Part shown: positions 1 to 64,000 of the stretch, piece by piece
Numbering within the stretch: the first letter of the stretch is position 1
How the letters are laid out: each line of letters begins with the position of its first letter
Origin: an uncultured Clostridia bacterium
GTDB lineage: Bacteria; Bacillota; Clostridia; Christensenellales; Aristaeellaceae
Direction: 5' to 3'
Assembly (NCBI GenBank): GCA_934636105.1
Contig: CAKTZR010000013.1
Location: 6,019 to 70,018 of the forward strand
Length of the DNA stretch: 64,000 nt
Notes under the pieces: model-generated
What the model was told of the DNA's origin: nothing
The model's input: only the letters and a program-made list of their open reading frames with translations
Database searches by the model: none
Program-made: the position numbers and the translations under genes

Positions 1-1
1 G

Positions 2-2110
2 CCGGTCATCTCTCCGTCGCAGGATATGGTTATCGGCTGCTACTACCTGAGCTGCATCCGTCCGGGCGCGAAGGGCGAGGGCCGCTGCTTCGCCAACGAG
101 GATGAGGCCATGATGGCCTACCTCTGCGGACAGATCGACTTGCAGAGCCGCATCACTGTGCGTATCGCGCGCAAGTGGGACGGCGAGGTTACGCCGGAAT
201 ATCTGGCGGAGAACAACATCACCGGCGGTAACCGCGACAACATCTACTACAAGCGCATCGAGACCTGCCTGGGCCGCCTGATTCTCAACAGCAACGTGCC
301 GCAGGACATGGGCTTCAAGCCGCGCAACACGCTCAACGACATGTTTGCGCTGGAAATCGACATGAAGGTTGGCAAGAAGCAGCTGGGCCAGATTGTCGAT
401 ATGTGCTTCCGCAAGCACGGCGTGGCGGAAACCGCCCGCGTGCTGGACAACGTGAAGGCGATGGGCTACAAGTATTCCACCATCGGCGCCGTCACCGTGG
501 CCGTGGCCGACGTTATCGTGCCGCCGGAGAAGAAGCCGATTCTGGAAGCCTCCGAAAAGGAAGTCCGCGCGATTGAAAAGCAGTTCAAGCGCGGCCTGCT
601 CACCGATGAGGAGCGCTATGAGCGCGTCGTCAAGGTTTGGAGCAGAACGACGGACGACGTCAAGAGCAAGATCATGGATCACATGGACGAGTTCAACCCG
701 ATCCGCATGATGACGGATTCCGGCGCTCGTGGTTCCATTTCCCAGGTCTCCCAGCTCGCCGGCATGCGCGGCATGATGGCGTCCCCGACCGGCCGTCCGC
801 TGGAAATGCCTGTTAAGGCGAACTTCCGCGAGGGCCTGACGGTTCTGGAATTCTTCCAGAGCTCTCACGGCAGCCGTAAGGCGCTGTCCGATACGGCTCT
901 GCGTACCGCGGACTCTGGCTACCTGACCCGCCGTCTGGTTGACGTTTCTCAGGAGGTTATCGTCCGCGAGCGCGACTGCTTCGCCAGCCGCCACGAGAAG
1001 ATCCGCGGCATCACCGTGACCGCCATCGGTTCGGAGAAGGACCCGATCGAGAAGCTGATCGACCGTATCGTTGGCCGCGTTGCGGCGGAGGATATCGTCA
1101 ACCCGATGACGGGCGAGGTGATCGTGCCGTGCAACGAGATGATTTCCTACGACAAGGGCAACGAGATCATCGACTGCGGCATCAAGGCTGTGCAGATTCG
1201 TTCCGTGCTGACCTGCCGCAACGAGACCGGCGTCTGCGTCAAGTGCTATGGTCAGGATTTGGCGCACGGCGGCTATGTGAACGTCGGCGAGGCCGTCGGC
1301 ATCGTGGCCGCGCAGGCCATCGGCGAGCCGGGCACGCAGCTGACGATGCGTACCTTCCATACCGGCGGCGTTGCTTCCGAAAAGGATATCACGCAGGGTC
1401 TTCCGCGCGTTGAGGAGCTGTTCGAAGCGCGCAAGCCGAAGCGCGAGGCCATGCTGGCGGAAATCTCCGGCACGATCTCCATCGGCGAGAACAAGAAGAA
1501 GCGCGAGATGATTATCACCAGCGACGACGGCACGATGAAGGCCTATCCGATCGCCTACGGCAGCCGCCTGAAGGTGAAGGAAGGCGACCGCGTTGTGGCG
1601 GGCGACGAACTGACCGAAGGCCAGATCAACCCGCACGACCTGCTGCGTATCCTCGGCGTGAAGGCCGTTCAGGAACACCTGCTCAAGGAAGTTCTGATGG
1701 TTTACCGTCTCCAGGGCGTTGGCATCGGCGACAAGCACATCGAGGTCATCGTCCATCAGATGCTGCGCAAGGTTCGCGTTGAGGATGCGGGCGACACCAG
1801 CATGCTGCCCGGCTCGATGGTGGATATCTTCCACTTCGAGAAGGAGAACGAGAAGACCATCATGAACGGCGGCCGTCCGGCTGTGGCAAAGCGTATCCTG
1901 CTGGGCATTACCAAGGCTGCGCTGGCGACCGAGTCCTTCCTCTCCGCCGCTTCCTTCCAGGAGACGACGCGCGTGCTGACCGAAGCCGCGATCAAGGGCA
2001 AGGAAGATCCGCTCGTCGGCCTGAAAGAGAATGTCATCATCGGCAAGCTCATTCCGGCCGGTACGGGTATGCCGCGCTACAAGGATGTCGAAGTCAAGGA
2101 AATGTATTAA
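2..2110 (+). CDS. rpoC: DNA-directed RNA polymerase subunit beta' (C-terminal ~700 aa; 5' end lies outside the window)
   Basis: The frame is open from the window edge (nt 2: [16 protein letters not shown]...) to the stop at 2108-2110. It carries hallmark beta' segments ([54 protein letters not shown]). Confidence 0.95.
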
Positions 2111-2129
2111 ACCTGAAAAGGGTATAAAG

Positions 2130-2168
2130 AAACAGAGCGCTCCGAGAGATCGGAGCGCTCTGTTTCTT
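2130..2168. terminator. Bidirectional rho-independent terminator between convergent rpoC and the AraC-family gene
   Basis: Perfect 15-bp stem AAACAGAGCGCTCCG / CGGAGCGCTCTGTTT with a 6-nt loop. It has A/T runs on both sides. Confidence 0.75.
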
Positions 2169-2241
2169 GCTATATACGGTGCTTTTCAGCTGCTGCAACG
2201 AGCAGGCTTAGGAAAGTAAGAACGACGAAGATGATTTCGGT

Positions 2242-3138
2242 TCACTTTGACAGTCTGCGAAATTCCAACGGAGGAACGCCGTAGACTTCCGCAAAAACCT
2301 TGGCAAATTTCCCCTGGTTCTCATAGCCCACCATGTCCGCAATCTCAATGACCTTCAGCGTCGTGGATTCCAGCAGCTCAGCCGCCTTTTCCATTCGCTT
2401 TTTCCGAAAGTAATTCAGATAGCTGTCCCCCAGAATTCCTTTCACATAGAACTTGAAGCTGCTTTCGCTGACGCCGAACCGATCTGCCAGCTCTTTTGCC
2501 GTGATCCGTCGAGACAGGTCGCCCAAAATCAATGCTTCCGCCTCTTTCACAATAGCGATCTGTGACCGGGTAAAGTAAGTATCCGGTTCGCTCTCTATGG
2601 GCATGGACATCAATTCATGCAAAAGGCGGACGGTCAGGTATCGCAGTGCGCCGATCTCCGGGTCGTCCTTTCCTGCCCAGGCGTCTGCCGCAAGCGCACG
2701 AAGCGCATCATTCATTTGGTGCAGGTACAGCCCGTTTTTTCCGCAGAATACTTCTACGACTTGTTCGAGCGAGACGCCCATCTCCGAGAGAAAGTCCTGC
2801 CCCTCTGCATCGTGCAGAATGTCAAGGTCCAAATAGAGTTGGATGCCTTCGTACAGCCTTCCGGGATAGTAGAAGTCCTTGGCGGGCAGTACGGTGCTGA
2901 CGCAGACCTGATTTTCCTTCACAATGGCATACCGGTTTTGCGCAAGAGAAACATCGCATCGACCATGAATGCAGAAATTAAGGATCAGCATTCGTTCCCC
3001 AAAGATAGAGCTGTCTCCTTTTTCCCAGCTGCTTGTATAGATTTCGTTGAATGAAATACGAATACCCGGCGCTAACGTGTAGAGATCCAGCACTCCCTCG
3101 TTTTCCTTTTGAAAGGTAAGATGATTTTGTATATTCAT
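2242..3138 (-). CDS. AraC-family transcriptional regulator
   Basis: 298-aa ORF. The C-terminal ~100 aa form the typical double HTH (ITAKELADRFGVSESSFKFYVK ... IEIADMVGYENQGKFAKVFAEVYGVPPLEFRR). The N-terminal ~180 aa form a ligand/dimerisation-type domain. Confidence 0.85.
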   Translation of the reverse strand: MNIQNHLTFQKENEGVLDLYTLAPGIRISFNEIYTSSWEKGDSSIFGERMLILNFCIHGRCDVSLAQNRYAIVKENQVCVSTVLPAKDFYYPGRLYEGIQLYLDLDILHDAEGQDFLSEMGVSLEQVVEVFCGKNGLYLHQMNDALRALAADAWAGKDDPEIGALRYLTVRLLHELMSMPIESEPDTYFTRSQIAIVKEAEALILGDLSRRITAKELADRFGVSESSFKFYVKGILGDSYLNYFRKKRMEKAAELLESTTLKVIEIADMVGYENQGKFAKVFAEVYGVPPLEFRRLSK

Positions 3139-3221
3139 AATATCATTTTAAGGAACTTCTTAGCGTATAAAATACTTTATAAGACAATAACCCCGTTAAA
3201 CCCCCCTTTGACGAGCGCCTT

Positions 3222-4355
3222 TTATTCCAGCGCAAGCCCCGGATCATCATGCGCGGGCAAATCCTCGAATGGGACGACGGCGATGGGGTTTAAATAATCG
3301 TCAGCGATGACGTAGGCGTTTCCAAGCGCATCGAGCGTGACATCATACAGATGAATGGCACGGGTGGTAAAATCGCGAATGTCGCGGGAGAGAATATGGC
3401 CCTGCGCGTCAAGCTCAAGCCGAAAAACGGTGAAAAGACCGCGCGAGTTGGCCATTGCCGTGCCATAGAGCACAACCGAGCCAGCCGCAGACGGGCATGC
3501 TGCCTGAACGCTGACGACGGTTTCTGGCGCGGCGAGCGTCTTCTGATAGAGCACGCGATTATGGACATCCAGCCGGGTGATCTGTGCGACAGTGTAGTTC
3601 TCAAACGGCGCGGTGCAGATGACAAGGCCGCCGTCCGCATCAAATTCAATCGTATTGTTGGATGCGCCGACGTAAGGCGATTGAACCGCCTGCTCGGAGA
3701 GCAGCTCTCCTGTTTTGGAGAAGGTGCGCAGAAGCATGTCCCCATGTATACCGATTAGGGCGTTGGGCGAATCGGGAACGGTATCGAGGGTCACGACGCG
3801 CAGCGTGCCGTTGGGCAGGAGCGCCGCGGCAGGCAGGATATAGCGCTTTTCGCTATCGAGCGGGTAGCTGAATTTCAGATTGCCCTCCCAATCCAAAAGC
3901 TCGATGGCCGGGGAGGATGATCCGTTCAAAATGCAGATGCCGTAATCCATAAGAACGGTTTGCCAGCGGTGATCCATCAGCTGAAGCAGAGGAGATGGCC
4001 CGCTGTTGGTCAGCCGAACATACTGTATGCCGAGCATGGGATCGCCGCGATAGGCCAGCGCGTAGCCATAGCAGTTCGCGTTCATCAGAAAGGCGGAAAA
4101 CAGCTTCCATTCGTCGTTTTCGTCAAAGGTTTTGCTGAATACAGTTTGGCCGTTTTCGACCAGCTCGATGGAGGACGGGAATTTGCCGCTGCTCATCCCG
4201 TTGTCGTGACGGACGAGAACCAGGACGGGCTGAATGGGTGTGACGCGCGCATAGGCGTCGCTGGTCACCTCGTAAGGAATCAAGCTGATTTCCGCCAACG
4301 CGCACGCTCCCATAAGCATCAGAAGAAAAATCAGCGCAAAGCCATACTTTTTCAT
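3222..4355 (-). CDS. Secreted protein of unknown function, paralog 1 of 4 (tandem family)
   Basis: 377 aa. It has an N-terminal signal peptide (MKKYGFALIFLLMLMGACALA/EI). An AGGAG site follows the upstream stop directly. The C-terminal block RGLFTVFRLELDAQGHILSRDIRDFTTRA...IAVVPFEDLPAHDDPGLALE is shared with the three upstream genes. Confidence 0.8.
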   Translation of the reverse strand: MKKYGFALIFLLMLMGACALAEISLIPYEVTSDAYARVTPIQPVLVLVRHDNGMSSGKFPSSIELVENGQTVFSKTFDENDEWKLFSAFLMNANCYGYALAYRGDPMLGIQYVRLTNSGPSPLLQLMDHRWQTVLMDYGICILNGSSSPAIELLDWEGNLKFSYPLDSEKRYILPAAALLPNGTLRVVTLDTVPDSPNALIGIHGDMLLRTFSKTGELLSEQAVQSPYVGASNNTIEFDADGGLVICTAPFENYTVAQITRLDVHNRVLYQKTLAAPETVVSVQAACPSAAGSVVLYGTAMANSRGLFTVFRLELDAQGHILSRDIRDFTTRAIHLYDVTLDALGNAYVIADDYLNPIAVVPFEDLPAHDDPGLALE

Positions 4356-4366
4356 AGGATTCTCCT

Positions 4367-5488
4367 TTATTCCAGCATAAGCCCCGGATCGTCGTGCGCG
4401 GGCAAATCCTCGAACGGGACGACGGCGATGGGGTAATCATCCGTGTCTCTGGTGACGGCGTAAAGGTTGCCGAGGGTATCCAACACTTCGTCATAGCGAT
4501 AGGTCGCGTGAGTCGTAAAATCGCGAATGTCGCGGGAGAGAATATTTCCCTGTGCATCGACATGCAGCTTGAAAATTGTGAACAGCCCGCGGGATTTGGC
4601 GACGGCCGAACCCATCAAAACGGTTTCATGGTCGGGCAGAAACTGAACCTGGGAGACGGCGACGATGGAGTTGGGCGCGCTGAGCGTCTTGCTCCAAAGC
4701 AGCGCGTTCTGCTCGTCCACACAGTTCAGCACGGAGGATTGATAGGGATCGCCGACCTGATATTGGCAAAGTACGTTGCCCTCGTCCGAAAAAAAGACCC
4801 TGGGGATGATCGCGTCGGTTGAATGGGGAAGAAGCAGATCGGAGAGCAGTGATCCGTCTGACAAAAGGCGCTGAACATGAAGGCCGTCTTCACAGTCGGG
4901 AACATAGGCAAGCGTGCCGTTGGGCCAAACGGTGTAGGCGTAAGGCGCGGACAAGGCAAGCGGAAGGGACGTGCTGGAAATCAAGTCGCCCTCCAGGTAA
5001 TAGCGATCGATGAATTGCGCGTCGCCCTCATGGCGCCGATTCAAAATGGAATCCGACGTGAAGCGATAATAGCCGGTGCCGCTGTTCAAGGTCATGCCCT
5101 TCGTCAAACCGTTGCCCAAAAGCAGCTGAAAGCGAACGGGACGGACAGTTTCAGTGTTCGGCTGGCAGGTAATCAGCCCATAGCGCGTAGGGCTGGCGGC
5201 GAAAAGCTCGTAAATCTGGCGCGTACCATCCTCTGCGTAGTCCGGCAATTCGATTTGCAGGCCGACTTTTCCTTTGTCATAGAGCGTGATGGAGGTCGGC
5301 AGGGTGTTTTCGTTGCTGCTGCCATAAGTTTTGTCAGTCAGCACAAGCGTCAGCGTGGGCGAGATAACCTGAACGGACGAGCCGTATTCGCTGGGCAGCT
5401 CATAAGGCGTGAGGTCGATTTCCGCGGCGGCGCAGGCGGAAACGAGTAAAAGCAGCGCGAAAAGAACGGCGGAAAAAGATGATTTCAT
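4367..5488 (-). CDS. Secreted protein of unknown function, paralog 2 of 4
   Basis: 373 aa. Signal peptide with a possible lipobox (LLLVSAC) or AxA site (AAA/EI). AAGGAGG RBS. Conserved N-terminal EIDLTPYE and C-terminal ...SRGLFTIFKLHVDAQGNILSRDIRDFTTHA...IAVVPFEDLPAHDDPGLMLE. Confidence 0.8.
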   Translation of the reverse strand: MKSSFSAVLFALLLLVSACAAAEIDLTPYELPSEYGSSVQVISPTLTLVLTDKTYGSSNENTLPTSITLYDKGKVGLQIELPDYAEDGTRQIYELFAASPTRYGLITCQPNTETVRPVRFQLLLGNGLTKGMTLNSGTGYYRFTSDSILNRRHEGDAQFIDRYYLEGDLISSTSLPLALSAPYAYTVWPNGTLAYVPDCEDGLHVQRLLSDGSLLSDLLLPHSTDAIIPRVFFSDEGNVLCQYQVGDPYQSSVLNCVDEQNALLWSKTLSAPNSIVAVSQVQFLPDHETVLMGSAVAKSRGLFTIFKLHVDAQGNILSRDIRDFTTHATYRYDEVLDTLGNLYAVTRDTDDYPIAVVPFEDLPAHDDPGLMLE

Positions 5489-5503
5489 GCGGGCTTCCTC
5501 CTT

Positions 5504-6628
5504 TTATTCCAGCACAAGGCCGGGGTCGTCGTGAATGGGCAAATCCTCGAAGGGGACGGCGGCGACAAGATGATCGGGATCGGAGGACAGGGTTTTGGCA
5601 TAGAGATTATCCTGCATATCGAGTGTGACGGTATACAAATAGGTTGAGCGCGTCGTGAAATCGCGGATATCGCGCGAAACGATGCTGCCGCTTGCGTCGA
5701 TTTTCAGCTTGAACACGGTGAACAGCTTGCGGGAATTGGCCATCGCCGTGCCATAGAGCCAAAGCGAATCGCCGCACAGTTTCATATGGGAGACGGAAAC
5801 AATGGTTTTGTCGGCGCGCAGAGCCTTGGCCCAGAGGATGCGCCCCTGCGCGTCGAAGCGAATGAGCTTGTCGTAAAAGTAGCGCGAATCATCGGAGGTG
5901 TGAAGAACGACTACGCCGCTTCCATCGTCAAACAGCTGACCGGAGAGGGGCGTGATGTCATCTGCTTGGGCGAGCTTGACGGATGTGGACGAGCCGTCCG
6001 GCTGAATGCGATAAAGCGACGCGATGGAGCCTTCTTCAAAAAAATAGTCACGAACAAGAATGGACAGCGAGCCGTCGGGCAGAGGCGCATAGCCAAGCCC
6101 GGTGGGCCGTGCGGTATTCAGCGGCGCTTCGAATTGCAGATGGCCCTGTTCATCATACAGACAGACGGAAGCGTTTTGGTCGCCGTTGCCTTGACGAATG
6201 GCGTATACGCCTCCGGAGAACAGCCAGGGGCTGATTGCATCGCTCGGCAGAGTGAAAAGCGGCTTGTCGCCGTTGGCGGTGATTTGAACATACTGCCGGA
6301 AGAGGTCTTCGCCCTCCCATTTGAACAAGATATAGCCCATGGTGCTTTCATCCAAGGCAAAAATGTCGAACAGCCGAAGCTCTGCGTCGTCGTCAAAAAC
6401 TTTTTCATAGGTCTTTTGGCCGTTGTTCCACAGCGTGACGGAGGTGGGCGCCTGCCCGTCGTTGATGATTCCGTCGTTCTGCACGAGGTACAGGCCCGGA
6501 TGAAACAGAATGGTATAAGAAGCATGGACGGCGGATGGGATTTCGTAGGGCTTCAGGTCGATCTGCGCCAAAGCGGACGAAGAAAGCAGCAGCAGAGCGA
6601 AAAAGACGGCCGGAAAAAAGCGTTTCAT
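5504..6628 (-). CDS. Secreted protein of unknown function, paralog 3 of 4
   Basis: 374 aa. Signal peptide (ALA/QIDLKPYE). AAGGAGGAG RBS. Conserved C-terminal ...SRKLFTVFKLKIDASGSIVSRDIRDFTTRS...AAVPFEDLPIHDDPGLVLE. Confidence 0.8.
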   Translation of the reverse strand: MKRFFPAVFFALLLLSSSALAQIDLKPYEIPSAVHASYTILFHPGLYLVQNDGIINDGQAPTSVTLWNNGQKTYEKVFDDDAELRLFDIFALDESTMGYILFKWEGEDLFRQYVQITANGDKPLFTLPSDAISPWLFSGGVYAIRQGNGDQNASVCLYDEQGHLQFEAPLNTARPTGLGYAPLPDGSLSILVRDYFFEEGSIASLYRIQPDGSSTSVKLAQADDITPLSGQLFDDGSGVVVLHTSDDSRYFYDKLIRFDAQGRILWAKALRADKTIVSVSHMKLCGDSLWLYGTAMANSRKLFTVFKLKIDASGSIVSRDIRDFTTRSTYLYTVTLDMQDNLYAKTLSSDPDHLVAAVPFEDLPIHDDPGLVLE

Positions 6629-6644
6629 GAAATGCTCCTCCTTT

Positions 6645-7778
6645 TCATTCCAGGATCAATTCAATATCGTCGCGGGTGGGCAAAGCTTCAAAGGGCACGA
6701 CGGCGATGCGGTTTTCATCTTTTGTGACGACATACGCGTTGCCGAGGGGATCGAGCTGAACCTGATATTGATCGCCTGCGCGGGTGGTGAAATCGCGAAC
6801 GTCGCGGGAAAGGATGCGCCCGAATGTGTCCAGCTCCAGCTTGAATGCGCGGAAAAGATTTTGGGAGTCCCGCTCGGCTATGCCGTAAACCGTGGCAGAG
6901 CCGTCATCATGCAGAATGGCTTGATGAACGAAGATGTTGACGTTTGCTGCTTTCAGACTTTCAGCAAAGCGCAGTTGACCTTGAGCATCCGAACAAGCAA
7001 GAAAGCAAAAATACGGCTCGCGGCGCTTGGCAAGTTTGGCCACAGCATAAGACAGCATGCCGCCGTTAGGCGAAAATGCACCGGAAGGGATGATGCTTGT
7101 ATTTGATAGAGAAATGGGAACGGAGGAAAGCAGCCCGCCGTCGGGAGAAAGACGCAGATGATATAGCTTGCATGGATTATGCGAATCGCCGATATCGTAG
7201 GCGATGTAAGCGATGCTTTTGTCGTTCAGAACGGTGAAACCGCTGTATAACGTGGCTTCAATCGCAGAAATCGGTGTGGAGGAGAGCAAAGCGCCGCTCC
7301 AATCCAGGTGTTCGATGAGATACAGGTCGTCCTGTTTGCGCAGAATGCAGGGACCATCGGGCAGAACAGAAAGGCTGGATAAACGGTCGCTCAAGGAAAA
7401 GCCTTCGGAGAGCACGCCGTTTTCCAAAAGCTGACAGCGCGTGAAAGACGTGCTGTCATAACTCATCAGACCGTAACGATCTTTGTCCGCCGCAAAGAGA
7501 ACGTAAAAGGTGCGAAATTCGCTGTTGTCGGCGTAATCCGGCAGGTATTGTTCAAATACCTTTTGCCCATGGTCGAGCAGAACGAGCGCCGTCGGCAGCT
7601 GGCCGCCGTTCATGATGCCGTCGTGAAGCACCAGATACACGTCCGGCGCAAGAATTTCAACGGCAGAAAAGCGGGCGCTTTCGATTTCATACGGTTTCAA
7701 ATCGATCTCCGCCAAAGCGGATGCGGAAAGCAGCAGCACCGTTAGCAAAGCTGCAAAGAAGCGGCATTTGGTCAGCAT
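6645..7778 (-). CDS. Secreted protein of unknown function, paralog 4 of 4 (most divergent)
   Basis: The start is moved to the ATG at 7778 (MLTKCRFFAALL...), which follows GGGAGG plus 7 nt. The track start at 7823 has no RBS. Signal peptide ALA/EIDLKPYE. C-terminal ...NLFRAFKLELDTFGRILSRDVRDFTTRA...IAVVPFEALPTRDDIELILE. Confidence 0.75.
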   Translation of the reverse strand: MLTKCRFFAALLTVLLLSASALAEIDLKPYEIESARFSAVEILAPDVYLVLHDGIMNGGQLPTALVLLDHGQKVFEQYLPDYADNSEFRTFYVLFAADKDRYGLMSYDSTSFTRCQLLENGVLSEGFSLSDRLSSLSVLPDGPCILRKQDDLYLIEHLDWSGALLSSTPISAIEATLYSGFTVLNDKSIAYIAYDIGDSHNPCKLYHLRLSPDGGLLSSVPISLSNTSIIPSGAFSPNGGMLSYAVAKLAKRREPYFCFLACSDAQGQLRFAESLKAANVNIFVHQAILHDDGSATVYGIAERDSQNLFRAFKLELDTFGRILSRDVRDFTTRAGDQYQVQLDPLGNAYVVTKDENRIAVVPFEALPTRDDIELILE

Positions 7779-7863
7779 ACAAAAACCTCCCTGTATGTTG
7801 TCTATACTTATAAGACGACACACAGAGAGGAAAATTTCATCAATTTTTTAATTTTTAGAACTC

Positions 7864-9075
7864 TTACTCGCCCAGCATCAAAAGCTCGACCATCTTCGCG
7901 CAGCGATCCATGCTCTCTACTGCGATGTGCTCATACGGGCCGTGGAAAGCGAAGCCGCCGGTGCAGAGATTCGGCGTGGGCAGACCCATGTAGGAGAGCC
8001 GGCAGCCGTCCGTGCCGCCGCGCACCGCCTCGATGAACGGCTTCATGCCCGCCTGCTCACAGGCGCGCTTCGCATTTTCAACCAGCTCCATGTGGTCGGC
8101 CAGCTTTTCAGCCATGTTGTAGTAACTGTCCTTGAGCGTGAGGGTGACGACCTTGCGGCCGTATTTTTCGTTGATGACCTTTGCGGCGTGCTCCATCAGC
8201 TTCTTGCGCGCTTCGAAGGTTGCACGATCGTGGTCGCGGACGATGTAATGCAGCTCGGCCTGCTCCACGTCGCCCTTCATGTCGCACAGGTGGAAGAAGC
8301 CCTCGTAGCCCTCCGTCAGCCGCGGAATGTCGGAAGCGGGGAGCAGCCCGTTGAACTCCATCGCAACCAGCGCTGCGTTAATCATCGTGTCCTTCGAAGA
8401 ACCGGGATGCACGCTCAAGCCCTCGAAATGCACGTCCGCCGAGCAGGCGTTAAAGGTTTCATAGGCGATTTCGCCCTCCTCGCCGCCGTCCACCGTGTAG
8501 GCGAAGGTCGCGCCGAATTTGGCCACATCGAAGTGATCCACGCCCGCGCCGATTTCCTCATCCGGCGTGAAGGCGATGCAGAGTTTGCCGTGCGGGGCTT
8601 TGCTGGCGATGACGGCTCCCAGAGCGGTCATGATTTCCGCAATGCCCGCCTTGTCGTCCGCGCCGAGCAGGGTCGTGCCGTCCGTCGTGATGAGCGTCAT
8701 CCCCGCCAGTTTCTTGAGACCGGGGAAGGCCGCCGGGCTGAGCGTTTCGCCGCTGCCGGGAAGCGCCACGTCGCCGCCGTCGTAGTGCTCGATGATCTGC
8801 GGTTTCACGTTTTCGCCGGAGCAATCCGGTGCGGTATCCATGTGGGCGATGAAACCGAGCGCGGGCCTGCCTTCGCAGCCCGGCGTTGCGGACAGCCAGC
8901 CGTAAACAATGCCATTTTCATCGACATGGACGTTTTCAAGGCCGAGGGCGTTCAGCTCGTCCACCAGGATGTGCGCCAGATCGTATTGACGCATGGAGCT
9001 GGGGACGGTGGTGCTGTCCGGGTCGGAGGTGGTGTAAACCGAAACATATTTGAGCAGACGTTCGTATGCGCGCAT
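7864..9075 (-). CDS. pepT: Peptidase T (tripeptide aminopeptidase, M20B family)
   Basis: 403 aa. The N-terminus MRAYERLLKYVSVYTTSDPDS..., metal-ligand contexts (FIAHMDTAPD, GADDKAGIAEIM, FTPDEEIG) and the C-terminal FHGPYE are typical of PepT. Confidence 0.9.
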   Translation of the reverse strand: MRAYERLLKYVSVYTTSDPDSTTVPSSMRQYDLAHILVDELNALGLENVHVDENGIVYGWLSATPGCEGRPALGFIAHMDTAPDCSGENVKPQIIEHYDGGDVALPGSGETLSPAAFPGLKKLAGMTLITTDGTTLLGADDKAGIAEIMTALGAVIASKAPHGKLCIAFTPDEEIGAGVDHFDVAKFGATFAYTVDGGEEGEIAYETFNACSADVHFEGLSVHPGSSKDTMINAALVAMEFNGLLPASDIPRLTEGYEGFFHLCDMKGDVEQAELHYIVRDHDRATFEARKKLMEHAAKVINEKYGRKVVTLTLKDSYYNMAEKLADHMELVENAKRACEQAGMKPFIEAVRGGTDGCRLSYMGLPTPNLCTGGFAFHGPYEHIAVESMDRCAKMVELLMLGE

Positions 9076-9215
9076 GAAGATCGCTCTCCTTTTGATGATT
9101 GATGGATGTATTATAGCAGAGTTTGACAGAAAAATGAAGGGATAGGAGAAGAAAGGGATGACAGGAAAGAAGTGAAGCTATATAATAGAAAATAGGAAAC
9201 GTGGAGGAAAAATAG

Positions 9216-10079
9216 ATGGATAAAAATCAAATCAATGGGCTGATTGACGCGTTTGATTCTGCATTGATGAGAACGGAAGATAATCAGGTTGAATACTGGT
9301 ATGCCAGAGATTTAATGCAGCTTTTGGGCTACACGAGATGGGAAAATTTTGAAAATGTGATTTTGAAAGCGATGGAAGCTTGCAGAAATAGCGAAAATGC
9401 GGTTGAAGATCAATTTCGTGAGGTCACGAAATTGATCGAGCATGGAAAAGGCGGAAAAAGACCAATTCGTGATTACATGCTGACCAGATATGCGTGCTAC
9501 TTGGTTGCGCAGAACGGCGACCCTAAGAAAACGGAGATTGCTTTTGCGCAGAGCTATTTTGCCGTACAAACGAGAAAACAGGAAATCATAGAAGAACGCG
9601 TTTCTTATATGGAACGTGTGCAGGCGCGGACGAGGCTGATAGAATCAGAAAAAAGACTTTCACAGAATATTTATGAACGGGGCGTTGATGATAAAGGATT
9701 TGGCAGAATCCGTTCAAAGGGGGATCAAGCGCTTTTCGGCGGATATTCGACCCAAGAGATGAAGGATAAGCTTGGTGTGAAAAGCAATCGACCTTTGGCG
9801 GACTTTTTGCCGACGCTGACCATTGCGGCGAAGAATTTGGCGACGGAAATGACCAACTATAACGTTGAAGAAAAGAATCTATACGGAGAAGGCAGCATCA
9901 CGACGGAGCATGTTCAAAACAATACGTCAGTTCGTGATATGCTGGGGCAGAGAGGAATTAAACCTGAAAATTTGCCGCCCTCGGAGGATATAAAAAAGAT
10001 GGAGCGTCGAGTGAAACGGGAAACGAACCGGATGATTGAAAAATCGGGGACGCTGCCCAAAACGGAAAAGGATAAATAA
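9216..10079 (+). CDS. dinD: DNA-damage-inducible protein D (DinD/Bro-N-like)
   Basis: 287 aa. It is colinear by eye with E. coli DinD (…LLGY…W..F…KA.EAC.NS……RYACYLVAQNGDPKK…AQSYFAVQTRKQE). GGAGG RBS at 9204-9208. The gene is visibly more AT-rich than its neighbours. Confidence 0.8.
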   Translation: MDKNQINGLIDAFDSALMRTEDNQVEYWYARDLMQLLGYTRWENFENVILKAMEACRNSENAVEDQFREVTKLIEHGKGGKRPIRDYMLTRYACYLVAQNGDPKKTEIAFAQSYFAVQTRKQEIIEERVSYMERVQARTRLIESEKRLSQNIYERGVDDKGFGRIRSKGDQALFGGYSTQEMKDKLGVKSNRPLADFLPTLTIAAKNLATEMTNYNVEEKNLYGEGSITTEHVQNNTSVRDMLGQRGIKPENLPPSEDIKKMERRVKRETNRMIEKSGTLPKTEKDK

Positions 10080-10084
10080 AAGCG

Positions 10085-10120
10085 AAAGCCGCCCGGCCAC
10101 AAAAGACCGAGCGGCTTTTC
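10085..10120. terminator. Hairpin terminator between convergent dinD and the AEC transporter gene
   Basis: AAAGCCGCCCGG ...10 nt... CCGAGCGGCTTT (one mismatch), flanked by A/T runs. Confidence 0.5.
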
Positions 10121-10149
10121 ACAAAATGGAGCCATTGCCGCGGACTCGA

Positions 10150-11070
10150 TCAGCCCAGTCCGACTCCATTCATCACCAGCACGAGCAGCGGCAGGGTGAC
10201 GCCGCTGAGCAGGGTGGAAACGATGGTCGCGTGGGAAGCGGTCATGTCCTCCGGCGTATAGATATCGGAAAGCATGCTGCAATTTCCGGCAATCGGCATG
10301 GCGGCGACGATTACGCAGATACCCGTGAGCATGCGGCTGATCGGCACGACGAGAGACAGGCCGATGAATACCAGCGGCATGACGATCAGCCGCAGGAAGG
10401 AGACGCGATACAGACGCGGGTTGGTGAACGCGGCGCGGATATCGCTGTGCGCGAGTGAAGCGCCGATAACCATCATTGCCATCGGGGTGTTGATGGAGCC
10501 GATGGAAGCCAGCGCGCTTTCCACCGGGGACGGCAGCCGCCAGCCGGTCAGACCGAAGACAAGCGCAATCAGCGCGGAAACCACGCCGGGGTTTATCAAC
10601 TGCTTGAGGTTAATATCCCCGCCGCCGTCGAGTAGCATCACGCCATAGGTGAAGACGAGGAAGTTGAACACCAGCAGGAACATCGAGAGCATCGCCACGC
10701 CCTGCATGCCGTAGAGCGCCTGAATGATCGGAATGCCCATGAACGCGAGGTTGGTGAACACGAGCATCAGCTGATCCAGATTGCGCTCCCCCTTGGGTGT
10801 GGGCACGACATGAACCAGAATTGCCGCCAGCGCAATCATCAGCGCGAAGAACGCGACGCTCACGCCGAGCGCGACGAGCATATCGCCGGGCGCGCCGCCG
10901 CTTTGCAGCACGGCCGAGACGATGCAGCAGGGGAACGCCGTGCTGAGCACCAGCGAGGAAAGCCCGCGGCGGAAGCTCGGCGAGATCAGCCCGGCGCGGG
11001 CGGAAAGATAGCCCGCAAGCATCATGATGAACAGCGTAATCATTTGGAAAATGATACCGGAAACAGCCAT
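10150..11070 (-). CDS. AEC-family (auxin efflux carrier-like) membrane transporter
   Basis: 306 aa from the ATG at 11070 (GGAGGA plus 7 nt upstream). It is a polytopic membrane protein (~10 TM segments) with the typical MAVSGIIFQMITLFIMMLAGY start of the AEC/YfdV-like family. Confidence 0.8.
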   Translation of the reverse strand: MAVSGIIFQMITLFIMMLAGYLSARAGLISPSFRRGLSSLVLSTAFPCCIVSAVLQSGGAPGDMLVALGVSVAFFALMIALAAILVHVVPTPKGERNLDQLMLVFTNLAFMGIPIIQALYGMQGVAMLSMFLLVFNFLVFTYGVMLLDGGGDINLKQLINPGVVSALIALVFGLTGWRLPSPVESALASIGSINTPMAMMVIGASLAHSDIRAAFTNPRLYRVSFLRLIVMPLVFIGLSLVVPISRMLTGICVIVAAMPIAGNCSMLSDIYTPEDMTASHATIVSTLLSGVTLPLLVLVMNGVGLG

Positions 11071-11274
11071 AAGATAGTCCTCCGAAAACTTTTTCACATA
11101 AAAAATGCACAACTAAGGCCGCGTGTGCTGAAAATAAAAAACCGCAGACATACGGCGGAAGTAAAGCGGCCTTAGGCCGCGCCGCTTATTGTACACCTGT
11201 CATAGGCGGTTGTAAAGTTTTTCTTTTTGTGCTATCCTATTTTATATTCTTGATGAGGTCGTGGAGGAAGAAAG

Positions 11275-12924
11275 ATGGGCTATCAGGCGCTGTATCGCCG
11301 CTATCGTCCGGCGCGGTTTGAGGATTTTGTGGGTCAGGAGGCTGTGATTAAAACCCTGCGCAGCCAGATCATGAGCGGGCGCATCGCGCATGCGTATCTG
11401 TTCTGCGGCACGCGGGGCACGGGCAAAACCTCGACGGCGAAGGTGTTTGCCCGCGCGGTCAACTGCGAGCATCCCGAAAACGGCGATCCCTGCGGCCAGT
11501 GCCCAACCTGCAAGGCGCTGGCGGAGGAAAACAGCCTCGATATTCTGGAAATCGACGCGGCCAGCAACAACGGCGTGGATGAAATCCGCGATCTGCGCGA
11601 AAAGGTGAAATATCCGCCGCAGACCGGGCGCTACCGCGTGTATATCATCGACGAGGTTCATATGCTTTCGCAGGGCGCGTTCAACGCGCTGCTCAAGACG
11701 CTGGAGGAGCCGCCCGCTTACGTCGTGTTCATTCTGGCGACGACCGAGCCGCAGAAGCTCCCGGCAACAATCCTTTCCCGCTGCCAGCGGTTCGATTTTG
11801 GCCGCATTCCGGCACATCAGATCATTGAGCGGCTGCATGTCGCGCTGAAGGAAGGGCAGATTCAGGCCGAGGACGCGGCGCTGGCCCGCATCGCCCGCGC
11901 GGCGGAGGGCGGCATGCGCGACGCGTGGTCGATCATGGACATATGCCTTTCCTACGCGCAGGAGGAGGACGGCGGGCTGACGGAGGAACTTGTGCTGCGC
12001 GTGCTTGGCGCGGCAGACAAGAGCTTCCTGTTCGCCTTTGCGGATAAACTGATCGATTCGGATGCGGCGGGCGCGCTGGCGCTGATTGACGAAATGATGC
12101 GCAAAGGGCGCGAGGTGCAGGTGTTTGTGCGCGATGTGAGCGCTCATCTGCGCGCGCTGATGCTGGCGGATATCTGCGACGAGGAGCAGCTCAGCGGTTT
12201 GCTGGAAGTCACGCACGAGGATGCGGCGGAATACATTCAGCAGGCCAAGCGCACATCACATACGCGGCTGATGCGCATGCTTGACCTCTTTCTGGCGAGC
12301 GAAACGGATATGAAGTGGGCTGCACAGCCGCGCTTTGCGCTGGAAACCGCCGCCCTTCGCGCCTGCGCGCCGGAGGAGAGTTTGCAGGTGGAAGCGCTTG
12401 CCGCCCGTGTGGACGAGCTGGAACGCAGGCTGCGCGAGGGCGTTGTGATGGCTGCGCCTGCGAAAAAGAGCGCTAAGGCTGCGCCAAGCGAAGCGCCGTC
12501 CGTCCAAACGGAAGCGCCGGAAATTACCAAGGAAGCGCCCAAAGGCCCTGCGCCGGACGCGGAGCGCATCTGGCAGGAAGCCATGCGGCAGGCCAAACAG
12601 AAGCCCCAGCTTTTCGGCATGCTCAAATTCGGGCGGCTGGTTTCCGGAGAAAACGGCCTGTTCACCGTGGTTTATCCCAAGGCGACGGGCGCGGCGTATG
12701 TCAAAATGCTGAGCATCCCGGAAAAGAACGAAGAAGTTGCAGGTTATCTGACGCAGGCGGCGGGCTATCCCTGCACGTTCCGCGCGGCCATCGAGGGCAC
12801 AGTGCAGGAATCGGATAAGGCGATTCTCGCCGCGCAGGCGGAAGCCCAAAAGCAGGCGGAAAACAGCCTGAACAAGGTTTTCGATATGTTCGGGCGGGAG
12901 AACGTGCGCGTCAGGGACGAGTGA
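11275..12924 (+). CDS. dnaX: DNA polymerase III subunit gamma/tau
   Basis: 549 aa. Contains YRPARFEDFVGQE, a Walker A (GTRGTGKTS), a zinc module (CGQCPTCKAL), a Walker B/DEAD-like motif (IIDEVHMLS) and SRC (LSRCQRF). Confidence 0.93.
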   Translation: MGYQALYRRYRPARFEDFVGQEAVIKTLRSQIMSGRIAHAYLFCGTRGTGKTSTAKVFARAVNCEHPENGDPCGQCPTCKALAEENSLDILEIDAASNNGVDEIRDLREKVKYPPQTGRYRVYIIDEVHMLSQGAFNALLKTLEEPPAYVVFILATTEPQKLPATILSRCQRFDFGRIPAHQIIERLHVALKEGQIQAEDAALARIARAAEGGMRDAWSIMDICLSYAQEEDGGLTEELVLRVLGAADKSFLFAFADKLIDSDAAGALALIDEMMRKGREVQVFVRDVSAHLRALMLADICDEEQLSGLLEVTHEDAAEYIQQAKRTSHTRLMRMLDLFLASETDMKWAAQPRFALETAALRACAPEESLQVEALAARVDELERRLREGVVMAAPAKKSAKAAPSEAPSVQTEAPEITKEAPKGPAPDAERIWQEAMRQAKQKPQLFGMLKFGRLVSGENGLFTVVYPKATGAAYVKMLSIPEKNEEVAGYLTQAAGYPCTFRAAIEGTVQESDKAILAAQAEAQKQAENSLNKVFDMFGRENVRVRDE

Positions 12925-12958
12925 CGCGGAGGACTGCTCCTCTGAAAATAAAATCACA

Positions 12959-12996
12959 CAGGCGGCGGAAAGTGCGCGTTTCCGCCGCCTGTTTTA
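12959..12996 (+). terminator. Rho-independent terminator of dnaX
   Basis: 13-bp perfect stem CAGGCGGCGGAAA / TTTCCGCCGCCTG with a 7-nt loop, followed by TTTTAT. Confidence 0.75.
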
Positions 12997-13159
12997 TACA
13001 GAAAATGTGAACCGCATAGCATACGATGGCTATTTCTGCCATGGAAAAGCACGGGGAAAATGGGCGAAAAAGGCACAAAACGAAACCGATTTCTGTCATA
13101 ATCAAGAAAATATGCTGCAAATAAGAAAAAAATAATGGGCAGTTTTTTGTGCTAACCGG

Positions 13160-13188
13160 TTGACATATAAATAAAAGGCTGATATACT
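13160..13188 (+). promoter_or_regulatory. Sigma-A-type promoter of the sugar-uptake/phosphoesterase locus
   Basis: TTGACA (13160-13165), 17-nt spacer, TATACT (13183-13188). An AACCGGTT palindrome (13154-13161) overlaps the -35 and is a possible LacI-type operator half-match (weak). Confidence 0.55.
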
Positions 13189-13263
13189 GAATGCAGCAAA
13201 CGGGAAAGGCCGGAAGGTAAGGCCCGATCCCATTCCCCAAGAGACAAGAAGGAGGAAACCCAA

Positions 13264-14529
13264 GTGAAAAAGTCCATTTCTCTGCTTCTGGCGGCTGTCA
13301 TGGTCTTCGCGCTGGCGGCGATCGCCTGTGCGGACGCCACGACCCTGACCGCGTGGATCACCGATGGCGCCGAGACGGTTGTCTACACCAGCATGTTCGA
13401 TGATTTCAATTCGAAGCATGACGACATCAAGGTGGATTATCAGTTCTTTGCGCAGGATGAGCTGCTCAACAAGCTGCAGACCGCCCCGATCGTCGGCGAT
13501 ACCCCCGACCTCGTCATCGTTGACGGTCTCCAGATTCCGTATTTCCAGGATCTGGGCATGATCGCTTGCCTCGACGATTACATCGACGAGGACATGAAGA
13601 ACGACGTGCTCCCGTCCGTGTGGGATGAAGTGACCTACGACGGCAGCCTCTACGGCGTGGCGCAGTTCGACTCCGGCATGGCCATGTGGACGCGCAAGAG
13701 CATCCTTGAAAAGATCGGCGCGCGCATCCCGACTTCCTACAAGGACGCGTGGACGGTCGAGGAATTTGAGGATATCCTCGCCAAGTGCAAGGAGATCGGC
13801 TACGAGTATCCGCTCTACATCCGCCAGAACAAGACCAGCTCGGTGTACTTCACCTGGATGCCGGTCATCGCTTCCTTCGGCGGCGACTACCTCAACCGTG
13901 AAACCATGCTCGCGACCGGCACGCTGGACAGCGAAGGCACCATCGCGGCGTATGATTGGATGAAGCGTATGATCGACGAAGGCTACGTCAACGCGGCCTG
14001 CGACTACGAGGATGCGTTCTATGGCCGCGACGAGGCTGCCTTCTCCATGCTCGGCCACTGGAAATACAGCCAGCATGTGGAAGCGTTCGGCGACGACGCG
14101 ATCATCGTTCCGATGCCGGACTTCGGCAACGGCGTGTTCACCTGCTCCGGTTCTACCGTTGACGTGATGACCACCGCGGCCGTCGAGCGCGGCGTGGCGG
14201 ATCAGGCCTGGACGGTGCTTCAGGCGATGATGAGCCCGGAATACATCCAGATGGTTTGCGAAGTGAACGGCGGCGTTCCGGCGCGCAAGACCGTCATGGA
14301 CGGCATGGAGCAGTGGCAGGAGGGCGGCCGCCTGTACCTGTATCGTGAGCAGCTGGAAGCTGGCATCAGCTACCTGCGCCCGATCACCCCGGCTCACCTG
14401 ACCGTTTACAACCAGATGGCGAGCGTCGTGACCAACATTCTTGCTGGCGGCGATCCGGCTGAGCTGCTGCATGAAGCGGCCGAGTACGTTGACGAGATCA
14501 TCGTCGAGAACGGCTGGAACATCGAGTAA
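13264..14529 (+). CDS. Carbohydrate ABC transporter substrate-binding protein (family 1)
   Basis: 421 aa. GTG start after AAGGAGGAAA. Signal peptide/lipoprotein-like N-terminus (LLLAAVMVFALAAIAC). MalE-like SBP sequence features. Confidence 0.88.
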   Translation: MKKSISLLLAAVMVFALAAIACADATTLTAWITDGAETVVYTSMFDDFNSKHDDIKVDYQFFAQDELLNKLQTAPIVGDTPDLVIVDGLQIPYFQDLGMIACLDDYIDEDMKNDVLPSVWDEVTYDGSLYGVAQFDSGMAMWTRKSILEKIGARIPTSYKDAWTVEEFEDILAKCKEIGYEYPLYIRQNKTSSVYFTWMPVIASFGGDYLNRETMLATGTLDSEGTIAAYDWMKRMIDEGYVNAACDYEDAFYGRDEAAFSMLGHWKYSQHVEAFGDDAIIVPMPDFGNGVFTCSGSTVDVMTTAAVERGVADQAWTVLQAMMSPEYIQMVCEVNGGVPARKTVMDGMEQWQEGGRLYLYREQLEAGISYLRPITPAHLTVYNQMASVVTNILAGGDPAELLHEAAEYVDEIIVENGWNIE

Positions 14530-14538
14530 AACCACATT

Positions 14539-14575
14539 GTGCCCGGCCGGCCAACGCTGACCGGGCACTTCTTTT
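14539..14575 (+). terminator. Intra-operon hairpin/attenuating terminator after the SBP gene
   Basis: GTGCCCGG ...14 nt... CCGGGCAC followed by TTCTTTT. This is the usual position for the SBP-transcript-stabilising or partial terminator of ABC operons. Confidence 0.5.
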
Positions 14576-14668
14576 ACCCTTTGAACCCGAAAAACACAAT
14601 CAAAGCCAAACAGGGAGAGCCGTCATGCTGACGGACAACCGGCATGGCGAGAGAACGGAGCATTGCGT

Positions 14669-15589
14669 ATGAGCGAAGTCACTGTCAAGAGAAGCGGGGC
14701 CAAGCGGAGGAGCCAGCTGTCCCGCGCGCAGGCGAAAGCCGCGTGGGGTTTGTCCGCACCGGCGATTATCATCATGTTTTTGTTCATGATCCTGCCGTTT
14801 TTCATGTCTGTTTTCTATTCCTTCACGGATCGCAGACTGGTGCTCAATCCGAACAAGCCGACCAAGTTCGTCGGCTGGTCGAACTACATCAAGACCTTCA
14901 CCAACAAGACCGCCCTTCAGGCGTTCTGGAATACGTTTGAATACACGATCATCCTCGTGCCGGTCGTGCTGATTCTGGCCACGCTGCTGGCGCTGCTGGT
15001 CAACCGCAAGGCGAAGGGCGTGACCTTCTTCCGCATGATTTATTTCTCGCCGCAGGTTGTGACGATGACTGTTGTGACGGTTATTTGGGGCTTCTTCTTC
15101 TCCAGTACGTCGGACGGCCTGTTCAACTCCATCCTGGGCGTGTTCGGCATTCCGGCGCAGAAGTGGCTTCAGGATACGGGCCTGGCCATGCCCTCGATTG
15201 CGATCATGTCCATCTGGCAGTGCGTCGGCATGCAGATGATTATCATGCTCGGCGGCCTCCAGTTCATCCCGGAGGAGCTGTATGAGGCGGGCACAATCGA
15301 CGGCGCCAACACCTGGCAGCAGTTTATCTACATCACCATCCCGCAGCTGAAGAACACGCTGGTGTACGTCTTCATTTCCAACACGATCTATTCTCTCAAG
15401 ATGTTCACGCAGGTGTATATGCTCACGCAGGGCGGCCCGGCGGGCTCGACCACGACGCTGGTCTACCTGATGTATCAGGAGGGCTTCACCAACAACCGCG
15501 TGGGTTACACCTCCGCGATGGCCGTCGTGTTCTTCCTGATCGTGCTGGCAATCTCCCTGATTCAGAATAAGCTTACGGAGGGCGACTGA
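14669..15589 (+). CDS. Carbohydrate ABC transporter permease (MalF/UgpA-like)
   Basis: The ATG at 14669 lies 8 nt after GGAG; the track start at 14663 is a TTG. It has six TM segments and an EAA-type loop (EELYEAGTIDGANTWQQFIYITIPQL). Confidence 0.9.
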   Translation: MSEVTVKRSGAKRRSQLSRAQAKAAWGLSAPAIIIMFLFMILPFFMSVFYSFTDRRLVLNPNKPTKFVGWSNYIKTFTNKTALQAFWNTFEYTIILVPVVLILATLLALLVNRKAKGVTFFRMIYFSPQVVTMTVVTVIWGFFFSSTSDGLFNSILGVFGIPAQKWLQDTGLAMPSIAIMSIWQCVGMQMIIMLGGLQFIPEELYEAGTIDGANTWQQFIYITIPQLKNTLVYVFISNTIYSLKMFTQVYMLTQGGPAGSTTTLVYLMYQEGFTNNRVGYTSAMAVVFFLIVLAISLIQNKLTEGD

Positions 15590-15591
15590 TT

Positions 15592-16443
15592 ATGAAAGTG
15601 GAAAACAAGAGAAAGAAGACGGTCACGTCCGCCCTGTTCTATGTGCTCTATATCGCGCTGGCAATCATCTTCCTGGCGCCGCTGCTGTTCCTGTTCGTTT
15701 CTTCTGTCAAGAGCGAAACGCAGCTCGTTTCGGATATGTCGACGCTCAAGGCGTTCATTCCTTACGGCAACCTGACGTTTGAAAACTACGTCGCCGTGTT
15801 TGAGAAGCTCGACTTCCTGCATTACTTCCGTAACTCCGCCATCAACGCCATTTTGCAGGTGTTCATCGGCATGTTTATCAACGGCATGATGGGCTACGCG
15901 CTGGGCATGCTGGAATTCCGCGGTCAGAAACTCCTTGTCTCGCTGATGATCGCGCTGACCATCATCCCGACCGAAGCCGTCATCATCAACCGCTTCATGG
16001 TCGCTTTCAATCTGGGCATCATCAACACCATCTGGGCGCTGGCCATCCCGAATCTGGCGACGCCGATGTATGTCTTCCTGTTCTATCAGCATTTCCGCGG
16101 CATGCCGAAGGACCTGCTGGAGGCGGCCATCATCGACGGCGAGAGCTACACCGGTGTGTTCTTCAAGATCATGACCCCGCTCTCCAAGCCGATCTACGCG
16201 ACCGTTGCGATCATGTCCTTCATCCGCGCGTGGGGCGATCTGCTCTGGCCGACGCTCGTCACCCGTGATAACACCTGGCGCACGCTGCCGCAGGCGCTGC
16301 GCGGCCTGAACGACTCGGTCTATACCTTCTGGGGACAGATTTTCGCGTTCAGCGCCATGATTACCCTGCCGATTCTGATTATCTTCCTGGCGTTCCAGAA
16401 GCAGTTTGTGCAGTCCGTCGCGATGTCCGGCATCAAGGGATAA
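15592..16443 (+). CDS. Carbohydrate ABC transporter permease (MalG/UgpE-like)
   Basis: 283 aa. EAA loop (DLLEAAIIDGESYTGVFFKIMTPLSKP). It starts 2 nt after the upstream stop. Confidence 0.9.
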   Translation: MKVENKRKKTVTSALFYVLYIALAIIFLAPLLFLFVSSVKSETQLVSDMSTLKAFIPYGNLTFENYVAVFEKLDFLHYFRNSAINAILQVFIGMFINGMMGYALGMLEFRGQKLLVSLMIALTIIPTEAVIINRFMVAFNLGIINTIWALAIPNLATPMYVFLFYQHFRGMPKDLLEAAIIDGESYTGVFFKIMTPLSKPIYATVAIMSFIRAWGDLLWPTLVTRDNTWRTLPQALRGLNDSVYTFWGQIFAFSAMITLPILIIFLAFQKQFVQSVAMSGIKG

Positions 16444-16465
16444 CGCGAAAAGAAAGGGGATTCGA

Positions 16466-17326
16466 TTGGCCGTGGAGTATCAATATCTGGGAACCGGCGC
16501 GGCGGAGGGTATGCCCGCCACATTCTGCGCCTGCCCCGTCTGCCTGCGCTCGATGCAGGAGGGCGGAAAGAGCCTGCGCATGCGCTCCTGCACGCTGCTG
16601 GGCGAGGACGTGCTGATTGATCTCTCGCCGGATATCCATGCGCAGAAGCTGAAATTCGGCCTGCGGCTGGATAAGCTGAAGTGCATCGTTTTCACCCATT
16701 CGCACCCGGATCATCAGGATCTGTACGCGCTGCAAAACCGCGGAACGCCCTCCTGCGCGATCCGCCCGGATATGCCGGAAAAGGAAAACGTGCTGGATTT
16801 GTACGGCAACCTGTGGGTGAAAAAGCGCTTCCTTTCGGCCTGCGCCGGAGCGGAGCGGATGCAGGAGGAGCGCTTCCGCTTTCACGAGGTGAGGCCGTTC
16901 GAGCCGTTTGAGGCCGCAGGGTATACCTTCTACCCGCTGCGCGCCAACCATCGGCCCATTCAGGTGGAGGACTGCCTGATTTACGCCATTTCCGACGGCA
17001 AAACGGCGATGCTGTATGCCAACGACACGGGCGAATTGAGCGAGGAAAACGACGAATATTTGAAGACCACCGGCCTGACCTTCTCCGTGGTCAGCATGGA
17101 TTGCGCGCGCGGCACGCTCAAGGGCGACGGCCACATGGGCTTCGCCGAGGTGCTGCGCCTGCGCGAGCGGCTGCAAAAGGCCGGACTGGTCCGGGACGAT
17201 ACGCGCTATATCCTCAACCACCTCTCCCACATGAACGATATGACGCATGCCGAATGGGAGCGCTTCGCCGCGCCTCACGGCATCGAGGTGGCCTATGACG
17301 GCCTGAAGGTCGTCTGCCGCCCCTGA
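16466..17326 (+). CDS. MBL-fold metallo-hydrolase (PhnP-like phosphodiesterase type)
   Basis: TTG start at 16466 after AAAGGGGA. HxHxDH motif (FTHSHPDHQD). N-terminal Cys cluster (CACPVC). Confidence 0.75.
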   Translation: MAVEYQYLGTGAAEGMPATFCACPVCLRSMQEGGKSLRMRSCTLLGEDVLIDLSPDIHAQKLKFGLRLDKLKCIVFTHSHPDHQDLYALQNRGTPSCAIRPDMPEKENVLDLYGNLWVKKRFLSACAGAERMQEERFRFHEVRPFEPFEAAGYTFYPLRANHRPIQVEDCLIYAISDGKTAMLYANDTGELSEENDEYLKTTGLTFSVVSMDCARGTLKGDGHMGFAEVLRLRERLQKAGLVRDDTRYILNHLSHMNDMTHAEWERFAAPHGIEVAYDGLKVVCRP

Positions 17327-17345
17327 ATGCAAAGGAGAATGAGCG

Positions 17346-18356
17346 ATGGCGACCATCAAGGAAGTGGCCCAGCGTGCCGGCGTCTCGGTGACGACAGTTT
17401 CCCGCGTGCTCAACAAGCGCGGCTACATCAGTCAGGAGATGCACGACAAGATTTACGCGACGATGGAGGAGCTGAATTATCAGCCCAACGAGGTCGCGCG
17501 GTCGCTGACCAAGCGCAGAACGAAAATCCTCGGTCTGCTCGTGCCCTCCGTCGATGATCCGTATTTCAGCGAGGTCGTCAATCAGCTGATTCTTGCCGCG
17601 ACGCGGCACGGCTACAAGGTGATGATCTATGCCTCCGACGGCCGGAACGACCGCGCGCTGGATTACGTCAGCATGCTCAAGGCGAATCAGGTGGACGGCA
17701 TCATCATCAGCCTGCGTTCCCGCGAACTGGATGCGCTGCTGGACGACAACCTCCCGGTCGTCTCCTTTGAGCGCATCAAGGTCGGCCGACTGCCGACGGT
17801 GCTCTGCGACAACCGCATGGGCGGCCGCATGGCGGCGGAAGAACTGCTGGATCACGGAAGCAGACGCCCGATCATGATCGCGGCCGTTCACGACAAGATG
17901 CTCCCGGCCTATGACCGCTTTGTGGGCTTCCGCAGCGTCATGCGCGAGCACGGGCTGGAGGAGCGTATTTTTGAAACCAAGGAGAACGACAGCCTGCACG
18001 GCGATTACTCCGAGCTGGCGCGGCAGGTGCTCGCCGCCTTTCCGGATGCGGACGGCGTGTTCTGTACCAGCGACCAGATTGCGGCTTCCGTCGTCCGCTG
18101 CGCGGTGGCGAGCGGGCGGCGCGTGCCGGAGGATATCCGTGTCATCGGTTTCAACGACAACTATCTGGCGGGCTGCCTGTGCCCGCCGCTGACCAGCATT
18201 CGCCAGCCGATTCCGGAGATGTGCGAAATGGCGGTCGAATGCCTGATTAAACAGATTCACGGCGAAAAGGTGCCGGTCGATATGGTGTTTCCTGTGACTT
18301 TGAGCGCGAGAGAAAGCACGCGCGGCCCAAAAGACGAGGAGGAAAAAGAACCATGA
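17346..18356 (+). CDS. LacI-family transcriptional regulator
   Basis: 336 aa. N-terminal HTH MATIKEVAQRAGVSVTTVSRVLN plus a periplasmic-binding-protein-like core. Confidence 0.92.
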   Translation: MATIKEVAQRAGVSVTTVSRVLNKRGYISQEMHDKIYATMEELNYQPNEVARSLTKRRTKILGLLVPSVDDPYFSEVVNQLILAATRHGYKVMIYASDGRNDRALDYVSMLKANQVDGIIISLRSRELDALLDDNLPVVSFERIKVGRLPTVLCDNRMGGRMAAEELLDHGSRRPIMIAAVHDKMLPAYDRFVGFRSVMREHGLEERIFETKENDSLHGDYSELARQVLAAFPDADGVFCTSDQIAASVVRCAVASGRRVPEDIRVIGFNDNYLAGCLCPPLTSIRQPIPEMCEMAVECLIKQIHGEKVPVDMVFPVTLSARESTRGPKDEEEKEP

Positions 18357-19921
18357 TTCAGCAATTTGAACGCTGCCTGCCCGAAGAAGTGGGCATTCCC
18401 AGTGAAGCGATTGACGCGTTTCTGGATGAACTGGAAAACGGCGGCTTTACCCAGATGCACGGCCTGATGGTGATGCGCCACGGCAAGGTCTGTGCGGAGG
18501 GCTGGTGGGCGCCGTTCGCCCCCGGCCTGCATCACTGCGACCATTCGCTCAGCAAGACGTATACCGCGACGGCCATCGGCCTGGCGGAGTATCATGGTCT
18601 GCTTAAGCTGGAGGACAGGGTGTGCGACATCCTGCCGGATAAAATGCCGGAGCAGATGAGCGAGCGCCTGTCCAAACTGACGATTCACGATCTGCTGGTG
18701 ATGGGCGACGGTTCGGAGGAGGAAGAAACCTGCTATCCGGAAAACTGGCTGGAAAACTATTTTGCCCGGCCGATTTCGCACGAGCCCGGCACGTTCTGGC
18801 GCTACAATTCCCACACGACGGCGGTGATGTCCGCGATCATCGAGCGGCTGACGGGCAAAAGCATGCTGGATTATCTGGCGGAAAATCTGTTTGACAAAAT
18901 CGGCATCGATTCAAAGAACGTCATGTGCCGCCGCGGCGCGGACGGAACCTGTCTGGGCGGCATGGGCATGTTCACCACGACGGAGGACAACCTGCGCCTG
19001 ATGAAGCTGTATCTGAACGGCGGCGTTTGGAACGGTGAGCGCCTGCTGGGCGAAACCTTTGTGCATGACGCGACCACCGAGCGGATGGACACGTGGCCCG
19101 CGCATGCGCACACACCCTATATCTATGACAACTGCGTGGGTTACGGCTACCAGATTTGGATGTGCCGCCCGGAGGGCTCGTATCGCGCGGACGGCGCGTT
19201 CGGCCAGTTCTCCGTCGTCGTGCCGTCGCTGGATTTGATCGTTTCCATCAGCGAGGCGGGCTTCCTCGGCGAATTGATGGGCCATTCGGACCTGCACCTG
19301 CTCAAGGCGGGGGAGGATCACCCGATTCACGGGCCGCAGGCGACGCTCAACGCGCTGTTTGACATCCTCGTGCCGCAGATTCACGCCGATGTGGATACGC
19401 TGCCCGTGGGCAAAGCGGCTTCCATGCTCAAGGAGCGCATGAGCCGCCTGGCCGTGCCGCATCCGTATCCGAACGGCGCGGATTTTTCTACGCACGACCT
19501 CGATGTGACGCTCGTGCCGAAGGAGGGAAAGCTCTCCTTTGGCGTGCTCTATTCCAGGCATAAGCAGCGCATCGCCTATCCCGGCGCGGATGAAATGCGC
19601 CTGCATGCGCACGACGGCAAACTGGAAATCACGTGGACGGAAGACGGTGAGCAGCGTGCGCTGACGGCGGATTTGCAGGGCGCGCGCACGGCGGGCGAAC
19701 TGGTCTATCGCTATGACCGCGAGATCATCACGAAAACGAGCAGCTGCGCCTGGTGGGACGAGCAGGGGCGGCTTCAGCTGTCGATCCTGTGGGTCGAATC
19801 CGAAGCGGAAAACCGCTACATGTTCACCTTTGACGGCGACGACGTGCGGATCGACAAGTGGTTCACCTTTGGCACGTTCAAGGGGCTGGAAAAGGATGAA
19901 TGCGTGTATCGCTGCGCATGA
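18353..19921 (+). CDS. Beta-lactamase/PBP-fold serine hydrolase (class C/esterase-like)
   Basis: 522 aa. ATGA overlap with lacI. SxxK motif (HSLSKTYTA) in the usual N-terminal position. No signal peptide, so it is cytoplasmic. Confidence 0.75.
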   Translation: MIQQFERCLPEEVGIPSEAIDAFLDELENGGFTQMHGLMVMRHGKVCAEGWWAPFAPGLHHCDHSLSKTYTATAIGLAEYHGLLKLEDRVCDILPDKMPEQMSERLSKLTIHDLLVMGDGSEEEETCYPENWLENYFARPISHEPGTFWRYNSHTTAVMSAIIERLTGKSMLDYLAENLFDKIGIDSKNVMCRRGADGTCLGGMGMFTTTEDNLRLMKLYLNGGVWNGERLLGETFVHDATTERMDTWPAHAHTPYIYDNCVGYGYQIWMCRPEGSYRADGAFGQFSVVVPSLDLIVSISEAGFLGELMGHSDLHLLKAGEDHPIHGPQATLNALFDILVPQIHADVDTLPVGKAASMLKERMSRLAVPHPYPNGADFSTHDLDVTLVPKEGKLSFGVLYSRHKQRIAYPGADEMRLHAHDGKLEITWTEDGEQRALTADLQGARTAGELVYRYDREIITKTSSCAWWDEQGRLQLSILWVESEAENRYMFTFDGDDVRIDKWFTFGTFKGLEKDECVYRCA

Positions 19922-19936
19922 GAAAGGGATAAGCCG

Positions 19937-21532
19937 ATGGAAGAACTGTACAACGGAATCAAACTGCCGGACGTCTGGCCGCCGAAGGACATGGACGATA
20001 TGTCCATGGACGAACTGCCCGTGCCGTATTTGACAAACAGACCGGACGTGGTGAACATCGACGTGGGCCGTCAGCTGTTCGTCGATGATTTTCTGATCGA
20101 GGAAAACTGGCTGGAAAAGCGCTTCCATCAGGCTGTACTGGATGAAGCGCCCGTGCTTGCGCCGGAAACGCCGATGGAGTGGAACAAGGGCGTCGCGCCC
20201 GTGGCCGCGCCGTTTACCGACGGCTGCTGGTATGACCCGGCGGACGGCGTGTATCGGCTGTATTATCATGCCGGATGGTTCGACGGCACGGCGCTGGCCG
20301 TCTCCGCCGACGGGAAGCACTTTACCCGCAAAATGCTGGATAATCAGGTAGGCACCAACCGCATTTTTGTCCCCAAGCCCGGCTGGCAGCGGGACGGCTC
20401 CTGCGTGTGGCTCGATCAGGAGACCGAGCACCCGGAGGAACGCTATAAGATGTTCCACTATTTCAGAACGCCGGAGGGCGATGTGGCGCAGGTCGCCGTC
20501 AGCGCGGACGGCATGCACTTCGGCGCTCCGGTGACGACGGGACTCTGCGGCGACAATACATCGTTCTTCTATAACCCCTTCCGCAAGAAGTGGGTGTTCT
20601 CCATCCGCACGGGTCTGCCCTCGACCCCGTGGTACAGCCGCGGCCGCAGCTATTACGAGTGCGACCGCTTCATGGAGGGCGCAAGCTGGGCGAACGACCA
20701 GATCACCTTCTGGCAGCGCTGCGACGTGCGCGACCTGCGCGAGAGCGAACCGGGCACGATTTACAACAAAAACCTGCCGCCCCAGCTCTATCATCTCAAC
20801 TGCGTGGGCTATGAAAGCGTGATGCTCGGCCTGTTTGCCATCATCAAGGGCTTCGATCAGGCGCACAACGCTGTCTGCGAAAACAGCGGCATTCCCAAGC
20901 ACATCGATCTTCACGCGGGATTCAGCCGCGACGGCTTCCATTTCAGCCGCGACAACCGCAGCCCGTTCATCCGCTGCACGGATCAGCCCGGCTCGTGGGC
21001 GCGCGGCTATCTGCATGCCTGCGGCGGACTGTGCCTTGTCTCCCCGGAGGAGCTGGCCTTCCCGATTGCGGGCTTCAGCGGCGCATCCTCGGCGGAAAAC
21101 GGCCACCTGTACGGCGGCGCGGCGACCGGCTTTGCCCGTCTGCGCCGCGACGGCTTCGCTTCGCTGCACGCCAACGGCACGAAGCAGTTCATGCTCACCC
21201 GCAAGCTGCGCTTTGAGGAGGGCCGCCTGCTGTTCATCAACGCGAACGCGACGGAGGGCTTCGTCCGCGCGCAGATTGAAGATGAAGCGGGTCAGCCGAT
21301 CTCCGGCTATACCTTCGCGGACTGCGTACCGATGATTACCGACAGCACCAAGCGCCAGCTTGTCTTCCGCGGCGGCGATCTGGCCGCGCTGCGGGGCAAG
21401 GTCTTCCGCATCCGCTTTGAGCTGATTGCGGCGGATTTATTCTCCTTCTGGATTGCCAAAGACGAGCAGGGCCATTCCGGCGGCTATGTCGCGGCGGGCG
21501 GCAGTGCCTATCCGGGGCCAAGGGACGAGTAA
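19937..21532 (+). CDS. Hypothetical protein, possibly a beta-propeller glycoside-hydrolase-like fold
   Basis: 531-aa ORF with coding-like composition and an RBS. Segments such as WYDPADGVYRLYYHAGWFDGTALAVSADGKHFTR and GFSRDGFHFSR resemble blades of GH32/43/130-type propellers. The family is not assignable by eye. Confidence 0.45.
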   Translation: MEELYNGIKLPDVWPPKDMDDMSMDELPVPYLTNRPDVVNIDVGRQLFVDDFLIEENWLEKRFHQAVLDEAPVLAPETPMEWNKGVAPVAAPFTDGCWYDPADGVYRLYYHAGWFDGTALAVSADGKHFTRKMLDNQVGTNRIFVPKPGWQRDGSCVWLDQETEHPEERYKMFHYFRTPEGDVAQVAVSADGMHFGAPVTTGLCGDNTSFFYNPFRKKWVFSIRTGLPSTPWYSRGRSYYECDRFMEGASWANDQITFWQRCDVRDLRESEPGTIYNKNLPPQLYHLNCVGYESVMLGLFAIIKGFDQAHNAVCENSGIPKHIDLHAGFSRDGFHFSRDNRSPFIRCTDQPGSWARGYLHACGGLCLVSPEELAFPIAGFSGASSAENGHLYGGAATGFARLRRDGFASLHANGTKQFMLTRKLRFEEGRLLFINANATEGFVRAQIEDEAGQPISGYTFADCVPMITDSTKRQLVFRGGDLAALRGKVFRIRFELIAADLFSFWIAKDEQGHSGGYVAAGGSAYPGPRDE

Positions 21533-21551
21533 GAAAGGACGACGAAAGCAG

Positions 21552-22307
21552 ATGCGTTTATTGATTCTCTCCGATATTCACGCGAATATTGCGGCGCTTC
21601 GGGCGATTGAAAAGGACGCGGGCGCGGTGGATGCGATCTACTGTGCGGGCGACTATGTGGATTACGGCACAGACCCGCACGAAGCCATCGGCTGGGTGCG
21701 GGAGCACGGCGCGCACTGCGTGATGGGCAACCACGATAAGCATCTGCTGAATATTCTGTTTTCCGGCGAGGTGGACGCGTTCCGCGGCACGAACCGCTAT
21801 AAGTGGGTGCACGACAACTGCGAACGCGTGACGGATGAGGATATCGCGTTTTTGGCCGCTCTGCCCCAGCACATGAGCTTTGAAGCGGACGGCATTGCCT
21901 ACCTGATGCAGCATCAGATGCTGGATAACAGCTACGACATGCCGGAGAGCGTGCAGACGTTCGACGCGTTCTGGCGCGTGTGGCACACGGGCGAGGATAG
22001 ACCGGAGCGGCGCATGATCTTCGGCCATACGCATCGCAGGCTGGTGCATCGGCTGGATAACGACCGCCTGTGGCTCAACCCCGGCTCGGTTTCCTATCGC
22101 AGGCCGGACGACCGGGACAAGCGTGCCCATTATATGACGATTGAGGACGGCGACATCCGCTTCGGCGCGGTGGAATATGACCGCAGCGCGATGCTGGCGC
22201 GCGCCATGGACTATGTGAAAGCGGGTACGATGCTCGAAACCGACTTGCAGGACGCGATGTTCTTCTTCGGCGATGCGCCGACGAGCCGCGAACCGCTGCC
22301 GAGGTAA
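21552..22307 (+). CDS. Calcineurin-like metallophosphoesterase (YfcE/MJ0936 type)
   Basis: The start is moved to the ATG at 21552 (MRLLILSDIHAN). Motifs present: DxH, GDxxD (CAGDYVDYG), GNHD and GHTH. Confidence 0.85.
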   Translation: MRLLILSDIHANIAALRAIEKDAGAVDAIYCAGDYVDYGTDPHEAIGWVREHGAHCVMGNHDKHLLNILFSGEVDAFRGTNRYKWVHDNCERVTDEDIAFLAALPQHMSFEADGIAYLMQHQMLDNSYDMPESVQTFDAFWRVWHTGEDRPERRMIFGHTHRRLVHRLDNDRLWLNPGSVSYRRPDDRDKRAHYMTIEDGDIRFGAVEYDRSAMLARAMDYVKAGTMLETDLQDAMFFFGDAPTSREPLPR

Positions 22308-22313
22308 ACGAAG

Positions 22314-23123
22314 ATGAAGGACAAAATTCTCGTCGCCGCGCACCGCGGGCATTTTGGCGGCGGCATTGTGGAAAACACAATTCCTGCGTTTGAAGCGGCC
22401 ATCCGCTGCGGCGCGGACATTGTGGAAATGGATATCCGCAAGACGAAGGACGGTCAGCTGATTCTCTTTCACGATCCGTCGCCGATGCGCCTGCTGGGCC
22501 TGCCGGGACAGACGGAAAGCTATACCTATGAGGAGCTGACGCGCCGTCCGCTGCTCAACGTGATCGGCGAGCTTTCCACCTCTTATGTGTGCAGGCTGGA
22601 AGACGCGCTGGATGCGCTCAAGGGGCGCTGCTACATCAACTTTGACCAGTGCTGGGGCTTTGTGGACGAGGTCTACGATGCCGCGCGGCAGAGGAGCATG
22701 GAGGAGCAGGCGCTCATCAAGGGGCGCGTGCCCTATGATGCGGCGCTTCGCTGGCTGGAAAAGAACGATTATCGGCCTTCGTTCATCCCGATTATCACCT
22801 GCGCGGAGGAAATCGCGGCTTATCGCGCGCTGCCCGAAAGGGTGCGCGTGCCGATTGTCGAGGTCTTCGCGCATACGGACGACGACCCGGTTTGGGACGC
22901 GGCGTTTGTGCGCGAAATTCAGGAGAAGGGCGCGAAGCTGTGGGTGAACAGCCTGTCGCTCAGCGGCCGGTTCACGCTCTGCGCGTGGCACGACGACAAC
23001 CGATCCGTGACCGGCGACCCGGAGGGCGGCTGGGGCTGCCTGCTGGAACGCGGCGCGGGCGTGATTCAGACGGACTGGGCGGGCGAATTGGCCGCGTGGC
23101 TCGCGAAGAAACAAATGCGATAA
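22314..23123 (+). CDS. Glycerophosphodiester phosphodiesterase family protein (GDPD) 1
   Basis: 269 aa. Contains AAHRGHFGGGIVENTIPAFEAAIRCGADIVEMDIRKTKDGQLILFHD, the canonical GDPD N-terminal catalytic signature. Confidence 0.85.
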   Translation: MKDKILVAAHRGHFGGGIVENTIPAFEAAIRCGADIVEMDIRKTKDGQLILFHDPSPMRLLGLPGQTESYTYEELTRRPLLNVIGELSTSYVCRLEDALDALKGRCYINFDQCWGFVDEVYDAARQRSMEEQALIKGRVPYDAALRWLEKNDYRPSFIPIITCAEEIAAYRALPERVRVPIVEVFAHTDDDPVWDAAFVREIQEKGAKLWVNSLSLSGRFTLCAWHDDNRSVTGDPEGGWGCLLERGAGVIQTDWAGELAAWLAKKQMR

Positions 23124-23135
23124 GGGGGAATTGCG

Positions 23136-24062
23136 ATGCAGATGCTGAAAACGCTCGACGTCGATTCGATCGATGTGCCGGAGCAGATTCCGCACGGCGA
23201 TATGCCGGGGGACGGCGTCACCATCGGTGAGGAGAATATCAGGCGGGCGAAAACCGTGCTTTCCGCCATTCGGGGGACGCTGGAGCGCCGGCTCAGCGAG
23301 AATGCAAGCGGCCGCGTCGTCATCGGCGTGTGCGGCGGCAGCGGCTCGGGCAAAACGGTGATGGCTTCCGTGCTGGGCTATGCGCTCAACCAGATGGGCG
23401 TTGGAGCGTATATCATGAGCGGCGACAACTATCCCCGCCGAATCCCGGCGGTCAACGACGCGGAGCGGCTGCATCTGTTCCGCGTGGGCGGCCTGCGCGG
23501 GCTGCTGGCCAGCGGCGAATACACCGACGACAAGGCGGTTGTGCTGCGCGAGCTTTGGCTGGCGGATACGGACGCGGAGCCGGAAACGGCGCAGAAACTG
23601 CCGTGGATGCAGATTTATCAGCAGGCCGGCGCGCAGGCGCTGACCGCCTACCTCGGCACGCCGGAGGAGATCGACTTCGACGAGGTGAACGACATCATCG
23701 CGCGTTTCAAGCGCGGCGAAAACCATATCCCGCTCAAGCGCATGGGGCGCGAGGAGACGGCGCTCTGGTATGAAACGATGGATTTCACCGCGACGCGCGT
23801 GATGGTGATCGAGTGGACGCACGCCAACAGCGACTTTTTGAAGGGCGTGGATATCCCGATTTACCTGAACAGCACGCCGATGCAGACGCTTGAACACCGC
23901 CGCCTGCGCAACCGCGACGCACAGACGGACAGCGCCTTCACCACGATGGTGCTCAACATCGAGCAGCGCAAGCTGGACAGCCAGGCGTGGAAGGCGCAGG
24001 TCATCCTCTCCCGCGAGGGAAAGCTGATGACTTATCCCGAATATCGGCACATGACGGAGTGA
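23136..24062 (+). CDS. P-loop kinase, uridine kinase/phosphoribulokinase-like
   Basis: 308 aa. Walker A in the PRK/UDK context (VIGVCGGSGSGKTVMASVL). Substrate unknown. Confidence 0.55.
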   Translation: MQMLKTLDVDSIDVPEQIPHGDMPGDGVTIGEENIRRAKTVLSAIRGTLERRLSENASGRVVIGVCGGSGSGKTVMASVLGYALNQMGVGAYIMSGDNYPRRIPAVNDAERLHLFRVGGLRGLLASGEYTDDKAVVLRELWLADTDAEPETAQKLPWMQIYQQAGAQALTAYLGTPEEIDFDEVNDIIARFKRGENHIPLKRMGREETALWYETMDFTATRVMVIEWTHANSDFLKGVDIPIYLNSTPMQTLEHRRLRNRDAQTDSAFTTMVLNIEQRKLDSQAWKAQVILSREGKLMTYPEYRHMTE

Positions 24063-24078
24063 GCGGAGGAAAAGAGCC

Positions 24079-25764
24079 ATGAACAGTGGGGCCATGCTCA
24101 ACGCGTATCCGGACAGTCTCGGCGGCACGCTGTCCGATATTGCGCAGCTGCTGGAAAGCGACGCGTTTGCGGACGCGTTTCGCTCATTTTACATTCTGCC
24201 GAGTGTGTTCAACACGGATTTGGACCGCGGCTTTTCGGTCATCAGCTATGATCTCAACCGCATGCTTGCCGCGCCGGAGGACGTGAAGCGGCTGCAAAAC
24301 AGCGGAATCGATCTCAAGCTGGATTTCATTTTGAACCATCTTTCCGTGCTCTCTCCGCAGTTTCAGGATATTCTGAAAAACGGCGACGCTTCGCCCTACC
24401 GCGACTTTTTCATCGATTGGAACAAGTTCTGGGCGGGATGCGGCGAAATGACGGAAGCGGGCTACATCCAGCCGGAGGAAAAATACATCCGCAACATGTT
24501 CTTCCGCAAGCCGGGTCTGCCGATTCTGATGGTCCGCCTGCCGGATGGGCGCGACGTGCCGTATTGGAACACGTTCTATCAGCAGGTGCGTTATGATCCG
24601 GTGGACGCGCAGGATTTGATGCGCGCGGCGGATATGCAGTTTGGCGAAGCGACGGTTTTGGCCGCGCGCCTGAACGCGGGACTGGAAGCGGGGCAGAAGC
24701 CCAAAGAGCTGGATTTCACGGGCTTTGAGCGCTATCGCGCGGCCTGCGTCGAGCTGCTGGAAACGCGGCGCAAATACCTGGGGCAGATGGATTTGAACCT
24801 GAAAAGCGACTTGGTCTGGGCGTATTATGACAGCGTGCTGGGCAAGCTGGCCGAATACGGCGCGGCGATTGTGCGGCTGGATGCGTTCGCCTATGCGCCC
24901 AAAACGCCGGGCCTGCGCAACTTCATGAACGAGCCGGACACATGGGACACACTGGAGCGCATCCGCCAAATGGCGCAGGCGCACGGGCTGACCCTGCTGC
25001 CGGAGATTCACGACCCGTATGCGGCGGGCACGTATGAAAAGGTTGCCCAAAAGGGCTATATGACCTATGACTTCTTCCTGCCGGGGCTGGTGATCGACGC
25101 GATTGAAAACCACGATGGCGCGCGGCTCATGCGCTGGGCGGAGGAGCTCAAGACCAAGAACATCCGTACGGTAAACATGCTCGGCTGCCACGACGGCATT
25201 CCGATGCTGGATTTGAAAGGATTGCTCAGCGACGAGGAGATTGAAAAGCTGATCGCGCTGATCGTCAGCCGCGGCGGCCTGATTAAGAACCTGCACGGCG
25301 CGAAGAACGTCTATTATCAGGTCAACTGCACATATTTCAGCGCGCTGGGCGCGGACGAGCGGAAGATGCTGCTTGCGCGCGCGATTCAGCTTTTCATGCC
25401 GGGCAAGCCGCAAATCTGGTATCTGGATTTGTTCGCGGGCGAAAACGACATGGAAGCCGTCCGCCGGGGCGGCGAAGCGGCGCACAAGGAGATCAACCGC
25501 ACGAACCTGACGAAGGAAGCGATTGCACGCGCGCTGCAAAAGGACGTGGTGCGCGATCAGCTGGCGCTGCTGCGCATGCGCAATACCTGCCCGGCGTTCG
25601 GCTTTGACGCGAAGATGACCGTGCGCTGCCCGAAGCCGGACGAGCTGGAAATCACGTGGGAAAAGGATGGAAGCTGCGCGCGCCTGAACGCCAACCTGAC
25701 GACCTATGCTTTCACGGCGCAGGCGGACTGCGGCGGAAAGCAGACGATTTTGAACAACCGATGA
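24079..25764 (+). CDS. GH13 subfamily-18-type disaccharide/glycoside phosphorylase (sucrose-phosphorylase-like)
   Basis: 561 aa. It is colinear by eye with sucrose phosphorylases. It has the nucleophile context IVRLDAFAY, the acid/base LLPEIH and the stabiliser motif CHDGIPMLD. The N-terminus LNAYPDSLGG... is typical. Confidence 0.8.
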   Translation: MNSGAMLNAYPDSLGGTLSDIAQLLESDAFADAFRSFYILPSVFNTDLDRGFSVISYDLNRMLAAPEDVKRLQNSGIDLKLDFILNHLSVLSPQFQDILKNGDASPYRDFFIDWNKFWAGCGEMTEAGYIQPEEKYIRNMFFRKPGLPILMVRLPDGRDVPYWNTFYQQVRYDPVDAQDLMRAADMQFGEATVLAARLNAGLEAGQKPKELDFTGFERYRAACVELLETRRKYLGQMDLNLKSDLVWAYYDSVLGKLAEYGAAIVRLDAFAYAPKTPGLRNFMNEPDTWDTLERIRQMAQAHGLTLLPEIHDPYAAGTYEKVAQKGYMTYDFFLPGLVIDAIENHDGARLMRWAEELKTKNIRTVNMLGCHDGIPMLDLKGLLSDEEIEKLIALIVSRGGLIKNLHGAKNVYYQVNCTYFSALGADERKMLLARAIQLFMPGKPQIWYLDLFAGENDMEAVRRGGEAAHKEINRTNLTKEAIARALQKDVVRDQLALLRMRNTCPAFGFDAKMTVRCPKPDELEITWEKDGSCARLNANLTTYAFTAQADCGGKQTILNNR

Positions 25765-25780
25765 ATGAGGGAAAAACGCG

Positions 25781-26422
25781 ATGACGATGTGGACGATTGA
25801 CGATCAATATGAAACGATGCCGTGGGACAAGCTGGACGCGGTGGTTTTCGACGTGGGCAACGTGCTGCTTTCCTATTCGCCGGAGGAGGAGCTGGAGGCT
25901 TTCTTCCCGGGCGAAACCGAGCTGCATCAAAAGCTGATCGAAAAAATCATCAAAACCCCGTATTGGAACATGATGGACAGGGGCACGCTCACCATTCAGC
26001 AGGCCATCGAGCATATGACTGGGCGCGACAGGGAGCTTGAGCCGTATATCCGCCGTTTCATGGAAAACTGGCTGGATTTCACGCGTCCGATCGACGAGGG
26101 CGTGCAGGCAATCAAGACCTGCCTGGCGCACGGCAAGCGCGTGTTTGTGCTTTCCAACTATCAGAAGGAGTCTTTCGCGATTGTCGAAAAGCGGTTTGAT
26201 TTCTTCGATCTTTTCGAGGGCAAGGTCGTTTCCGCGCGCGAGGAGCTGCTCAAGCCGAACGCAAATATCTATGAGTTCCTGACGAACACCTACCACGTCG
26301 AGCCGGGCCGCACGCTGTTCATCGACGACACCCCCGCCAACATCGAGGGCGCGATGTATCTGGGTTGGCAGGGCTTCTGCCTGAACAAGCCGGGCAAGCT
26401 GGCTGCGTTTGTGGGCGACTAA
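25781..26422 (+). CDS. HAD-superfamily hydrolase (subfamily IA-like phosphatase)
   Basis: 213 aa. Motif I is (A)VVFDVGNVLL. The C-terminal FIDDTPANIEGA matches motif IV. Confidence 0.75.
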   Translation: MTMWTIDDQYETMPWDKLDAVVFDVGNVLLSYSPEEELEAFFPGETELHQKLIEKIIKTPYWNMMDRGTLTIQQAIEHMTGRDRELEPYIRRFMENWLDFTRPIDEGVQAIKTCLAHGKRVFVLSNYQKESFAIVEKRFDFFDLFEGKVVSAREELLKPNANIYEFLTNTYHVEPGRTLFIDDTPANIEGAMYLGWQGFCLNKPGKLAAFVGD

Positions 26423-26435
26423 GAGGAGAAACGAT

Positions 26436-27170
26436 ATGCAGAAGATTTATGCGCATCGGGGCGCGTCCGGCTATGCGCCGGAAAACACGCTGCGCGCGTT
26501 TGAGATGGCGGCGGATATGGGCGCTTACGGCGTGGAGCTGGACGTGCAGATTTCCAAGGACGGCCGGCTGGTTGTCTTTCACGACGACGAAATGAGCCGC
26601 CTGACGGGCTATACCGGCTCGATTGCGGATTACACTTATGCCGAACTTTGCCGCATGCCGGTGATTCACGCGGTGGATGCGACGACCAAGGACGTTGCGC
26701 CGCTGCTGGAAGACGTGCTGGCGCTGCTGCATGAGCGCTCTCTGGCCGTCAACATCGAGCTGAAAAACAGCCGCGCGGCGTTTCCGGGGCTGGAGGAGAA
26801 GACGATTGCGGCGGTTGAAGCCGCGGGCATGAAGCAGGCGGCGATCTATTCCTCCTTCAACCATTACAGCCTGCTCAAGGTGCGCCAGCTCGACCCGGAC
26901 GCATTCTGCGGCCTGCTTTACGACGCGATGCTCTATCAGCCGTGGGATTATGCCAAACGGCTGGGCGTTCAGGCGCTGCACCCGCATTTCAGCGAGCCGA
27001 CGTTTGTACCTTATGAGGTGGAATCGGCGCACAGGCTGGGCCTTGCGGTCAACGCGTGGACGGTCAACGAGGAAGCGGACATCCGCCGCATGGTGGAGAT
27101 GAACTGCGACGGCATCATTTCCAATTACCCGGATGTGGCGCTGCGCATTTTGAAGGAAATTCGGGGCTGA
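26436..27170 (+). CDS. Glycerophosphodiester phosphodiesterase (GDPD) 2
   Basis: ATG at 26436 after AAGAGGAGA. Contains MQKIYAHRGASGYAPENTLRAFEMAADMGAYGVELDVQISKDGRLVVFHDD and the C-terminal GIISNYPD. Confidence 0.88.
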   Translation: MQKIYAHRGASGYAPENTLRAFEMAADMGAYGVELDVQISKDGRLVVFHDDEMSRLTGYTGSIADYTYAELCRMPVIHAVDATTKDVAPLLEDVLALLHERSLAVNIELKNSRAAFPGLEEKTIAAVEAAGMKQAAIYSSFNHYSLLKVRQLDPDAFCGLLYDAMLYQPWDYAKRLGVQALHPHFSEPTFVPYEVESAHRLGLAVNAWTVNEEADIRRMVEMNCDGIISNYPDVALRILKEIRG

Positions 27171-27191
27171 CCGGAGAATCGAGGGAATGCG

Positions 27192-28547
27192 ATGACGGGG
27201 CGAGAACGGCAGGCCGCCGTGGATATGACGCGGGGCAGCCCGGTGAAGCTCATTTTGCAGTTCACGCTGCCGCTGCTCATCGGGCAGCTGATGCAGCAGA
27301 TTTATACCCTGACCGACACGATGATTACGGGGCATTTCATCGGCGACGCGGCGATTGCGGCCATCGGCGCATCCACGTCGCTCAACGACCTGATGATTAA
27401 CTTTGCCAACGGCATGTGCAACGGCTGCGGCATCATCATCGGCCAGCTTTACGGCGCGCAGAAGATCGACAAACTGCGCCGCGCGACGGCCGTGATGCTG
27501 ATGTTCAGCGTCGGGCTGGGGCTGCTGCTGACGCTGGGCGTGGTGATCGGCATCGAGCCGCTGATGCGCCTGCTCAACACGCCGGAGAGCGTCTTTGACG
27601 AGGCGCTGCGCTATGCGGCGATCGTCTGCGGCGGCATCGGCGTGACCATTTTGTATAACATGTGCGCCAGCTTCATGCGTTCGCTGGGTAACGGACGCAT
27701 GCCGCTCGTGTTTCTGACGATCTCCTGCGTGCTCAACATCGCGCTGGATACGCTGTTCGTCGTCGTGCTGCATATCGGCGTGGTGGGAACGGCGCTGGCG
27801 ACGCTGATTGCGCAGTGCATTTCGGCGCTGCTGAGCATGGTCTATATCGCGCATGCGTTTAAGCCGTTTCTGCCTAAAAAGACGGATTTCCGTGCGCCGG
27901 GCAGTTTGTGGGCGCAGATGGCGGCTTCCGGCCTGTCGATGGGGCTGATGAACTCGGTCTATGCGCTCGGTTCGCTGACCATGCAGAGCGCCATCAACAC
28001 GCTGGGCGAAACCGTGATGGCGGCGCACACCAGCGCCAGACGCATTTTGAGCCTGACGGGTGCGCCGATGAGCAACCTCGGCACGGCAGGCGCGGTCTTC
28101 ATCAGCCAGAACTGCGGCGCGCAGGCGTATGACCGCGTGAAGAAGGGGCTCAACCGCACCATCCTGATGGCGCTGATCTGGGAAGCAGGCGCTATGGTCG
28201 TCATGGTTACGCTGGGGCCGGAGCTGCTGCGGCTGCTCATCGGCACGAGCAACGCCGAGCTGCTGCACTATGGCACGATGTCCCTGCGGGCGAGCGCGAC
28301 GCTGTTCCTGCCGCTGGCGTATCTGGTCACGATGCGGCAGGCGATGCAGGCGCTGGGGCTGCACGTCGTGCCGGTGGTTTCCTCGTGCATCGAGCTGGTG
28401 ATGAAGATTGCGGCGGCGTTTGCCGTTGTGCCGCGCTTCGGCTATGCGGGCGCATGCTGGGTGGAACCGGCAACGTGGCTGGCCTGCTGCGTGTTTTTAG
28501 CCATTCAGTATATGACGCATCGAAAGCAGATTCTGCATCTTCAATAA
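27192..28547 (+). CDS. MATE-family efflux transporter
   Basis: 451 aa with 12 predicted TM segments. The N-terminus (MTRGSPVKLILQFTLPLLIGQLMQQIYTLTDTMITGHFIG) is the classic MATE/NorM opening. Confidence 0.9.
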   Translation: MTGRERQAAVDMTRGSPVKLILQFTLPLLIGQLMQQIYTLTDTMITGHFIGDAAIAAIGASTSLNDLMINFANGMCNGCGIIIGQLYGAQKIDKLRRATAVMLMFSVGLGLLLTLGVVIGIEPLMRLLNTPESVFDEALRYAAIVCGGIGVTILYNMCASFMRSLGNGRMPLVFLTISCVLNIALDTLFVVVLHIGVVGTALATLIAQCISALLSMVYIAHAFKPFLPKKTDFRAPGSLWAQMAASGLSMGLMNSVYALGSLTMQSAINTLGETVMAAHTSARRILSLTGAPMSNLGTAGAVFISQNCGAQAYDRVKKGLNRTILMALIWEAGAMVVMVTLGPELLRLLIGTSNAELLHYGTMSLRASATLFLPLAYLVTMRQAMQALGLHVVPVVSSCIELVMKIAAAFAVVPRFGYAGACWVEPATWLACCVFLAIQYMTHRKQILHLQ

Positions 28548-28550
28548 AGC

Positions 28551-28594
28551 AAGCCGCCGGTCAGCTGGTCCCTGATCGGCGGCTTTCGCTTTTT
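28551..28594 (+). terminator. Rho-independent terminator after the MATE gene
   Basis: AAGCCGCCGGTCAG ...7 nt... CTGATCGGCGGCTT followed by TCGCTTTTT. Confidence 0.7.
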
Positions 28595-28784
28595 CCTTGT
28601 TGAACGAGCGGGAGAACTGGATCTAAACAGCTCCTCGTCTGTTCATATTGCAGCATTTTTCTGACCGTGCGTCAAGCACGGTTATTTTTATGGCTTTCAA
28701 TATGCTTTTGAACGACAAAAAAGGTTTATATCGCCTTTTGATTTGTAAAAAATACAAAATAAACGACGAATTATTGTAATTTTG

Positions 28785-28813
28785 TTGACTTGAAGACTGA
28801 ATGGGTGTAAGAT
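28785..28813 (+). promoter_or_regulatory. Sigma-A-type promoter candidate for the amino-acid ABC operon
   Basis: TTGACT, 17 nt, TAAGAT, inside an AT-rich spacer about 60 nt upstream of the ATG at 28873. Confidence 0.45.
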
Positions 28814-28872
28814 AAACGCATTCCAAAGGAAACCCAGTTGACAGACCCCATGAGGTCGGAGAGGATACAAAT

Positions 28873-29673
28873 ATGAAGAAGATGCTGGTTCTGGCCCTGA
28901 CGATGGCCATGGTTCTGCTCGCGGCGGCGGGCGTTTGCGAGACCCTGCGCGTGGGCATGGAGTGCAACTACGCGCCGTACAACTGGACGCAGAGCGACGC
29001 GAGCGAAAACGCGGTGGCGATTGCGGCGGGCGGCTATGCGGACGGTTACGATGTGCGCATCGCGAAGATCATCGCCGACAAGCTTGGCATGGATCTTGAG
29101 ATTGTCAAGACCGAGTGGGACGGCCTGACCCCGGCGCTGCTCTCCGGCAACATCGACGTGATTATCGCCGGCATGAGCCCGACCGCCGAGCGCAAGATGA
29201 CTATCGATTTCACCGATTCCTACTATGACACCGAGCTGACCGTTGTCGTCCGCAAGGACAGCGCGTTCGCTTCCGCCAAGAGCCTGGCCGATCTGGCGGG
29301 CGCGAAGATCACCGGACAGATGAGCACGTTCCACTATGACATGATCGACCAGATCGAGGGCGCAACCAAGATGCCCGCAATGGAGACTTTCCCGACGATG
29401 ATCGTTGCGGTTTCTTCCGGCGCGATTGACGGCTATGTGGCCGACCGTCCCGGCGCGGTCTCCGCGACCTCCGCGAACCCGGATTTGACATATGTCACCT
29501 TCGACGAGGGCCAGGGCTTCACCGTTTCCCCGGACGATGCGCAGATTGCTGTCGGCGTGCGTCAGGGCAGCGAGCTGAAGGAGCAGATCAACGAGATTCT
29601 CGCGGGCATTTCCGCCGAGGAGCGCAACGCCATCATGGATGCGGTTGTGCTGGATCAGCCGCTGAGCGAGTAA
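28873..29673 (+). CDS. Polar amino-acid ABC transporter substrate-binding protein (family 3)
   Basis: 266 aa. Signal peptide. Contains LRVGMECNYAPYNW... and DVIIAGMSPTAERK, typical of SBP_bac_3. Confidence 0.9.
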   Translation: MKKMLVLALTMAMVLLAAAGVCETLRVGMECNYAPYNWTQSDASENAVAIAAGGYADGYDVRIAKIIADKLGMDLEIVKTEWDGLTPALLSGNIDVIIAGMSPTAERKMTIDFTDSYYDTELTVVVRKDSAFASAKSLADLAGAKITGQMSTFHYDMIDQIEGATKMPAMETFPTMIVAVSSGAIDGYVADRPGAVSATSANPDLTYVTFDEGQGFTVSPDDAQIAVGVRQGSELKEQINEILAGISAEERNAIMDAVVLDQPLSE

Positions 29674-29690
29674 TCAAGCGCTAAACAAGA

Positions 29691-29717
29691 CTGTCGGGCA
29701 ACCGACAGCCTTTTTAT
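29691..29717 (+). terminator. Hairpin terminator/attenuator after the SBP gene
   Basis: CTGTCGG GCAA CCGACAG followed by CCTTTTTAT. Confidence 0.6.
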
Positions 29718-29734
29718 GCACTGTTAGGGAGACG

Positions 29735-29931
29735 TTGGGGCGCAGCCCCAAGCCCCGGCAGGGAACTGAGTTCCCTGCACCTTCCGCTTATTGATTGCTG
29801 ACGCAATCAATGGAAGAAGGATTTAGTTTCATTGATAACATTTATCGCGCAGCGATAAATGAGGAGGGAAGTCCAGAAACCTCAGGTTTCTGGCGGGGTT
29901 CGGGGCGGCGCCCCGACGTACCCCAAAGGAG
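29735..29931 (+). repeat. Modular hairpin repeat (BIME/REP-like), longest copy (six consecutive stem-loops)
   Basis: The hairpins are TTGGGGC-GCA-GCCCCAA, CAGGGAAC-TGA-GTTCCCTG, TTGATTGC-TGAC-GCAATCAA, TTTATCGC-GCA-GCGATAAA, CCAGAAACC-TCA-GGTTTCTGG and TCGGGGC-GGC-GCCCCGA. The element ends in CCCCAAAGGAG, which serves as the SD for the permease ATG at 29938. It is colinear with the copy at 46651-46798. Confidence 0.85.
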
Positions 29932-29937
29932 AAAAAA

Positions 29938-30768
29938 ATGCCGAACGCTTCAACATCTTTCTTTGGCTGGGTTGCCTTTTTGCTGCAAAAATATGGCATG
30001 CTGTTCCTGCGCGGAACGGGCATGACCCTGCTTATCGCGCTGACGGGTACGGCGCTGGGCTTCGCGCTCGGCCTGCTCGTGGCCATCATCCGCACCATCG
30101 CGCTGCCGGAAAAGAAGAAAACCGGCTCCAATACCGGCGTGGTGATCCGCCGCGCGCTGCTTCAATTCGTGCAGCTGCTGATGAACGTCTATATTCAGGT
30201 GTTCCGCGGCACGCCGATGATCGTGCAGGCCGTCGTCATCTACTACGGCGCGCAGTACGCGGGTGTGTTCATGGATACGACCTTCGCGGCGATCTTCATT
30301 ATCTCCATCAACACCGGCGCATATATGGCCGAAATCATCCGCGGCGGCATTGTCTCCGTCGATAAAGGCCAGTTCGAGGCCGCGCACGCCATCGGCATGA
30401 CCCATTGGCAGACCATGACGACCGTCGTTCTGCCGCAGGCCATCCGCAATATCCTCCCGTCCGTCGGCAACGAGCTGATTGTCAACATCAAGGATTCCAG
30501 CGTGTTGAACGTCATCTCCGTGTCCGAGCTGTTCTTCCAGGCCAAGAGCGCCGCGGGCACGTACTACCGCTATTTTGAGGTCTATTTCATCATTGCGGTG
30601 ATTTACCTCATTCTGACGCTGACCGTCAGCCGCATTCTGCGTGCGGTGGAAAAGAAGATGGACGGCCCGGATAACTACGTCATTCACGGCTCGCAGAGCG
30701 ACAGCCGCGCGGATATCAAGGTATCCGTCGAAAACGAAAAGGAGGCCGTCAAGAGATGGAACGCGTGA
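29938..30768 (+). CDS. Polar amino-acid ABC transporter permease
   Basis: 276 aa. HisM/GlnP-type EAA region ([43 protein letters not shown]). Confidence 0.9.
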
Positions 30769-31487
30769 TTGAGGTTAAGGGCATCAAGAAAGCTTTTGGC
30801 GACCATGAAGTGCTCAAGGGCGTGGATTTTGCCGCCAACAAGGGCGAAGTGACCTGCATCATCGGTTCTTCCGGTTCGGGCAAATCGACGCTGCTGCGCT
30901 GCATCAATCTGCTCGAAACCCCGGACGAGGGGCAGATCCTTTACCACGGCGAGGACATCCTCTCCGGCACGGTCAACATGCCGCGCTATCATGCCAAGGT
31001 CGGCATGGTGTTTCAGCAGTTTAATCTGTTCGGCAATATGGATGTGCTGAACAACTGCGTTACCGGACAGATGAAGGTACTCCATCGTACCCGCGAAGAA
31101 AGCGTCGAAAACGCGATGAAGTACCTCAAAAAAGTCGGCATGGATGCGTATATCAACGCCAAGCCGCGCCAGCTTTCCGGCGGCCAGAAGCAGCGCGTCG
31201 CCATCGCCCGCGCACTGGCGATGGATCCGGAGGTCATCCTCTTTGACGAGCCGACGAGCGCGCTTGACCCGGAGATGGTCGGCGAGGTGCTCTCCGTCAT
31301 GCAGAATCTGGCGCAGGAGGGCCTGACGATGCTGGTCGTTACGCATGAAATGGGCTTCGCCCGCGCGGTGGCCAGCGAAGTGGTGTTTATGGACCAGGGC
31401 GTGATCTGTGAACACGGCAATCCCAAGGATGTGCTCGGCGCGCCGAAAACCGAACGGCTCAAGGCGTTTCTGGCGAGTATGCTGTAA
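30756..31487 (+). CDS. Polar amino-acid ABC transporter ATP-binding protein (GlnQ-like)
   Basis: 243 aa. Walker [10 protein letters not shown], signature [15 protein letters not shown], Walker [12 protein letters not shown] and H-loop THEM. 13-nt overlap with the permease gene. Confidence 0.94.
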
Positions 31488-31500
31488 AAGCGAATACGCG

Positions 31501-31535
31501 GCGCTTTCCCGAAAAAACGGGAGGGCGCTTTTTTT
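31501..31535 (+). terminator. Rho-independent terminator of the amino-acid ABC operon
   Basis: GCGCTTTCCCG AAAAAA CGGGAGGGCGC (G-U pairs) followed by TTTTTTT. Confidence 0.7.
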
Positions 31536-31609
31536 GGCATGATGATCATTGCGCCTGTTATCAGAAATTTTGCAGAATTTCGGATTCGCGAAGAACCGAA
31601 TAAAACGGA

Positions 31610-31638
31610 TTGAAAAAAGAATGTCGATATGCTATGAT
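31610..31638 (+). promoter_or_regulatory. Sigma-A-type promoter (extended -10) of the LPXTG surface-protein gene
   Basis: TTGAAA, 17 nt, TATGAT with TGC immediately upstream of the -10. Confidence 0.55.
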
Positions 31639-31701
31639 ATTCGTATCTATTTTGTCGGCTGTATATAGGAAAACAATGAACCGAAGGAAAGGCGGAAAGC
31701 T

Positions 31702-33861
31702 GTGAACGGGAAGATTTGGAAGGCACTGGGCATAGCGGTCTGTATGCTGGCGCTGGCGGCGCCGCACGCTATGGCGGAGACGATTACGCATACGGTCACG
31801 GCTGATACTCATTTTGCCGATGTGGTTAAAAATATTAACGCATCCGGCGTTGATGATGAAAACGTGATCGAATTGTGTGCGGATATCACCTTGACAGGCA
31901 ACCATACATTGAAGCGCAACACGACCATCAAGAGCAAGGACGAAGATCGTAAGATTTCCATTAATGGTTCGAACGCAGGAATTACGGTGGCAGGAGAAGG
32001 AACTGTCCTGAATTTGGGCGCGAAAGGTTACGACAAAAAGCTGACGATTGAAGGAGATGGAGATGCAAAAATACAGGTTGCCTTTGTAACTGTATCAGAA
32101 GGGGCAACCGCGAATATGTACGAGAATGTGACGCTGCAAAATAGGAAGTCTACGGGCAACGCCTGCATAGTGATTATGGGTTCGAAGTCAGTTTTTAACA
32201 TGCGTGGCGGCGTAATTAAAAAGTGTAGCCGCGCAGTAATTGCTGATTCGGGGGCAACAGTCCGTATGCTGGGCGGCAGGATTGAAGATTGTAAGGTAGA
32301 TGGTGACGGCGTCATCCGTGTTAATGACAACTCAAAATTTGTCATGGAGGACGGCACAATCAGCGGATGTTGTACGACAGTAAATGGTTTTGGCGGCGGT
32401 TTGTATGCAACAAAATCTTCAACCATCACCATCAGCAACGGCACAATCAGCGAATGTGAGGCAGGTACGGGAGGCGGTTTGTATGCGGACAATTCAACCA
32501 TCACCATCAGCGGCGGCACCATCAGCAAATGCAGGACAGTGATAAATAATGGCGGCGGTTTGTATGCAATTAATTCTTCAACCATCACCATCAGCGGCGG
32601 CACAATCAGCGAATGTGAGGCATCGTCAAATAATGGCGGCGGTTTGTATGCGGACAATTCAACCATCGAAATCAGCGACGGCACCATCAGCGGATGTAAG
32701 GGGGTATGGGGCGGCGGTTTGTATGCAGGAAATTCTTCAACCATCGAAATCAGCGGCGGCACAATCAGCGGATGTACGGTAGGTGCGGGCGGCGGTTTGT
32801 TTGTGGATAGTTCAACCGTCAGAATCAGCGGCGGCATAATCAGCGGATGTATTACGTCAGATACAGGTAATGGCGGCGGTTTATATGCAAATAATTCAAC
32901 CATCAAAATCACCGGCGGCAGAATCGAAAACAACAAAGCAGCACATGGCGGCGGTGTGGCGCTGATCGGCAAAACAACGTTTGAAAAACCAATAACAAAC
33001 TGGACGGTTATTGGCAATGAAGCGTATGCAACCGGCGGTGTCGGCGGCGGTATTAAGTTGGAAAATGGGTCGATGGATGTTTCCGCCGGATCAAACCGGA
33101 TTTACAACAATACGGCAGGCGGACAAGGCGCGGATATTTTTCTGCTTAATGATAGTTCTACAATCAAACTGCCCAACGCCGCGAACATGTATCACGACAG
33201 CAGCATAAACATTGACGGCTGGTATAAGGACGACAATCCGCGATATACGCCCTCTAAAGACGGCAAGGCTGTGACATCGCTGCAGCTAAGCGGCCCATTG
33301 TCGCTCGTTGCTTCGTATAAAGCAAGCCCGGTGCACATCGAAATCGACAAGAACGGCGGCGAAGGCGGAAGCAGCAGCCAAACGGTGCAAAAGGGCACGA
33401 CCGTCACCCTCGAAGCGCCAACAAAGGAAGGGCATCTGTTTACAGGCTGGGAGGACGAGAAGGGGAACAGCTATCCGGCCGGAGCCGACGGAAAAGTCAA
33501 CATCACCGTCAATGAAGATATGAAACTCACGGCTGTTTGGGAAGCCCGGACGTTCACGGTTACATACGTCCTGCTGGACGGCAAAACGCGGACGGAAACG
33601 GTGGCTTACGGCCAAAAGCTGACGCTTGGCGAAGAACCGCGAACCGGCTATACCTTCGTCGGCTGGAAGGACGGCGAGAAGATGTACCACGCGGGCGAAA
33701 CGATCACCGTCACGGAGGACAAGACGCTCACGGCGGAGTGGAAAAAGCTCCCCAGCGCGGAAAACCTGCCGAAGACAGGCGACGAAAGCCCCGTTCTGCT
33801 TTGGAGCGCGGTGCTGGCGGTTTCCGCTGCGGCCGGTTTCATGCTCAAGCGTAAAAAGTAA
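31702..33861 (+). CDS. LPXTG-anchored surface protein with parallel beta-helix-type repeats and Listeria-Bacteroides (InlB-B-like) repeat domains
   Basis: 719 aa with a GTG start. Signal peptide (...LAAPHAMA/E). About 7 tandem units of 26-28 aa (GGGLYA.NSTITISGGTISxC...). Two units of the ...GHLFTGWEDEKGNSY / ...GYTFVGWKDGEKMY type. C-terminal LPKTG plus a hydrophobic stretch plus KRKK. Confidence 0.85.
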   Translation: MNGKIWKALGIAVCMLALAAPHAMAETITHTVTADTHFADVVKNINASGVDDENVIELCADITLTGNHTLKRNTTIKSKDEDRKISINGSNAGITVAGEGTVLNLGAKGYDKKLTIEGDGDAKIQVAFVTVSEGATANMYENVTLQNRKSTGNACIVIMGSKSVFNMRGGVIKKCSRAVIADSGATVRMLGGRIEDCKVDGDGVIRVNDNSKFVMEDGTISGCCTTVNGFGGGLYATKSSTITISNGTISECEAGTGGGLYADNSTITISGGTISKCRTVINNGGGLYAINSSTITISGGTISECEASSNNGGGLYADNSTIEISDGTISGCKGVWGGGLYAGNSSTIEISGGTISGCTVGAGGGLFVDSSTVRISGGIISGCITSDTGNGGGLYANNSTIKITGGRIENNKAAHGGGVALIGKTTFEKPITNWTVIGNEAYATGGVGGGIKLENGSMDVSAGSNRIYNNTAGGQGADIFLLNDSSTIKLPNAANMYHDSSINIDGWYKDDNPRYTPSKDGKAVTSLQLSGPLSLVASYKASPVHIEIDKNGGEGGSSSQTVQKGTTVTLEAPTKEGHLFTGWEDEKGNSYPAGADGKVNITVNEDMKLTAVWEARTFTVTYVLLDGKTRTETVAYGQKLTLGEEPRTGYTFVGWKDGEKMYHAGETITVTEDKTLTAEWKKLPSAENLPKTGDESPVLLWSAVLAVSAAAGFMLKRKK
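32350..32960 (+). repeat. In-frame tandem coding repeat (period ~78-84 nt, ~7 units) inside the LPXTG gene
   Basis: GGCGGCGGTTTGTATGC recurs near 32392, 32473, 32551, 32636, 32711, 32790 and 32873. It encodes the GGGLYA...ISGGTISxC units. Confidence 0.85.
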
Positions 33862-33870
33862 ATGAAACAT

Positions 33871-33906
33871 AAAACGAGCACGCAAAAAAATGCGTACTCG
33901 TTTTTG
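33871..33906 (+). terminator. Rho-independent terminator of the LPXTG gene
   Basis: AAAACGAGCACGCA AAAAAA TGCGTACTCGTTTT (one mismatch) plus a T-run. Confidence 0.7.
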
Positions 33907-33943
33907 CTTATGGAAAGAGGGCTGACCTTTCGGCACTTTATGG

Positions 33944-33972
33944 TTGCATTTTAGAGCAAGGGAGGGTAGAAT
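33944..33972 (+). promoter_or_regulatory. Sigma-A-type promoter candidate for the LysR-family gene
   Basis: TTGCAT, 17 nt, TAGAAT. The predicted transcription start near 33980 argues for the ATG at 34013 rather than 33992 as the start codon. Confidence 0.45.
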
Positions 33973-34012
33973 ATAGATAGATTCTTAACGAATGCAAAAG
34001 GACAGGACAGCC

Positions 34013-34954
34013 ATGGATACCAAGCAGCTTTTGACCATGATTACGCTCTCCCAGACGCTGAACTATCAAAAGGCGGCGGAGCAGCTGCAATATGCGCCCA
34101 GCACGCTTTTTAAGCATATCCAGATGCTTGAGCAGGAGGTCGGCGCGCCGCTTTTCTGCAAAACGGGCCGTCAGCTGGCGCTGACCCCGCAGGGAGAGGC
34201 GTTTCTGGTGCATGCCAACCGCATGGTGGAGCATTATTATCTGGCGCTGGACAGCGTCTGCCCGGCGGAAAAGCTGGAGGGCAGCATCACCGTCGGCGGA
34301 TGCGAGATCAACATCGGCAACAGTCTGCTGAATCTGTTTGATCAATTCCACGCGATACACGGCGAGACGCGGCTTAATATGATGATGACGCACAACGCGG
34401 GCGTTCCGGCGCTGATCCGGTCGGATATGCTGGATATCGGCTTCTTTTATACCACGCGCCCCGGCGCGGTCAGCGGGCTGCGGGTCGTGCCGCTGTATCG
34501 CGAGCCGGTCTATATGATGGTTTCGTGGGATCATCCGCTGGCGCAGAAGAAGGGGCTGAAATATGACGCGCTGGAGGGCATGCAGTTCATGTATCCGCAC
34601 GATACCTGCTGCTTTGTCGGCGAGTTTCTGCCGATGATGGAGAAAATGGGCGTGCATCTGGGCAAGACGACGTTCTTAGGCGGCGTTCAGCTGGTGGTGG
34701 AGCAGGTGCGCCGGGAGGGCGCGATGACGCTTGCGCCGCACTGCGCCGCGCAGCATTACCACGACGCCTACGGACTGGTGAAGCTGGACATGGACGAAGA
34801 ACCCATCTGGGCGTGGGAAAACATTGTCTATAAAAATTATGAGACGCTCAAGCCTGCTGCCCGCGCGCTGGCCAGAAGCAGCGCGGTGTATGCCGACGAC
34901 CTTGTGAAAAAGGATACGACAGGGTGGATTATACGGCCGGAGGGGAAGGCGTAA
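34013..34954 (+). CDS. LysR-family transcriptional regulator
   Basis: 313 aa from MDTKQLLTMITLSQTLNYQKAAEQLQYAPSTLFKHIQMLEQEVGAPLF (a typical LysR wHTH). It has a substrate-binding domain after the HTH. An alternative start at 33992 is possible. Confidence 0.88.
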   Translation: MDTKQLLTMITLSQTLNYQKAAEQLQYAPSTLFKHIQMLEQEVGAPLFCKTGRQLALTPQGEAFLVHANRMVEHYYLALDSVCPAEKLEGSITVGGCEINIGNSLLNLFDQFHAIHGETRLNMMMTHNAGVPALIRSDMLDIGFFYTTRPGAVSGLRVVPLYREPVYMMVSWDHPLAQKKGLKYDALEGMQFMYPHDTCCFVGEFLPMMEKMGVHLGKTTFLGGVQLVVEQVRREGAMTLAPHCAAQHYHDAYGLVKLDMDEEPIWAWENIVYKNYETLKPAARALARSSAVYADDLVKKDTTGWIIRPEGKA

Positions 34955-34956
34955 AA

Positions 34957-35000
34957 AAGCCGCCGATCAGAGGATAGGCTGACCGGCGGTTCGCTTTTAT
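34957..35000 (+). terminator. Rho-independent terminator after the LysR gene
   Basis: AAGCCGCCGATCAG ...8 nt... CTGACCGGCGGTT followed by CGCTTTTAT. It is a near-twin of the terminator at 28551. Confidence 0.65.
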
Positions 35001-35255
35001 TTGTCATTTCTTTTTTCTGCCATGTACAGTAGCATGAGACGATGCTTGACAAAACGCAGATTTTGAATGCGCAGATCAAGCCGCCATACTTTAAAAAGCA
35101 GGGCAAAAATGAAGAAAACATCAGACGATTCGTTAAATTTCTGTTTTTCGAATGATTCATTTCCTCCTTTCGAGTGCTCAAACGTATAAAATCATGTACA
35201 ATGATGTCAAGGAAATTCCGAACGTGTGAAACGTAGGAAAGGAGAAAAAAGAAGA

Positions 35256-37139
35256 ATGAACAAGAAATGGATCGCCTCTCTTGCAAGCGTTTGCCTGCTG
35301 GCTTCCTCCTGCTTCACGGCTGCGATGGCCGAGGGCATGAAGCCCGGCACCTACACCGAGGTCACCCGCGGCATGTATGACGGCCTGACGGTTGACGTCA
35401 CCGTGTCCGAGGACAAGATCGAGGACATCAAGGTTACGGCTTACAACGAGACCGCTCCCGGCTGGCCGGCGCTGGAAAAAATGCCTGCCGCGATTCTGGA
35501 AGCGCAGTCTCTGGCGGTTGACACCGTCAGTGGCGCGACCCGCACCTCCGAGGGCATTCTCAAGGCTGTCGAAGCGGCCCTGACCGATGCCGGCGCGAAC
35601 GTCGAAGATTTCAAGAAGCCGGTCGAGGCGAAGGAAGTTGCCGCGCCGGATTACTTCCCGACCATGGGTTCCGTCGAAGTGCCGGAGCAGTGGGACGAGA
35701 GTTATGATGTGGTCGTCGTCGGCGGCGGCTTCGCGGGCCTCGCGGCGGCTTACTCCGCGGAGAAGGCCGGCAGCAGCGTCGTGCTGGTTGAGAAGCTCTC
35801 CACCACCGGCGGCAACAGCGCCATCAACGGCGGCCAGTACGCCGCTTACACCTCCGAGCGCGCCGCTGAGCTCCAGCAGAAGCTGGGCCTTGAGCCGGAC
35901 ACCGCCGAGAAGCACATCGAGGACACCATCAAGGGCGGCGACAACATGAGCAACCCGGCGCTGGTGCGCGAGATGGTTTACGCTTCCCCGGTTTACTTCG
36001 ACCTGCTGCTGGACAACGGCCTGCAGATTCGCGATACGCTGGCTCGTCCGGGCGGACACTACGGCTATCGTACCTACGTCACCGAGAATCAGGTCGGTTC
36101 CGACATCACCAACCTGCAGCTCAAGATGCTGAAGGAAACCAGCGCGACCATCGAGCTGGAGACCAAGATGGTTGAAATCTACCGCACCCGCGACGAGGCG
36201 AACCGCGTTGTCGGTATCCGCGTTGCGACCGCGGACGGCTACAAGACCATCGAGGCCAAGAAGGGCGTCATCATGGCGACCGGCGGCTTCTCCTCCAACG
36301 TCGAGATGCGCGAGACCCAGGTCCCGTACCTGACCGCGGATCTGCCGACCACCAACATCAAGGCCGCGTCCACCGGCGAGGGTATCTACCTGGCGCAGGC
36401 GATTGGCGCGAACACCACCCAGATGAGCAACATCCAGCGTTATCCGTGGGCTGACCCGAACACCGGCGTCCTGGATAAGTACGCGGTGTGGCCGTTCACC
36501 GGTCCGTCTTACGGCGTTATCTATGTGGATTACAACGGTAACCGTTACGTCAACGAAGGCGACCGCCGCGACGTCTGCGCGAATGCTGCCGTCAACACGG
36601 GCTTCGTTTCCACCTACGCGATCTTCACCGAGCCGGTCGTTGCCGGTTACGTCCGTGACGAAGAAATCGAAGCCGGTATCGCCGATGGCCGCATCCTGAA
36701 GGCGGACACCCTCGACGAGCTGGCCGAGAAGATCAACGGCTTCGCGGTGAAGGGCCAGTATCCGACCGTCACCGGCGAGAACCTCAAGGCCACCATCGAG
36801 AAGCACAACAGCTACATCGACAATGGCGTTGACCTCGACTTCGGCAAGGTCATGGCTTCCACCATGGTCAAGATTGAGGATGGCCCGTACTACGCGCTGC
36901 CGCAGTTCCCGTCCGTGCATCACACGATGGGCGGCCTGGTCATCGACACCATGACCCGTGTCATCGACATCTACGGTCAGCCGATCGACGGCCTCTACGC
37001 GGCTGGCGAAGTCACCGGCGGCGTGCACGGCACCAACCGTCTGGGCTCCAACGCGGATGCTGATGCCTGCGGCTTCGGCTACATCTCCGGCATCGTCGTC
37101 TCCACTGGCGAGCTCCCGGACTTCATCCCCGCTGAATAA
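35256..37139 (+). CDS. Secreted FMN-binding-domain/FAD-dependent reductase (fumarate/urocanate-reductase-like flavoprotein)
   Basis: 627 aa from the ATG at 35256 (AGGAAAGGAGAA upstream). Signal peptide MNKKWIASLASVCLLASSCFTAAMA. The FMN_bind domain carries the flavinylation motif DTVSGATRTS. Next comes a dinucleotide fold YDVVVVGGGFAGLAAAYSAEKAG and the C-terminal HHTMGGL...GLYAAGEVTGGVHGTNRLG, typical of FAD_binding_2 flavocytochrome-c-type reductases. Confidence 0.8.
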   Translation: MNKKWIASLASVCLLASSCFTAAMAEGMKPGTYTEVTRGMYDGLTVDVTVSEDKIEDIKVTAYNETAPGWPALEKMPAAILEAQSLAVDTVSGATRTSEGILKAVEAALTDAGANVEDFKKPVEAKEVAAPDYFPTMGSVEVPEQWDESYDVVVVGGGFAGLAAAYSAEKAGSSVVLVEKLSTTGGNSAINGGQYAAYTSERAAELQQKLGLEPDTAEKHIEDTIKGGDNMSNPALVREMVYASPVYFDLLLDNGLQIRDTLARPGGHYGYRTYVTENQVGSDITNLQLKMLKETSATIELETKMVEIYRTRDEANRVVGIRVATADGYKTIEAKKGVIMATGGFSSNVEMRETQVPYLTADLPTTNIKAASTGEGIYLAQAIGANTTQMSNIQRYPWADPNTGVLDKYAVWPFTGPSYGVIYVDYNGNRYVNEGDRRDVCANAAVNTGFVSTYAIFTEPVVAGYVRDEEIEAGIADGRILKADTLDELAEKINGFAVKGQYPTVTGENLKATIEKHNSYIDNGVDLDFGKVMASTMVKIEDGPYYALPQFPSVHHTMGGLVIDTMTRVIDIYGQPIDGLYAAGEVTGGVHGTNRLGSNADADACGFGYISGIVVSTGELPDFIPAE

Positions 37140-37155
37140 TCAAATCGCTCACATG

Positions 37156-37187
37156 CGGCGGCGCGAAAGCGCCGCCGTTCTTTTTTT
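37156..37187 (+). terminator. Rho-independent terminator of the reductase gene
   Basis: CGGCGGCGC GAAA GCGCCGCCG followed by TTCTTTTTTT. Confidence 0.75.
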
Positions 37188-37235
37188 GTTCCGCCCTGTG
37201 TATATATGAAGCATGACGATGGGGAGGGGACGCGT

Positions 37236-38393
37236 GTGAAAAAGGTTTTCGCGGCGGCTATGCTGCTGATGCTTGCCATGATGCTTTCGGTCTGTGCGCT
37301 GGCGCAGACGCAGATGGATGTTTTTTTCGCGGAAGGCGCGATGGAGCGGGAGACGGCCGAGCGGCTGATGGAGCTGACGCGGCGGGCGTTTCCGCAGGCA
37401 CAGTGGCGGGCGCTGGAGGAAAGCGAAGCGGGCGATTTGCGCACGCTGATCCTTCGGGATGATGTGCCGGATATCATCCTCTGCGCGTCGGGCGAAGCGA
37501 AGCTCTGGGTGAGCGACGGGCTTTTTGCCGCGCTGGATGGCTGTGCGGCGGATGCGGATCGAATCAGCGAAGCGGTTTTGGATGCCTGCGTGCAGGATGA
37601 ATCGCTGTTCATGCTGCCGCTTGTCGCGAAGCATCGGCAGATGGCGGTCAATCGGCGGCTGATGGAGAAGCGGCGGCTGGACAGCATGACCAACCCCATC
37701 GAGCATCCGCTCTGGTATCCGATGGAGTTTGACCAGATTTTGGAGGAATTTGCGCTGGCGGATCATCCGGCGATGGAGATTTGGCCGGCCGAGCCGGAGA
37801 GCAGCGGCGCGCTTGAAGCCATGCTGCAAGCAATCTACGGCGGCGCATGGCTGACCGAGGACGGCGAAACCAGTCAGGCGGACCACGTCAACGTGCGCGC
37901 GGCGCTGGAATGGCTGCGCGACCGGGTGAAGAGCGGACTGATTGCGCAGGTTGAGAGCCGGGACGAGGCGCTGAAACACTTTTTGAACGGGGAAACGGCG
38001 ATTTTCATCGATTGGCAGTCGGGAGACAGCAGGCGTTACGCCCGCGAACTGGATCAAAACGGAATCGAGCTGGTCGAAATGCCGTATCCGTCCTCCACGG
38101 GCTTCGTTATTCGGTCGTTTGAAACGACAGGCGTCTGTGTCTCGAATGGGGCGAACAGCGCGCTGGCGATGCGCGCCGCGGCGTTTTGGCATATGGACGC
38201 GCAGGTGCAGCTGCTGCTCGGCGACCGGGGCCTCTGGCGGGACGACGCGGTTTGGCTGCCGGAAATCGACGCCGCGCCCAAGGGACAGACGCTGCGCAGA
38301 CTGATGGATGAAGCGATTGAAGCTGTTTTAAGCGGCGAAAGCGCGCCTAAGGACGCATTGCGGCTCGTTCAGGCGGCGATGGATGCGATGTAA
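37236..38393 (+). CDS. Secreted solute-binding-protein-like protein (family-1 SBP fold, orphan)
   Basis: 385 aa from the GTG at 37236 (GGGGAGGGGA upstream). Signal peptide VKKVFAAAMLLMLAMMLSVCALA. MalE-like features (PDIILCASGEAKLWVSDGLF, FLNGETAIFIDW). No adjacent permease genes. Confidence 0.5.
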   Translation: MKKVFAAAMLLMLAMMLSVCALAQTQMDVFFAEGAMERETAERLMELTRRAFPQAQWRALEESEAGDLRTLILRDDVPDIILCASGEAKLWVSDGLFAALDGCAADADRISEAVLDACVQDESLFMLPLVAKHRQMAVNRRLMEKRRLDSMTNPIEHPLWYPMEFDQILEEFALADHPAMEIWPAEPESSGALEAMLQAIYGGAWLTEDGETSQADHVNVRAALEWLRDRVKSGLIAQVESRDEALKHFLNGETAIFIDWQSGDSRRYARELDQNGIELVEMPYPSSTGFVIRSFETTGVCVSNGANSALAMRAAAFWHMDAQVQLLLGDRGLWRDDAVWLPEIDAAPKGQTLRRLMDEAIEAVLSGESAPKDALRLVQAAMDAM

Positions 38394-38426
38394 CGCAGAT
38401 TTCTTTGCTGAAAACAAAAATTTTTC

Positions 38427-38456
38427 TTGCAAAATGGGGACTGACCGTGTTATAAT
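38427..38456 (+). promoter_or_regulatory. Sigma-A-type promoter of rplS
   Basis: TTGCAA (38427-38432), 18-nt spacer, TGT-TATAAT (38451-38456). It is followed by an ~80-nt leader before the GAAAGGAGA RBS. Confidence 0.55.
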
Positions 38457-38537
38457 CTCCTTTGTATGAACGGGCGCTCCGCTGCGGAACAAAGTCGCGT
38501 TGCGCATGAACGCCCCGACGAAAGGAGAAAATGACCG

Positions 38538-38879
38538 ATGAGCGAAATCATCCGTGCTATTGAGAGCGAGCAGCTCAAGAAAGACCTTCCCAAGTTCAAC
38601 GTGGGCGATACCCTGCGTGTCATGGTTAAGGTTGTTGAGGGCGATCGCGAGCGCCTGCAGGCCTTCGAGGGCATCTGCATCGCGAAGCGCAACGGCAGCA
38701 TCCGTGAGACCTTCACCCTCCGCCGTGTTTCCTACGGCATTGGCGTGGAGCGTACCTTCCCGCTGCATTCCCCGCGTCTTGACAAGATTACGGTGCTCCG
38801 TCGCGGCAAAGTCCGTCGTGCGAAGCTGTACTATCTGCGTAATCTGTCCGGCAAGGCCGCCAAGATTAAGGAGAAGTAA
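38538..38879 (+). CDS. rplS: 50S ribosomal protein L19
   Basis: 113 aa. Contains ...[68 protein letters not shown]..., a diagnostic L19 sequence. Confidence 0.97.
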
Positions 38880-38889
38880 TTGTGCTGTT

Positions 38890-38925
38890 AAGACCGCCGG
38901 GCGTTGCGTCCGACGGTCTTTTTCT
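38890..38925 (+). terminator. Rho-independent terminator after rplS
   Basis: AAGACCGCCGG ...9 nt... CCGACGGTCTT followed by TTTCT. Confidence 0.65.
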
Positions 38926-38957
38926 ATTATTATACGCGCCTAAAAGCATCGAACAGG

Positions 38958-39028
38958 CGCGAAGCGAAGTTGGGAGTCTGAGGGATGAATCCCTCAGACA
39001 GGGTTTGGGGCGGTAGCCCCAAGGAGGG
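38958..39028 (+). repeat. Modular hairpin repeat, two-hairpin core copy
   Basis: CGCGAAGCGAAG-TT-GGGAGT-CTGAGGGAT/GA/ATCCCTCAG-ACAGGG-TTTGGGGC/GGTA/GCCCCAA-GGAGGG. Its 3' end is the SD of rbgA (ATG 39033). Confidence 0.85.
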
Positions 39029-39032
39029 TACT

Positions 39033-39962
39033 ATGAACGAAGATGTGATGCTCCGCGCCGATGAGAAGAAGATCAACTGGTATCCCGGCCATATGGCCAG
39101 GGCCAAGCGCGCGCTGGCCGATCAGCTCAGCCGCGTCGATGTGGTCGTCGAACTTTGCGACGCGCGCATTCCCCGCGCCAGCCGTAACCCGGATTTGGCC
39201 GATATGATCAAAAATAAGCGCCATCTGCTCGTGCTTGGCAAGGCCGACCTCGCGGAGGAGCGCGAAACCCGCGCGTGGCTCGGCTACTTCCGCGCGCAGG
39301 GCATCGACTGCATGAGCTTTGACAGCATCCGCGGCAAGGCGAAGGATATCGTCGCCCGCATCGAAAAAGCCAGCGCCGACGCGGTGGCCAAAATGGCCGC
39401 GAAGGGCGTAAAAAAGACCGTGCGCGTGATGATCGTCGGCGTGCCGAACGTCGGCAAATCCACGTTTACCAACCGCATCAACGGCGCTTCCATCGCGCGA
39501 ACCGGCGACCGCCCCGGCGTGACACGCAGCAACCAGTGGGTGCGCATCACGCCGTATCTGGAATTGCTGGATACCCCCGGCCTGCTCTGGCCGAATTTGA
39601 GCGATCAGCAGGATGCGCGTGCGCTGGCGTTTGTCGGCACGATCAACGATAACATCATGGATCAGCAGATGCTCGCCATCCGCCTGATGGAGCGGCTGAT
39701 GGAGGATCACGCCGACGCGCTGACGACCCGCTTCAAGCTCAAGGATAACACCCTGCGCGGCGTGCCGCTGCTGGATGAAGCCTGCCGCGGGCGCGGGTGG
39801 CTGCTTCCCGGCGGCGTATGCGATACCGATCGCGGCGCGGCGGTCATTCTGGATGAGTTCCGCGCGGGCAAGCTGGGACGCATTACCTTGCAGAAAGCGC
39901 CGCTCAAAGAGCCAAAAGAAACGATAGAAATGCGCGAAGCGAAGAAGGAGTCTGAGGGCTAA
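39033..39962 (+). CDS. rbgA: Ribosome biogenesis GTPase A (YlqF/RbgA)
   Basis: 309 aa from the ATG at 39033. INWYPGHMARAKR, a circularly permuted GTPase order (NKRHLLVLGKADL ... GVPNVGKSTFTNR ... DTPG), and conserved rplS-rbgA-rnhB synteny. Confidence 0.92.
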   Translation: MNEDVMLRADEKKINWYPGHMARAKRALADQLSRVDVVVELCDARIPRASRNPDLADMIKNKRHLLVLGKADLAEERETRAWLGYFRAQGIDCMSFDSIRGKAKDIVARIEKASADAVAKMAAKGVKKTVRVMIVGVPNVGKSTFTNRINGASIARTGDRPGVTRSNQWVRITPYLELLDTPGLLWPNLSDQQDARALAFVGTINDNIMDQQMLAIRLMERLMEDHADALTTRFKLKDNTLRGVPLLDEACRGRGWLLPGGVCDTDRGAAVILDEFRAGKLGRITLQKAPLKEPKETIEMREAKKESEG

Positions 39963-39997
39963 GCCTTCAGGCGGGTTTGGGCGGCAGCCCAAAGGAG
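39933..39997 (+). repeat. Modular hairpin repeat, core copy overlapping the rbgA 3' end
   Basis: CGCGAAGCGAAG-AA-GGAGT-CTGAGGGCT/AAGCCTTCAG-GCGGG-TTTGGGC/GGCA/GCCCAA-AGGAG. It encodes the last residues (AKKESEG) and the TAA of rbgA, and it supplies the SD for rnhB (ATG 40001). Confidence 0.85.
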
Positions 39998-40000
39998 CTT

Positions 40001-40624
40001 ATGATGAAAAAAGACTGGAATGCCCGTCTGGAGGAAATCACGCAGACGGACAAGGCCATTTGGGCGACGGGGCGCGCCTTTGCGGGCCTTGACGAAGCGG
40101 GGCGCGGCCCGCTCTGCGGCCCGGTTGCGGCGGCGTGCGTCGTGATGCCGCCCGAACCGCTGCTGCTGTATGTGGACGACAGCAAAAAGCTGACGGAGAA
40201 GCGCCGCGAAGCGCTCTACGATCAGATCATGGAAACGGCGGTCTATGCGAAGGTGATCCTTGCGTCGCCGGAGGAGATCGACCGGGTGAACATCCTGAAC
40301 GCGACGAAAAACGCGATGGCGCTTGCCGCGAAGGATGCGCCCTGCGACCTGTTTCTGGTGGATGCGATCACAAGGCTGGATGTGCCGGGCGAGGTGCGCG
40401 GAATTGTGCATGGCGATGCGCTCTGCTATTCGATTGCGGCGGCTTCTATTTTGGCGAAGGTGACGCGAGACCGCATCATGCGCGAGCTGGACGCGCAGTA
40501 TCCGCAATACGGATTAGCGAAAAACAAGGGATACGGCACGGCGGAGCACATTGCCGCGCTGAAGCAGTACGGCCCGACCCCGATTCACCGCCGCTCGTTC
40601 ATCGGGCACTTTGTCGAGGTGTGA
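40001..40624 (+). CDS. rnhB: Ribonuclease HII
   Basis: 207 aa. GLDEAGRGPLCGPV (catalytic DEAGRG), DDSKKL and GYGT..H motifs. Confidence 0.93.
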   Translation: MMKKDWNARLEEITQTDKAIWATGRAFAGLDEAGRGPLCGPVAAACVVMPPEPLLLYVDDSKKLTEKRREALYDQIMETAVYAKVILASPEEIDRVNILNATKNAMALAAKDAPCDLFLVDAITRLDVPGEVRGIVHGDALCYSIAAASILAKVTRDRIMRELDAQYPQYGLAKNKGYGTAEHIAALKQYGPTPIHRRSFIGHFVEV

Positions 40625-40629
40625 GGGAA

Positions 40630-40986
40630 ATGCAATCTGATGGTATCGGAGTTTTGGGCGAGGTGCGCGCGGAGCAATATCTCGCGGAGCGAGGGTATCA
40701 AATCCTTGCGCGCAACGCAGTCTTTCCCGGCGCGGAAATCGACCTGATTGCGCAGGACGGGCGGGTGATCGTCTTTGTCGAGGTCAAGATGAGGACGAGC
40801 GGCGCGTCCTATGGGCGCGAAGCCGTGACGCTGGCCAAACAAAAGAAAATATGCAGAGGTGCGCTGCTCTATATGGCGAAAAACGGCCTGACCGAGCGGC
40901 AGGCGCGATTCGACGTGATCGAAATTCGGGGCGCAAGGCTGACACATATCAAGGACGCGTTCCCCTATCGGGGGCCTATGTTTTGA
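40630..40986 (+). CDS. yraN: YraN-family (UPF0102) endonuclease-like protein
   Basis: 118 aa from the ATG at 40630. Contains GEVRAEQYLAERGYQILARN...EIDLIAQDGRVIVFVEVKMR...RFDVIEI, typical of YraN. Only the last third of track ORF 40135-40986 is used. Confidence 0.85.
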   Translation: MQSDGIGVLGEVRAEQYLAERGYQILARNAVFPGAEIDLIAQDGRVIVFVEVKMRTSGASYGREAVTLAKQKKICRGALLYMAKNGLTERQARFDVIEIRGARLTHIKDAFPYRGPMF

Positions 40987-41007
40987 CTTTTCCCGGAGGC
41001 TCATGAG

Positions 41008-44000
41008 ATGAAAAAGAAACCCTGGATCGTCGTTTTGCTCGTGCTGCTCGTTCTTGCGGCAGGCTCTTTTGCGCTGCTTTCCGGCGGCGCAAACGAGGCT
41101 GTGCCGCAGACGGGCAACCTGATTGCAAACGGCGATTTTTCGATTTTGGAGGATGGACAGGCCGCAGGCTGGGAAACCGGCATGTGGGTGACGAGCGCAG
41201 GCGCGTCCTATCTGGAAGCGGTGACGCTTGCGGACGGCACGACCGCCGCGCTGGTGGAAAACGCCGCGAGCAACGACGCGCGCTTTGAACAGACGGTCGC
41301 CGTCCGCGAGAACACAACCTACAAGCTGACCGCGCGCGTGATGGCCGAGGGATGCGGCGAGGGGATGAAGGGCGCGAACGTGTCCTTCTCCGGCATATAC
41401 GGCACGAGCCGTGACCTGCACGACACAGACGGCCAGTGGGAGACGCTGACCCTGTACGGCCGAACGGGCAAAGGACAGAAGGAAGTTACGGTCATGGCGC
41501 GTCTGGGCGGCTATGGCGCGGAAAACACGGGCAAGGCGTGGTTCACCGATGTGAGCCTTGAGCAGGTGGAAACCGTGCCCGTCGGCGAGACGGTGCTCGA
41601 TTTGGCTACGCCCGCGCCGAGCAAAAAGACCGACACAAGCGAACCGAAGACGGCGAAGGACATGAGCATTCCGCTGCTGATCGGCGCGGCCTGCGTCTAT
41701 CTGGCGCTTGCGGCGGCGCTGGTTCGCGGTCTGTCGGGCAGGAAGCTGAACGCGCGCGCGGGTCTGCTGGCGACGCTGCTTGTGGCGCTGGCGATTCGCG
41801 TGATTCTGGCGTTCACGGTCGAAGGATACGGCGTGGATATGGGCTGTTTCGGCGCGTGGGCGGGCAAAATGGCCGCAGGCGGCCCGGAAAATTTCTACGA
41901 GGAAGGCTATTTCTGCGATTATCCGCCGGCCTATATGCTGGTGCTGTGGCTGTTTGGTCTGCTGGGGCGGCTGTTCGGTCTGGGTACGGGGAGCATGGCC
42001 TTTCAGGGACTGATGAAGCTTGCGCCGATCGCCTGCGACCTTGCGTTGGCGGCGGTCTGCTTCCGATATGCAAAGGACAAGCTGGGCGAGGGCATGGCGC
42101 TGGCCGTTTCCGGGCTGCTGGCGCTGAACCCGGCGTTCATCGTGACTTCGAGCTGCTGGGGGCAGATTGACTCCGTGTTGGCGCTGCTGCTGGTGCTGAT
42201 GCTGCTGTATGCGCGGGAAGGACAATGGCACATCGCCATCCCGATTTTCGCTTTGGCCGTGCTGGCTAAGCCGCAGGCAGGTCTGCTCGCGCCGCTGGGC
42301 GTGGCCGCGCTGCTCAAGGAAACGCGGCTGGGCGGGAAGCGCGGAAAATCCATCGGCCTTGGCCTGCTGGGCGGCGTGGCGGTGACGCTGGCCGTCGTGC
42401 TGCCGTTCGCGTGGGGCGAAAACATCTTCACGTGGCTGGTGGATAAATACGCGGCGACGCTCTCCGGCTATCCGCATGCGACGCTCTCGACGGGCAACCT
42501 GATGTTCCTGCTGGGCGGCAACTGGGTGGATGAATCCACCGCGCTCATCGGGTCGATCACTTACGGGCAGATCGGCTTCGCGCTGATGCTGCTGTCCTTC
42601 GCGGCGGGTATAGCGGTCTATTTTATGGGCAGAGGCAGGAGCCGCCTGTTCCTCTCCGCTGCGCTGACCATGCAGCTGCTTTTCGCGTTGACAACCAAGA
42701 TGCACGAGCGCTACATTCTGCCCGCGCTGGCGCTGCTGTTCTTCGCGTTTATGGAAACGGGGGATATCCGCCTGCTGATTTCCGGCGCGCTGGCTTCGGC
42801 GGCTTCGGCGGTGAACATCGGCGTGGTGCTGGCGTATGATTATCTGATTGCGCCGAACACGTGGCTGGGCTATGTGCTGGGCGTGGTGCAGCTGGCTGCT
42901 GCGGCGCTGACGGCCTATGCGGCGGTCCGCCTGTCTATGGGCGCGCAGCCGATGACTCTGTCGGAGCGCAGGGCCAAGGCGGCGGCAGCCCCGGAGGAGA
43001 GCGATGAAAAGTCCGTCTGTGCCGCCGAAAAGCGCGAGCGCGACGAGCTGCTGCATCCGCAGGATTACCGCCTGCACCTGAAAAAGCGCGATTTTGCCAT
43101 CATGGCGGCGCTGACGCTGGTTTACAGCGTGGTGGCGTTTGTTCACCTCGGCACGACGAAAGCGCCGCAGACGGGCTATGTTTCCACGGCGGCGGGGGAG
43201 ACTGTGGTGCTTGACCTCGGCGAAAATCAGGAAGATTTTCACCTGTATTATTACGGCGGCATTTCCGACACGCAGTTCACCGTCGCCACTTCGGTGGACG
43301 GCGTGACCTATACCGAGGAAATCGGCGCGTTCTTCGACCGGGGCGAGTGCTTCAAGTGGCTGGCCCTGCGCGAACCGACCTATAACGCGGACGGCGTGGT
43401 GGCGGGCGCTTCCGGCGGCATGCTGGCGCTGAACGGACGCTATATCCGCTTGACATTCGACGGCGCGGGTTCGGCGCTCTGGGAGGTTGCGGCGGTCGAT
43501 GGAAACGGTCATGCGATTCCCGTGGTCTCCATTGCGGCGGAAGGCGCAGTCGAGGGACGCGCGGCCGACCCGAACACGCTGATCGACGAACAGGATACCG
43601 TACCCGAAAAGCCGACGTATGAAAACAGCATGTATTTTGATGAAATCTATCATGCGCGCACAGGCTACGAGCATGCGCACAGCCTGTATACCTATGAGAC
43701 GACGCATCCGCCGCTGGGCAAGGTCTTCATGAGCTGGTGCATCGACCTGATGGGCATGACGCCGTTTGCGTGGCGCTTTGCGGGCACGCTCACAGGCATT
43801 TTGATGATTCCGGCCATCTATCTGCTGGCGATGCAGTTGATGAAGCGGACGCGCTGGGCGGCGCTCTGTGCGCTGCTGCTGACGGCGGACTGCATGCACT
43901 TCACGCAGACGCGCATCGCGACGATCGATTCCTTCCCGGTGCTGTTCATGATGGTGATGTTCCTGTTTATGGCGCGCTGGATGCAGATGAGCTTCTATCA

Positions 44001-44928
44001 TCAGAAGTTCTGGAAGACGCTCGTTCCACTGTTTTTCTCCGGCGCGTTCATGGGCTTGGCGATTGCCAGCAAATGGATTGGCTGCTACGGTGCGGTCGGG
44101 CTGGCGGTGCTGTTCTTTTCCCGGTTCATCACGTTGTACAGACAGAGCATCTATGCGAAAGCGCATCGGGATGAGAACCCGGCCTTTGCGCGCGCGGCGG
44201 ACAGCTTTGTGCAGAAGGGCGCGGCAACGCTCGCGGCCTGCGTGGTCTTCTTTGTGATTGTGCCGGTCGTGATTTACTGCCTGAGCTATATTCCGTATTT
44301 GAGCGCTTACGGCGAGGTGAAGCTGAACCTCAAGACGCTTGAACGCATCTGGAACGCGCAGGTGACGATGTTTGAATATCACAAGAACCTCGTTGCGACG
44401 CACTATTTCTCCTCGCCGTGGTACGAGTGGCCGCTCATCATCAAGCCGATGTGGTATTACAGTGCGGCGTTCCCGGAGATGGGCAAGGCGAGCACGATTA
44501 TGGCGTTTGGCAACCCGGCGGTCTGGTGGACGGGGTTTGTCGCCATCCTCTTTGTGCTGGGATACAGCGCCTATCGCAATGCCCTGCCGATGCTGCGCGT
44601 CACGCGCGGGCGGGACGATGAATACGACCGCGCGATGCCGATTATCGCGGTCGGTTTCCTGTCGGCCTATCTGCCGTGGGTGCTGGTCAGCCGCCTGACG
44701 TTTATCTATCACTATTTCGCCAGCGTGCCGTTTATCATTCTGGCGACGGCGCAGGGCCTGCGCTATCTGGAACGCCGAAATAAGAAGCTCAGCTGCGGCC
44801 TGACGATCGCGCTGTGCGTGGCCGCCGTGGCGCTGTTCATCGCGTTCTATCCCTATGCGTCGGGGCTGGAGGTCTCCCGCGAGTGGCTGGCGAAGATGAA
44901 CTGGTTTAAGAACTGGATGTGGTATTGA
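41008..44928 (+). CDS. Giant polytopic membrane glycosyltransferase: N-terminal CBM-like domain, GT-C module 1, discoidin-like domain and a PMT/GT39-type module 2
   Basis: 1306 aa. Signal-anchor. NLIANGDFSILEDG...WFTDVSLEQ (CBM4/9-like jelly roll). A block of ~10-12 TM segments (aa ~225-650). A second block begins with a TM segment and a ~170-aa beta-rich insert, then YFDEIYHARTGYEH (the loop-1 DE motif of PMT/GT39), HPPLGK and many TM segments. Confidence 0.65.
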   Translation: MKKKPWIVVLLVLLVLAAGSFALLSGGANEAVPQTGNLIANGDFSILEDGQAAGWETGMWVTSAGASYLEAVTLADGTTAALVENAASNDARFEQTVAVRENTTYKLTARVMAEGCGEGMKGANVSFSGIYGTSRDLHDTDGQWETLTLYGRTGKGQKEVTVMARLGGYGAENTGKAWFTDVSLEQVETVPVGETVLDLATPAPSKKTDTSEPKTAKDMSIPLLIGAACVYLALAAALVRGLSGRKLNARAGLLATLLVALAIRVILAFTVEGYGVDMGCFGAWAGKMAAGGPENFYEEGYFCDYPPAYMLVLWLFGLLGRLFGLGTGSMAFQGLMKLAPIACDLALAAVCFRYAKDKLGEGMALAVSGLLALNPAFIVTSSCWGQIDSVLALLLVLMLLYAREGQWHIAIPIFALAVLAKPQAGLLAPLGVAALLKETRLGGKRGKSIGLGLLGGVAVTLAVVLPFAWGENIFTWLVDKYAATLSGYPHATLSTGNLMFLLGGNWVDESTALIGSITYGQIGFALMLLSFAAGIAVYFMGRGRSRLFLSAALTMQLLFALTTKMHERYILPALALLFFAFMETGDIRLLISGALASAASAVNIGVVLAYDYLIAPNTWLGYVLGVVQLAAAALTAYAAVRLSMGAQPMTLSERRAKAAAAPEESDEKSVCAAEKRERDELLHPQDYRLHLKKRDFAIMAALTLVYSVVAFVHLGTTKAPQTGYVSTAAGETVVLDLGENQEDFHLYYYGGISDTQFTVATSVDGVTYTEEIGAFFDRGECFKWLALREPTYNADGVVAGASGGMLALNGRYIRLTFDGAGSALWEVAAVDGNGHAIPVVSIAAEGAVEGRAADPNTLIDEQDTVPEKPTYENSMYFDEIYHARTGYEHAHSLYTYETTHPPLGKVFMSWCIDLMGMTPFAWRFAGTLTGILMIPAIYLLAMQLMKRTRWAALCALLLTADCMHFTQTRIATIDSFPVLFMMVMFLFMARWMQMSFYHQKFWKTLVPLFFSGAFMGLAIASKWIGCYGAVGLAVLFFSRFITLYRQSIYAKAHRDENPAFARAADSFVQKGAATLAACVVFFVIVPVVIYCLSYIPYLSAYGEVKLNLKTLERIWNAQVTMFEYHKNLVATHYFSSPWYEWPLIIKPMWYYSAAFPEMGKASTIMAFGNPAVWWTGFVAILFVLGYSAYRNALPMLRVTRGRDDEYDRAMPIIAVGFLSAYLPWVLVSRLTFIYHYFASVPFIILATAQGLRYLERRNKKLSCGLTIALCVAAVALFIAFYPYASGLEVSREWLAKMNWFKNWMWY

Positions 44929-44930
44929 CC

Positions 44931-45752
44931 ATGCAGAATCTTCATGCGCACAGCGTCTTTTGCGACGGCCAAAACACGCCGGAGGAGATGATTCGCGCCT
45001 GTCTGATGGCGGGCATGGATTCGGCAGGCCTGAGCATCCACAGTCCGCTTCCGTTTGCCAACGAGTGGGCGGCCAAGGCGGAGAACGTTGAACCGTTTCT
45101 GGCCGAAATGCGGCGGCTCAAGGCGAAATACGCCGGGCAGATTGCCGTATATGTGGGCGTGGAATGGGATGTGCTCAGCGACGCAAGGTGGCTCGAACTG
45201 TTTGATTATGCCATCGGCTCGGCGCATTTTCTGCCCGTTGGCGACGACCCGGCGGCTTATCCCACCGTGGACGACAGCCCGGAGACGACGCGCCGCTTTT
45301 TAGCGGAATACTTTGACGGCGACAGCGACGCGGCGGCGGAATGCTATTTTGGCCAGCTCAAGTGCGTTGCCGACGAGACGCGTGCGCAGATTGTCGGGCA
45401 TTTCGACCTGCTGACCAAGTTTGACGAGAAGGAACGCTTCTTTGATGAAACCAGCCCGCGCTATCGGGCCGCCGCGCTGGACGCGATGGATGCGCTCGTC
45501 GCGGCGGGCAAAATCTTCGAAGTGAATACCGGGGCCATCAGCCGCGGCTGGCGGACTGCGCCGTATCCCTCCCGATGGATTTTGGAACAGCTCAAAAAGC
45601 GAAACGCCCGCATGACGATTTCTTCCGATTCGCACAGCGTTCACACTGTGGATTGCGCATTCGAGCAGGCTAAAGCGCTGCTTGAAGCTTGCGGATTTGA
45701 GGAAATCTGGGTGTTTGACACAGACACGTTTGGGCAGCAGAAAATCGAATAA
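44931..45752 (+). CDS. PHP-family histidinol-phosphatase-like hydrolase (HisJ type)
   Basis: 273 aa from the ATG at 44931, 2 nt after the upstream stop. MQNLHAHSVFCDGQNTPEEMI..., ...GLSIHSP..., VGVEWD and a C-terminal SSDSH are typical PHP metal ligands. Confidence 0.75.
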   Translation: MQNLHAHSVFCDGQNTPEEMIRACLMAGMDSAGLSIHSPLPFANEWAAKAENVEPFLAEMRRLKAKYAGQIAVYVGVEWDVLSDARWLELFDYAIGSAHFLPVGDDPAAYPTVDDSPETTRRFLAEYFDGDSDAAAECYFGQLKCVADETRAQIVGHFDLLTKFDEKERFFDETSPRYRAAALDAMDALVAAGKIFEVNTGAISRGWRTAPYPSRWILEQLKKRNARMTISSDSHSVHTVDCAFEQAKALLEACGFEEIWVFDTDTFGQQKIE

Positions 45753-45795
45753 AAAACAGCCCCACAGTTTCGGATGAATGCCGACTGTGGGGCTG
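45751..45795. terminator. Hairpin terminator between convergent genes (U-tract on the minus strand: terminates the pxp operon)
   Basis: 12-bp perfect stem CAGCCCCACAGT / ACTGTGGGGCTG. AAAAAA at 45751-45756 gives a U-run for the minus-strand transcript. Confidence 0.65.
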
Positions 45796-45884
45796 ATTGG
45801 ATATACGGGGAAAAAGTTTGATCGCGTGTGCAGAACTTTGTTTTTTCGGACTTGGACGGAAGTACAGGCGGGCTTGGCGCGATT

Positions 45885-46640
45885 TTACAGCGCTTTCAGC
45901 GCAACGCCTTTCGCTTCCAGCGCGGCACGAATCTTCTGCACAAAGAGCAGCGCTTTTTCGCCGTCGCCATGAACGCAGATGGAATCCGCGCGGAGGGGAA
46001 CGTCCGTGCCGTCCACGGCGGTGACAACGCCCTCGGTGACCATGCGCACGACGCGCTCGATGGCCTGCGTTTCATCGGTAATCATGGCGCCGGGCTTGCT
46101 TCTGGGGACGAGCGTGCCGTCGGGCTGATAGCCGCGGTCAGCGAAAACCTCGCTGGCGGCGCGCAGCCCGGCTTTTTCGGCGGCCAGCAGCATTTCGCTT
46201 CCGCTGAGCGCCAGAAGGGTGAGGTGATCATCCACCTCGCAGATGCCCTCGACGATGGCGCGCGCCAGCTTTTCGTCCTTCGCCGCCATGTTGTAAAGCG
46301 CGCCGTGCGGCTTGACGTGGTGCATCTGCACGCCTGCGGCGCGGCAGAAGGCTTCCAGCGCGCCGAGCTGATACTGGATATACGCTTTCGCTTCGGCGGG
46401 AGAAACGTTCATGCTGCGGCGGCCAAAGCCCATCAGATCCGGAAAGCCGGGATGCGCGCCGACATGCACGCCCGCTTCGCGGCAGCGCGCGACGGTTTTC
46501 GCCATCACGAGCGGATCGCCCGCGTGATAGCCGCAGGCGACGTTGGCGGAGGTAATCAGCGGGATGACAGCTTCATCCATGCCGATGGTATACGCGCCGA
46601 AGCTCTCGCCGAGGTCACAGTTCAAGTCAACAGAAATCAT
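45885..46640 (-). CDS. pxpA: 5-oxoprolinase subunit A (LamB/YcsF family)
   Basis: 251 aa. MISVDLNCDLGESFGAY...ITSANVACGYHAGDP...VKPHGALYN is the canonical PxpA signature. Confidence 0.92.
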   Translation of the reverse strand: MISVDLNCDLGESFGAYTIGMDEAVIPLITSANVACGYHAGDPLVMAKTVARCREAGVHVGAHPGFPDLMGFGRRSMNVSPAEAKAYIQYQLGALEAFCRAAGVQMHHVKPHGALYNMAAKDEKLARAIVEGICEVDDHLTLLALSGSEMLLAAEKAGLRAASEVFADRGYQPDGTLVPRSKPGAMITDETQAIERVVRMVTEGVVTAVDGTDVPLRADSICVHGDGEKALLFVQKIRAALEAKGVALKAL

Positions 46641-46650
46641 AAGCCTACCT

Positions 46651-46798
46651 CCTTGGGGAACGATTGAGGCTCTGCCTCAAACTCCGGTCGGGAACTGAGT
46701 TCCCGACACCTTCCACCTACCGCTTCGCGGTATGCCGCGAAGCGAAGATGGGAGTCTGAGGGATGAAATCCCTCAGGCAGGTTTGGGCGGCAGCCCAA
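46651..46798 (+). repeat. Modular hairpin repeat, five-hairpin copy inside the pxp operon
   Basis: TTGAGGC-TCT-GCCTCAA, TCGGGAAC-TGA-GTTCCCGA, CGCTTCGCGG-TAT-GCCGCGAAGCG, CTGAGGGAT-GAA-ATCCCTCAG and TTGGGC-GGCA-GCCCAA. Read on the minus strand, it ends in ...CCCCAAGGAGG 7 nt before the pxpA ATG. Confidence 0.85.
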
Positions 46799-46810
46799 CG
46801 TCTTCTTTTT

Positions 46811-47608
46811 TTACAGCTTCAGGACGGCGTTTTTTACGTCCGTGATGAACATGTGCCCCGGCGCATGCGTGATGACAAACGGCGGCTTGGAGTGCATGAC
46901 GACCGCCTGCGGGGTCACGCCGCAGGGCCAGAAGACTGGCACTTCACCGTCGCGAATCGTCACCGCGTCGCCGTAATCCGGATGCGTGAGATCATGAATG
47001 CCGATGACTTCCGGATAGCCGATTTGAATCGGCATGCCGTGAACGCGCGGCATCTGTGCCGTGATGGCGACGGCGGCCGGAACGAGCGCGTGCGGAATCG
47101 GGCGCATGCTCACGACCATGTTGCCGGAAAACACACCCGCGGGCGCGCAGGGGATGTTCGTGTTGTACATCGGCACGTTCACGCCTTCTTCAATCTGGCG
47201 GACGGGCACGCCCGCTTCCAGCAGCGCGCTTTCAAACGAGAAGCTGCACCCGATCAAAAAGCTGACCAGCTCGCGGCGCGGGTCGTCAAAAAACGCCGAT
47301 ACGTCCGTGTATTCGCCCGTCATTACGCCGTTTTCGTAGACGCGGTATTTCGGAATATCGCGCGCAATATCGCTCCCTTCGCCGAAAACGGGGAAGGTGC
47401 GGCTGCCCGCGTCCGCGACTTCCAGCAGCGGACAGGACTTCGGGTTGCGCTGGCAGAACAGCAGAAAATCCCACGCCAGCTCCTTGGGCAGCACGACGAG
47501 GTTGCCCTGCGCATAGCCGTCGCACATGCCGGTGGTCGGCGTGGTGATCTGGCCTTCGCGGATGAGGGCGCGCACAGCCTTCGGGCTGGCGGATGCGTAA
47601 TCAGTCAT
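46811..47608 (-). CDS. DUF1445/YcsI-family putative hydro-lyase (D-glutamate-cyclase-like domain)
   Basis: 265 aa. ...IREGQITTPTTGMCDGYAQGNLVVLPKELAWDFLLFCQRNPKSCPLLEV... and ...HAPGHMFITD are typical of the UPF0317/DUF1445 family. Confidence 0.8.
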   Translation of the reverse strand: MTDYASASPKAVRALIREGQITTPTTGMCDGYAQGNLVVLPKELAWDFLLFCQRNPKSCPLLEVADAGSRTFPVFGEGSDIARDIPKYRVYENGVMTGEYTDVSAFFDDPRRELVSFLIGCSFSFESALLEAGVPVRQIEEGVNVPMYNTNIPCAPAGVFSGNMVVSMRPIPHALVPAAVAITAQMPRVHGMPIQIGYPEVIGIHDLTHPDYGDAVTIRDGEVPVFWPCGVTPQAVVMHSKPPFVITHAPGHMFITDVKNAVLKL

Positions 47609-48608
47609 GGTCGATCTCCTCCTTGAGATAAGCCCATTTGTCTTTTTCCTTCTTGCAGGCGGCTGCTCCCTCCTCCACGGTCACGACGCGGAAGCCGACG
47701 AGCTGGCCGGGGCGAACCTGTGCCAGCGCCGGAATATCGCACGGGATGACCGTCGCGATTTTGGCATAGCCGCCCGTGCTCTGGTGGTCGGCAAGCATCA
47801 CAATTGGCTGGCCGTTTGCGGAAATCTGCACCGAACCTTCTACAATGCCGTCCGAGAGGATATCCACGCCCGCCTTGGCCTCAATCGCCGCGCCGCTGAG
47901 CTTGGCGGCCATGCGGTTGGAATCCTGCGTGACGGTGTAGAGCGCGGATTTGAAATCAAACAGACCTTTTTCGGTGAACAGGTCATCCTGCGGGCCGAGC
48001 ACGACGCGCAGCAGAGGGAACTTCTGCGCGCCGATGAAGCCGTGCGGAGTCAGCGTGGTCAGCGCCCAATCTTCCAGACTGGCGGCCTGCACGCGCTTTT
48101 GGAGCGGCACAAAGCGCTCCTGCGGGAGCTCAAACGCGCGAAGAACGGGCAGAACGTCGCCAGCTTGGAGTGCGCGGCCGTTTAACCCGCCGATGCGGCA
48201 TTTGAGATCGGTGGAGCGGCTGCCAAGCACGGGGCGAATATCAAATCCGCCGAACACGGCCAGATAGCCGCGCAGGCCGGAAGCGAGCATGCCGATTTCC
48301 AGCGTGTCTCCGGGGGCGAGCAGAATCGGTTCGAACATGTTAACAGCGTTTCCGTTGACCTTCGGCTGACTTTCGCCGCCTGTCAGCGCGATGAGCGTAT
48401 AATCCTCTGCGCGGAGGGTCGGCCCGGCCAGCGTGTATTCCAGCCCCGCCATGTGCGGACAGTCGCCGTTGCCGCAGAGCAGATTTGCCAGCGCCAGCGC
48501 GTATTTGTCGCATGCGCCGCATTCGGGGTAGCCCTCCGCCTGATGGCCGAAGCGGCCAAAATCCTGAACGGTGGTCAACGGGCCGGACGAAACGATTTTA
48601 AGCGCCAT
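47601..48608 (-). CDS. pxpC: 5-oxoprolinase subunit C (KipA/allophanate-hydrolase-subunit-2 family)
   Basis: 335 aa from the ATG at 48608 (MALKIVSSGPLTTVQDFGRFGHQ...). ...STGGYAKIATVI... is present. 11-nt overlap with pxpB. The track's 36-aa N-terminal extension is rejected. Confidence 0.88.
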   Translation of the reverse strand: MALKIVSSGPLTTVQDFGRFGHQAEGYPECGACDKYALALANLLCGNGDCPHMAGLEYTLAGPTLRAEDYTLIALTGGESQPKVNGNAVNMFEPILLAPGDTLEIGMLASGLRGYLAVFGGFDIRPVLGSRSTDLKCRIGGLNGRALQAGDVLPVLRAFELPQERFVPLQKRVQAASLEDWALTTLTPHGFIGAQKFPLLRVVLGPQDDLFTEKGLFDFKSALYTVTQDSNRMAAKLSGAAIEAKAGVDILSDGIVEGSVQISANGQPIVMLADHQSTGGYAKIATVIPCDIPALAQVRPGQLVGFRVVTVEEGAAACKKEKDKWAYLKEEIDHD

Positions 48609-49290
48609 GGCGTTTTGCCTCCTCGTCTCTGCGAATGCGCGCAAATTCGGCTTCATTGATGGGCACAAACCGGATGCGGTCGCCCGCCGCATAGGGCAGA
48701 GATTCGCCCGGCGCAAAGAGCGTCAGCGGCGTTCGGCCGATGAGCTGCCAGCCGCCGGGGGATTCCATCGGATAAATGCCCGTCTGCTTGCCGCCGATGC
48801 CTACGCTGCCCGCCGGAATTTTGGTGCGCGGGGTGGGCAGGCGCGGCGTGTGCAGCCGCTCATCCAGCCCGCCCAAATACGGGAACCCCGGCAGAAAGCC
48901 AAGCATATAGATGCGGTAGGGCCGGGCGGTGTGCAGCGCGATGACCTCCTGCTCGCTTAGGCCCGCGTGCTGGGCGACGAAGGGCAGATCCTCGCCGTAG
49001 GCCCCGCCGTAACAGACGGGAATTTCGACGATCCGGCCCGACTGCACCGTGGACGCGGAAAACGTCTTTTCCAGCCTGCGCAGCGCTTCGCAGAGCGCGG
49101 CATAATCGGTTAAAAACGGATCGTATTTGACGAGCAGCGAAGCATAAGCGGGAATGGTTTCCTCCACGCCGCTGATGTGCGCGGCGGCAATCGCTTCCCG
49201 GAGTGCGGCAACCTGTGCGCCGGTCTGTTCGGAAATGGAGTCGCCGAGCACGGCCAGAACGCCGCTCACGCCGACGGGGCGCAAATCCAT
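48598..49290 (-). CDS. pxpB: 5-oxoprolinase subunit B (KipI/allophanate-hydrolase-subunit-1 family)
   Basis: 230 aa. ...PAYASLLVKYDP...VEIPVCYGG..., ...YMLGFLPGFPYLGGLD... and GSVGIGGKQTGIYP are characteristic. Confidence 0.9.
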   Translation of the reverse strand: MDLRPVGVSGVLAVLGDSISEQTGAQVAALREAIAAAHISGVEETIPAYASLLVKYDPFLTDYAALCEALRRLEKTFSASTVQSGRIVEIPVCYGGAYGEDLPFVAQHAGLSEQEVIALHTARPYRIYMLGFLPGFPYLGGLDERLHTPRLPTPRTKIPAGSVGIGGKQTGIYPMESPGGWQLIGRTPLTLFAPGESLPYAAGDRIRFVPINEAEFARIRRDEEAKRHGA

Positions 49291-49364
49291 AGTGTCACGT
49301 CCTTTGTATCACCTTTTATGCCTCCCCTTGCGAGGGGAGGGGAACCGTCACGGCGGCGGAAGGG

Positions 49365-50429
49365 TTATTCAAAAAAGTGCTTTTCCAGAACCGGGCCGAA
49401 CCAGCGATCGGAATTATGCGAATAGCGAAGCGCATAGTCGGTGCATTGGCGCATCAGACTGAGGATGGAAACATTCATTTTCAAATTGAAACCGTCGATA
49501 CCGGGCAGCAGCGAACCGGTCATGTCAATCATGCCGCTGCGGGCCGCCGCACGCATGACTTCGGCTTCCATTTCCTCCGTGTGGAGAATGTCAATGTTGC
49601 GCAGCAGATACGCCAGCGCGGCCATCAGGCCGTAGCAGCCCCAATCCGAGCAGGTCGCGGTGATGATGCTGTCCGTCGTGGTCGCGGCGAGAATGCCGCC
49701 CTTGCAGCCGCAGCTGCATTCGCCGTGCGCGGTGAAGGGAACGAAGGAGCGGATGTGATCGGCGATTTTGCCCATGCCGATTTCGTTGCCCAAATCGCCG
49801 ATAGCCACGCTCGGCACGCCCAGCGCGCGAAGCTTGTTCCAAAGCGCGTCGGTTTTGGCTTCCAAAACGGAGACGTCCATGCCGCCCGCGTTGTGGTAAA
49901 CACCCACGTCGTTCGCGCCCGGCGCTTCGATGGAGACGACCGCGGCGGGTTTGCCCTGCGCCAAAATGGCGTCGGCCGCAGCGTCGGCGTGGCTCATGTC
50001 CTTGGTGAAGCTCACCACGCCCATGCTCATCGGCAGTTCGCGCACGGTGGCGATATCTTCGTAGATGTGCAGGCCGACGACGGCGGCGCAGTTCTTGACG
50101 GCCTGTACGCTGTCCACCGGGCAGATGATGACAGGCTTTGCGTCGAAGGCCAGCACGAGCGCGCGGGCCAGCAGCATGGAGGAAACCATGCCGTCCATCT
50201 CCGGCACCTTGTGCGGCAGAAGCACAAAGCCCGTCAGAATGTATACCAGATCGCCGGGTTTCACGGCGTCCACGAGCGTCTGCGCGGCGTGCATGGTCAG
50301 CGGTTCGCCCGTGGCCTCGCGGCTTCCGGCATAGAGGATGCGGCATACGCCGTAGCCCCGCGGATCGAGGTTCATCAGTGCATCCAGATTTTCGCCCACA
50401 TTTCTTTTTTCCAGTTCATCGCGGTTCAT
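49365..50429 (-). CDS. DUF4392-family protein (D-glutamate-cyclase-like C-terminal-domain family)
   Basis: 354 aa from the ATG at 50429 (AAAGGTGGA RBS). ...NLDPRGYG...GDLVYILTGF... and ...IGDLGNEIGMGKI... match what I recall of DUF4392 proteins. The family call is moderately confident. Confidence 0.6.
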   Translation of the reverse strand: MNRDELEKRNVGENLDALMNLDPRGYGVCRILYAGSREATGEPLTMHAAQTLVDAVKPGDLVYILTGFVLLPHKVPEMDGMVSSMLLARALVLAFDAKPVIICPVDSVQAVKNCAAVVGLHIYEDIATVRELPMSMGVVSFTKDMSHADAAADAILAQGKPAAVVSIEAPGANDVGVYHNAGGMDVSVLEAKTDALWNKLRALGVPSVAIGDLGNEIGMGKIADHIRSFVPFTAHGECSCGCKGGILAATTTDSIITATCSDWGCYGLMAALAYLLRNIDILHTEEMEAEVMRAAARSGMIDMTGSLLPGIDGFNLKMNVSILSLMRQCTDYALRYSHNSDRWFGPVLEKHFFE

Positions 50430-50469
50430 AGCGTATCCACCTTTCGCGTTATCGTGCATGATCGGACTC

Positions 50470-50498
50470 ATTATACATGCACGAAATGGAAAAATCAA
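50470..50498 (-). promoter_or_regulatory. Sigma-A-type promoter of the DUF4392-pxpBC-DUF1445-pxpA operon
   Basis: On the minus strand: TTGATT, 17 nt, TATAAT, about 35 nt upstream of the ATG at 50429. Confidence 0.6.
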
Positions 50499-50570
50499 GC
50501 GAAACGGGACGATATTTTGAATTGAACGTTAATCGGACTGTCAAAACGAAGAAAAGAAAGGAAAACAGAG

Positions 50571-50599
50571 AAAAAACGCCGCCCAGAGATAGGACGGCG
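50571..50599 (-). terminator. Rho-independent terminator ending the dlt-like operon
   Basis: On the minus strand: CGCCGTCC-TATCTCT-GGGCGGCG followed by TTTTTT (plus-strand A-run 50571-50576). Confidence 0.5.
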
Positions 50600-50751
50600 C
50601 GCGAATGGATAGAATAAAACGGGGGTGAAAGTATGCTGCTTGGTTTTGCCGTTGGCCTGGGGCTCGCGGCGATTATTCTTCTGGCCCTTGCGCTCTGCCG
50701 CATTTCCGCACGAGCGGAACGGACGGCGCAGCGTATGGAACAGGAGAAGCG

Positions 50752-52059
50752 TCAGGAGAGCTGATAATCGCCGTCGGCCAGGGTGACCACGTTCGTCTGA
50801 TAAAACGCGGTTAGCGCGCGGATCATATGCTCTACGTCGGCGCAGCCCGCCGTTTCATAGCTGGAGTGCATGGCCAGCTGGGCCAGGCCGATATCCACGG
50901 TATTCATGGAAACATGCGCGTTGGAGAGGTTGCCCAGCGTCGAGCCGCCGAGGATATCCGAGCGGTTGGCGAAGTGCTGCACCGGCACGCCCGCCTTGGC
51001 GCAGATTTCCGCGAAAATCGAGTCGGAAACCGCGTCGGTGGTGTATTTTTGGTTCGCGTTGTGCTTGATGACCACGCCGCCGTTCATGAACGTGCGGTTC
51101 AGCTCGTCGTATTTCTCCGGATGGTTCGGATGGACGGCGTGCGCGTTATCCGCCGAAACCATGAAGCTGGAAGACAGCGCCGCGCGAATCTGCGCATCCG
51201 ACAGGCCGAGGGAAGAAAGCGCGCGGCTGAGCACGTCGGAAAGCAGCGTGGAATCCGCGCCCTGCTTGGAAAGACTGCCGACTTCTTCGTTATCGAAGAT
51301 CGCGCAGACGTTCACATGGCTATCCGCCGGCGCGGCGATGAACGCGGCGAGGGAGGTGTACGCGCATTCCAGATCGTCGATGCGCGGGCAGGAGAAGAAC
51401 TCCTCGTGCGCGCCCCAGACGCTGGCGGGCGTGCGGTTGTAGAGGAACAGGTCGCAGGCCACGACGTCCGCTTCCGGCACGCCCGCTTTCGCGGCAACCT
51501 CGGCGGCCAATGCGCCATTCGCGTCCTTGTCGCCAAAGAGCGGGAGCATGTCCACCTGCGGGTTGTAGCTGTAACCGTTGTTGATGTCGCGGTTGAAGTG
51601 AATCGGCATGTTCGGAATCAGCGCCGCGTCGCGGCCCAGATCGATCAGCTTTGTCACGAGCTTTCCGTTTTCCCGTACCAGCGCACGGCCCGCGATGGAG
51701 AGAGGCTTGTCAAACCACGTGGACATAATCATGCCGCCGTAGCGCTCCACGTCCAGCCGGATGTACGCGCCTGCCGCTTCGCCCTCGGCATGGGCCTTGA
51801 GCTTGAAGGTCGGGGAATCGCCGTGGCTGGCGACGATCTGGCAGTGGGTGAAGCCGTTTTCCGGCACGGTAAAGGCGACGACGGCCGAACGGTTGCGCGT
51901 CACATAATAGCGCCCGCCGGGGACAACGGCCCACGTCGCATGTTCATTCAGACGGGTGAAGCCTGCCGCATCCAGCATGCCGCAGGCCTGCTGCACCGCC
52001 TGAAACACCGTCGGGGCATTCGCAACATAATCAAGAAAAGAAGCGACCTCCGGTTTCAT
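50752..52059 (-). CDS. M18-family aminopeptidase (aspartyl-aminopeptidase-like)
   Basis: 435 aa from the ATG at 52059; the GAGGAG SD lies in the last two codons of the upstream carrier-protein gene. ...ASHGDSPTFKLK..., ...FDNEEVGS... and ...MHSSYE... are M18 hallmarks. Confidence 0.85.
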   Translation of the reverse strand: MKPEVASFLDYVANAPTVFQAVQQACGMLDAAGFTRLNEHATWAVVPGGRYYVTRNRSAVVAFTVPENGFTHCQIVASHGDSPTFKLKAHAEGEAAGAYIRLDVERYGGMIMSTWFDKPLSIAGRALVRENGKLVTKLIDLGRDAALIPNMPIHFNRDINNGYSYNPQVDMLPLFGDKDANGALAAEVAAKAGVPEADVVACDLFLYNRTPASVWGAHEEFFSCPRIDDLECAYTSLAAFIAAPADSHVNVCAIFDNEEVGSLSKQGADSTLLSDVLSRALSSLGLSDAQIRAALSSSFMVSADNAHAVHPNHPEKYDELNRTFMNGGVVIKHNANQKYTTDAVSDSIFAEICAKAGVPVQHFANRSDILGGSTLGNLSNAHVSMNTVDIGLAQLAMHSSYETAGCADVEHMIRALTAFYQTNVVTLADGDYQLS

Positions 52060-52064
52060 GGCAA

Positions 52065-52295
52065 TCACTCCTCGGACAGGCGCGCGACCATTGCGGCCAT
52101 CGCATCCACGCTGTTGAAGTTCTCCGGGATGATTTCGGTCGCGGGGATGGAGATATCGAACTCGTCGTTCAGCGCGCCGATGAGCTGGATGATATCCAGC
52201 GAGGAGAGAATGCCGTCGTCAATCAGGGTTTCGCAGGTGTCAAAGTCAACGTCCTCGCCGATGTCTTCGAGGATTTCCAGAATGGTGTCACGCAT
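52065..52295 (-). CDS. Acyl/aminoacyl carrier protein (DltC-like, phosphopantetheine-binding)
   Basis: 76 aa and acidic. The Ser attachment context is DDGILSSLDIIQLIGALNDEF. AAAGGAGC RBS. It sits in an operon with an adenylase, an MBOAT and DltD-like genes. Confidence 0.8.
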   Translation of the reverse strand: MRDTILEILEDIGEDVDFDTCETLIDDGILSSLDIIQLIGALNDEFDISIPATEIIPENFNSVDAMAAMVARLSEE

Positions 52296-52405
52296 AGTTG
52301 TTTGCTCCTTTATGATTTTTTGAATTATGTTTCAGCGCAGAATGCGGACGCGCAATGCGCGCCCCTACATGCGCTTGTTTGCAGTGGTTATAAAAAAACT
52401 TATAT

Positions 52406-52460
52406 GTGGGAAATCCAAGAACCTCAGGTTCTTGGTGGGGTTTGGGGCAAAGCCCCAAAA
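52406..52460 (+). repeat. Modular hairpin repeat, core copy (intercistronic in the dlt-like operon)
   Basis: GTGGGAAAT-CCAAGAACC/TCA/GGTTCTTGG-TGGGG-TTTGGGGC/AAA/GCCCCAAA. It abuts the decarboxylase stop codon (52465). It differs at one position from the copy at 55201-55257. Confidence 0.85.
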
Positions 52461-52464
52461 AACG

Positions 52465-53622
52465 TCATTCGTGGTTCAGTTCCCAGCTGTGCACGGTGCC
52501 GCGCGCCAGACGGTCGCCGTCCTCGCCGTGCAGAACGATGCGCGGCATGTCGCGGCTGAGGAAAAGCGCGGGGCCTTCCGTCACCGAATACGCGCCGATG
52601 TTCATAAACGCCAAAACATCACCCTGCTGAAGCGGATGCAGCTCGGCTTTGCGCACCAGCACATCCGCCGTCGTGCAGAGACTGCCGCATAGCGCCCACG
52701 GCTGCAGGTCACCCTCGCGCACCGGGCTTTGCTGGATGATCGGCACACGCATGCCCATGTTGCCGCCCAGATAATTGACGTGGTGAATGCCGCCGTCTAC
52801 AATCGCGTAGGACGTGCCGCAGTTCACCTTCGTATCGATCACGCGGGTAAGATATGCGCCGCATTCGGACGCGAAGAAGCGCCCCATTTCAATCGTTAGC
52901 TCGCAGTGCTCGGCCAGCGCGGCCAAATCCGGCGCAAGTTCGCGAATCGGGGCGAGCGTGTCGCTGTGATCCTCGTGATTGAAATACGGGAAATACAGCC
53001 CCGGGCCGTATTCCACGCGCACGGTTTCCATGCCGTAGTCTGCTTTCAGGCGTTCGACCAGCTCAGTCAGCATGGCCAGTTCTTTGCGCTGGCCGTCGAG
53101 CTTCTTGCGCTGCGTGCCGGAGAAATAATGCACGCCCTCGATGCGGATGTTTGGCGTTTCGGCGCGGCGGTCGAGCGCGGCGAAGAAGTCCCGCTCGTCC
53201 ATGCCGAACTGCGAACCCGCCGTCAGCCGCAGCAGCACGGGGTAAACCCGGCTGCGCGCGCGCGCCGCTTCATCGATCAGACGGATGTGCAGCGGCGATT
53301 CGCAGGTGAAACGGGTCACGCCCAGCTCCATGGCGCGCTCCACGTCGGCCAGGGTCTTGTTCACGCCGGAAAAGAGCACCATGTCCGCCGGAACGCCCAT
53401 TTTATGGCAGATTTCCAGTTCGCCGGGGCTGCATACCTCCAGCGTGCCGACCAGACCGCGCATCGCGGCAATCAGAAACGGATTCGCCTTGATGGAGTAG
53501 CACAGGCCGATGTTTTTCGGCACGATGCCGCGCACGGCGCGCATGCGGGTTTTCAGCTGCTCCTCGTCAAAGACGAAGCACGGCGTGCCGAAGCGCTCGG
53601 CGACGGAAAAGAGGTTATCCAT
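52465..53622 (-). CDS. Fold-type III PLP-dependent decarboxylase (Orn/DAP/Arg-decarboxylase family, divergent)
   Basis: 385 aa. PLP-lysine context LCYSIKANPF. EMGRFF (an EPGR-like motif). A C-terminal active-site Cys context ALCGSLCTTADV (compare GPxCESxD of LysA). 8-nt overlap with the upstream adenylase gene, with a GGAGG RBS. Confidence 0.75.
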   Translation of the reverse strand: MDNLFSVAERFGTPCFVFDEEQLKTRMRAVRGIVPKNIGLCYSIKANPFLIAAMRGLVGTLEVCSPGELEICHKMGVPADMVLFSGVNKTLADVERAMELGVTRFTCESPLHIRLIDEAARARSRVYPVLLRLTAGSQFGMDERDFFAALDRRAETPNIRIEGVHYFSGTQRKKLDGQRKELAMLTELVERLKADYGMETVRVEYGPGLYFPYFNHEDHSDTLAPIRELAPDLAALAEHCELTIEMGRFFASECGAYLTRVIDTKVNCGTSYAIVDGGIHHVNYLGGNMGMRVPIIQQSPVREGDLQPWALCGSLCTTADVLVRKAELHPLQQGDVLAFMNIGAYSVTEGPALFLSRDMPRIVLHGEDGDRLARGTVHSWELNHE

Positions 53623-55159
53623 GTCGCGCCTCCTTTTTGGCGGCCTTTGCGGCGGCGTATTGTTCCAGCAGCGCGGCGCGGTCGATCTTGCCGTTCTTGT
53701 TGAGCGGCATTGCGTCCACCTGCATGAAGATATTGGGAATCATGTAGCCCGGCAGCACCTCGCGCAGCGCGCCCGTGATGGCCGCCTTATCCGCTTCGCC
53801 GGTGTAGAAAGCCAGAATTTTGCCCTTATCCGCCAGATAGGCGCAGAGCGCGCGCTCCACGCCGGGCACGGCGGTCATCTGCACTTCGATTTCGCTCAGC
53901 TCGATGCGGTGGCCCATGTGCTTAATCTGAAAATCCTTGCGGGAGACATAAACCATTTCGCCGCGCTCGTTGACCTTCACGAGGTCGCCTGTGCGATAAA
54001 TCGGTTCGAGATAGGCGTGATTGAGCGGGTTCTGGGTGAAGCAGGCGGCGGTGCGCTCCGCGTCCTTGTAATAGCCCAATGCGACGGAGGTGCCGCTGAC
54101 GCACAGCTCGCCGATTTCGCCGTCTTTGACCGCTTCGCCGCCGTCCGGCGTGAGCAGCAGAATGCGCTCGTTTTTGAACGGCACGCCGATGGGCAGCGTT
54201 TCGTTTTCGGCAAATTCGCGGTCAACGACGTAATACGTGCAGTTGCAGGTGATTTCCGTCGGGCCGTAAAGGTTGACGTATTGCACATTCGGCAGATATT
54301 TTTGCAGCTTGTGCAGGTGCTTGATCGGCATGACCTCGCCGGAAAAGAGGATGGCGCGAAGCGTCGTCGGCGTTTTATAGGCCAAGGCGTTCATCGTCGT
54401 CAGGAAGCAGAGCGCGCTGACCGCCCAGACCATCAGCGTTGCGCCGCGGTCGCAGAGGAAATCCATCAGCTTCGTCGGGTTGGTGAAATATGCCGTCGGC
54501 ACGATTTCCACGCGCGCGCCGGTGAACAGACCGCTGTAAATATCCTTCACGGACACATCGAAGTCAAACGGCGCCTGATTGGCCAGCACGTCTTTTTCCG
54601 TGATAGCGAACGTCTCCGCAAAGCAGGGGATAAACTCGCATACGTTGCGGTGGCAGACGACCACGCCCTTCGGCGTGCCGGTCGAGCCGCTGGTGAAGTT
54701 GACATAGAGCGGGTCTGCGTCGATCATCTGCGCGCGGACGGCGGAAAGCGCGGCTTCGTCCGGCGTCGTTTCTTCCAGCTCCTCCAGAAGCAGAATGCGC
54801 GCGGGCGGGTCGATGTCTTCCAGCTGGGTCAGATGCGCCCTGTCGGTCACGACAATCGGCGTATCCAGCGTTTCCAGCATGGCGCGCACGCGCGGCGCGG
54901 GATGGCGCAAATTGAGCTGGGAATAGGCGCACCCGGCATAGACCGCGCCCATGAAGCCCACGACGGTTTCCACGCCCTTGTCCATGTAGAAGCCGACAAC
55001 GCTGCGCGGCGGCACGAGCGGAATCAGCGCGCTGGCGACCCTTTGTGCCCGGCTGACGAGTGCGGAGAAGGTGACGGCGGTATGCTCGTCGGCAAAGGCG
55101 TTTTTTTCCGGCAGACGCGCGGCGGTCTGCTCCAAGTAATCCAGAATCAGATTCTTCAT
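53615..55159 (-). CDS. Amino-acid adenylation enzyme / carrier-protein ligase (DltA-like, ANL superfamily)
   Basis: 514 aa. A-domain core motifs: YVNFTSGSTGTPKGV, FDFDVSVKDIY, NLYGPTEIT, GELCVSGTSVALGY, YRTGDL and PLNKNGKIDR. Confidence 0.85.
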   Translation of the reverse strand: MKNLILDYLEQTAARLPEKNAFADEHTAVTFSALVSRAQRVASALIPLVPPRSVVGFYMDKGVETVVGFMGAVYAGCAYSQLNLRHPAPRVRAMLETLDTPIVVTDRAHLTQLEDIDPPARILLLEELEETTPDEAALSAVRAQMIDADPLYVNFTSGSTGTPKGVVVCHRNVCEFIPCFAETFAITEKDVLANQAPFDFDVSVKDIYSGLFTGARVEIVPTAYFTNPTKLMDFLCDRGATLMVWAVSALCFLTTMNALAYKTPTTLRAILFSGEVMPIKHLHKLQKYLPNVQYVNLYGPTEITCNCTYYVVDREFAENETLPIGVPFKNERILLLTPDGGEAVKDGEIGELCVSGTSVALGYYKDAERTAACFTQNPLNHAYLEPIYRTGDLVKVNERGEMVYVSRKDFQIKHMGHRIELSEIEVQMTAVPGVERALCAYLADKGKILAFYTGEADKAAITGALREVLPGYMIPNIFMQVDAMPLNKNGKIDRAALLEQYAAAKAAKKEARHG

Positions 55160-55190
55160 CGTATGATATCCTCAAAAAGGTTGAAGCTGT

Positions 55191-55257
55191 GCGAAGTAAA
55201 GTGGGAAATCCAAGAACCTCAGGTTCTTGGTGGGGATTGGGGCAAAGCCCCAAAAAA
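55191..55257 (+). repeat. Modular hairpin repeat, core copy (intercistronic in the dlt-like operon)
   Basis: GCGAAGTAAA-GTGGGAAAT-CCAAGAACC/TCA/GGTTCTTGG-TGGGG-ATTGGGGC/AAA/GCCCCAAAAAA. Confidence 0.85.
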
Positions 55258-55315
55258 GCGGAACGCACAGAAAGCGCGTTCCGCTATGCGTTATTCTATT
55301 ATACCCGATTGCGCT

Positions 55316-56647
55316 TCAAGATTCAACCCTTGGCGAGCGCTTCGAAAAGTCATACCAGACGGAATCGGCGTTTTCCTGCCCCTGCGGGACGGCGTAAACG
55401 CGCAGGGTTTCGCCCGTCGGCACATCGGCGGCGAAGAAAACGGCGTTTTCGCTGTAATCCCGCAGAAGGGTTTCGCTCCCGTCTGCTGCGACGGAGACGA
55501 AGCGGTACAGCGGTGTGACGAGCGTGCCCCGGTTGCAGTCCGCGACGAACTGGCCGTCTTGCAGCGTCAGCCAGACGTTGGTGATGCGGTCGATGGAAGC
55601 GAGGTATTCCGCGCTGTCCGCATAGAACCAGCCACTCACATCTTCGCCGCGCACGTAGGCGTTAAAGAAGGCCGCAAACGCCGCGCTGAACAGATCCGCG
55701 CCGTCGCCGTTCATGTGGTAAAGGTCGTAATAATACCCGTCGAGGTTAGGCAGCCATTCCGTTTTGGCATATTGAAAATTGTAGCACGGAATCTCGTTTT
55801 CGCGGCAGTAGGCCATCAGGCTTTCGCCGTAGGGCAGGAAGCCCGGCTCGGCCAGCGCGTGCGCCGTCAGGTTCGGAGAGAGGATGACCAGCAGCTTGCT
55901 TCCCTTTTCCGCGCAGAGCGCCTTGTAGCGCGCCAAAAGCGCCTTGGACGGGGCGTACAGCTCGTAGATATAGCCCGGATATTCCTCGCGCAGCACGGTT
56001 TCGCGGATCAGGCTTTCGGCGCTCTCCTCGCTGGTGTGGCGCAGGAAGCCGCCGCCCGCGTAGGCGACCGTCGCATCCATCGTGGGCTTGAGCCGTTCAT
56101 ATTCCTTTTGAGGATTCAGACGAAGTCCGATGGTTTTGGCCACGTCCGCAAGAGATTCGGCGCCGAACTCGCGGAACATCAGCAGGCGGTCGAGGTATTG
56201 GCCGTCCTCCCGGCTTGTATCCAGATAATAGGTCAGCTTATTCTCTGCGTCGCTGAGGAAGGGCATGAGCTTGTAAAGCGCGTTGGGGTCTTCCTTGGCT
56301 GTGTCAAAATTATACGGCTCGACGACCAGCACGGTGTATTCCGGGTCGTTTTTGCGATACAGTTCGCGCGTCAGCGCCAATTCGCCCTGAAGCGACAGCC
56401 CCGGCACGGCGGCGGAAAACGCCTGCATGCCCGTCTGTTCGCTGATGAGCGCCGCGTTGAAGTGGTCGCGCACGATGGAAGAACCGACGACCGCCAGCTC
56501 GATGTCCTCGCGGGTTTTCAGCTCGTCCATCGTCAGGGCGACGAACGTATCCGTCTGAATCAGAAAGGTGTTGGCCAGCAGCACGACGGGCACAAACGCC
56601 AGAAAGAACGCAAAGAATCGAACAAAGGGACGAATGTTTTTGTTCAC
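55316..56647 (-). CDS. DltD-like membrane-anchored SGNH-type acyl/aminoacyl transferase, paralog 2
   Basis: 443 aa from the GTG at 56647 (GGGAGG plus 9 nt); the track start at 56857 overlaps the upstream gene and is rejected. N-terminal TM anchor. VVGSSIVRDHFN (Ser block) and YYDLYHMNGDG (DxxH block), as in DltD. Confidence 0.7.
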   Translation of the reverse strand: MNKNIRPFVRFFAFFLAFVPVVLLANTFLIQTDTFVALTMDELKTREDIELAVVGSSIVRDHFNAALISEQTGMQAFSAAVPGLSLQGELALTRELYRKNDPEYTVLVVEPYNFDTAKEDPNALYKLMPFLSDAENKLTYYLDTSREDGQYLDRLLMFREFGAESLADVAKTIGLRLNPQKEYERLKPTMDATVAYAGGGFLRHTSEESAESLIRETVLREEYPGYIYELYAPSKALLARYKALCAEKGSKLLVILSPNLTAHALAEPGFLPYGESLMAYCRENEIPCYNFQYAKTEWLPNLDGYYYDLYHMNGDGADLFSAAFAAFFNAYVRGEDVSGWFYADSAEYLASIDRITNVWLTLQDGQFVADCNRGTLVTPLYRFVSVAADGSETLLRDYSENAVFFAADVPTGETLRVYAVPQGQENADSVWYDFSKRSPRVES

Positions 56648-56669
56648 GAAGGGAAGCCTCCCGAAAAAA

Positions 56670-58094
56670 TCAAACTTGCAGGCAGGGTTCTTCATCCTCG
56701 CCGGGGTGGAAATCGAAGTAAAGCTCCGGGTCGTCCTCGCCGCCCTGCACGCGGGCATAGACGCGGATGCACGTCCCCGTCCATTCGCCCTTGGCGCAGG
56801 AGAGAATGCCCTCCGTCTGCCAATCGGTGAGCGGGGTTTCCTCGCCCGTGGCCTCATCGCGCAGGAAGAAGCGGTATTCCGGCGTGACGCTTGTGCCGTG
56901 GTTGCAGTTGGCCAGATACACGTCCCGCGTGCCGTTTTCGCTTGCGGCGATCACGGTCTGCTCGTCCTGTTCCCAGGCCATGTTCCAGTCTGCATCCGGG
57001 TCGTAGGTCTGAATCCAGCAATTTGGAATGACGGTGACGGAAGCGAGGTATTCCCATTTGCTGCCGTAAAACCAATCGCTCGTATCCTCGCCCGCCGTAT
57101 AGGCGTTGAAGAATTTGGAGAAGCAGTGGCTGAAAATATCCGATCCGCTGCCGACCATGTGATACAGGTCGAAATAATAATCGTCCGTCTTGCGGGGGTA
57201 CAGTTCCGGCTTGGCCAGCGAGAAATTGACGCATTCGATGCCGTTATCCCGGCAGAAGCGCATCAGCGCGTCGTTGTAATCCAGAAAGCCGGGAATGGCG
57301 AGGTTGTGAACCGTCAGATTCGGATAGATGAACACCATCAGCTTGGAGCCGTTTTGCTCGACCAGATCGCGGTATTCCAGCAGCATCTCTTTGGAGCGCG
57401 GGAACAGGTCGTAATAATAGTCCGTGGATTCGCGGATAATCTGCTGACGGATGGTCTTTTTGGCGCGGTCCTTTGTGTTGTAGCGCACAAAGCCGCGGCC
57501 TTCGTAGCTCATGCGCTTATCCAGCTTGGGCCTGAGCTTTTCGTAGGTTTCAAACGGCCAGAAGTGCAGGCCGACGGTCTTCATGAAATCCGAAAACGAA
57601 TCCACGCCGAAATCGCGGAACATGCACAGCCTGTCCAGATACCAGCCGTCCTCCCGGCAGAGGTTCAAATAATATTTGATTCGCTCGACGGGGGAGGAGA
57701 GATACGGCATCAGTTCGTACTGCGCCTCGATGCCCTCTTTCACCGTGTCGAATGTGAACGGCTCGACGACGAGCACCGTCCATTCCGGGTGATTGGTGCG
57801 GTAAAATTCTTTCGTCATGGCCAGATCGGCTTGCAGCGCCGCGCAGGGAATGCCCAGCGAAAAGCTCTCCAGCCCGGTTTCCTCGGTAATCATCTCGGCG
57901 TTGAAGTGGTCGCGCACGATGGAGGAGCCGACGAACACCATCTCGACGTCGTCGCGCTGCTTCATCTCCGCCAGCGTCAGCCGGGCGTAGGTATCCGTCT
58001 TGATCAGAAACGTGTCGGCAAACAGCAGAACCAGCACAAAGCCGAGGGCAAAGGCGGCGAGCCGAAGCAGGCCGCGAAGTGTTTTGTTTTTCAA
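56670..58094 (-). CDS. DltD-like membrane-anchored SGNH-type acyl/aminoacyl transferase, paralog 1
   Basis: 474 aa. TTG start after GGAGGGAG. N-terminal TM anchor. FVGSSIVRDHFN and YFDLYHMVGSG blocks. It is colinear with the downstream paralog over its whole length. Confidence 0.7.
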   Translation of the reverse strand: MKNKTLRGLLRLAAFALGFVLVLLFADTFLIKTDTYARLTLAEMKQRDDVEMVFVGSSIVRDHFNAEMITEETGLESFSLGIPCAALQADLAMTKEFYRTNHPEWTVLVVEPFTFDTVKEGIEAQYELMPYLSSPVERIKYYLNLCREDGWYLDRLCMFRDFGVDSFSDFMKTVGLHFWPFETYEKLRPKLDKRMSYEGRGFVRYNTKDRAKKTIRQQIIRESTDYYYDLFPRSKEMLLEYRDLVEQNGSKLMVFIYPNLTVHNLAIPGFLDYNDALMRFCRDNGIECVNFSLAKPELYPRKTDDYYFDLYHMVGSGSDIFSHCFSKFFNAYTAGEDTSDWFYGSKWEYLASVTVIPNCWIQTYDPDADWNMAWEQDEQTVIAASENGTRDVYLANCNHGTSVTPEYRFFLRDEATGEETPLTDWQTEGILSCAKGEWTGTCIRVYARVQGGEDDPELYFDFHPGEDEEPCLQV

Positions 58095-58108
58095 GCTGCT
58101 CCCTCCGA

Positions 58109-59683
58109 TCAGAACACCGCGTACATGAAGCCGGATTCGGCCACGTTGGAACCGCCGAACGTCGCCAGCACAAAGAGCATGAACGCGTAGAGAATCAGCC
58201 AGCGCAGCGCCAGCGGACGGGAGAGCACGAAATCGCGGATTTTCACGCCGCGCTCCTGCATCAGGGAGACGACAAAGAGGAGGATTGTCGCGATCAGCAG
58301 AATGCGGTAATCCTTGGCGGCCAGGCCGAGGGCGCTCAGCGTGCCGTCAAACAGCTGGGAAGCGTTGAAGGAGAACAGCGTCTTGCGCAGCATGTCAAAC
58401 GCGTCGGCGGCGCGCACGCAGCGATCAAAGTACCAGCCGATGTTGACGACGAGGAACGTGCGCAGGATGCGGAAGACGTGGAAGCCCTTCGACGCGGTGA
58501 GCCGCGGCAGGCGCTCGTTCATCTTTTTATAGACCGGCTCGACCAGCGCGGTGAACGCGAGAATCACGCCGTTATACAGGCCCCAGAGCACGTAGTTCAT
58601 CTGCGCGCCGTGCCAGATGCCCACCAGAAAGAACACGAGGATGTTGCCCAGCGCGGCGGGCAGGGCGCGGGCGATGTGCGTGCCGGCCTTCTTTTTGAGC
58701 GCCTTGCTCATGCGGGAGACGGGCTTGGTCAGCGCAAAGGGATAGAACACATAGTCGCGCATCCAGCCGCCCAGGCTGATGTGCCAGCGCCGCCAGAAGT
58801 CGCCGAGGGAGACGGAGAAATACGGCCGCTTGAAGTTCGGCGCAAGCTGAATGCCGAAAAGCTGGGCAATGCCCGTCACCAGATCGATGCCGCCGGAGAA
58901 ATCCGTGTATTGCTGGAGGGAATAAAACAGCACGCCGACGACGATGACCGCGCCGCCGTAGGCGCTCTGATTGCCGAAAACCGCTTCCACCAGCGGCAGC
59001 GCGCGGTCGGCGATGACCTTCTTTTTGAACCAGCCCCAGAGAATCAGCAGCAGGCCGCGCTCGATGTTGTCCAGATCGAAGCGGTGCGGCGCAATCAGCT
59101 GGTTTTCCAGCTGGTCAAAGCGGGCGATCGGGCCTTGAATGAGCTGGGGGAAGAAGGAGACGAACAGCGCGAACTTCGCCGGGTTCTTTTCCGGGGCATA
59201 TTTGCCGTTGTATACGTCGATCAGATAGCCCATGGATTGGAAGGTGTAGAAGCTGATGCCCAGCGGCAGAACCAGCCCCAGCGCCGGAGCGTCTTTGCCC
59301 AGCAGCGACGCGCCCCACGCCATCACGGGGTTCAGGTATTTGAGCACGGCCAGCACGCCGAAGTTGAGCAGCAGCACCGCGAAAAACCAGATCCTCTGCG
59401 CGGAACGGGTCTTCGCCTTGCGCGCTTTTTTCTGCTCGGCGGTCAGTTCCGCCTTGTGCTCGCGCAGGTAGGTCTTGCCGCCCTCGCCGATTTGGCCGAT
59501 TTTCAGCGCGCCCGCCCACGTCGTCAGCGTCGTAATCAAAATGAAGGGCAGGGCGGACAGCCCGCAGGTCATATAGAAGCCGTAACTCAGCAGGAGCAGC
59601 AGCACCCATCGGAAGCGCAGCGGACAGACGTAATACAGCGCCGCGCCGACAAAGGCGACGGCCAGCAGGACGGAAAGCGACAT
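58109..59683 (-). CDS. MBOAT-family membrane O-acyltransferase (DltB/AlgI-like)
   Basis: 524 aa and polytopic. Contains FWRRWHISLGGWMRDYVFYP and the conserved His context LVGIWHGAQMNYVLWGLYNG. Confidence 0.88.
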   Translation of the reverse strand: MSLSVLLAVAFVGAALYYVCPLRFRWVLLLLLSYGFYMTCGLSALPFILITTLTTWAGALKIGQIGEGGKTYLREHKAELTAEQKKARKAKTRSAQRIWFFAVLLLNFGVLAVLKYLNPVMAWGASLLGKDAPALGLVLPLGISFYTFQSMGYLIDVYNGKYAPEKNPAKFALFVSFFPQLIQGPIARFDQLENQLIAPHRFDLDNIERGLLLILWGWFKKKVIADRALPLVEAVFGNQSAYGGAVIVVGVLFYSLQQYTDFSGGIDLVTGIAQLFGIQLAPNFKRPYFSVSLGDFWRRWHISLGGWMRDYVFYPFALTKPVSRMSKALKKKAGTHIARALPAALGNILVFFLVGIWHGAQMNYVLWGLYNGVILAFTALVEPVYKKMNERLPRLTASKGFHVFRILRTFLVVNIGWYFDRCVRAADAFDMLRKTLFSFNASQLFDGTLSALGLAAKDYRILLIATILLFVVSLMQERGVKIRDFVLSRPLALRWLILYAFMLFVLATFGGSNVAESGFMYAVF

Positions 59684-59745
59684 CGTATCTTCCTCTTTTC
59701 AATCGTTTGTGATGAAAACGCTAAGGCAAATCAATCCAATTTATA

Positions 59746-59774
59746 ACTATATCATGGGTGATTCGGAGTGTCAA
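59746..59774 (-). promoter_or_regulatory. Sigma-A-type promoter of the dlt-like operon
   Basis: On the minus strand: TTGACA (59774-59769), 17 nt, TATAGT (59751-59746). It gives a ~55-nt leader to the MBOAT ATG. Confidence 0.65.
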
Positions 59775-59797
59775 GAAAAGCGGGTCAAAAAAATGAA

Positions 59798-59826
59798 TTG
59801 TCATCTGCTGTGCGCGATGCTATAAT
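59798..59826 (+). promoter_or_regulatory. Sigma-A-type promoter (extended -10) of the LRR-protein gene
   Basis: TTGTCA, 17 nt, (TGC)TATAAT. It lies back-to-back with the dlt-like promoter, 24 bp away. Confidence 0.6.
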
Positions 59827-59861
59827 AAGACGATATGTGACAAAATTTCGGAGGAATCGAC

Positions 59862-60995
59862 ATGTTCACCAGAAGGCCGCCTTTTGTGCAAGAGGGAAAC
59901 GGAAGAACCATTTCGCAGGATGGGTTCAGCGCGCCCGTGGACAGCGCGCCGCGCCCGCGGTTTTCATCCGCCTGTGCGATGGTGGGGCGGCATGTGATGG
60001 ATTTTTCCGACAACGGGGACGGCACGCTGACCGCCGTGCGCTGCGTCGATCGGCAGGCGGACGATCTGGATATCCAGTTCGAAGCCGGGGCGTGCCCGGT
60101 AGTGGCCATCGCGCCGCGCGCATTTGAGGGCTGCACCGAGCTTCGCCGCGTCATCCTGCCCGAAGCGCTCAGGCAGATTGGCGAAATGGCGTTTTCCGGC
60201 TGCACGCATCTGCGGATGCTGGTGATCCCCGGCGGCGTGCAGCGCGTGGGCACGCTGGCTTTTGCCAAATGCAGCCAGCTGGAGCGGGTGCGCATCGAGC
60301 CGGGCGTGGTGCAGCTTGGGCCGAGCAGCTTTTCCAAATGCGCGGCGCTCAAGCACGTGGAAATTCCCGCCAGCGTGGCGCAGATCGGCGGCGGCGCGTT
60401 CTTCGGGTGCAGCAAGGAGCTCCGGCTCTACGGCGCGGAGGGCGTGCCCGCCCAGCAATACGCCCGGCTCAACGGCCTGGCGTTTGATTCCCAGAGCTGG
60501 AAGGACGACGAGGAGCTTGTTCTGCGCGAGGAGGAGGACGGCTCGCTGACCGTCACCGGCGCGAGACAGGCCGCGCCGCACCGCATCGAAATTCCCACGG
60601 AAATCTGCGGCCGGCGCGTGGCGGCGATTGCGCCGAAAGCGTTTTTCGCCAGCGGCACGCTGGAGCAGCTGATTGTGGGCGGCGGCGTTCGTGAAATCGG
60701 CGAGAGCGCGTTTTTCGGCTGCCGCCAGCTGGTCAGCGTGAGCTTTGAGCGCGGGCTGGAAAGTCTGAAGGATAGCGCCTTCGCCGGGTGCGAGAGCCTG
60801 ACGCAGGTCACGCTGCCGTGGGGCACGAGCGCGGTCGGGCGCATGGCGTTCTTCGGCTGCACGCGGCTGTCCTTTGTCAAAATGCCGACGACAACCCGCG
60901 TTGCGGATTTTGCGTTCGATGGCTGCGCGCCGGGCATTCGCGTGTTCGGCGGCGTGTACGCCGGTCGAATGGCGGCCAATCCCACGGCTGAATAA
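59862..60995 (+). CDS. Leucine-rich-repeat protein (BspA/TpLRR-type, LRR_5)
   Basis: 377 aa. The ATG at 59862 lies 5 nt after GGAGGAA. There are ~10 repeats of the IP..V..IG..AF.GC..L..V type. No recognisable signal peptide. Confidence 0.8.
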   Translation: MFTRRPPFVQEGNGRTISQDGFSAPVDSAPRPRFSSACAMVGRHVMDFSDNGDGTLTAVRCVDRQADDLDIQFEAGACPVVAIAPRAFEGCTELRRVILPEALRQIGEMAFSGCTHLRMLVIPGGVQRVGTLAFAKCSQLERVRIEPGVVQLGPSSFSKCAALKHVEIPASVAQIGGGAFFGCSKELRLYGAEGVPAQQYARLNGLAFDSQSWKDDEELVLREEEDGSLTVTGARQAAPHRIEIPTEICGRRVAAIAPKAFFASGTLEQLIVGGGVREIGESAFFGCRQLVSVSFERGLESLKDSAFAGCESLTQVTLPWGTSAVGRMAFFGCTRLSFVKMPTTTRVADFAFDGCAPGIRVFGGVYAGRMAANPTAE

Positions 60996-61052
60996 GGACG
61001 GAAGCACTCCGACGCTGACAACGCCGGAGTTTTTGATGAAAAGGAGCCATTC

Positions 61053-62069
61053 ATGGATATTTTTGATTTGATGGAACAGCGTTACCCCGAAAAGCACGGC
61101 ACGATCATCCGCTATCGCAACGCCTCGGCCAAGCTGGAGGCGGACAGCGTGAAGATGACCATCGCCATCCCCATGGAAGAAGGGGACGCGGCGGGCGTGC
61201 GCCGGGGAAGCGAACAGCTTCAAAACCAGCTGAGCGAAAGCAGACCGATGACGATTCAAAACGGCATGTTCTGCTTTCCGTGGTTTCCGCGCACGAACGT
61301 GGGCACGCGGCTGGCGCTCTGCGAAACCATGATGCGGGATTTTGTTGCCGAATGGAGCGGAGAAAGCGAAGCGAGCGACGAGCCGATGAGCGAAAAGCAG
61401 CGGCTCATCCGACGCTATCTGTGCGCGATGGCGAATTTTTACGGCGCGCTGACCGTGCAGGAAGCCTGCCGCATCGTTGAGCAGCAGAATCCGGGGCTGG
61501 CGACGCAGGATGAGGTGAGCGCCGTTCTGCGGCGCGAGGCCTGCGAAGGGGCTTATCGAGAAGAAGTGGACGGCGAGGAGATTGTCTGCGATGAATGGTT
61601 TGTCGGCCAGCCGGAGGAATACAGGGGGCTGGTTTCCGCCAGAAAGGGAAAGACGATCTACATTCCGCCCAAAGACGAGCTGCTTCGATATGAAGACGAG
61701 CTGTATTTTGAAAATACGCCCGCCACGCAGGCTATGCGCGGCTTTTTCAAAACGGAGCTGGGCGTTGCGCCGGCGGATGTGGAGGATACGCTCGGCGACA
61801 TGGTGGATATCTGCCGCGTCGGCGACATCGGCATGGAAAGCGCAATCAACGAGTTGAAGCCGTATCTGACCACGCAGGCGCTGACCGAAAAATTCCTTTC
61901 GCTCTATACCACGCTGCATAACACGACGCGCATGCCGGAGAACTACGGCCATACGCCGTTGGAGCTGGCCGAGAGCAGCAAAATCCGGCAGACGGTGGGG
62001 CGCAACGATCCCTGCCCCTGCGGAAGCGGAAAGAAATACAAAAAGTGCTGCGGCCGCAACGTGAACTGA
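61053..62069 (+). CDS. SEC-C-motif domain protein of unknown function
   Basis: 338 aa. C-terminal zinc-binding SEC-C motif [17 protein letters not shown]. The rest is unassigned. Confidence 0.7.
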
Positions 62070-62085
62070 ATAGTTACACCAAAGG

Positions 62086-62122
62086 GCGCTCGGACGGAGA
62101 AAAACGTCCGGGCGATTTTTGT
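62086..62122 (+). terminator. Rho-independent terminator after the SEC-C gene
   Basis: GCGCTCGGACG ...8 nt... CGTCCGGGCG (one mismatch) followed by ATTTTTG. Confidence 0.6.
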
Positions 62123-62180
62123 GATTCGATGAAATGTAACAAAACTTTCGATATTTTTTCAATGACTACACAAAATAAGA

Positions 62181-62209
62181 TTGAAATCAGTGACGTTAGT
62201 CGATATAAT
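62181..62209 (+). promoter_or_regulatory. Sigma-A-type consensus promoter upstream of the decayed sensor-kinase gene
   Basis: TTGAAA, 17 nt, TATAAT. Confidence 0.55.
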
Positions 62210-62245
62210 AAGAGATACTTTGAGTGTGAGCGGGTAGATACACAT

Positions 62246-63264
62246 ATGAAATCGATGATGCGCGCGATAGCCGCCGCTTTGACAGCGATGATGCTGCTTG
62301 CGGCGCTGACCTGCGGCCGAGCTGGCCCAGCGTGTGGATACGCCGACGTATAAGGTGGGTTTTTATGCCTCGCCCTGCTATCATATTCAGGATGCGGACG
62401 GCAAGCGCTACGGCTATGGCTATGAGATGATGCAGAGCATCGTCAAGCACATGCAGGCGACGCTTGAATTTGTGGATTACGACGTGTCGTTTTCCGACAG
62501 TTTCGAGCTGCTGCGTCAGGGGCAGATCGATATCCTGACCGGCGTGAAGCACACGGACGACCGCGACGCGGAGTTCGCTTTCTCCGTGCATCCCGTCATC
62601 CGTTGAAAACTTCGGCGAAACGCCGTATTACATCATCGCCCGCAAAGAAGACCAGGCGATCATCGACCAGATTGACGCGGCCATCGACGGGCTGAATATG
62701 GAAACGCCTACGTGACGCACCGACCTTTACAACAAATATTACGGTGAACAGGAACAGAACACCGAGCTGACGGCGGAGGAACGCGCGCTGCTGGAAACCA
62801 TGCGGCAGGAACATGTGGTCGTCCGCGCGCTCATGAACCCGGACGAAAAGCCCTATTCGTGGTTTGAGGATGGAGAAGCCAAGGGCATTGTGCCCGATAT
62901 TTTCAGGCAGACGATTGAAATCCTGGGGCTGGATTACGAGATCGTGGAGACCAGCAGCCGCGCCAAGCAGGATTTCTTCTCCAAGATGAGTCACGATATC
63001 CGAACGCCGCTCAACGTCGTGCTCGGCATGACGCAGATTGCGCAGAAGTATAAAGGCGATCCCGAAAAGCTGGACAGCACGCTGGATAACATCCGCGTGG
63101 AGGGCAATCAGCTGCTTTCGCTGATTAACTCCATTCTGGACGCAAGCCAGCTGAAACACGGGCACGTCGAGCTGGTCAACGCGCAGTTTAACCCGGCGGA
63201 CAGCGTGCGCGACTGCGAAGAAATGCTGCTTCCGCTCGCCGCCTTGAAGGCTTGCGGGAAATAA
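62246..63264 (+). pseudogene. Decayed hybrid sensor histidine kinase with N-terminal family-3 solute-binding domains (frameshifted, nonsense-interrupted, internally deleted, 3'-truncated)
   Basis: The signal peptide (MKSMMRAIAAALTAMMLLAALTCG) shifts frame near 62310 into ...TPTYKVGFYASPCYHIQDADGKRYGYGYEMMQ... (SBP_bac_3-like). A stop follows at 62604-62606. A third frame continues ...YYIIARKEDQAIIDQIDAAIDGLNMETPT-TGA(62713-62715)-RTDLYNKYYG.... A second SBP fragment then runs directly into the H-box FFSKMSHDIRTPLN. The ORF ends before any HATPase domain. Confidence 0.75.
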
Positions 63265-63293
63265 GAACTCCTTCCGTCTGCCTTCGGCAGCCA

Positions 63294-63323
63294 CCTCCCT
63301 CCATGAGGGAGGCTTTCTTTTTT
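63294..63323 (+). terminator. Rho-independent terminator
   Basis: CCTCCCTC CAT GAGGGAGG followed by CTTTCTTTTTT. Confidence 0.65.
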
Positions 63324-63348
63324 GGATTGAATCAGTTTGTTTGGAAGA

Positions 63349-63477
63349 CGCGAAGCGAAGAAGGGGTTTGGGGATGAAATCCCCAGGCAGGTTTGGGCGG
63401 CAGCCCAAAATCCTTTGCTCAAAGTAGTTTCAGAGCAGACCGCGAAGCGGTCTACGATTGAAACGGGTTTAAACCGC
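63349..63477 (+). repeat. Modular hairpin repeat, core plus three extra hairpins
   Basis: CGCGAAGCGAAG-AAGGGGTT-TGGGGAT/GAA/ATCCCCA-GGCAGG-TTTGGGC/GGCA/GCCCAAA. It is followed by CTTTG-CT-CAAAG, AGACCGC-GAA-GCGGTCT and GGTTTAAACC. Confidence 0.8.
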
Positions 63478-63484
63478 AAAAGCC

Positions 63485-63514
63485 GCATATTTTTCCCATC
63501 CGCTGTACAGCCTA
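63485..63514 (+). promoter_or_regulatory. Candidate forespore (sigma-F/sigma-G-type) promoter of gpr
   Basis: GCATA, 18 nt, CAGCCTA resembles the sigma-G consensus (G/T-A-A/T-T-A ... CAnnnTA). In Bacillus, gpr is sigma-F/G dependent. Confidence 0.35.
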
Positions 63515-63541
63515 CGTTTAGAAACAGCGGAGGGCGGAGCG

Positions 63542-64000
63542 ATGAGGGCAAAATGGACGGATTTAGCCGTGGAGGCGGCGGGCGGCGCGCTGCGCGAAAA
63601 CGGCCTGTCACGCACGGTGGTCAGGGTGGAAAACGAGGAGAGCGCGCAAAGGCTGGGCAGGCCGATGGGCACATATGTCACATTGGCCTGCGAGCAGGCG
63701 ATGACCGTTTCGCTGGAAACCCGGCGCGCGCTGGCGGCCGAGCTGGCGCAGACCCTCCGCGGCATGCTTCCGTCCGATATGAAGACGGTGCTGGTCGTCG
63801 GGCTGGGCAATCGAAGCGTCACACCGGATTCCCTCGGCCCAAGGACGGCGGAACGCGTGCTGGTGACGCGGCATATGGACGGCTGCCTGCCTGCGGATGT
63901 GCAGATGAGCAGCGTGTGCGCCGCCGCGCCGGGCGTTCTCGGCGTGACGGGCATGGAGACGGCGGAAATTCTGCGCGGCATGGTTGCCCACGTCAAACCG
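63542..64000 (+). CDS. gpr: Germination (spore) protease GPR, N-terminal 153 aa; the 3' end lies outside the window (absent from the ORF track because it has no stop)
   Basis: My own translation from the ATG at 63542 (GGAGGG RBS): MRAKWTDLAVEAAGG...LGRPMGTYVTL...VVGLGNRSVTPDSLGP...AAPGVLGVTGMETAEI.... These are the conserved TDLAVE, LGRPxGxYxT, GLGNxxxTPDxLGP and PGVxGxTG(I/M)ET blocks of GPR endopeptidases. Confidence 0.85.
   Translation, partial: MRAKWTDLAVEAAGGALRENGLSRTVVRVENEESAQRLGRPMGTYVTLACEQAMTVSLETRRALAAELAQTLRGMLPSDMKTVLVVGLGNRSVTPDSLGPRTAERVLVTRHMDGCLPADVQMSSVCAAAPGVLGVTGMETAEILRGMVAHVKP

Follow-up and report, generated by a model that had tools for sequence, protein, structure and literature searches.

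The window, the whole 64,000-nt stretch of DNA that was analysed, comes from an uncultured gut Clostridia bacterium and carries four co-directional minus-strand genes, A to D, which the open reading frame listing and the sequence place only 16, 15 and 11 nt apart. The features of the locus, in order of window position, are as follows.

2242-3138, minus strand: gene for an AraC-family regulator (Pfam), downstream of the array
3222-4355, minus strand: gene D, 377 aa, core type D
4367-5488, minus strand: gene C, 373 aa, core type C; signal peptide, residues 1-22
5504-6628, minus strand: gene B, 374 aa, core type B; signal peptide, residues 1-21
6645-7778, minus strand: gene A, 377 aa, core type A; signal peptide, residues 1-23
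7779-7863, minus strand: pepT-to-array intergenic region, with a conserved element and the ribosome-binding site GGGAGG (7786-7791)
7864-9075, minus strand: pepT (peptidase T, M20 family; Pfam Peptidase_M20 and M20_dimer), upstream of the array

Each intergenic gap holds AGGAGG or AGGAG just past the preceding stop codon, and GGGAGG precedes gene A. The reading frames, gaps, ribosome-binding sites and alignment confirm what a sequence-only reading of this DNA had described, a tandem array of four secreted-looking paralogs with conserved ends. Pfam likewise confirms its flanking genes, pepT upstream and AraC downstream in the same direction as the array, with the correction that all of them lie on the minus strand of the window.

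The four proteins share a mature start, E/Q-I-D/S-L-x-P-Y-E (QIDLKPYEI in gene B), and their alignment gives a common C-terminal motif, ...SR.LF..F.L..D..G.I.SRD(I/V)RDFTT...VPFE.LP..DD..L.LE-stop; the tail of gene A reads VPFEALPTRDDIELILE. Any two of the four are 34-40% identical over their whole length; the figure falls to 22-31% in the core (alignment columns 61-300) and rises to 47-62% over the last 100 columns. The central region had been called barely alignable, which was overstated, as the cores align over their whole length. Gene D shares its last 69 nt with the 3' end of gene C at 93% identity. Homology of the four paralogs is far beyond chance: in a database of 5.8 billion proteins, gene B matches clusters of the other three types, P0022 (100% identical to gene D of the window) at E = 2.5e-60, P0026 (C type) at E = 4.8e-46 and P0031, P0032 and P0034 (A type) at E about 1e-38.

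Inspected by eye, all four proteins begin with MK(R/K), followed by 12-15 hydrophobic residues, A-x-A (ALA or AAA) and then E/Q-I-D-L, a pattern conserved in 40 relatives. This n-h-c signal peptide ending in AxA agrees with the earlier proposal of Sec export, and the proteins look like Sec and signal peptidase I substrates. Mature protein A has a mass of 39.2 kDa and a pI of 4.7. A lipobox-like Cys had also been reported in two copies; it is indeed found four residues ahead of the cleavage site in genes C and D only, but in orthologs that position is taken by P, S, A, W, Y or I, although AxA is retained, so there is no conserved lipobox and lipoprotein anchoring of C and D was rejected.

Ahead of the array, a block of ~75 nt hardly varies between species that have a coding synonymous divergence of 0.5-0.9, and sequence further upstream is unalignable. 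It contains TGAAATTTTCCTC (7827-7839), then 9 nt, then CGTCTTATAAGTAT (7804-7817), and a similar element, also after pepT, precedes the distant family member L015. For comparison, PMC5758882 gives tGAAACnTTTt and CGTC or CGTA as ECF promoter boxes. We took as criteria an AAC-containing -35 box, the normal ECF form (often with a T-tract), a CGT-type -10 box and a spacer of 14-17 nt between them. In the conserved element, TGAAATTTTCC-N-CGTCTTATA, the boxes are 16 nt apart (TGAAAT-N16-CGTC) and the -35-like box reads AAT, not AAC. We infer from its sequence a putative ECF-type promoter. A search of the window for an ECF sigma gene with a SigW query gave no match, which is weak evidence either way. 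Terminator scanning returned 6 matches against 7.9 expected in shuffled sequence, three of them on the coding strand (inside A, B and D) and with short stems. With co-directional genes, short gaps, a ribosome-binding site for each gene and no excess of terminator-like matches, the array appears operon-like, and one conserved promoter, possibly of the ECF-sigma type, would drive the whole set. Scans for tRNA and Rfam elements over the whole window found nothing.

The called neighbours in related loci (L001-L007 and L019-L021) are pepT, Bro-N, Mem_trans, dnaX, feoAB, AraC and rpoC, and marker searches placed pepT, dnaX and rpoC likewise in L008-L011. Every related locus, as well as L015, has the pepT gene directly upstream, whereas L013 and L016, more distant members, lack this neighbour; with adjacency that is clade-wide and yet broken in those two, a functional link to pepT is conceivable. 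AraC is missing from L003, L008, L010 and L011, and in L001 and L005 feoAB lies between it and the array, which makes AraC unlikely as a dedicated regulator; it is probably outside the system.

No curated family covers these proteins. Pfam, NCBIfam, PHROG and PADLOC scans of the four returned nothing at threshold, in line with the earlier remark that they bear no Pfam-like signature; the gathering thresholds of SBBP, DUF5122 and PQQ_2 were not reached, and no Pfam family matched even at E <= 1, with the exception of Phytase-like. A library-wide profile search, in contrast to these scans, retrieved 981 representatives at E <= 1e-3, including 136 at E <= 1e-10. Many of these matches are 360-390 aa long, with the same signal peptide and an FDLxPYE start, and many end in ...ANSR..Y.VF.L..D..G...S.DVRDF...VPFD.LP.A.DPG..L(E). 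The source names of matched relatives are only 'hypothetical protein', from Clostridia and Christensenellales MAGs, and together they form a broad, unnamed and uncharacterised family sharing the same termini. The profile also matched large multi-repeat proteins, and these carry Pfam DUF5122, SBBP and PQQ_2. One 90%-identity cluster alone holds 1,539 member sequences in public metagenomes, and a second, word-indexed homolog search with a diverse alignment added only one further distant member. Single-copy members occur in other lineages (single-copy genomes include L010, L012, L013 and L016).

Although no family had been recognised before, the fold can be. AlphaFold2 models were made for two proteins, A (pLDDT 91.3, pTM 0.89) and B (pLDDT 84.5, pTM 0.81), and each has 28 beta-strands, which predicts a single seven-bladed beta-propeller (7 x 4 strands). 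Foldseek gave a probability of 1.00 to many seven-bladed propellers, with E-values of 4e-7 to 1e-5 to CylK, Sec12, PALB2 and a PHL lectin at TM scores of about 0.5-0.6, and the nearest solved structures are generic propellers (CylK, Sec12). Against PDB sequences, a 45-sequence family profile matched v31Bagel8 at 1.1e-6 and CylK at 3.5e-3, both through the core region; propellers were reached only by this broader profile, as one built from the four paralogs matched nothing meaningful. Among viral structures, Foldseek found generic propellers only, with no tie to phage receptor-binding proteins.

In the models, the C-terminal third is predicted to be propeller blades and the ~75-aa C-terminal module to be blades 6-7 plus an ordered tail, and the conserved termini as a whole would correspond to blades 5-7, the N-terminal strand past the cleavage site and the C-terminal tail; the variable core would be blades 1-4, where only structural Asp-Gly turns are kept. 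In the model of B, blade 7 has only three contiguous strands (332-359), and short strands at 29-31 (N-terminal) and 372-373 (C-terminal) are available. Strand counts and loop parity suggest a velcro-type closure of the ring, in which blade 7 would be joined by the N-terminal strand and the C-terminal segment. Mean-field coevolution, run for contacts between the N and C termini with ~84 effective sequences, gave top pairs that are gap artefacts.

Conserved ends around a variable middle, as first noted from the four copies, hold over 79 family sequences that are non-redundant at 70% identity. Information content is about 1.0-1.1 bits per site in blades 1-4, 1.5 in blade 5, 2.0 in blade 6 and 1.6 in blade 7, with 1.7 in the N-terminal motif and 2.1 in the tail, the most conserved segment family-wide. 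Conserved polar residues are S299, R300, D320, R322, D323 and Y250 (B numbering); they would fit a catalytic or specific binding site too. Between paralogs, synonymous sites of the C-terminal third are saturated as well (dS 1.2-1.8), so conservation there acts at the protein level. For the same reason recent gene conversion was rejected overall as the source of the conserved C terminus, the last 69 nt of C and D being a local exception.

The cores are not hypervariable. They fall into discrete and ancient types, at least six of them in the clade (A-F), which are 19-30% identical to one another; between types, identity is 24% in the core as against 53% in the C-terminal third. Purifying selection acts on each type: ortholog core dN/dS (Nei-Gojobori, informative pairs) is 0.17-0.46, with no value above 1, which contradicts the view of a hypervariable, diversifying core. 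Core type B is 80% identical across species at dS 0.53, orthologs of gene C are 98% (L001), 83% (L011) and 63% (L008) identical, and type D is the most widespread.

What does vary is the set of types that a genome carries. Related genomes carry 4, 3, 2 or 1 copies in one and the same pepT-to-rpoC slot, and the slot of gene B holds type E in other strains and a type F or D-like gene in related species. Three near-identical strain pairs, all from metagenome assemblies in which the variant genes recur in several independent contigs, show, in turn, a replaced gene, a swapped core and an inserted cassette, and in each case the junctions lie at the conserved ends or inside them. Between L001 and L005, the flanks are 98-100% identical and the slot-2 gene is exactly replaced, B by E. 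In gene 2 of L003 and L011, the first ~30 and last ~65 codons are shared, and codons ~30-300 are D-type in one versus C-type in the other. L019 and L009, whose flanks are 99% identical, differ by an inserted F cassette whose boundaries fall in the conserved ends. The locus does diversify, as had been suggested, with near-identical strains carrying different type sets; it does so as a modular locus in which whole genes or cores are gained, lost and exchanged by recombination at conserved ends, not by point-mutational hypervariation. Neither a reverse transcriptase with template repeat nor an invertase with inverted repeats was found among the called neighbours (L001-L007 and L019-L021), and the repeats found at gene ends are direct only.

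We favour, as a probable account of the locus, a four-gene, operon-like array of old Sec-exported, acidic, ~39-kDa paralogs, predicted to be propellers, that diversified by recombination and would serve as extracellular binding modules. The binding function, probable in view of the fold class and the conservation pattern, would divide the protein in two: a closure or docking base common to all types may be provided by blades 5-7 and the termini, and type-specific ligand surfaces by blades 1-4.

A broader version, which we regard as speculative and rather unlikely, would give the termini a dual role. They would be both the closure or docking base of the protein and recombination handles in the DNA, allowing cassette exchange between paralogs and strains of gut Christensenellales-like bacteria, with population-level diversification of secreted binders under frequency-dependent selection by host, phages or competitors.

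Drift might instead account for much of the pattern. On this account the paralogs are largely redundant, their ends are kept only through the constraints of ring closure and export, their cores drift under relaxed constraint, and differences in copy number and type reflect neutral unequal crossing-over. Core dN/dS is fairly high for bacterial genes, single-copy genomes exist and the junctions fall in the conserved ends, as unequal crossing-over predicts. We nevertheless hold this to be unlikely, given that each core type, such as B, is under purifying selection across species, that types with so little identity persist side by side and that the exact B-to-E replacement is not a simple deletion or duplication.

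It is less probable still that these are secreted propeller enzymes (a lyase, a lactonase or a CylK-like alkyl-transferase) with an active site made of the Ser-Arg, Arg-Asp-Phe and Tyr of blades 5-7 and cores that set the substrate range. CylK is the best structural match (4.2e-7) and also a sequence-profile match, the conserved polar residues cluster, by loop parity and in the models, in loops on one face of blades 5-7, and there is the sub-threshold Phytase-like match (14.5 bits against a cut-off of 27.6, E 0.035). Against this, the CylK match, with a TM score of only about 0.55 and 12% identity, is generic. Neither a metal-binding pattern nor a match to a Pfam or NCBIfam enzyme family was found, and polar residues are not retained in blades 1-4, whereas the active sites of propellers are usually assembled from several blades surrounding the central channel.

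The sequence-only reading itself, in which the acidic end of a 75-aa C-terminal module is a tag for docking, sorting or processing and the family makes up a repertoire of hypervariable surface proteins or decoys, draws on a tail that is highly conserved and always the protein's end and on strains that differ in the types carried, but we find it very improbable, because the tail looks like a fold element, the module being predicted as blades 6-7 and the tail as ordered in both models (pLDDT 92-97 overall and 92-95 in B, with a short helix and beta-bridges), and because the cores are not hypervariable, the four proteins have no LPxT[GA] or LPXTG motif, no hydrophobic anchor or transmembrane segment (longest mature hydrophobic run <=6 residues) and no Pfam or NCBIfam match to a dockerin, CTD or other C-terminal sorting domain, and no sortase, exosortase or secretion genes lie nearby in any locus context examined. 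The high pLDDT of the tail may owe partly to its strong conservation.

Under the favoured reading of recombining, secreted propeller paralogs, the finding is a modest one, as the fold is common and recombining tandem paralog arrays are a familiar theme. It gives a predicted fold and a family definition to 'hypothetical proteins' that recur in uncultured gut Clostridia, and it adds the swapping of secreted-protein variants at a fixed chromosomal slot to the differences between strains. Should the types differ in their ligands, the locus would serve as a compact marker of strain-specific gut interactions and might be one of their determinants.

Several known propellers resemble these proteins. 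Like the C-terminal propeller of CylK and the SBBP/DUF5122 (PF06739, PF17164) repeats, they have seven four-stranded blades with Asp-Gly turn repeats, and CylK (7ron/7fh6) is their best Foldseek match (E 4e-7, TM 0.54-0.57) and a marginal profile match. CylK differs from them in being a biosynthetic enzyme inside the cell with an additional N-terminal domain, and the (E/F)-DLxPYE start and VPF-LP-DPG-L-E end are specific to the array's family. The blade motif h-h-h-D-x-x-G-x-h-h-W is shared with PQQ-like/BamB-type and designed 'Bagel' propellers, of which v31Bagel8 is the best PDB sequence match. PQQ-like/BamB-type propellers close with a terminal 'velcro' blade (general description, PMC3797127). 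BamB-type proteins are eight-bladed and usually lipoproteins, whereas the array proteins have seven predicted blades, no conserved lipobox, no PQQ_2 match and conservation concentrated in blades 5-7. Photorhabdus PHL/PLL lectins are, similarly, single-domain secreted seven-bladed propellers of about 340-370 aa and recurrent Foldseek matches (TM about 0.47-0.5); their blades are near-identical repeats, each with a sugar site, whereas the array blades are dissimilar and have no repeated binding motif. The likeness is at the fold level only, and a multivalent extracellular binder is a plausible functional analogy.

At the level of the locus, the closest parallels are recombination-driven polymorphic loci, such as surface-protein and pilin cassettes and polymorphic toxin loci, which have conserved ends and exchangeable middles. 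The array resembles them in its conserved 5' and 3' segments around divergent cassettes, in breakpoints that fall in the conserved segments and in differences between near-identical strains. It differs in having no silent donor copies, invertase, reverse transcriptase or toxin/immunity pair, in that all copies appear to be expressed in tandem and in that the cassette is most of a globular propeller and not a toxin domain or a surface loop. New here is the modularity of the locus, with a copy number of 1-4 and gene replacement, core swap and insertion.

Four tandem paralog genes, here called A to D, make up the array and lie between pepT and a regulator gene, all on one strand.

7864-9075, minus strand (same strand as the array): pepT, upstream (Pfam Peptidase_M20 and M20_dimer)
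6645-7778, minus strand: gene A, 377 aa
5504-6628, minus strand: gene B, 374 aa
4367-5488, minus strand: gene C, 373 aa
3222-4355, minus strand: gene D, 377 aa
2242-3138, minus strand (same strand as the array): AraC/HTH_18 regulator, downstream (Pfam)

The four genes are co-directional, with intergenic gaps of 16 (A-B), 15 (B-C) and 11 nt (C-D); AGGAGG or AGGAG stands right behind the preceding stop in each gap, and GGGAGG precedes gene A. On alignment, all four products share a signal peptide ending A-x-A, a mature start E/Q-I-D/S-L-x-P-Y-E and a C-terminal third that closes with VPFE.LP..DD..L.LE directly before the stop codon. ORFs, sequence and alignment therefore bear out an earlier, sequence-only reading of four co-directional secreted paralogs with short gaps, their own ribosome-binding sites and alike ends. 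The cores had been called barely alignable, but they align throughout: the paralogs are 34-40% identical overall, with 22-31% over alignment columns 61-300 and 47-62% over the final 100. Homology is beyond chance, because in a 5.8-billion-protein database B matches clusters of other core types, as assigned by core-identity clustering: P0022 (D type, 100% identical to gene D; E = 2.5e-60), P0026 (C type; E = 4.8e-46) and P0031, P0032 and P0034 (A type; E about 1e-38). Antisense ORFs of up to 313 aa, such as 5786-6727 (plus strand), occur across 3222-7778; no homologs support them, and GC-rich codon usage in the sense genes is the simplest explanation for their presence.

None of the four proteins matched the curated libraries Pfam, NCBIfam, PHROGs or PADLOC, in line with the earlier statement that no family was recognisable, but the fold itself is recognisable. 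AlphaFold2 models of gene A (84-sequence alignment; pLDDT 91.3, pTM 0.89) and gene B (40-sequence alignment; pLDDT 84.5, pTM 0.81) are all-beta, with 28 strands forming seven blades of four, and the array proteins are strongly predicted to be seven-bladed beta-propellers. Foldseek returned only beta-propellers from the PDB, mostly seven-bladed (E 4e-7 to 1e-5, TM about 0.5-0.6, identity 9-14%), including CylK, Sec12, the PALB2 WD40 domain, BT1487 and the Photorhabdus PHL lectin. A 45-sequence family profile searched against PDB sequences reached the designed propeller v31Bagel8 (1.1e-6), CylK (3.5e-3) and the Brat NHL domain (about 0.015). Because these matches fall at profile positions of about 106-257, within the ‘variable core’, the Gly/Asp/Ser-turn pattern that had been noticed there is present as described and corresponds to the Asp-Gly turns of propeller blades.

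The models also recast the C-terminal end, which had been taken for a separate module of ~75 aa finishing in a tag. There it consists of blades 6 (residues 276-323, B numbering throughout) and 7 (332-359), followed by a tail of 15 residues that is predicted to be ordered, with a short helix and beta-bridges (pLDDT 92-95 in B, 95-97 in A). Blade 7 has only three contiguous strands in the model; a short strand at 29-31, straight after the signal-peptide cleavage site and formed by the P-Y-E of the N-terminal motif, could complete it together with a C-terminal strand at 372-373. In most propellers, N- and C-terminal strands share one blade in a velcro closure of the ring (PMC3797127). We infer from the model that the N-terminal motif and the tail, both conserved, come together at blade 7; such a contact would account for their joint conservation. 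A coevolution analysis of about 84 effective sequences gave no usable signal.

A word-indexed homolog search recovered only 36 clusters of 336-396 aa, unnamed and without Pfam domains. When a profile was run against the whole library, 981 representatives scored E <= 1e-3 (136 at E <= 1e-10), dozens of which have 360-390 aa, an AxA-ending signal peptide, a (E/A)-F-D-L-x-P-Y start and a C-terminus of the form ...YG.AVANSR..Y.VF.L..D..G...S.DVRDFS...DY...LVPFD.LP.A.DPGI.L(E). Larger multi-repeat proteins among the matches appear to be relatives at the blade level only, since they match just blades 3-6 and carry Pfam DUF5122, SBBP, PQQ_2 and PKD domains. Named family members are ‘hypothetical protein’ throughout, from Christensenellales or Clostridia MAGs. 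Conserved ends around a variable middle prove to be a family-wide property.

Conservation in 79 sequences, non-redundant at 70% identity (bits per site)
N-terminal motif: 1.7
Blades 1-4: 1.0-1.1
Blade 5: 1.5
Blade 6: 2.0
Blade 7: 1.6
C-terminal tail: 2.1

The proteins are thus strongly predicted to comprise a conserved half, blades 5-7 plus both termini, and a type-specific half, blades 1-4. The best-conserved polar residues (Y250, S299, R300, D320, R322 and D323) lie in or adjoin loops of one parity in strand order and, on that topology, should lie on the other face of the propeller from the Asp-Gly turns.

All four signal peptides appear typical of Sec/signal peptidase I substrates. In C and D, a Cys at position -4 from the cleavage site had been read as lipobox-like, but orthologs have P, S, A, W, Y or I there, and a conserved lipobox is rejected. 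The mature proteins are acidic (39 kDa, pI 4.5-4.7), and the four sequences contain no LPXTG and no hydrophobic run of more than 6 residues. The array consists of tandem co-oriented genes for strongly predicted Sec-exported, unanchored propellers.

Between the paralogs, synonymous sites have reached saturation along the whole gene, with dS 1.2-1.8 even in the C-terminal third, so the four paralogs are old. This saturation rules out recent gene conversion as the source of the conserved ends, which reflect selection on the protein. The exception is the last 69 nt of the adjacent genes D (3221-3289) and C (4366-4434), 93% identical while the remainder of both genes is saturated, which suggests a short local gene-conversion tract. 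Nor are the cores hypervariable by point mutation: the cores sort into six discrete types, A-F, when clustered by identity (between-type identity 19-30% in the core, 43-67% in the C-terminal third), and core dN/dS among orthologs from related genomes is 0.17-0.46. Gene B, for instance, shows 80% identity at dS 0.53 in a comparison of two species.

The family occupies the same slot right behind pepT in every related genome, with rpoC on the far side wherever the contig is long enough (all but L009 and L019-L021). The slot holds four copies in the window and in related loci L001, L002, L004, L005, L006 and L008, two in L003 and L011, one in L010, and at least three in L007, L009 and L019-L021, a lower bound as these contigs end at or soon after the array (the start of the L007 contig cuts its first gene). 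L004, a human-gut metagenome scaffold (SAMEA4765641), matches the window at 100% identity in the proteins of the array and its flanks. Three locus pairs with near-identical flanks differ in array content. Between L001 and L005 (flanks 98-100% identical), the slot-2 gene changes from B to E by exact start-to-stop replacement, with about 40% nucleotide identity across it, and the gene 1 3' end is mosaic (78-88% identity). In L003 and L011 (flanks 97-100% identical), gene 2 shares its first ~30 and last ~65 codons, with 98-100% nucleotide identity across the 3' ~200 nt, while the stretch in between (codons ~30-300) is of type D in one of the strains and of type C in the other. L019 and L009 (flanks 99% identical) differ by the insertion of an F-type gene, which separates genes 1 and 2 and is flanked on both sides by the junction sequence (one gene's 3' end plus the next gene's 5' end). 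Assembly artefacts are unlikely, because variant genes recur in several independent assemblies. Since the junctions in all three pairs lie at or within the conserved 5' and 3' ends, these ends are the sites where recombination joins different cores. The family had been proposed to be diversifying; strains do diversify, by cassette-like turnover of types, but the cores are not diversified by mutation.

A ~75-nt block upstream of the array (...cATGAAATTTTCCTC-N9-CGTCTTATAAGTATAGACAACA...GGGAGG) is near-invariant across species at synonymous divergence 0.5-0.9, and a similar block precedes the gene of the distant family locus L015. ECF-sigma promoters read tGAAACnTTTt, a 14-17-nt spacer and CGTC or CGTA (PMC5758882); the block, with its candidate CGTCTTATA box, resembles such a promoter and is a candidate for one, but reads AAT where the consensus has AAC, and a search of the 64-kb window with SigW found no ECF sigma gene. 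The box CGTCTTATAAGTAT (7804-7817) recurs as GTCTTATAAAGTAT at 3172-3185 (minus strand), in the gap between gene D and AraC, where the TGAAATTTTCC part is missing; the recurrence may reflect chance, or a -10 or operator-like element common to both sites. A further sequence, the imperfect palindrome TGTCGTCT-N8-AGACAACA (7794-7818, minus strand), extends over the -10-like box in front of gene A and could be an operator or 5'-UTR hairpin; its right arm differs among species with no clear compensatory changes. A terminator-like scan gave 6 matches, with short stems, against 7.9 expected from shuffled sequence, three of them on the coding strand within genes A, B and D. L003, L011 and L008 have a hairpin and T-run straight after the last gene.

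Beyond the pepT clade, the contexts read have no common neighbour: no sortase, secretion system or partner gene. Distant members at L013 and L016 are single genes in unrelated neighbourhoods; L015 has a tandem pair after pepT. Because the distant member P0056 (L015 1-175; about 23-28% identical to B) also follows pepT, as judged by translating the end of the ORF before it (...ESMDRCAKMVELLM...), the pepT link reaches beyond the close clade, though other distant members lack it. AraC is probably not dedicated to the array, since it is missing from several relatives and separated from the array by feoAB in others. Strains of one species differ in this interval: feoA-feoB (ferrous iron transport), on the opposite strand, is present in L001 (compare 13408-15917), L002, L005 and L007, and absent from L004 and the window (3139-3221), where gene D and AraC are only 83 nt apart. 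Between pepT and a Mem_trans permease lies a 287-aa Bro-N gene (9216-10079, plus strand) in a low-GC patch (GC 0.44, flanks about 0.6). It appears to be a small insertion, perhaps of phage origin: the window's species has it, but L003, L008, L009, L010 and L011 lack it at that position. Scans of the whole window (1-64000) detected neither tRNA genes nor any Rfam family that reached its gathering score.

We propose that the termini would clasp the ring at blade 7, that the conserved half may serve as a common structural or docking base and the variable half bear type-specific ligand-binding surfaces, and that the array could thereby deliver several binding specificities at once. Polar residues are not conserved in blades 1-4, a pattern that argues against a central active site involving all blades and favours binding over catalysis; the alternative would be an enzyme site within blades 5-7. 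The observation behind the sequence-only reading thus stands, and its interpretation is partly supported. What emerges is a family not described before, of a very well-known fold class, whose paralogs form a recombining array.

Follow-up and report, generated by a model that had tools for sequence, protein, structure and literature searches.

Do the dlt-like genes found in the window (the whole 64,000-nt stretch of DNA analyzed) direct D-alanylation of teichoic acids, or the transfer of a different acyl group? The gene cluster is shared with hundreds of other anaerobe species, and the order of its genes is repeated in dozens of independent genomes, so the arrangement is not due to chance. The probability that it specifies a Dlt-like, carrier-protein-dependent MBOAT/SGNH acylation of a cell-envelope polymer, with an acyl group other than that of Dlt, formed by decarboxylation on the carrier, is estimated at about 60%. 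This reading draws on direct observations: which genes are present, their motifs and families, the similarity in fold, and the conservation of specificity code and linkage.

Organization of the locus

The sequence-only reading had described seven minus-strand genes served by one promoter. All seven ORFs were found (Table 1), and profiles detected each of the families named (MBOAT, AMP-binding, Orn/DAP/Arg decarboxylase, PP-binding and Peptidase_M18). The motifs quoted (TSGSTGTPKG, FDFDVSV, YGPTE, YRTGD, GKIDR, YSIKANP, EMGR, CGSLCTTAD, LSSLD, WHGAQMNYVLWG, GSS and DxxH) all occur in the translations. Promoter and terminator are both present, and the former, with a TG preceding the -10 hexamer, is the best promoter match of the region. 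A single transcription unit is unlikely. A hairpin with a T-run, next to an internal promoter-like site, lies between X2 and the adenylase, and the cluster is therefore probably made of two transcription units. Relatives (L010, L001, L023 and others) show this arrangement too, with stems that differ in sequence.

Table 1. Coordinates of genes and signals at the locus
Feature	Position	Strand	Remarks
MBOAT, 524 aa	58109-59683	minus	DltB-like; Pfam MBOAT
X1, 474 aa, membrane-anchored	56670-58094	minus	SGNH-like, DltD-like fold
X2, 459 aa, X1 paralog	55316-56695	minus	shares X1 catalytic motifs
Stand-alone amino-acid adenylase, 514 aa	53615-55159	minus	AMP-binding; TIGR01733
PLP decarboxylase, fold-type III, 385 aa	52465-53622	minus	Orn_Arg_deC_N + Orn_DAP_Arg_deC; BtrK-like
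Stand-alone aminoacyl carrier protein, 76 aa	52065-52295	minus	PP-binding; LSSLD serine
M18 aminopeptidase, 435 aa	50752-52059	minus	Peptidase_M18; ordinary family member
Promoter-like site TTGACA-17-TATAGT, 5' of MBOAT gene	59746-59774	minus	11/12 matches
Internal promoter-like site TTGAAT-17-TATAAT	55326-55298	minus	
12-bp GC-rich hairpin + T-run	55285-55257	minus	directly after internal promoter-like site
51-nt double-hairpin repeat, copy 1	55201-55251	minus	X2-adenylase gap
51-nt repeat, copy 2	52406-52456	minus	decarboxylase-carrier gap
Terminator-like hairpin with T-run, 3' of M18 gene	50576-50600	minus	

The X1 and X2 ORFs overlap over 26 nt of the X1 3' end, and the gap of 156 nt between X2 and the adenylase gene houses the hairpin and T-run. 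The 51-nt repeat is present twice at the locus, against no copies expected by chance, and is scattered elsewhere in related genomes. Adenylase and decarboxylase genes do overlap by 8 nt; the translational coupling proposed for decarboxylase and carrier is contradicted by the 169 nt which separate the two genes.

The last gene encodes an M18 aminopeptidase (506 bits against NF002759; cutoff 356). It starts at ATG 52059, 5 nt past the carrier stop codon, a GTG at 52068 being rejected as start, and the Shine-Dalgarno sequence placed in the last carrier codons is found there as GAGGAG. The peptidase had been counted as part of the system, but its gene is found downstream in 8/61 loci only, and it is a lineage-specific neighbour outside the core system. 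Its role would be, at most, the supply of Asp or Glu.

Adenylase, decarboxylase and carrier protein

The adenylase exceeds the cutoff of the NCBIfam profile TIGR01733 (334 bits) and falls short of those of the DltA models (269 and 284 bits; cutoffs 560 and 476). Alignment to GrsA (1AMU) gave the specificity code DVKVLSLCNK. The pattern D-V-K-[VIT]-[LMIA]-S-[LV]-C-N-K is kept in 78/78 relatives examined, across phyla, and the Lys at position 239 is invariant family-wide (n=78). The D-alanine code of DltA, which reads DLYVLCSVAK in the genuine DltA encoded next to the system in Coriobacteriia, is absent, including its Cys at position 301. DVKVLSLCNK matches no characterized code, and the choice of substrate is thus a guess. 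Judged from the code, Asp235 indicates an amino substrate, and the invariant Lys239, found also in the Glu code DAKDLGVVDK, a carboxylate on the substrate at the loading step. Asp, yielding a beta-alanyl group, would be the favoured substrate, and Glu, yielding GABA, a possible one. Asp is preferred because residues L299, S301 and L322 of the pocket resemble small-side-chain codes, such as the Ser code DVWHLSLIDK, because no second ligase is available to shield a GABA thioester from lactam formation, as is done in butirosin biosynthesis, and because the gene after that of the carrier encodes, in this lineage, an M18 aminopeptidase of the Asp/Glu type.

Compared with LysA, BtrK and racemases, the decarboxylase has as closest solved relative BtrK, the L-glutamyl-[BtrI carrier protein] decarboxylase (130 bits, E 8e-37, at an identity of only ~26%); the best LysA match in the same comparison is 99 bits. 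BtrK is also the top Foldseek match of the model, with TM values (0.84 for BtrK, 0.83 for LysA) so close that fold comparison cannot separate the two. Low-confidence loops of the model (281-291, 315-322, 344-354) include active-site segments. The best NCBIfam model is TIGR03099 (exosortase-A-associated decarboxylase), and the LysA model is failed (168 bits; cutoff 298). The family keeps K45, H165, E245, C316, D320 and Y345 without exception, the catalytic Lys, His, Glu, Cys and Tyr being among them. A DGG[IM]HH motif common to the decarboxylase and BtrK occupies the place of the RPxxY region of LysA; that region, by which LysA holds the distal end of DAP, is not conserved here.

The decarboxylase might instead use a free amino acid as its substrate (converting, for example, Asp to beta-Ala, Glu to GABA or meso-DAP to Lys), the product being then loaded and exported in the same way. 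Most enzymes of this fold use free substrates, LysA structures equal BtrK in fold similarity, and a Butyrivibrio homolog scores slightly higher with the LysA model than with TIGR03099 (193 vs 185 bits). This route is considered unlikely, since the invariant Lys239 argues that the substrate keeps its extra carboxylate, and the shifted Asp of characterized beta-Ala-activating domains (VDxx codes) is absent. The proximity to BtrK in sequence, the unconserved RPxxY region, the 8-nt gene overlap and the contiguity of adenylase, decarboxylase and carrier genes in ~69/70 loci speak against it as well.

Lysylation has also to be weighed: the adenylase would load meso-diaminopimelate by one end, and decarboxylation of the distal D-centre would leave an L-lysyl-S-carrier for export. 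The enzyme falls in the DAP decarboxylase clade (PMC7857480), and Asp235 and Lys239 could hold the alpha-amino group and the distal carboxylate. L299, S301 and L322 in the pocket, however, point to a short side chain, and neither the score against the LysA model nor the unconserved RPxxY region fits a DAP substrate. Lys could moreover be activated directly, which would leave the strict conservation of the decarboxylase unexplained, and lysylation is considered very unlikely.

The carrier protein matches PP-binding (E 4.3e-6) and scores below the cutoff of the DltC model (38.5 bits; cutoff 68); in the PDB it matches DltC and type II carrier proteins of the peptidyl or aminoacyl kind. The precedent of BtrK, which decarboxylates on the carrier (PMC7857480), had been cited for decarboxylation on a carrier; it stands, and can be extended to VinN/VinL/VinO, and to FlvN with Asp, where carrier loading is followed by on-carrier decarboxylation (PMC11284099). 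As in the BtrI/BtrJ/BtrK, VinN/VinL/VinO and FlvN/FlvL/FlvO sets, an amino dicarboxylic acid would be tethered here to a stand-alone carrier, on which a PLP enzyme would decarboxylate it. The Btr (butirosin) and Vin/Flv (macrolactam starter units) sets are, in contrast, natural-product pathways of Bacillus and actinomycetes, whose product is passed to an aminoglycoside or a PKS, rather than to MBOAT/SGNH machinery for export. BtrJ belongs to the ATP-grasp ligases, whereas an adenylase is used here, and the protecting aminoacyl group added in those pathways has no counterpart, as the protecting ligase is absent.

The MBOAT and its SGNH-like partners

The MBOAT features the histidine motifs RWHISL and IWHG, matches Pfam MBOAT (E 4.6e-14), and scores 162 bits against the DltB model TIGR04091 (cutoff 375); its PDB sequence matches are DltB only (8jem, 6bug; E 5e-25). 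It ends with FMYAVF (codons 58112-58129), an FxYxxF motif, and is the sole reading frame in the 64,000-nt window with such an ending, which is kept in the cluster MBOATs of >60 loci. In DltX and PatA, FxYxxF serves as an acyl-tyrosine shuttle (PMC12148441). The lack of DltX, listed earlier among the departures from Dlt, is accounted for by fusion of the shuttle motif to the MBOAT C-terminus.

X1 begins with a membrane helix, continues with an SGNH-like catalytic domain and ends in a beta domain; it is 47% identical to X2. Residues G56-S57-S58, H63, N65, D309 and H312 are invariant. X1 has no match in Pfam and NCBIfam; the top 11 PDB matches of its AlphaFold2 model (pLDDT 92.4) found by Foldseek are all DltD structures (E 3e-7 to 7e-5). 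X1 and X2 had been called DltD-like: the two paralogs, their motifs and the fold agree with this, but homology to DltD is not detectable at the sequence level. They belong to an unannotated SGNH-like family which resembles DltD in fold only, and fold and motifs suggest a role as transferases.

These data also bear on a divergent D-alanylation system, in which the fold-type III PLP enzyme would supply or epimerise alanine. Three of the proteins have their best specific match in the DltA, DltB and DltC models, the PLP enzyme exceeds the Pfam Ala_racemase_N cutoff (34 bits), and several homologs are named 'alanine racemase' in NCBI records. All four Dlt models are nevertheless under cutoff or without match, and the adenylase lacks the DltA code. 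The PLP enzyme has a decarboxylase C-terminal domain, and its top 50 structural matches are all decarboxylases, with no racemases among them. Genuine dltA and dltD genes moreover adjoin the system in Coriobacteriia. D-alanylation by this cluster is deemed highly improbable.

A pathway can be proposed for the preferred reading, acylation of an envelope polymer. The adenylase would activate an amino acid with a second carboxylate, most likely L-Asp and possibly Glu, and attach it, by the carboxyl of its side chain, to the carrier's phosphopantetheine arm. The BtrK-like decarboxylase would then strip the free alpha-carboxylate, leaving an omega-aminoacyl thioester (beta-alanyl-S-carrier from Asp, 4-aminobutyryl-S-carrier from Glu). 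By analogy with DltB/DltX/DltD and PatA/PatB, the carrier would yield its acyl group to the MBOAT, which would move it to the Tyr of its own FMYAVF, on the outer side of the membrane; Ser57 of X1/X2 would accept it and pass it to hydroxyls of a surface glycopolymer. X1 and X2 may serve two different acceptors. From substrate and on-carrier decarboxylation to acceptor and physiological effect, which would be the addition of a cationic amine to the envelope, this scheme is what we infer. The earlier proposal of activation, tethering, decarboxylation and export is supported by all computational tests, and part of its accessory claims had to be dropped.

Distribution and relation to known systems

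Loci were surveyed in Clostridia, Erysipelotrichales, Coriobacteriia and one Treponema, and across three phyla the genes for decarboxylase, carrier, adenylase and MBOAT remain linked. The adenylase gene is directly upstream of the decarboxylase gene in 69/70 loci, the carrier gene directly downstream in 69/75. Of the 52 loci with sufficient flank, 47 have an MBOAT gene no more than 6 kb upstream; four of these 52 (L032, L033, L053, L069) have the trio without a nearby MBOAT, and hence the trio can feed other acceptors. An X homolog was found in Butyrivibrio (hhalign probability 97.9%). A genuine dlt operon adjoins the system in Coriobacteriia (dltA 486 bits, cutoff 476; dltD 200 bits, cutoff 150); the two systems are therefore not redundant. 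This coexistence and the non-DltA code support the earlier view of a decoration distinct from D-alanylation.

Of the alternatives, the least probable is that a small metabolite, secreted or lipid-linked, is made or modified by the cluster, and not an envelope polymer. The trio is known in natural-product pathways (PMC11284099, PMC7857480), and a few loci lack the MBOAT. PKS, NRPS condensation and tailoring genes are, however, absent from the window cluster and its relatives, an MBOAT with FxYxxF plus a membrane-anchored SGNH protein is a signature of polymer acylation (PMC12148441), and the Treponema locus is part of a gene cluster for a polysaccharide, which includes glycosyltransferases and a flippase.

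A literature search found no published description of such a system, in line with the novelty claimed for it. The trio is not wholly unprecedented, as a version is catalogued in NCBIfam: the exosortase A (EpsH1)-associated TIGR03098/TIGR03099 join an AMP-forming ligase to a DAP-decarboxylase-like enzyme, with a carrier protein also found in their neighbourhood. The proteins described here score far under the cutoffs (200 vs 478 and 217 vs 592), no exosortase or PEP-CTERM genes were seen at the locus, and hosts are Gram-positive anaerobes, with an MBOAT/SGNH partner.

The system shares with Dlt a stand-alone adenylase, a small carrier, a DltB-like MBOAT with conserved histidines, the FxYxxF motif and an extracytoplasmic protein, anchored in the membrane, whose SGNH fold is DltD-like. 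It differs in the family scores and adenylase code, in the BtrK-like decarboxylase gene obligatorily set between adenylase and carrier genes, in the shuttle motif, carried by the MBOAT rather than by the DltX microprotein, and in the duplicated SGNH partner, of a different family with an extra C-terminal beta domain. A C-terminal FxYxxF and a separate SGNH partner are features of the PatA/PatB pairs (O-acetylation of peptidoglycan, alginate and cellulose; PMC12148441), which, in contrast, take the acyl group from acyl-CoA and lack carrier protein, adenylase and decarboxylase alike. Outside Dlt, MBOAT/SGNH pathways have been described as free of carrier proteins (PMC12148441), and the cluster is an exception to this statement. 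If the reading is true, a surface modification related to D-alanylation, yet distinct from it, would operate in a gut Christensenellales bacterium and in other anaerobes.

Organization and transcription signals of the cluster

The seven genes of the cluster are all co-directional, and each of the reading frames assigned to the set by the sequence-only reading is present in the window, as are all the protein motifs quoted there. Five of the seven gene assignments are confirmed by Pfam and NCBIfam; the remaining two proteins, X1 and X2, are membrane-anchored SGNH-like paralogs. The promoter (score 11/12) and the terminator previously proposed to delimit the cluster are both real. Transcription as a single unit does not hold equally well. 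The 156-nt spacing between X2 and the adenylase gene is occupied by a promoter-like site, with a strong hairpin and a T-run no more than about 10 nt beyond it. The cluster is therefore probably transcribed in two parts, MBOAT-X1-X2 as the membrane unit and adenylase-decarboxylase-carrier-M18 as the cytoplasmic one. The promoter/hairpin/T-run arrangement is kept in the related loci L010 (8360-8430), L001 (8380-8450) and L023 (8188-8244), with quite different stem sequences. The hairpin region (55257-55326) may work as terminator of the upstream unit, and also as 5'-terminal stem-loop of the downstream transcript. No riboswitch or other known RNA was found in the intergenic gaps when the whole window was searched against Rfam.

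Of the translational coupling suggested for the central genes, the 8-nt overlap of adenylase and decarboxylase is real; decarboxylase and carrier genes are not coupled, because 169 nt separate them. The M18 gene starts at an ATG (52059) located five bases past the carrier stop, and its Shine-Dalgarno sequence, GAGGAG, resides in the last carrier codons, as had been noticed earlier.

Features of the cluster and of flanking regions, in window coordinates
Feature	Position	Strand	Remarks
SEC-C-motif protein gene	61053-62069		next after LRR_5 gene
LRR_5 (BspA-like leucine-rich repeat) protein gene	59862-60995	+	after divergent promoter-like site
Divergent promoter-like site, TTGTCA-17-TATAAT	59798-59826	+	11/12
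Cluster promoter	59774-59746		
MBOAT	58109-59683	-	Pfam/NCBIfam
X1	56670-58094	-	Pfam, NCBIfam: no match
X2	55316-56695	-	Pfam, NCBIfam: no match
Promoter-like site, TTGAAT-17-TATAAT	55326-55298	-	inside X2-adenylase gap region
12-bp GC-rich hairpin and T-run	55285-55257	-	directly after internal promoter-like site
51-nt repeat	55201-55251	-	within cluster intergenic gap
Adenylase	53615-55159	-	Pfam/NCBIfam
PLP decarboxylase	52465-53622	-	Pfam/NCBIfam
51-nt repeat	52406-52456	-	within cluster intergenic gap
Carrier protein, 76 aa	52065-52295	-	Pfam/NCBIfam
M18 aminopeptidase	50752-52059	-	Pfam/NCBIfam
Terminator	50600-50576		
GLUCM-like_C	49365-50470	-	D-glutamate/5-oxoproline set
CT_C_D/PxpB-like	48598-49290	-	D-glutamate/5-oxoproline set
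CT_A_B/PxpC-like	47601-48607	-	D-glutamate/5-oxoproline set
D-Glu_cyclase PF07286	46811-47608	-	D-glutamate/5-oxoproline set
LamB_YcsF/PxpA-like	45885-46640	-	D-glutamate/5-oxoproline set
PMT-domain protein, 1306 aa	41008-44928	+	large membrane glycosyltransferase

The two copies of the 51-nt repeat found in the window (GGGGCTTTGCCCCAAWCCCCACCAAGAACCTGAGGTTCTTGGATTTCCCAC) are built of two hairpins. The repeat is found at differing positions in related loci (L006 3765-3788, L008 16834-16857, L009 11185-11208, L012 17004-17027), and resembles a REP- or MITE-like element dispersed in this lineage. Spurious peptides, such as WGLGQSPKK, arise where long antisense ORFs cross the repeat. Very long antisense ORFs (up to 1106 aa; for example, 53510-56830 on the plus strand) occur throughout the GC-rich window; they match no family, and are shadow ORFs, not genes.

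A set of D-glutamate/5-oxoproline metabolism genes (45885-50470, minus strand) adjoins the cluster downstream. As the set is kept only in close relatives, its tie to the cluster substrate is speculative. The PMT-domain protein (dolichyl-phosphate-mannose protein mannosyltransferase-like) may have surface polymers or proteins as its targets. At the opposite side, the divergent promoter-like site preceding the LRR_5 gene faces the cluster promoter.

Adenylase, decarboxylase and carrier protein

The specificity code of the adenylase, read from the alignment to GrsA residues 184-526 (sequence checked identical to 1AMU), is DVKVLSLCNK. Over 78 homologs from different phyla the code is conserved as D-V-K-[VIT]-[LMIA]-S-[LV]-C-N-K, and this conservation indicates that the homologs would share a single substrate. 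Residue Asp235 indicates a substrate predicted to carry an amino group, and the invariant Lys239 suggests the presence of an additional carboxylate at loading; a Lys239 is likewise featured by the Glu code DAKDLGVVDK. The remaining positions resemble small-side-chain codes. The code is unlike DLYVLCSVAK, found in the genuine DltA of the related locus L058 (NF003417 485.7 bits, above 476), and the Cys at position 301 of the D-Ala code is not carried. The adenylase scores below the cutoffs of the DltA models TIGR01734 (268.7 bits, cutoff 559.85) and NF003417 (283.5 bits, cutoff 476).

Both the N-terminal and the C-terminal Pfam decarboxylase domains were detected in the decarboxylase, and residues K45 (the PLP lysine), H165, E245, C316 and Y345 do not vary among 18 family members. 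The top NCBIfam model is TIGR03099, the exosortase A-associated decarboxylase, but its cutoff is missed (200.3 vs 478.45 bits), and so is that of TIGR03098, the companion ligase model (217.1 vs 592.35 bits). Assignment to LysA, the diaminopimelate decarboxylase, has to be weighed against assignment to BtrK, which decarboxylates the L-glutamyl-[BtrI carrier protein] in the butirosin pathway and is placed among the non-polyamine enzymes, in the clade of DAP decarboxylase (PMC7857480). BtrK is the best sequence match among solved structures (130 bits, E 8e-37), ahead of the top-scoring LysA at 99 bits; the DGG[IM]HH motif is common to the decarboxylase and BtrK, and the RPxxY segment of LysA is missing at that position. 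The LysA model TIGR01048 is not passed (167.7 bits, cutoff 297.9). When the predicted structure (pLDDT 80.6) is compared with known folds, BtrK comes first with LysA structures practically tied, so that placement close to BtrK is supported by sequence and left even by the fold; the top 50 structural matches are all decarboxylases, and include no racemase. The LysA model score, the similarity to BtrK and the gene linkage together argue against a housekeeping LysA. Current database names for these proteins are generic or misleading ("alanine racemase", "diaminopimelate decarboxylase", "hypothetical protein").

The carrier protein is under the cutoffs of the DltC models NF003464 (38.5 bits vs 68) and TIGR01688 (21.9 vs 52.35). 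The identical carrier sequence resides on at least 1000 contigs. The M18 protein had been regarded as a member of the system, and its family identity is secure (NF002759, 506.4 bits vs a cutoff of 356; Pfam Peptidase_M18, E 1.6e-115), but the gene was found in only 8 of the 61 loci with enough flank, every one close kin of the window; this distribution rules it out as a core component.

The MBOAT and its SGNH-like partners

The MBOAT matches the Pfam family, and its conserved histidine motifs, RWHISL and IWHG, can be aligned to DltB, which provides the sole PDB sequence matches (E 5e-25); the DltB model TIGR04091 is not passed (161.9 bits, cutoff 375). The protein terminates with FMYAVF, and in more than 60 loci the cluster MBOAT keeps an ending of this type. 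The acyl-tyrosine shuttle motif FxYxxF is carried in Dlt by the DltX microprotein, and is fused to the C-terminus in acetyl-CoA-dependent MBOATs such as PatA (PMC12148441). Apart from the MBOAT, no reading frame in the window ends in this motif, the small ORFs of the 64 kb included. The lack of DltX noted earlier is thus correct as for a separate microprotein, not as for the shuttle itself: the motif, fused to the MBOAT, is predicted from the sequence to act in cis, which would explain why DltX is missing. A 38-aa ORF found upstream of the adenylase in the related locus L003 was discarded as a DltX candidate, being not hydrophobic and devoid of FxYxxF.

X1 and X2 (459-474 aa) are 47% identical, and members of their family are annotated as hypothetical proteins. 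The G-S-S block with S57, His63, Asn65, Asp309 and His312 are invariant in the family. In the confident structural model (pLDDT 92.4) a helix at the N-terminus precedes an alpha/beta domain, and a beta domain forms the C-terminus; the top 11 Foldseek matches in the PDB are DltD structures, and GDSL/SGNH hydrolases come next. X1 and X2 are candidate extracytoplasmic SGNH-fold partners, with S57, D309 and H312 as a putative Ser/Asp/His triad. The label "DltD-like" given to them is appropriate in terms of fold, not of family membership. Neither paralog, and none of 22 family members, matches the DltD models PF04914 and TIGR04092; a profile search of the PDB gave no match, and hhalign of X against a genuine DltD returned a probability of 0.08%. 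Homology to DltD at the sequence level was consequently rejected, the link being provided by structure comparison only.

In Butyrivibrio a shorter X homolog lacking the beta domain is found in the equivalent position. Three tandem paralogs reside between MBOAT and adenylase in loci L026 (4347-8274) and L034 (4058-8296), one or two elsewhere. Since the number of paralogs differs among Clostridia genomes, the SGNH-like partner varies in copy number between lineages, possibly reflecting several acceptors.

Distribution, proposed pathway and significance

A pattern scan of species-representative genomes identified 395 relatives of the decarboxylase, and the best 80 loci of the 395 were examined, counting linkage only where enough flank was available. 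The adenylase gene is directly upstream of the decarboxylase in 69/70 loci, the carrier gene directly downstream in 69/75, and an MBOAT gene is found within 6 kb upstream in 47/52; the association of these genes, previously seen in one genome, is thus a conserved one. Hosts include Christensenellales (Candidatus Ventricola), Oscillospiraceae, Erysipelotrichaceae/Bulleidia, Coriobacteriia, Lachnospiraceae (among them Butyrivibrio strains in culture) and a single Treponema, where adenylase, decarboxylase and carrier lie within a polysaccharide locus. The same trio occurs with no nearby MBOAT in some loci (L053 4722-8332, L069, L032, L033), and in one Butyrivibrio genome comes after MacB-like ABC transporter genes, not an MBOAT gene. 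Occurrence without MBOAT suggests that the trio is combinable with other export or transfer machinery.

Dlt D-alanylation is the textbook means by which Gram-positive bacteria tune surface charge, cationic-peptide resistance and host interaction. The cluster is predicted to work alike, yet fails to match Dlt at each of DltA, DltB, DltC, DltD and DltX. In L058 a canonical dlt operon (11754-16446, minus strand) is convergent to the system and adjoins it, and the same arrangement was found in L052, L056 and L062 (Coriobacteriaceae/Eggerthellaceae). The DltD of the Coriobacteriaceae operon passes TIGR04092 (200 bits vs 150), and the neighbouring genuine DltB, the MBOAT of that operon, has no FxYxxF tail. 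The adjacency of a complete dlt operon argues that the two systems are distinct, in keeping with the separation from D-alanylation proposed at the outset.

In the pathway proposed, the adenylase would charge the carrier with an amino dicarboxylic acid, attached via its side-chain carboxyl. By analogy with known systems, the BtrK-like enzyme would then strip the alpha-carboxylate on the carrier, the MBOAT would shift the omega-aminoacyl group onto its own C-terminal tyrosine, and X1/X2 would use Ser57 to hand the acyl group on to a surface polymer. There are established precedents for a substrate that is first loaded and then decarboxylated on its carrier: VinN/VinL/VinO, FlvN with Asp, and BtrK (PMC11284099, PMC7857480). 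Conversion of Asp to a beta-alanyl group is tentatively favoured over that of Glu to GABA, because the pocket looks small, because a GABA thioester would be prone to cyclisation and no protecting ligase is present, and because an Asp/Glu-type M18 peptidase trails the carrier gene in this lineage. We put at slightly less than even (about 0.45) the probability of the whole reading, that is, that gut and rumen anaerobes of hundreds of species (Christensenellales, Oscillospiraceae, Butyrivibrio and other Lachnospiraceae, Erysipelotrichaceae, Coriobacteriia, a Treponema) place beta-alanyl, or 4-aminobutyryl, esters on a surface glycopolymer through an unrecognised second carrier-dependent MBOAT/SGNH pathway, in which PLP-dependent decarboxylation of the carrier-bound group makes the donor and the MBOAT has the DltX shuttle fused to it.

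Among MBOAT/SGNH pathways, a carrier protein is used by Dlt alone (PMC12148441); the system, if the reading is true, would be the second. PatA-type pairs share with the cluster the fused shuttle motif, but the carrier protein is found in the cluster only, and the architecture looks like a hybrid of the Dlt and PatA types. The chemistry would differ from that of Dlt because decarboxylation would take place on the carrier; the product, probably an omega-amino acyl ester, would have pKa and ester stability unlike those of D-alanyl groups, and would represent a novel type of charge modification of the envelope. A full-text literature search, where absence is not proof, found no prior description of the cluster, in line with the sequence-only reading. 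In human and animal guts the system is abundant, as seen in the contigs carrying the same carrier sequence and the species genomes with decarboxylase relatives, and it is directly testable, since cultured isolates of Butyrivibrio, Eubacterium and Erysipelotrichaceae carry it. The pathway would provide a first functional handle on an unannotated SGNH-like family, on decarboxylases now named in these genomes as alanine racemases or diaminopimelate decarboxylases and, by analogy, on the exosortase-associated ligase/decarboxylase/carrier trio.
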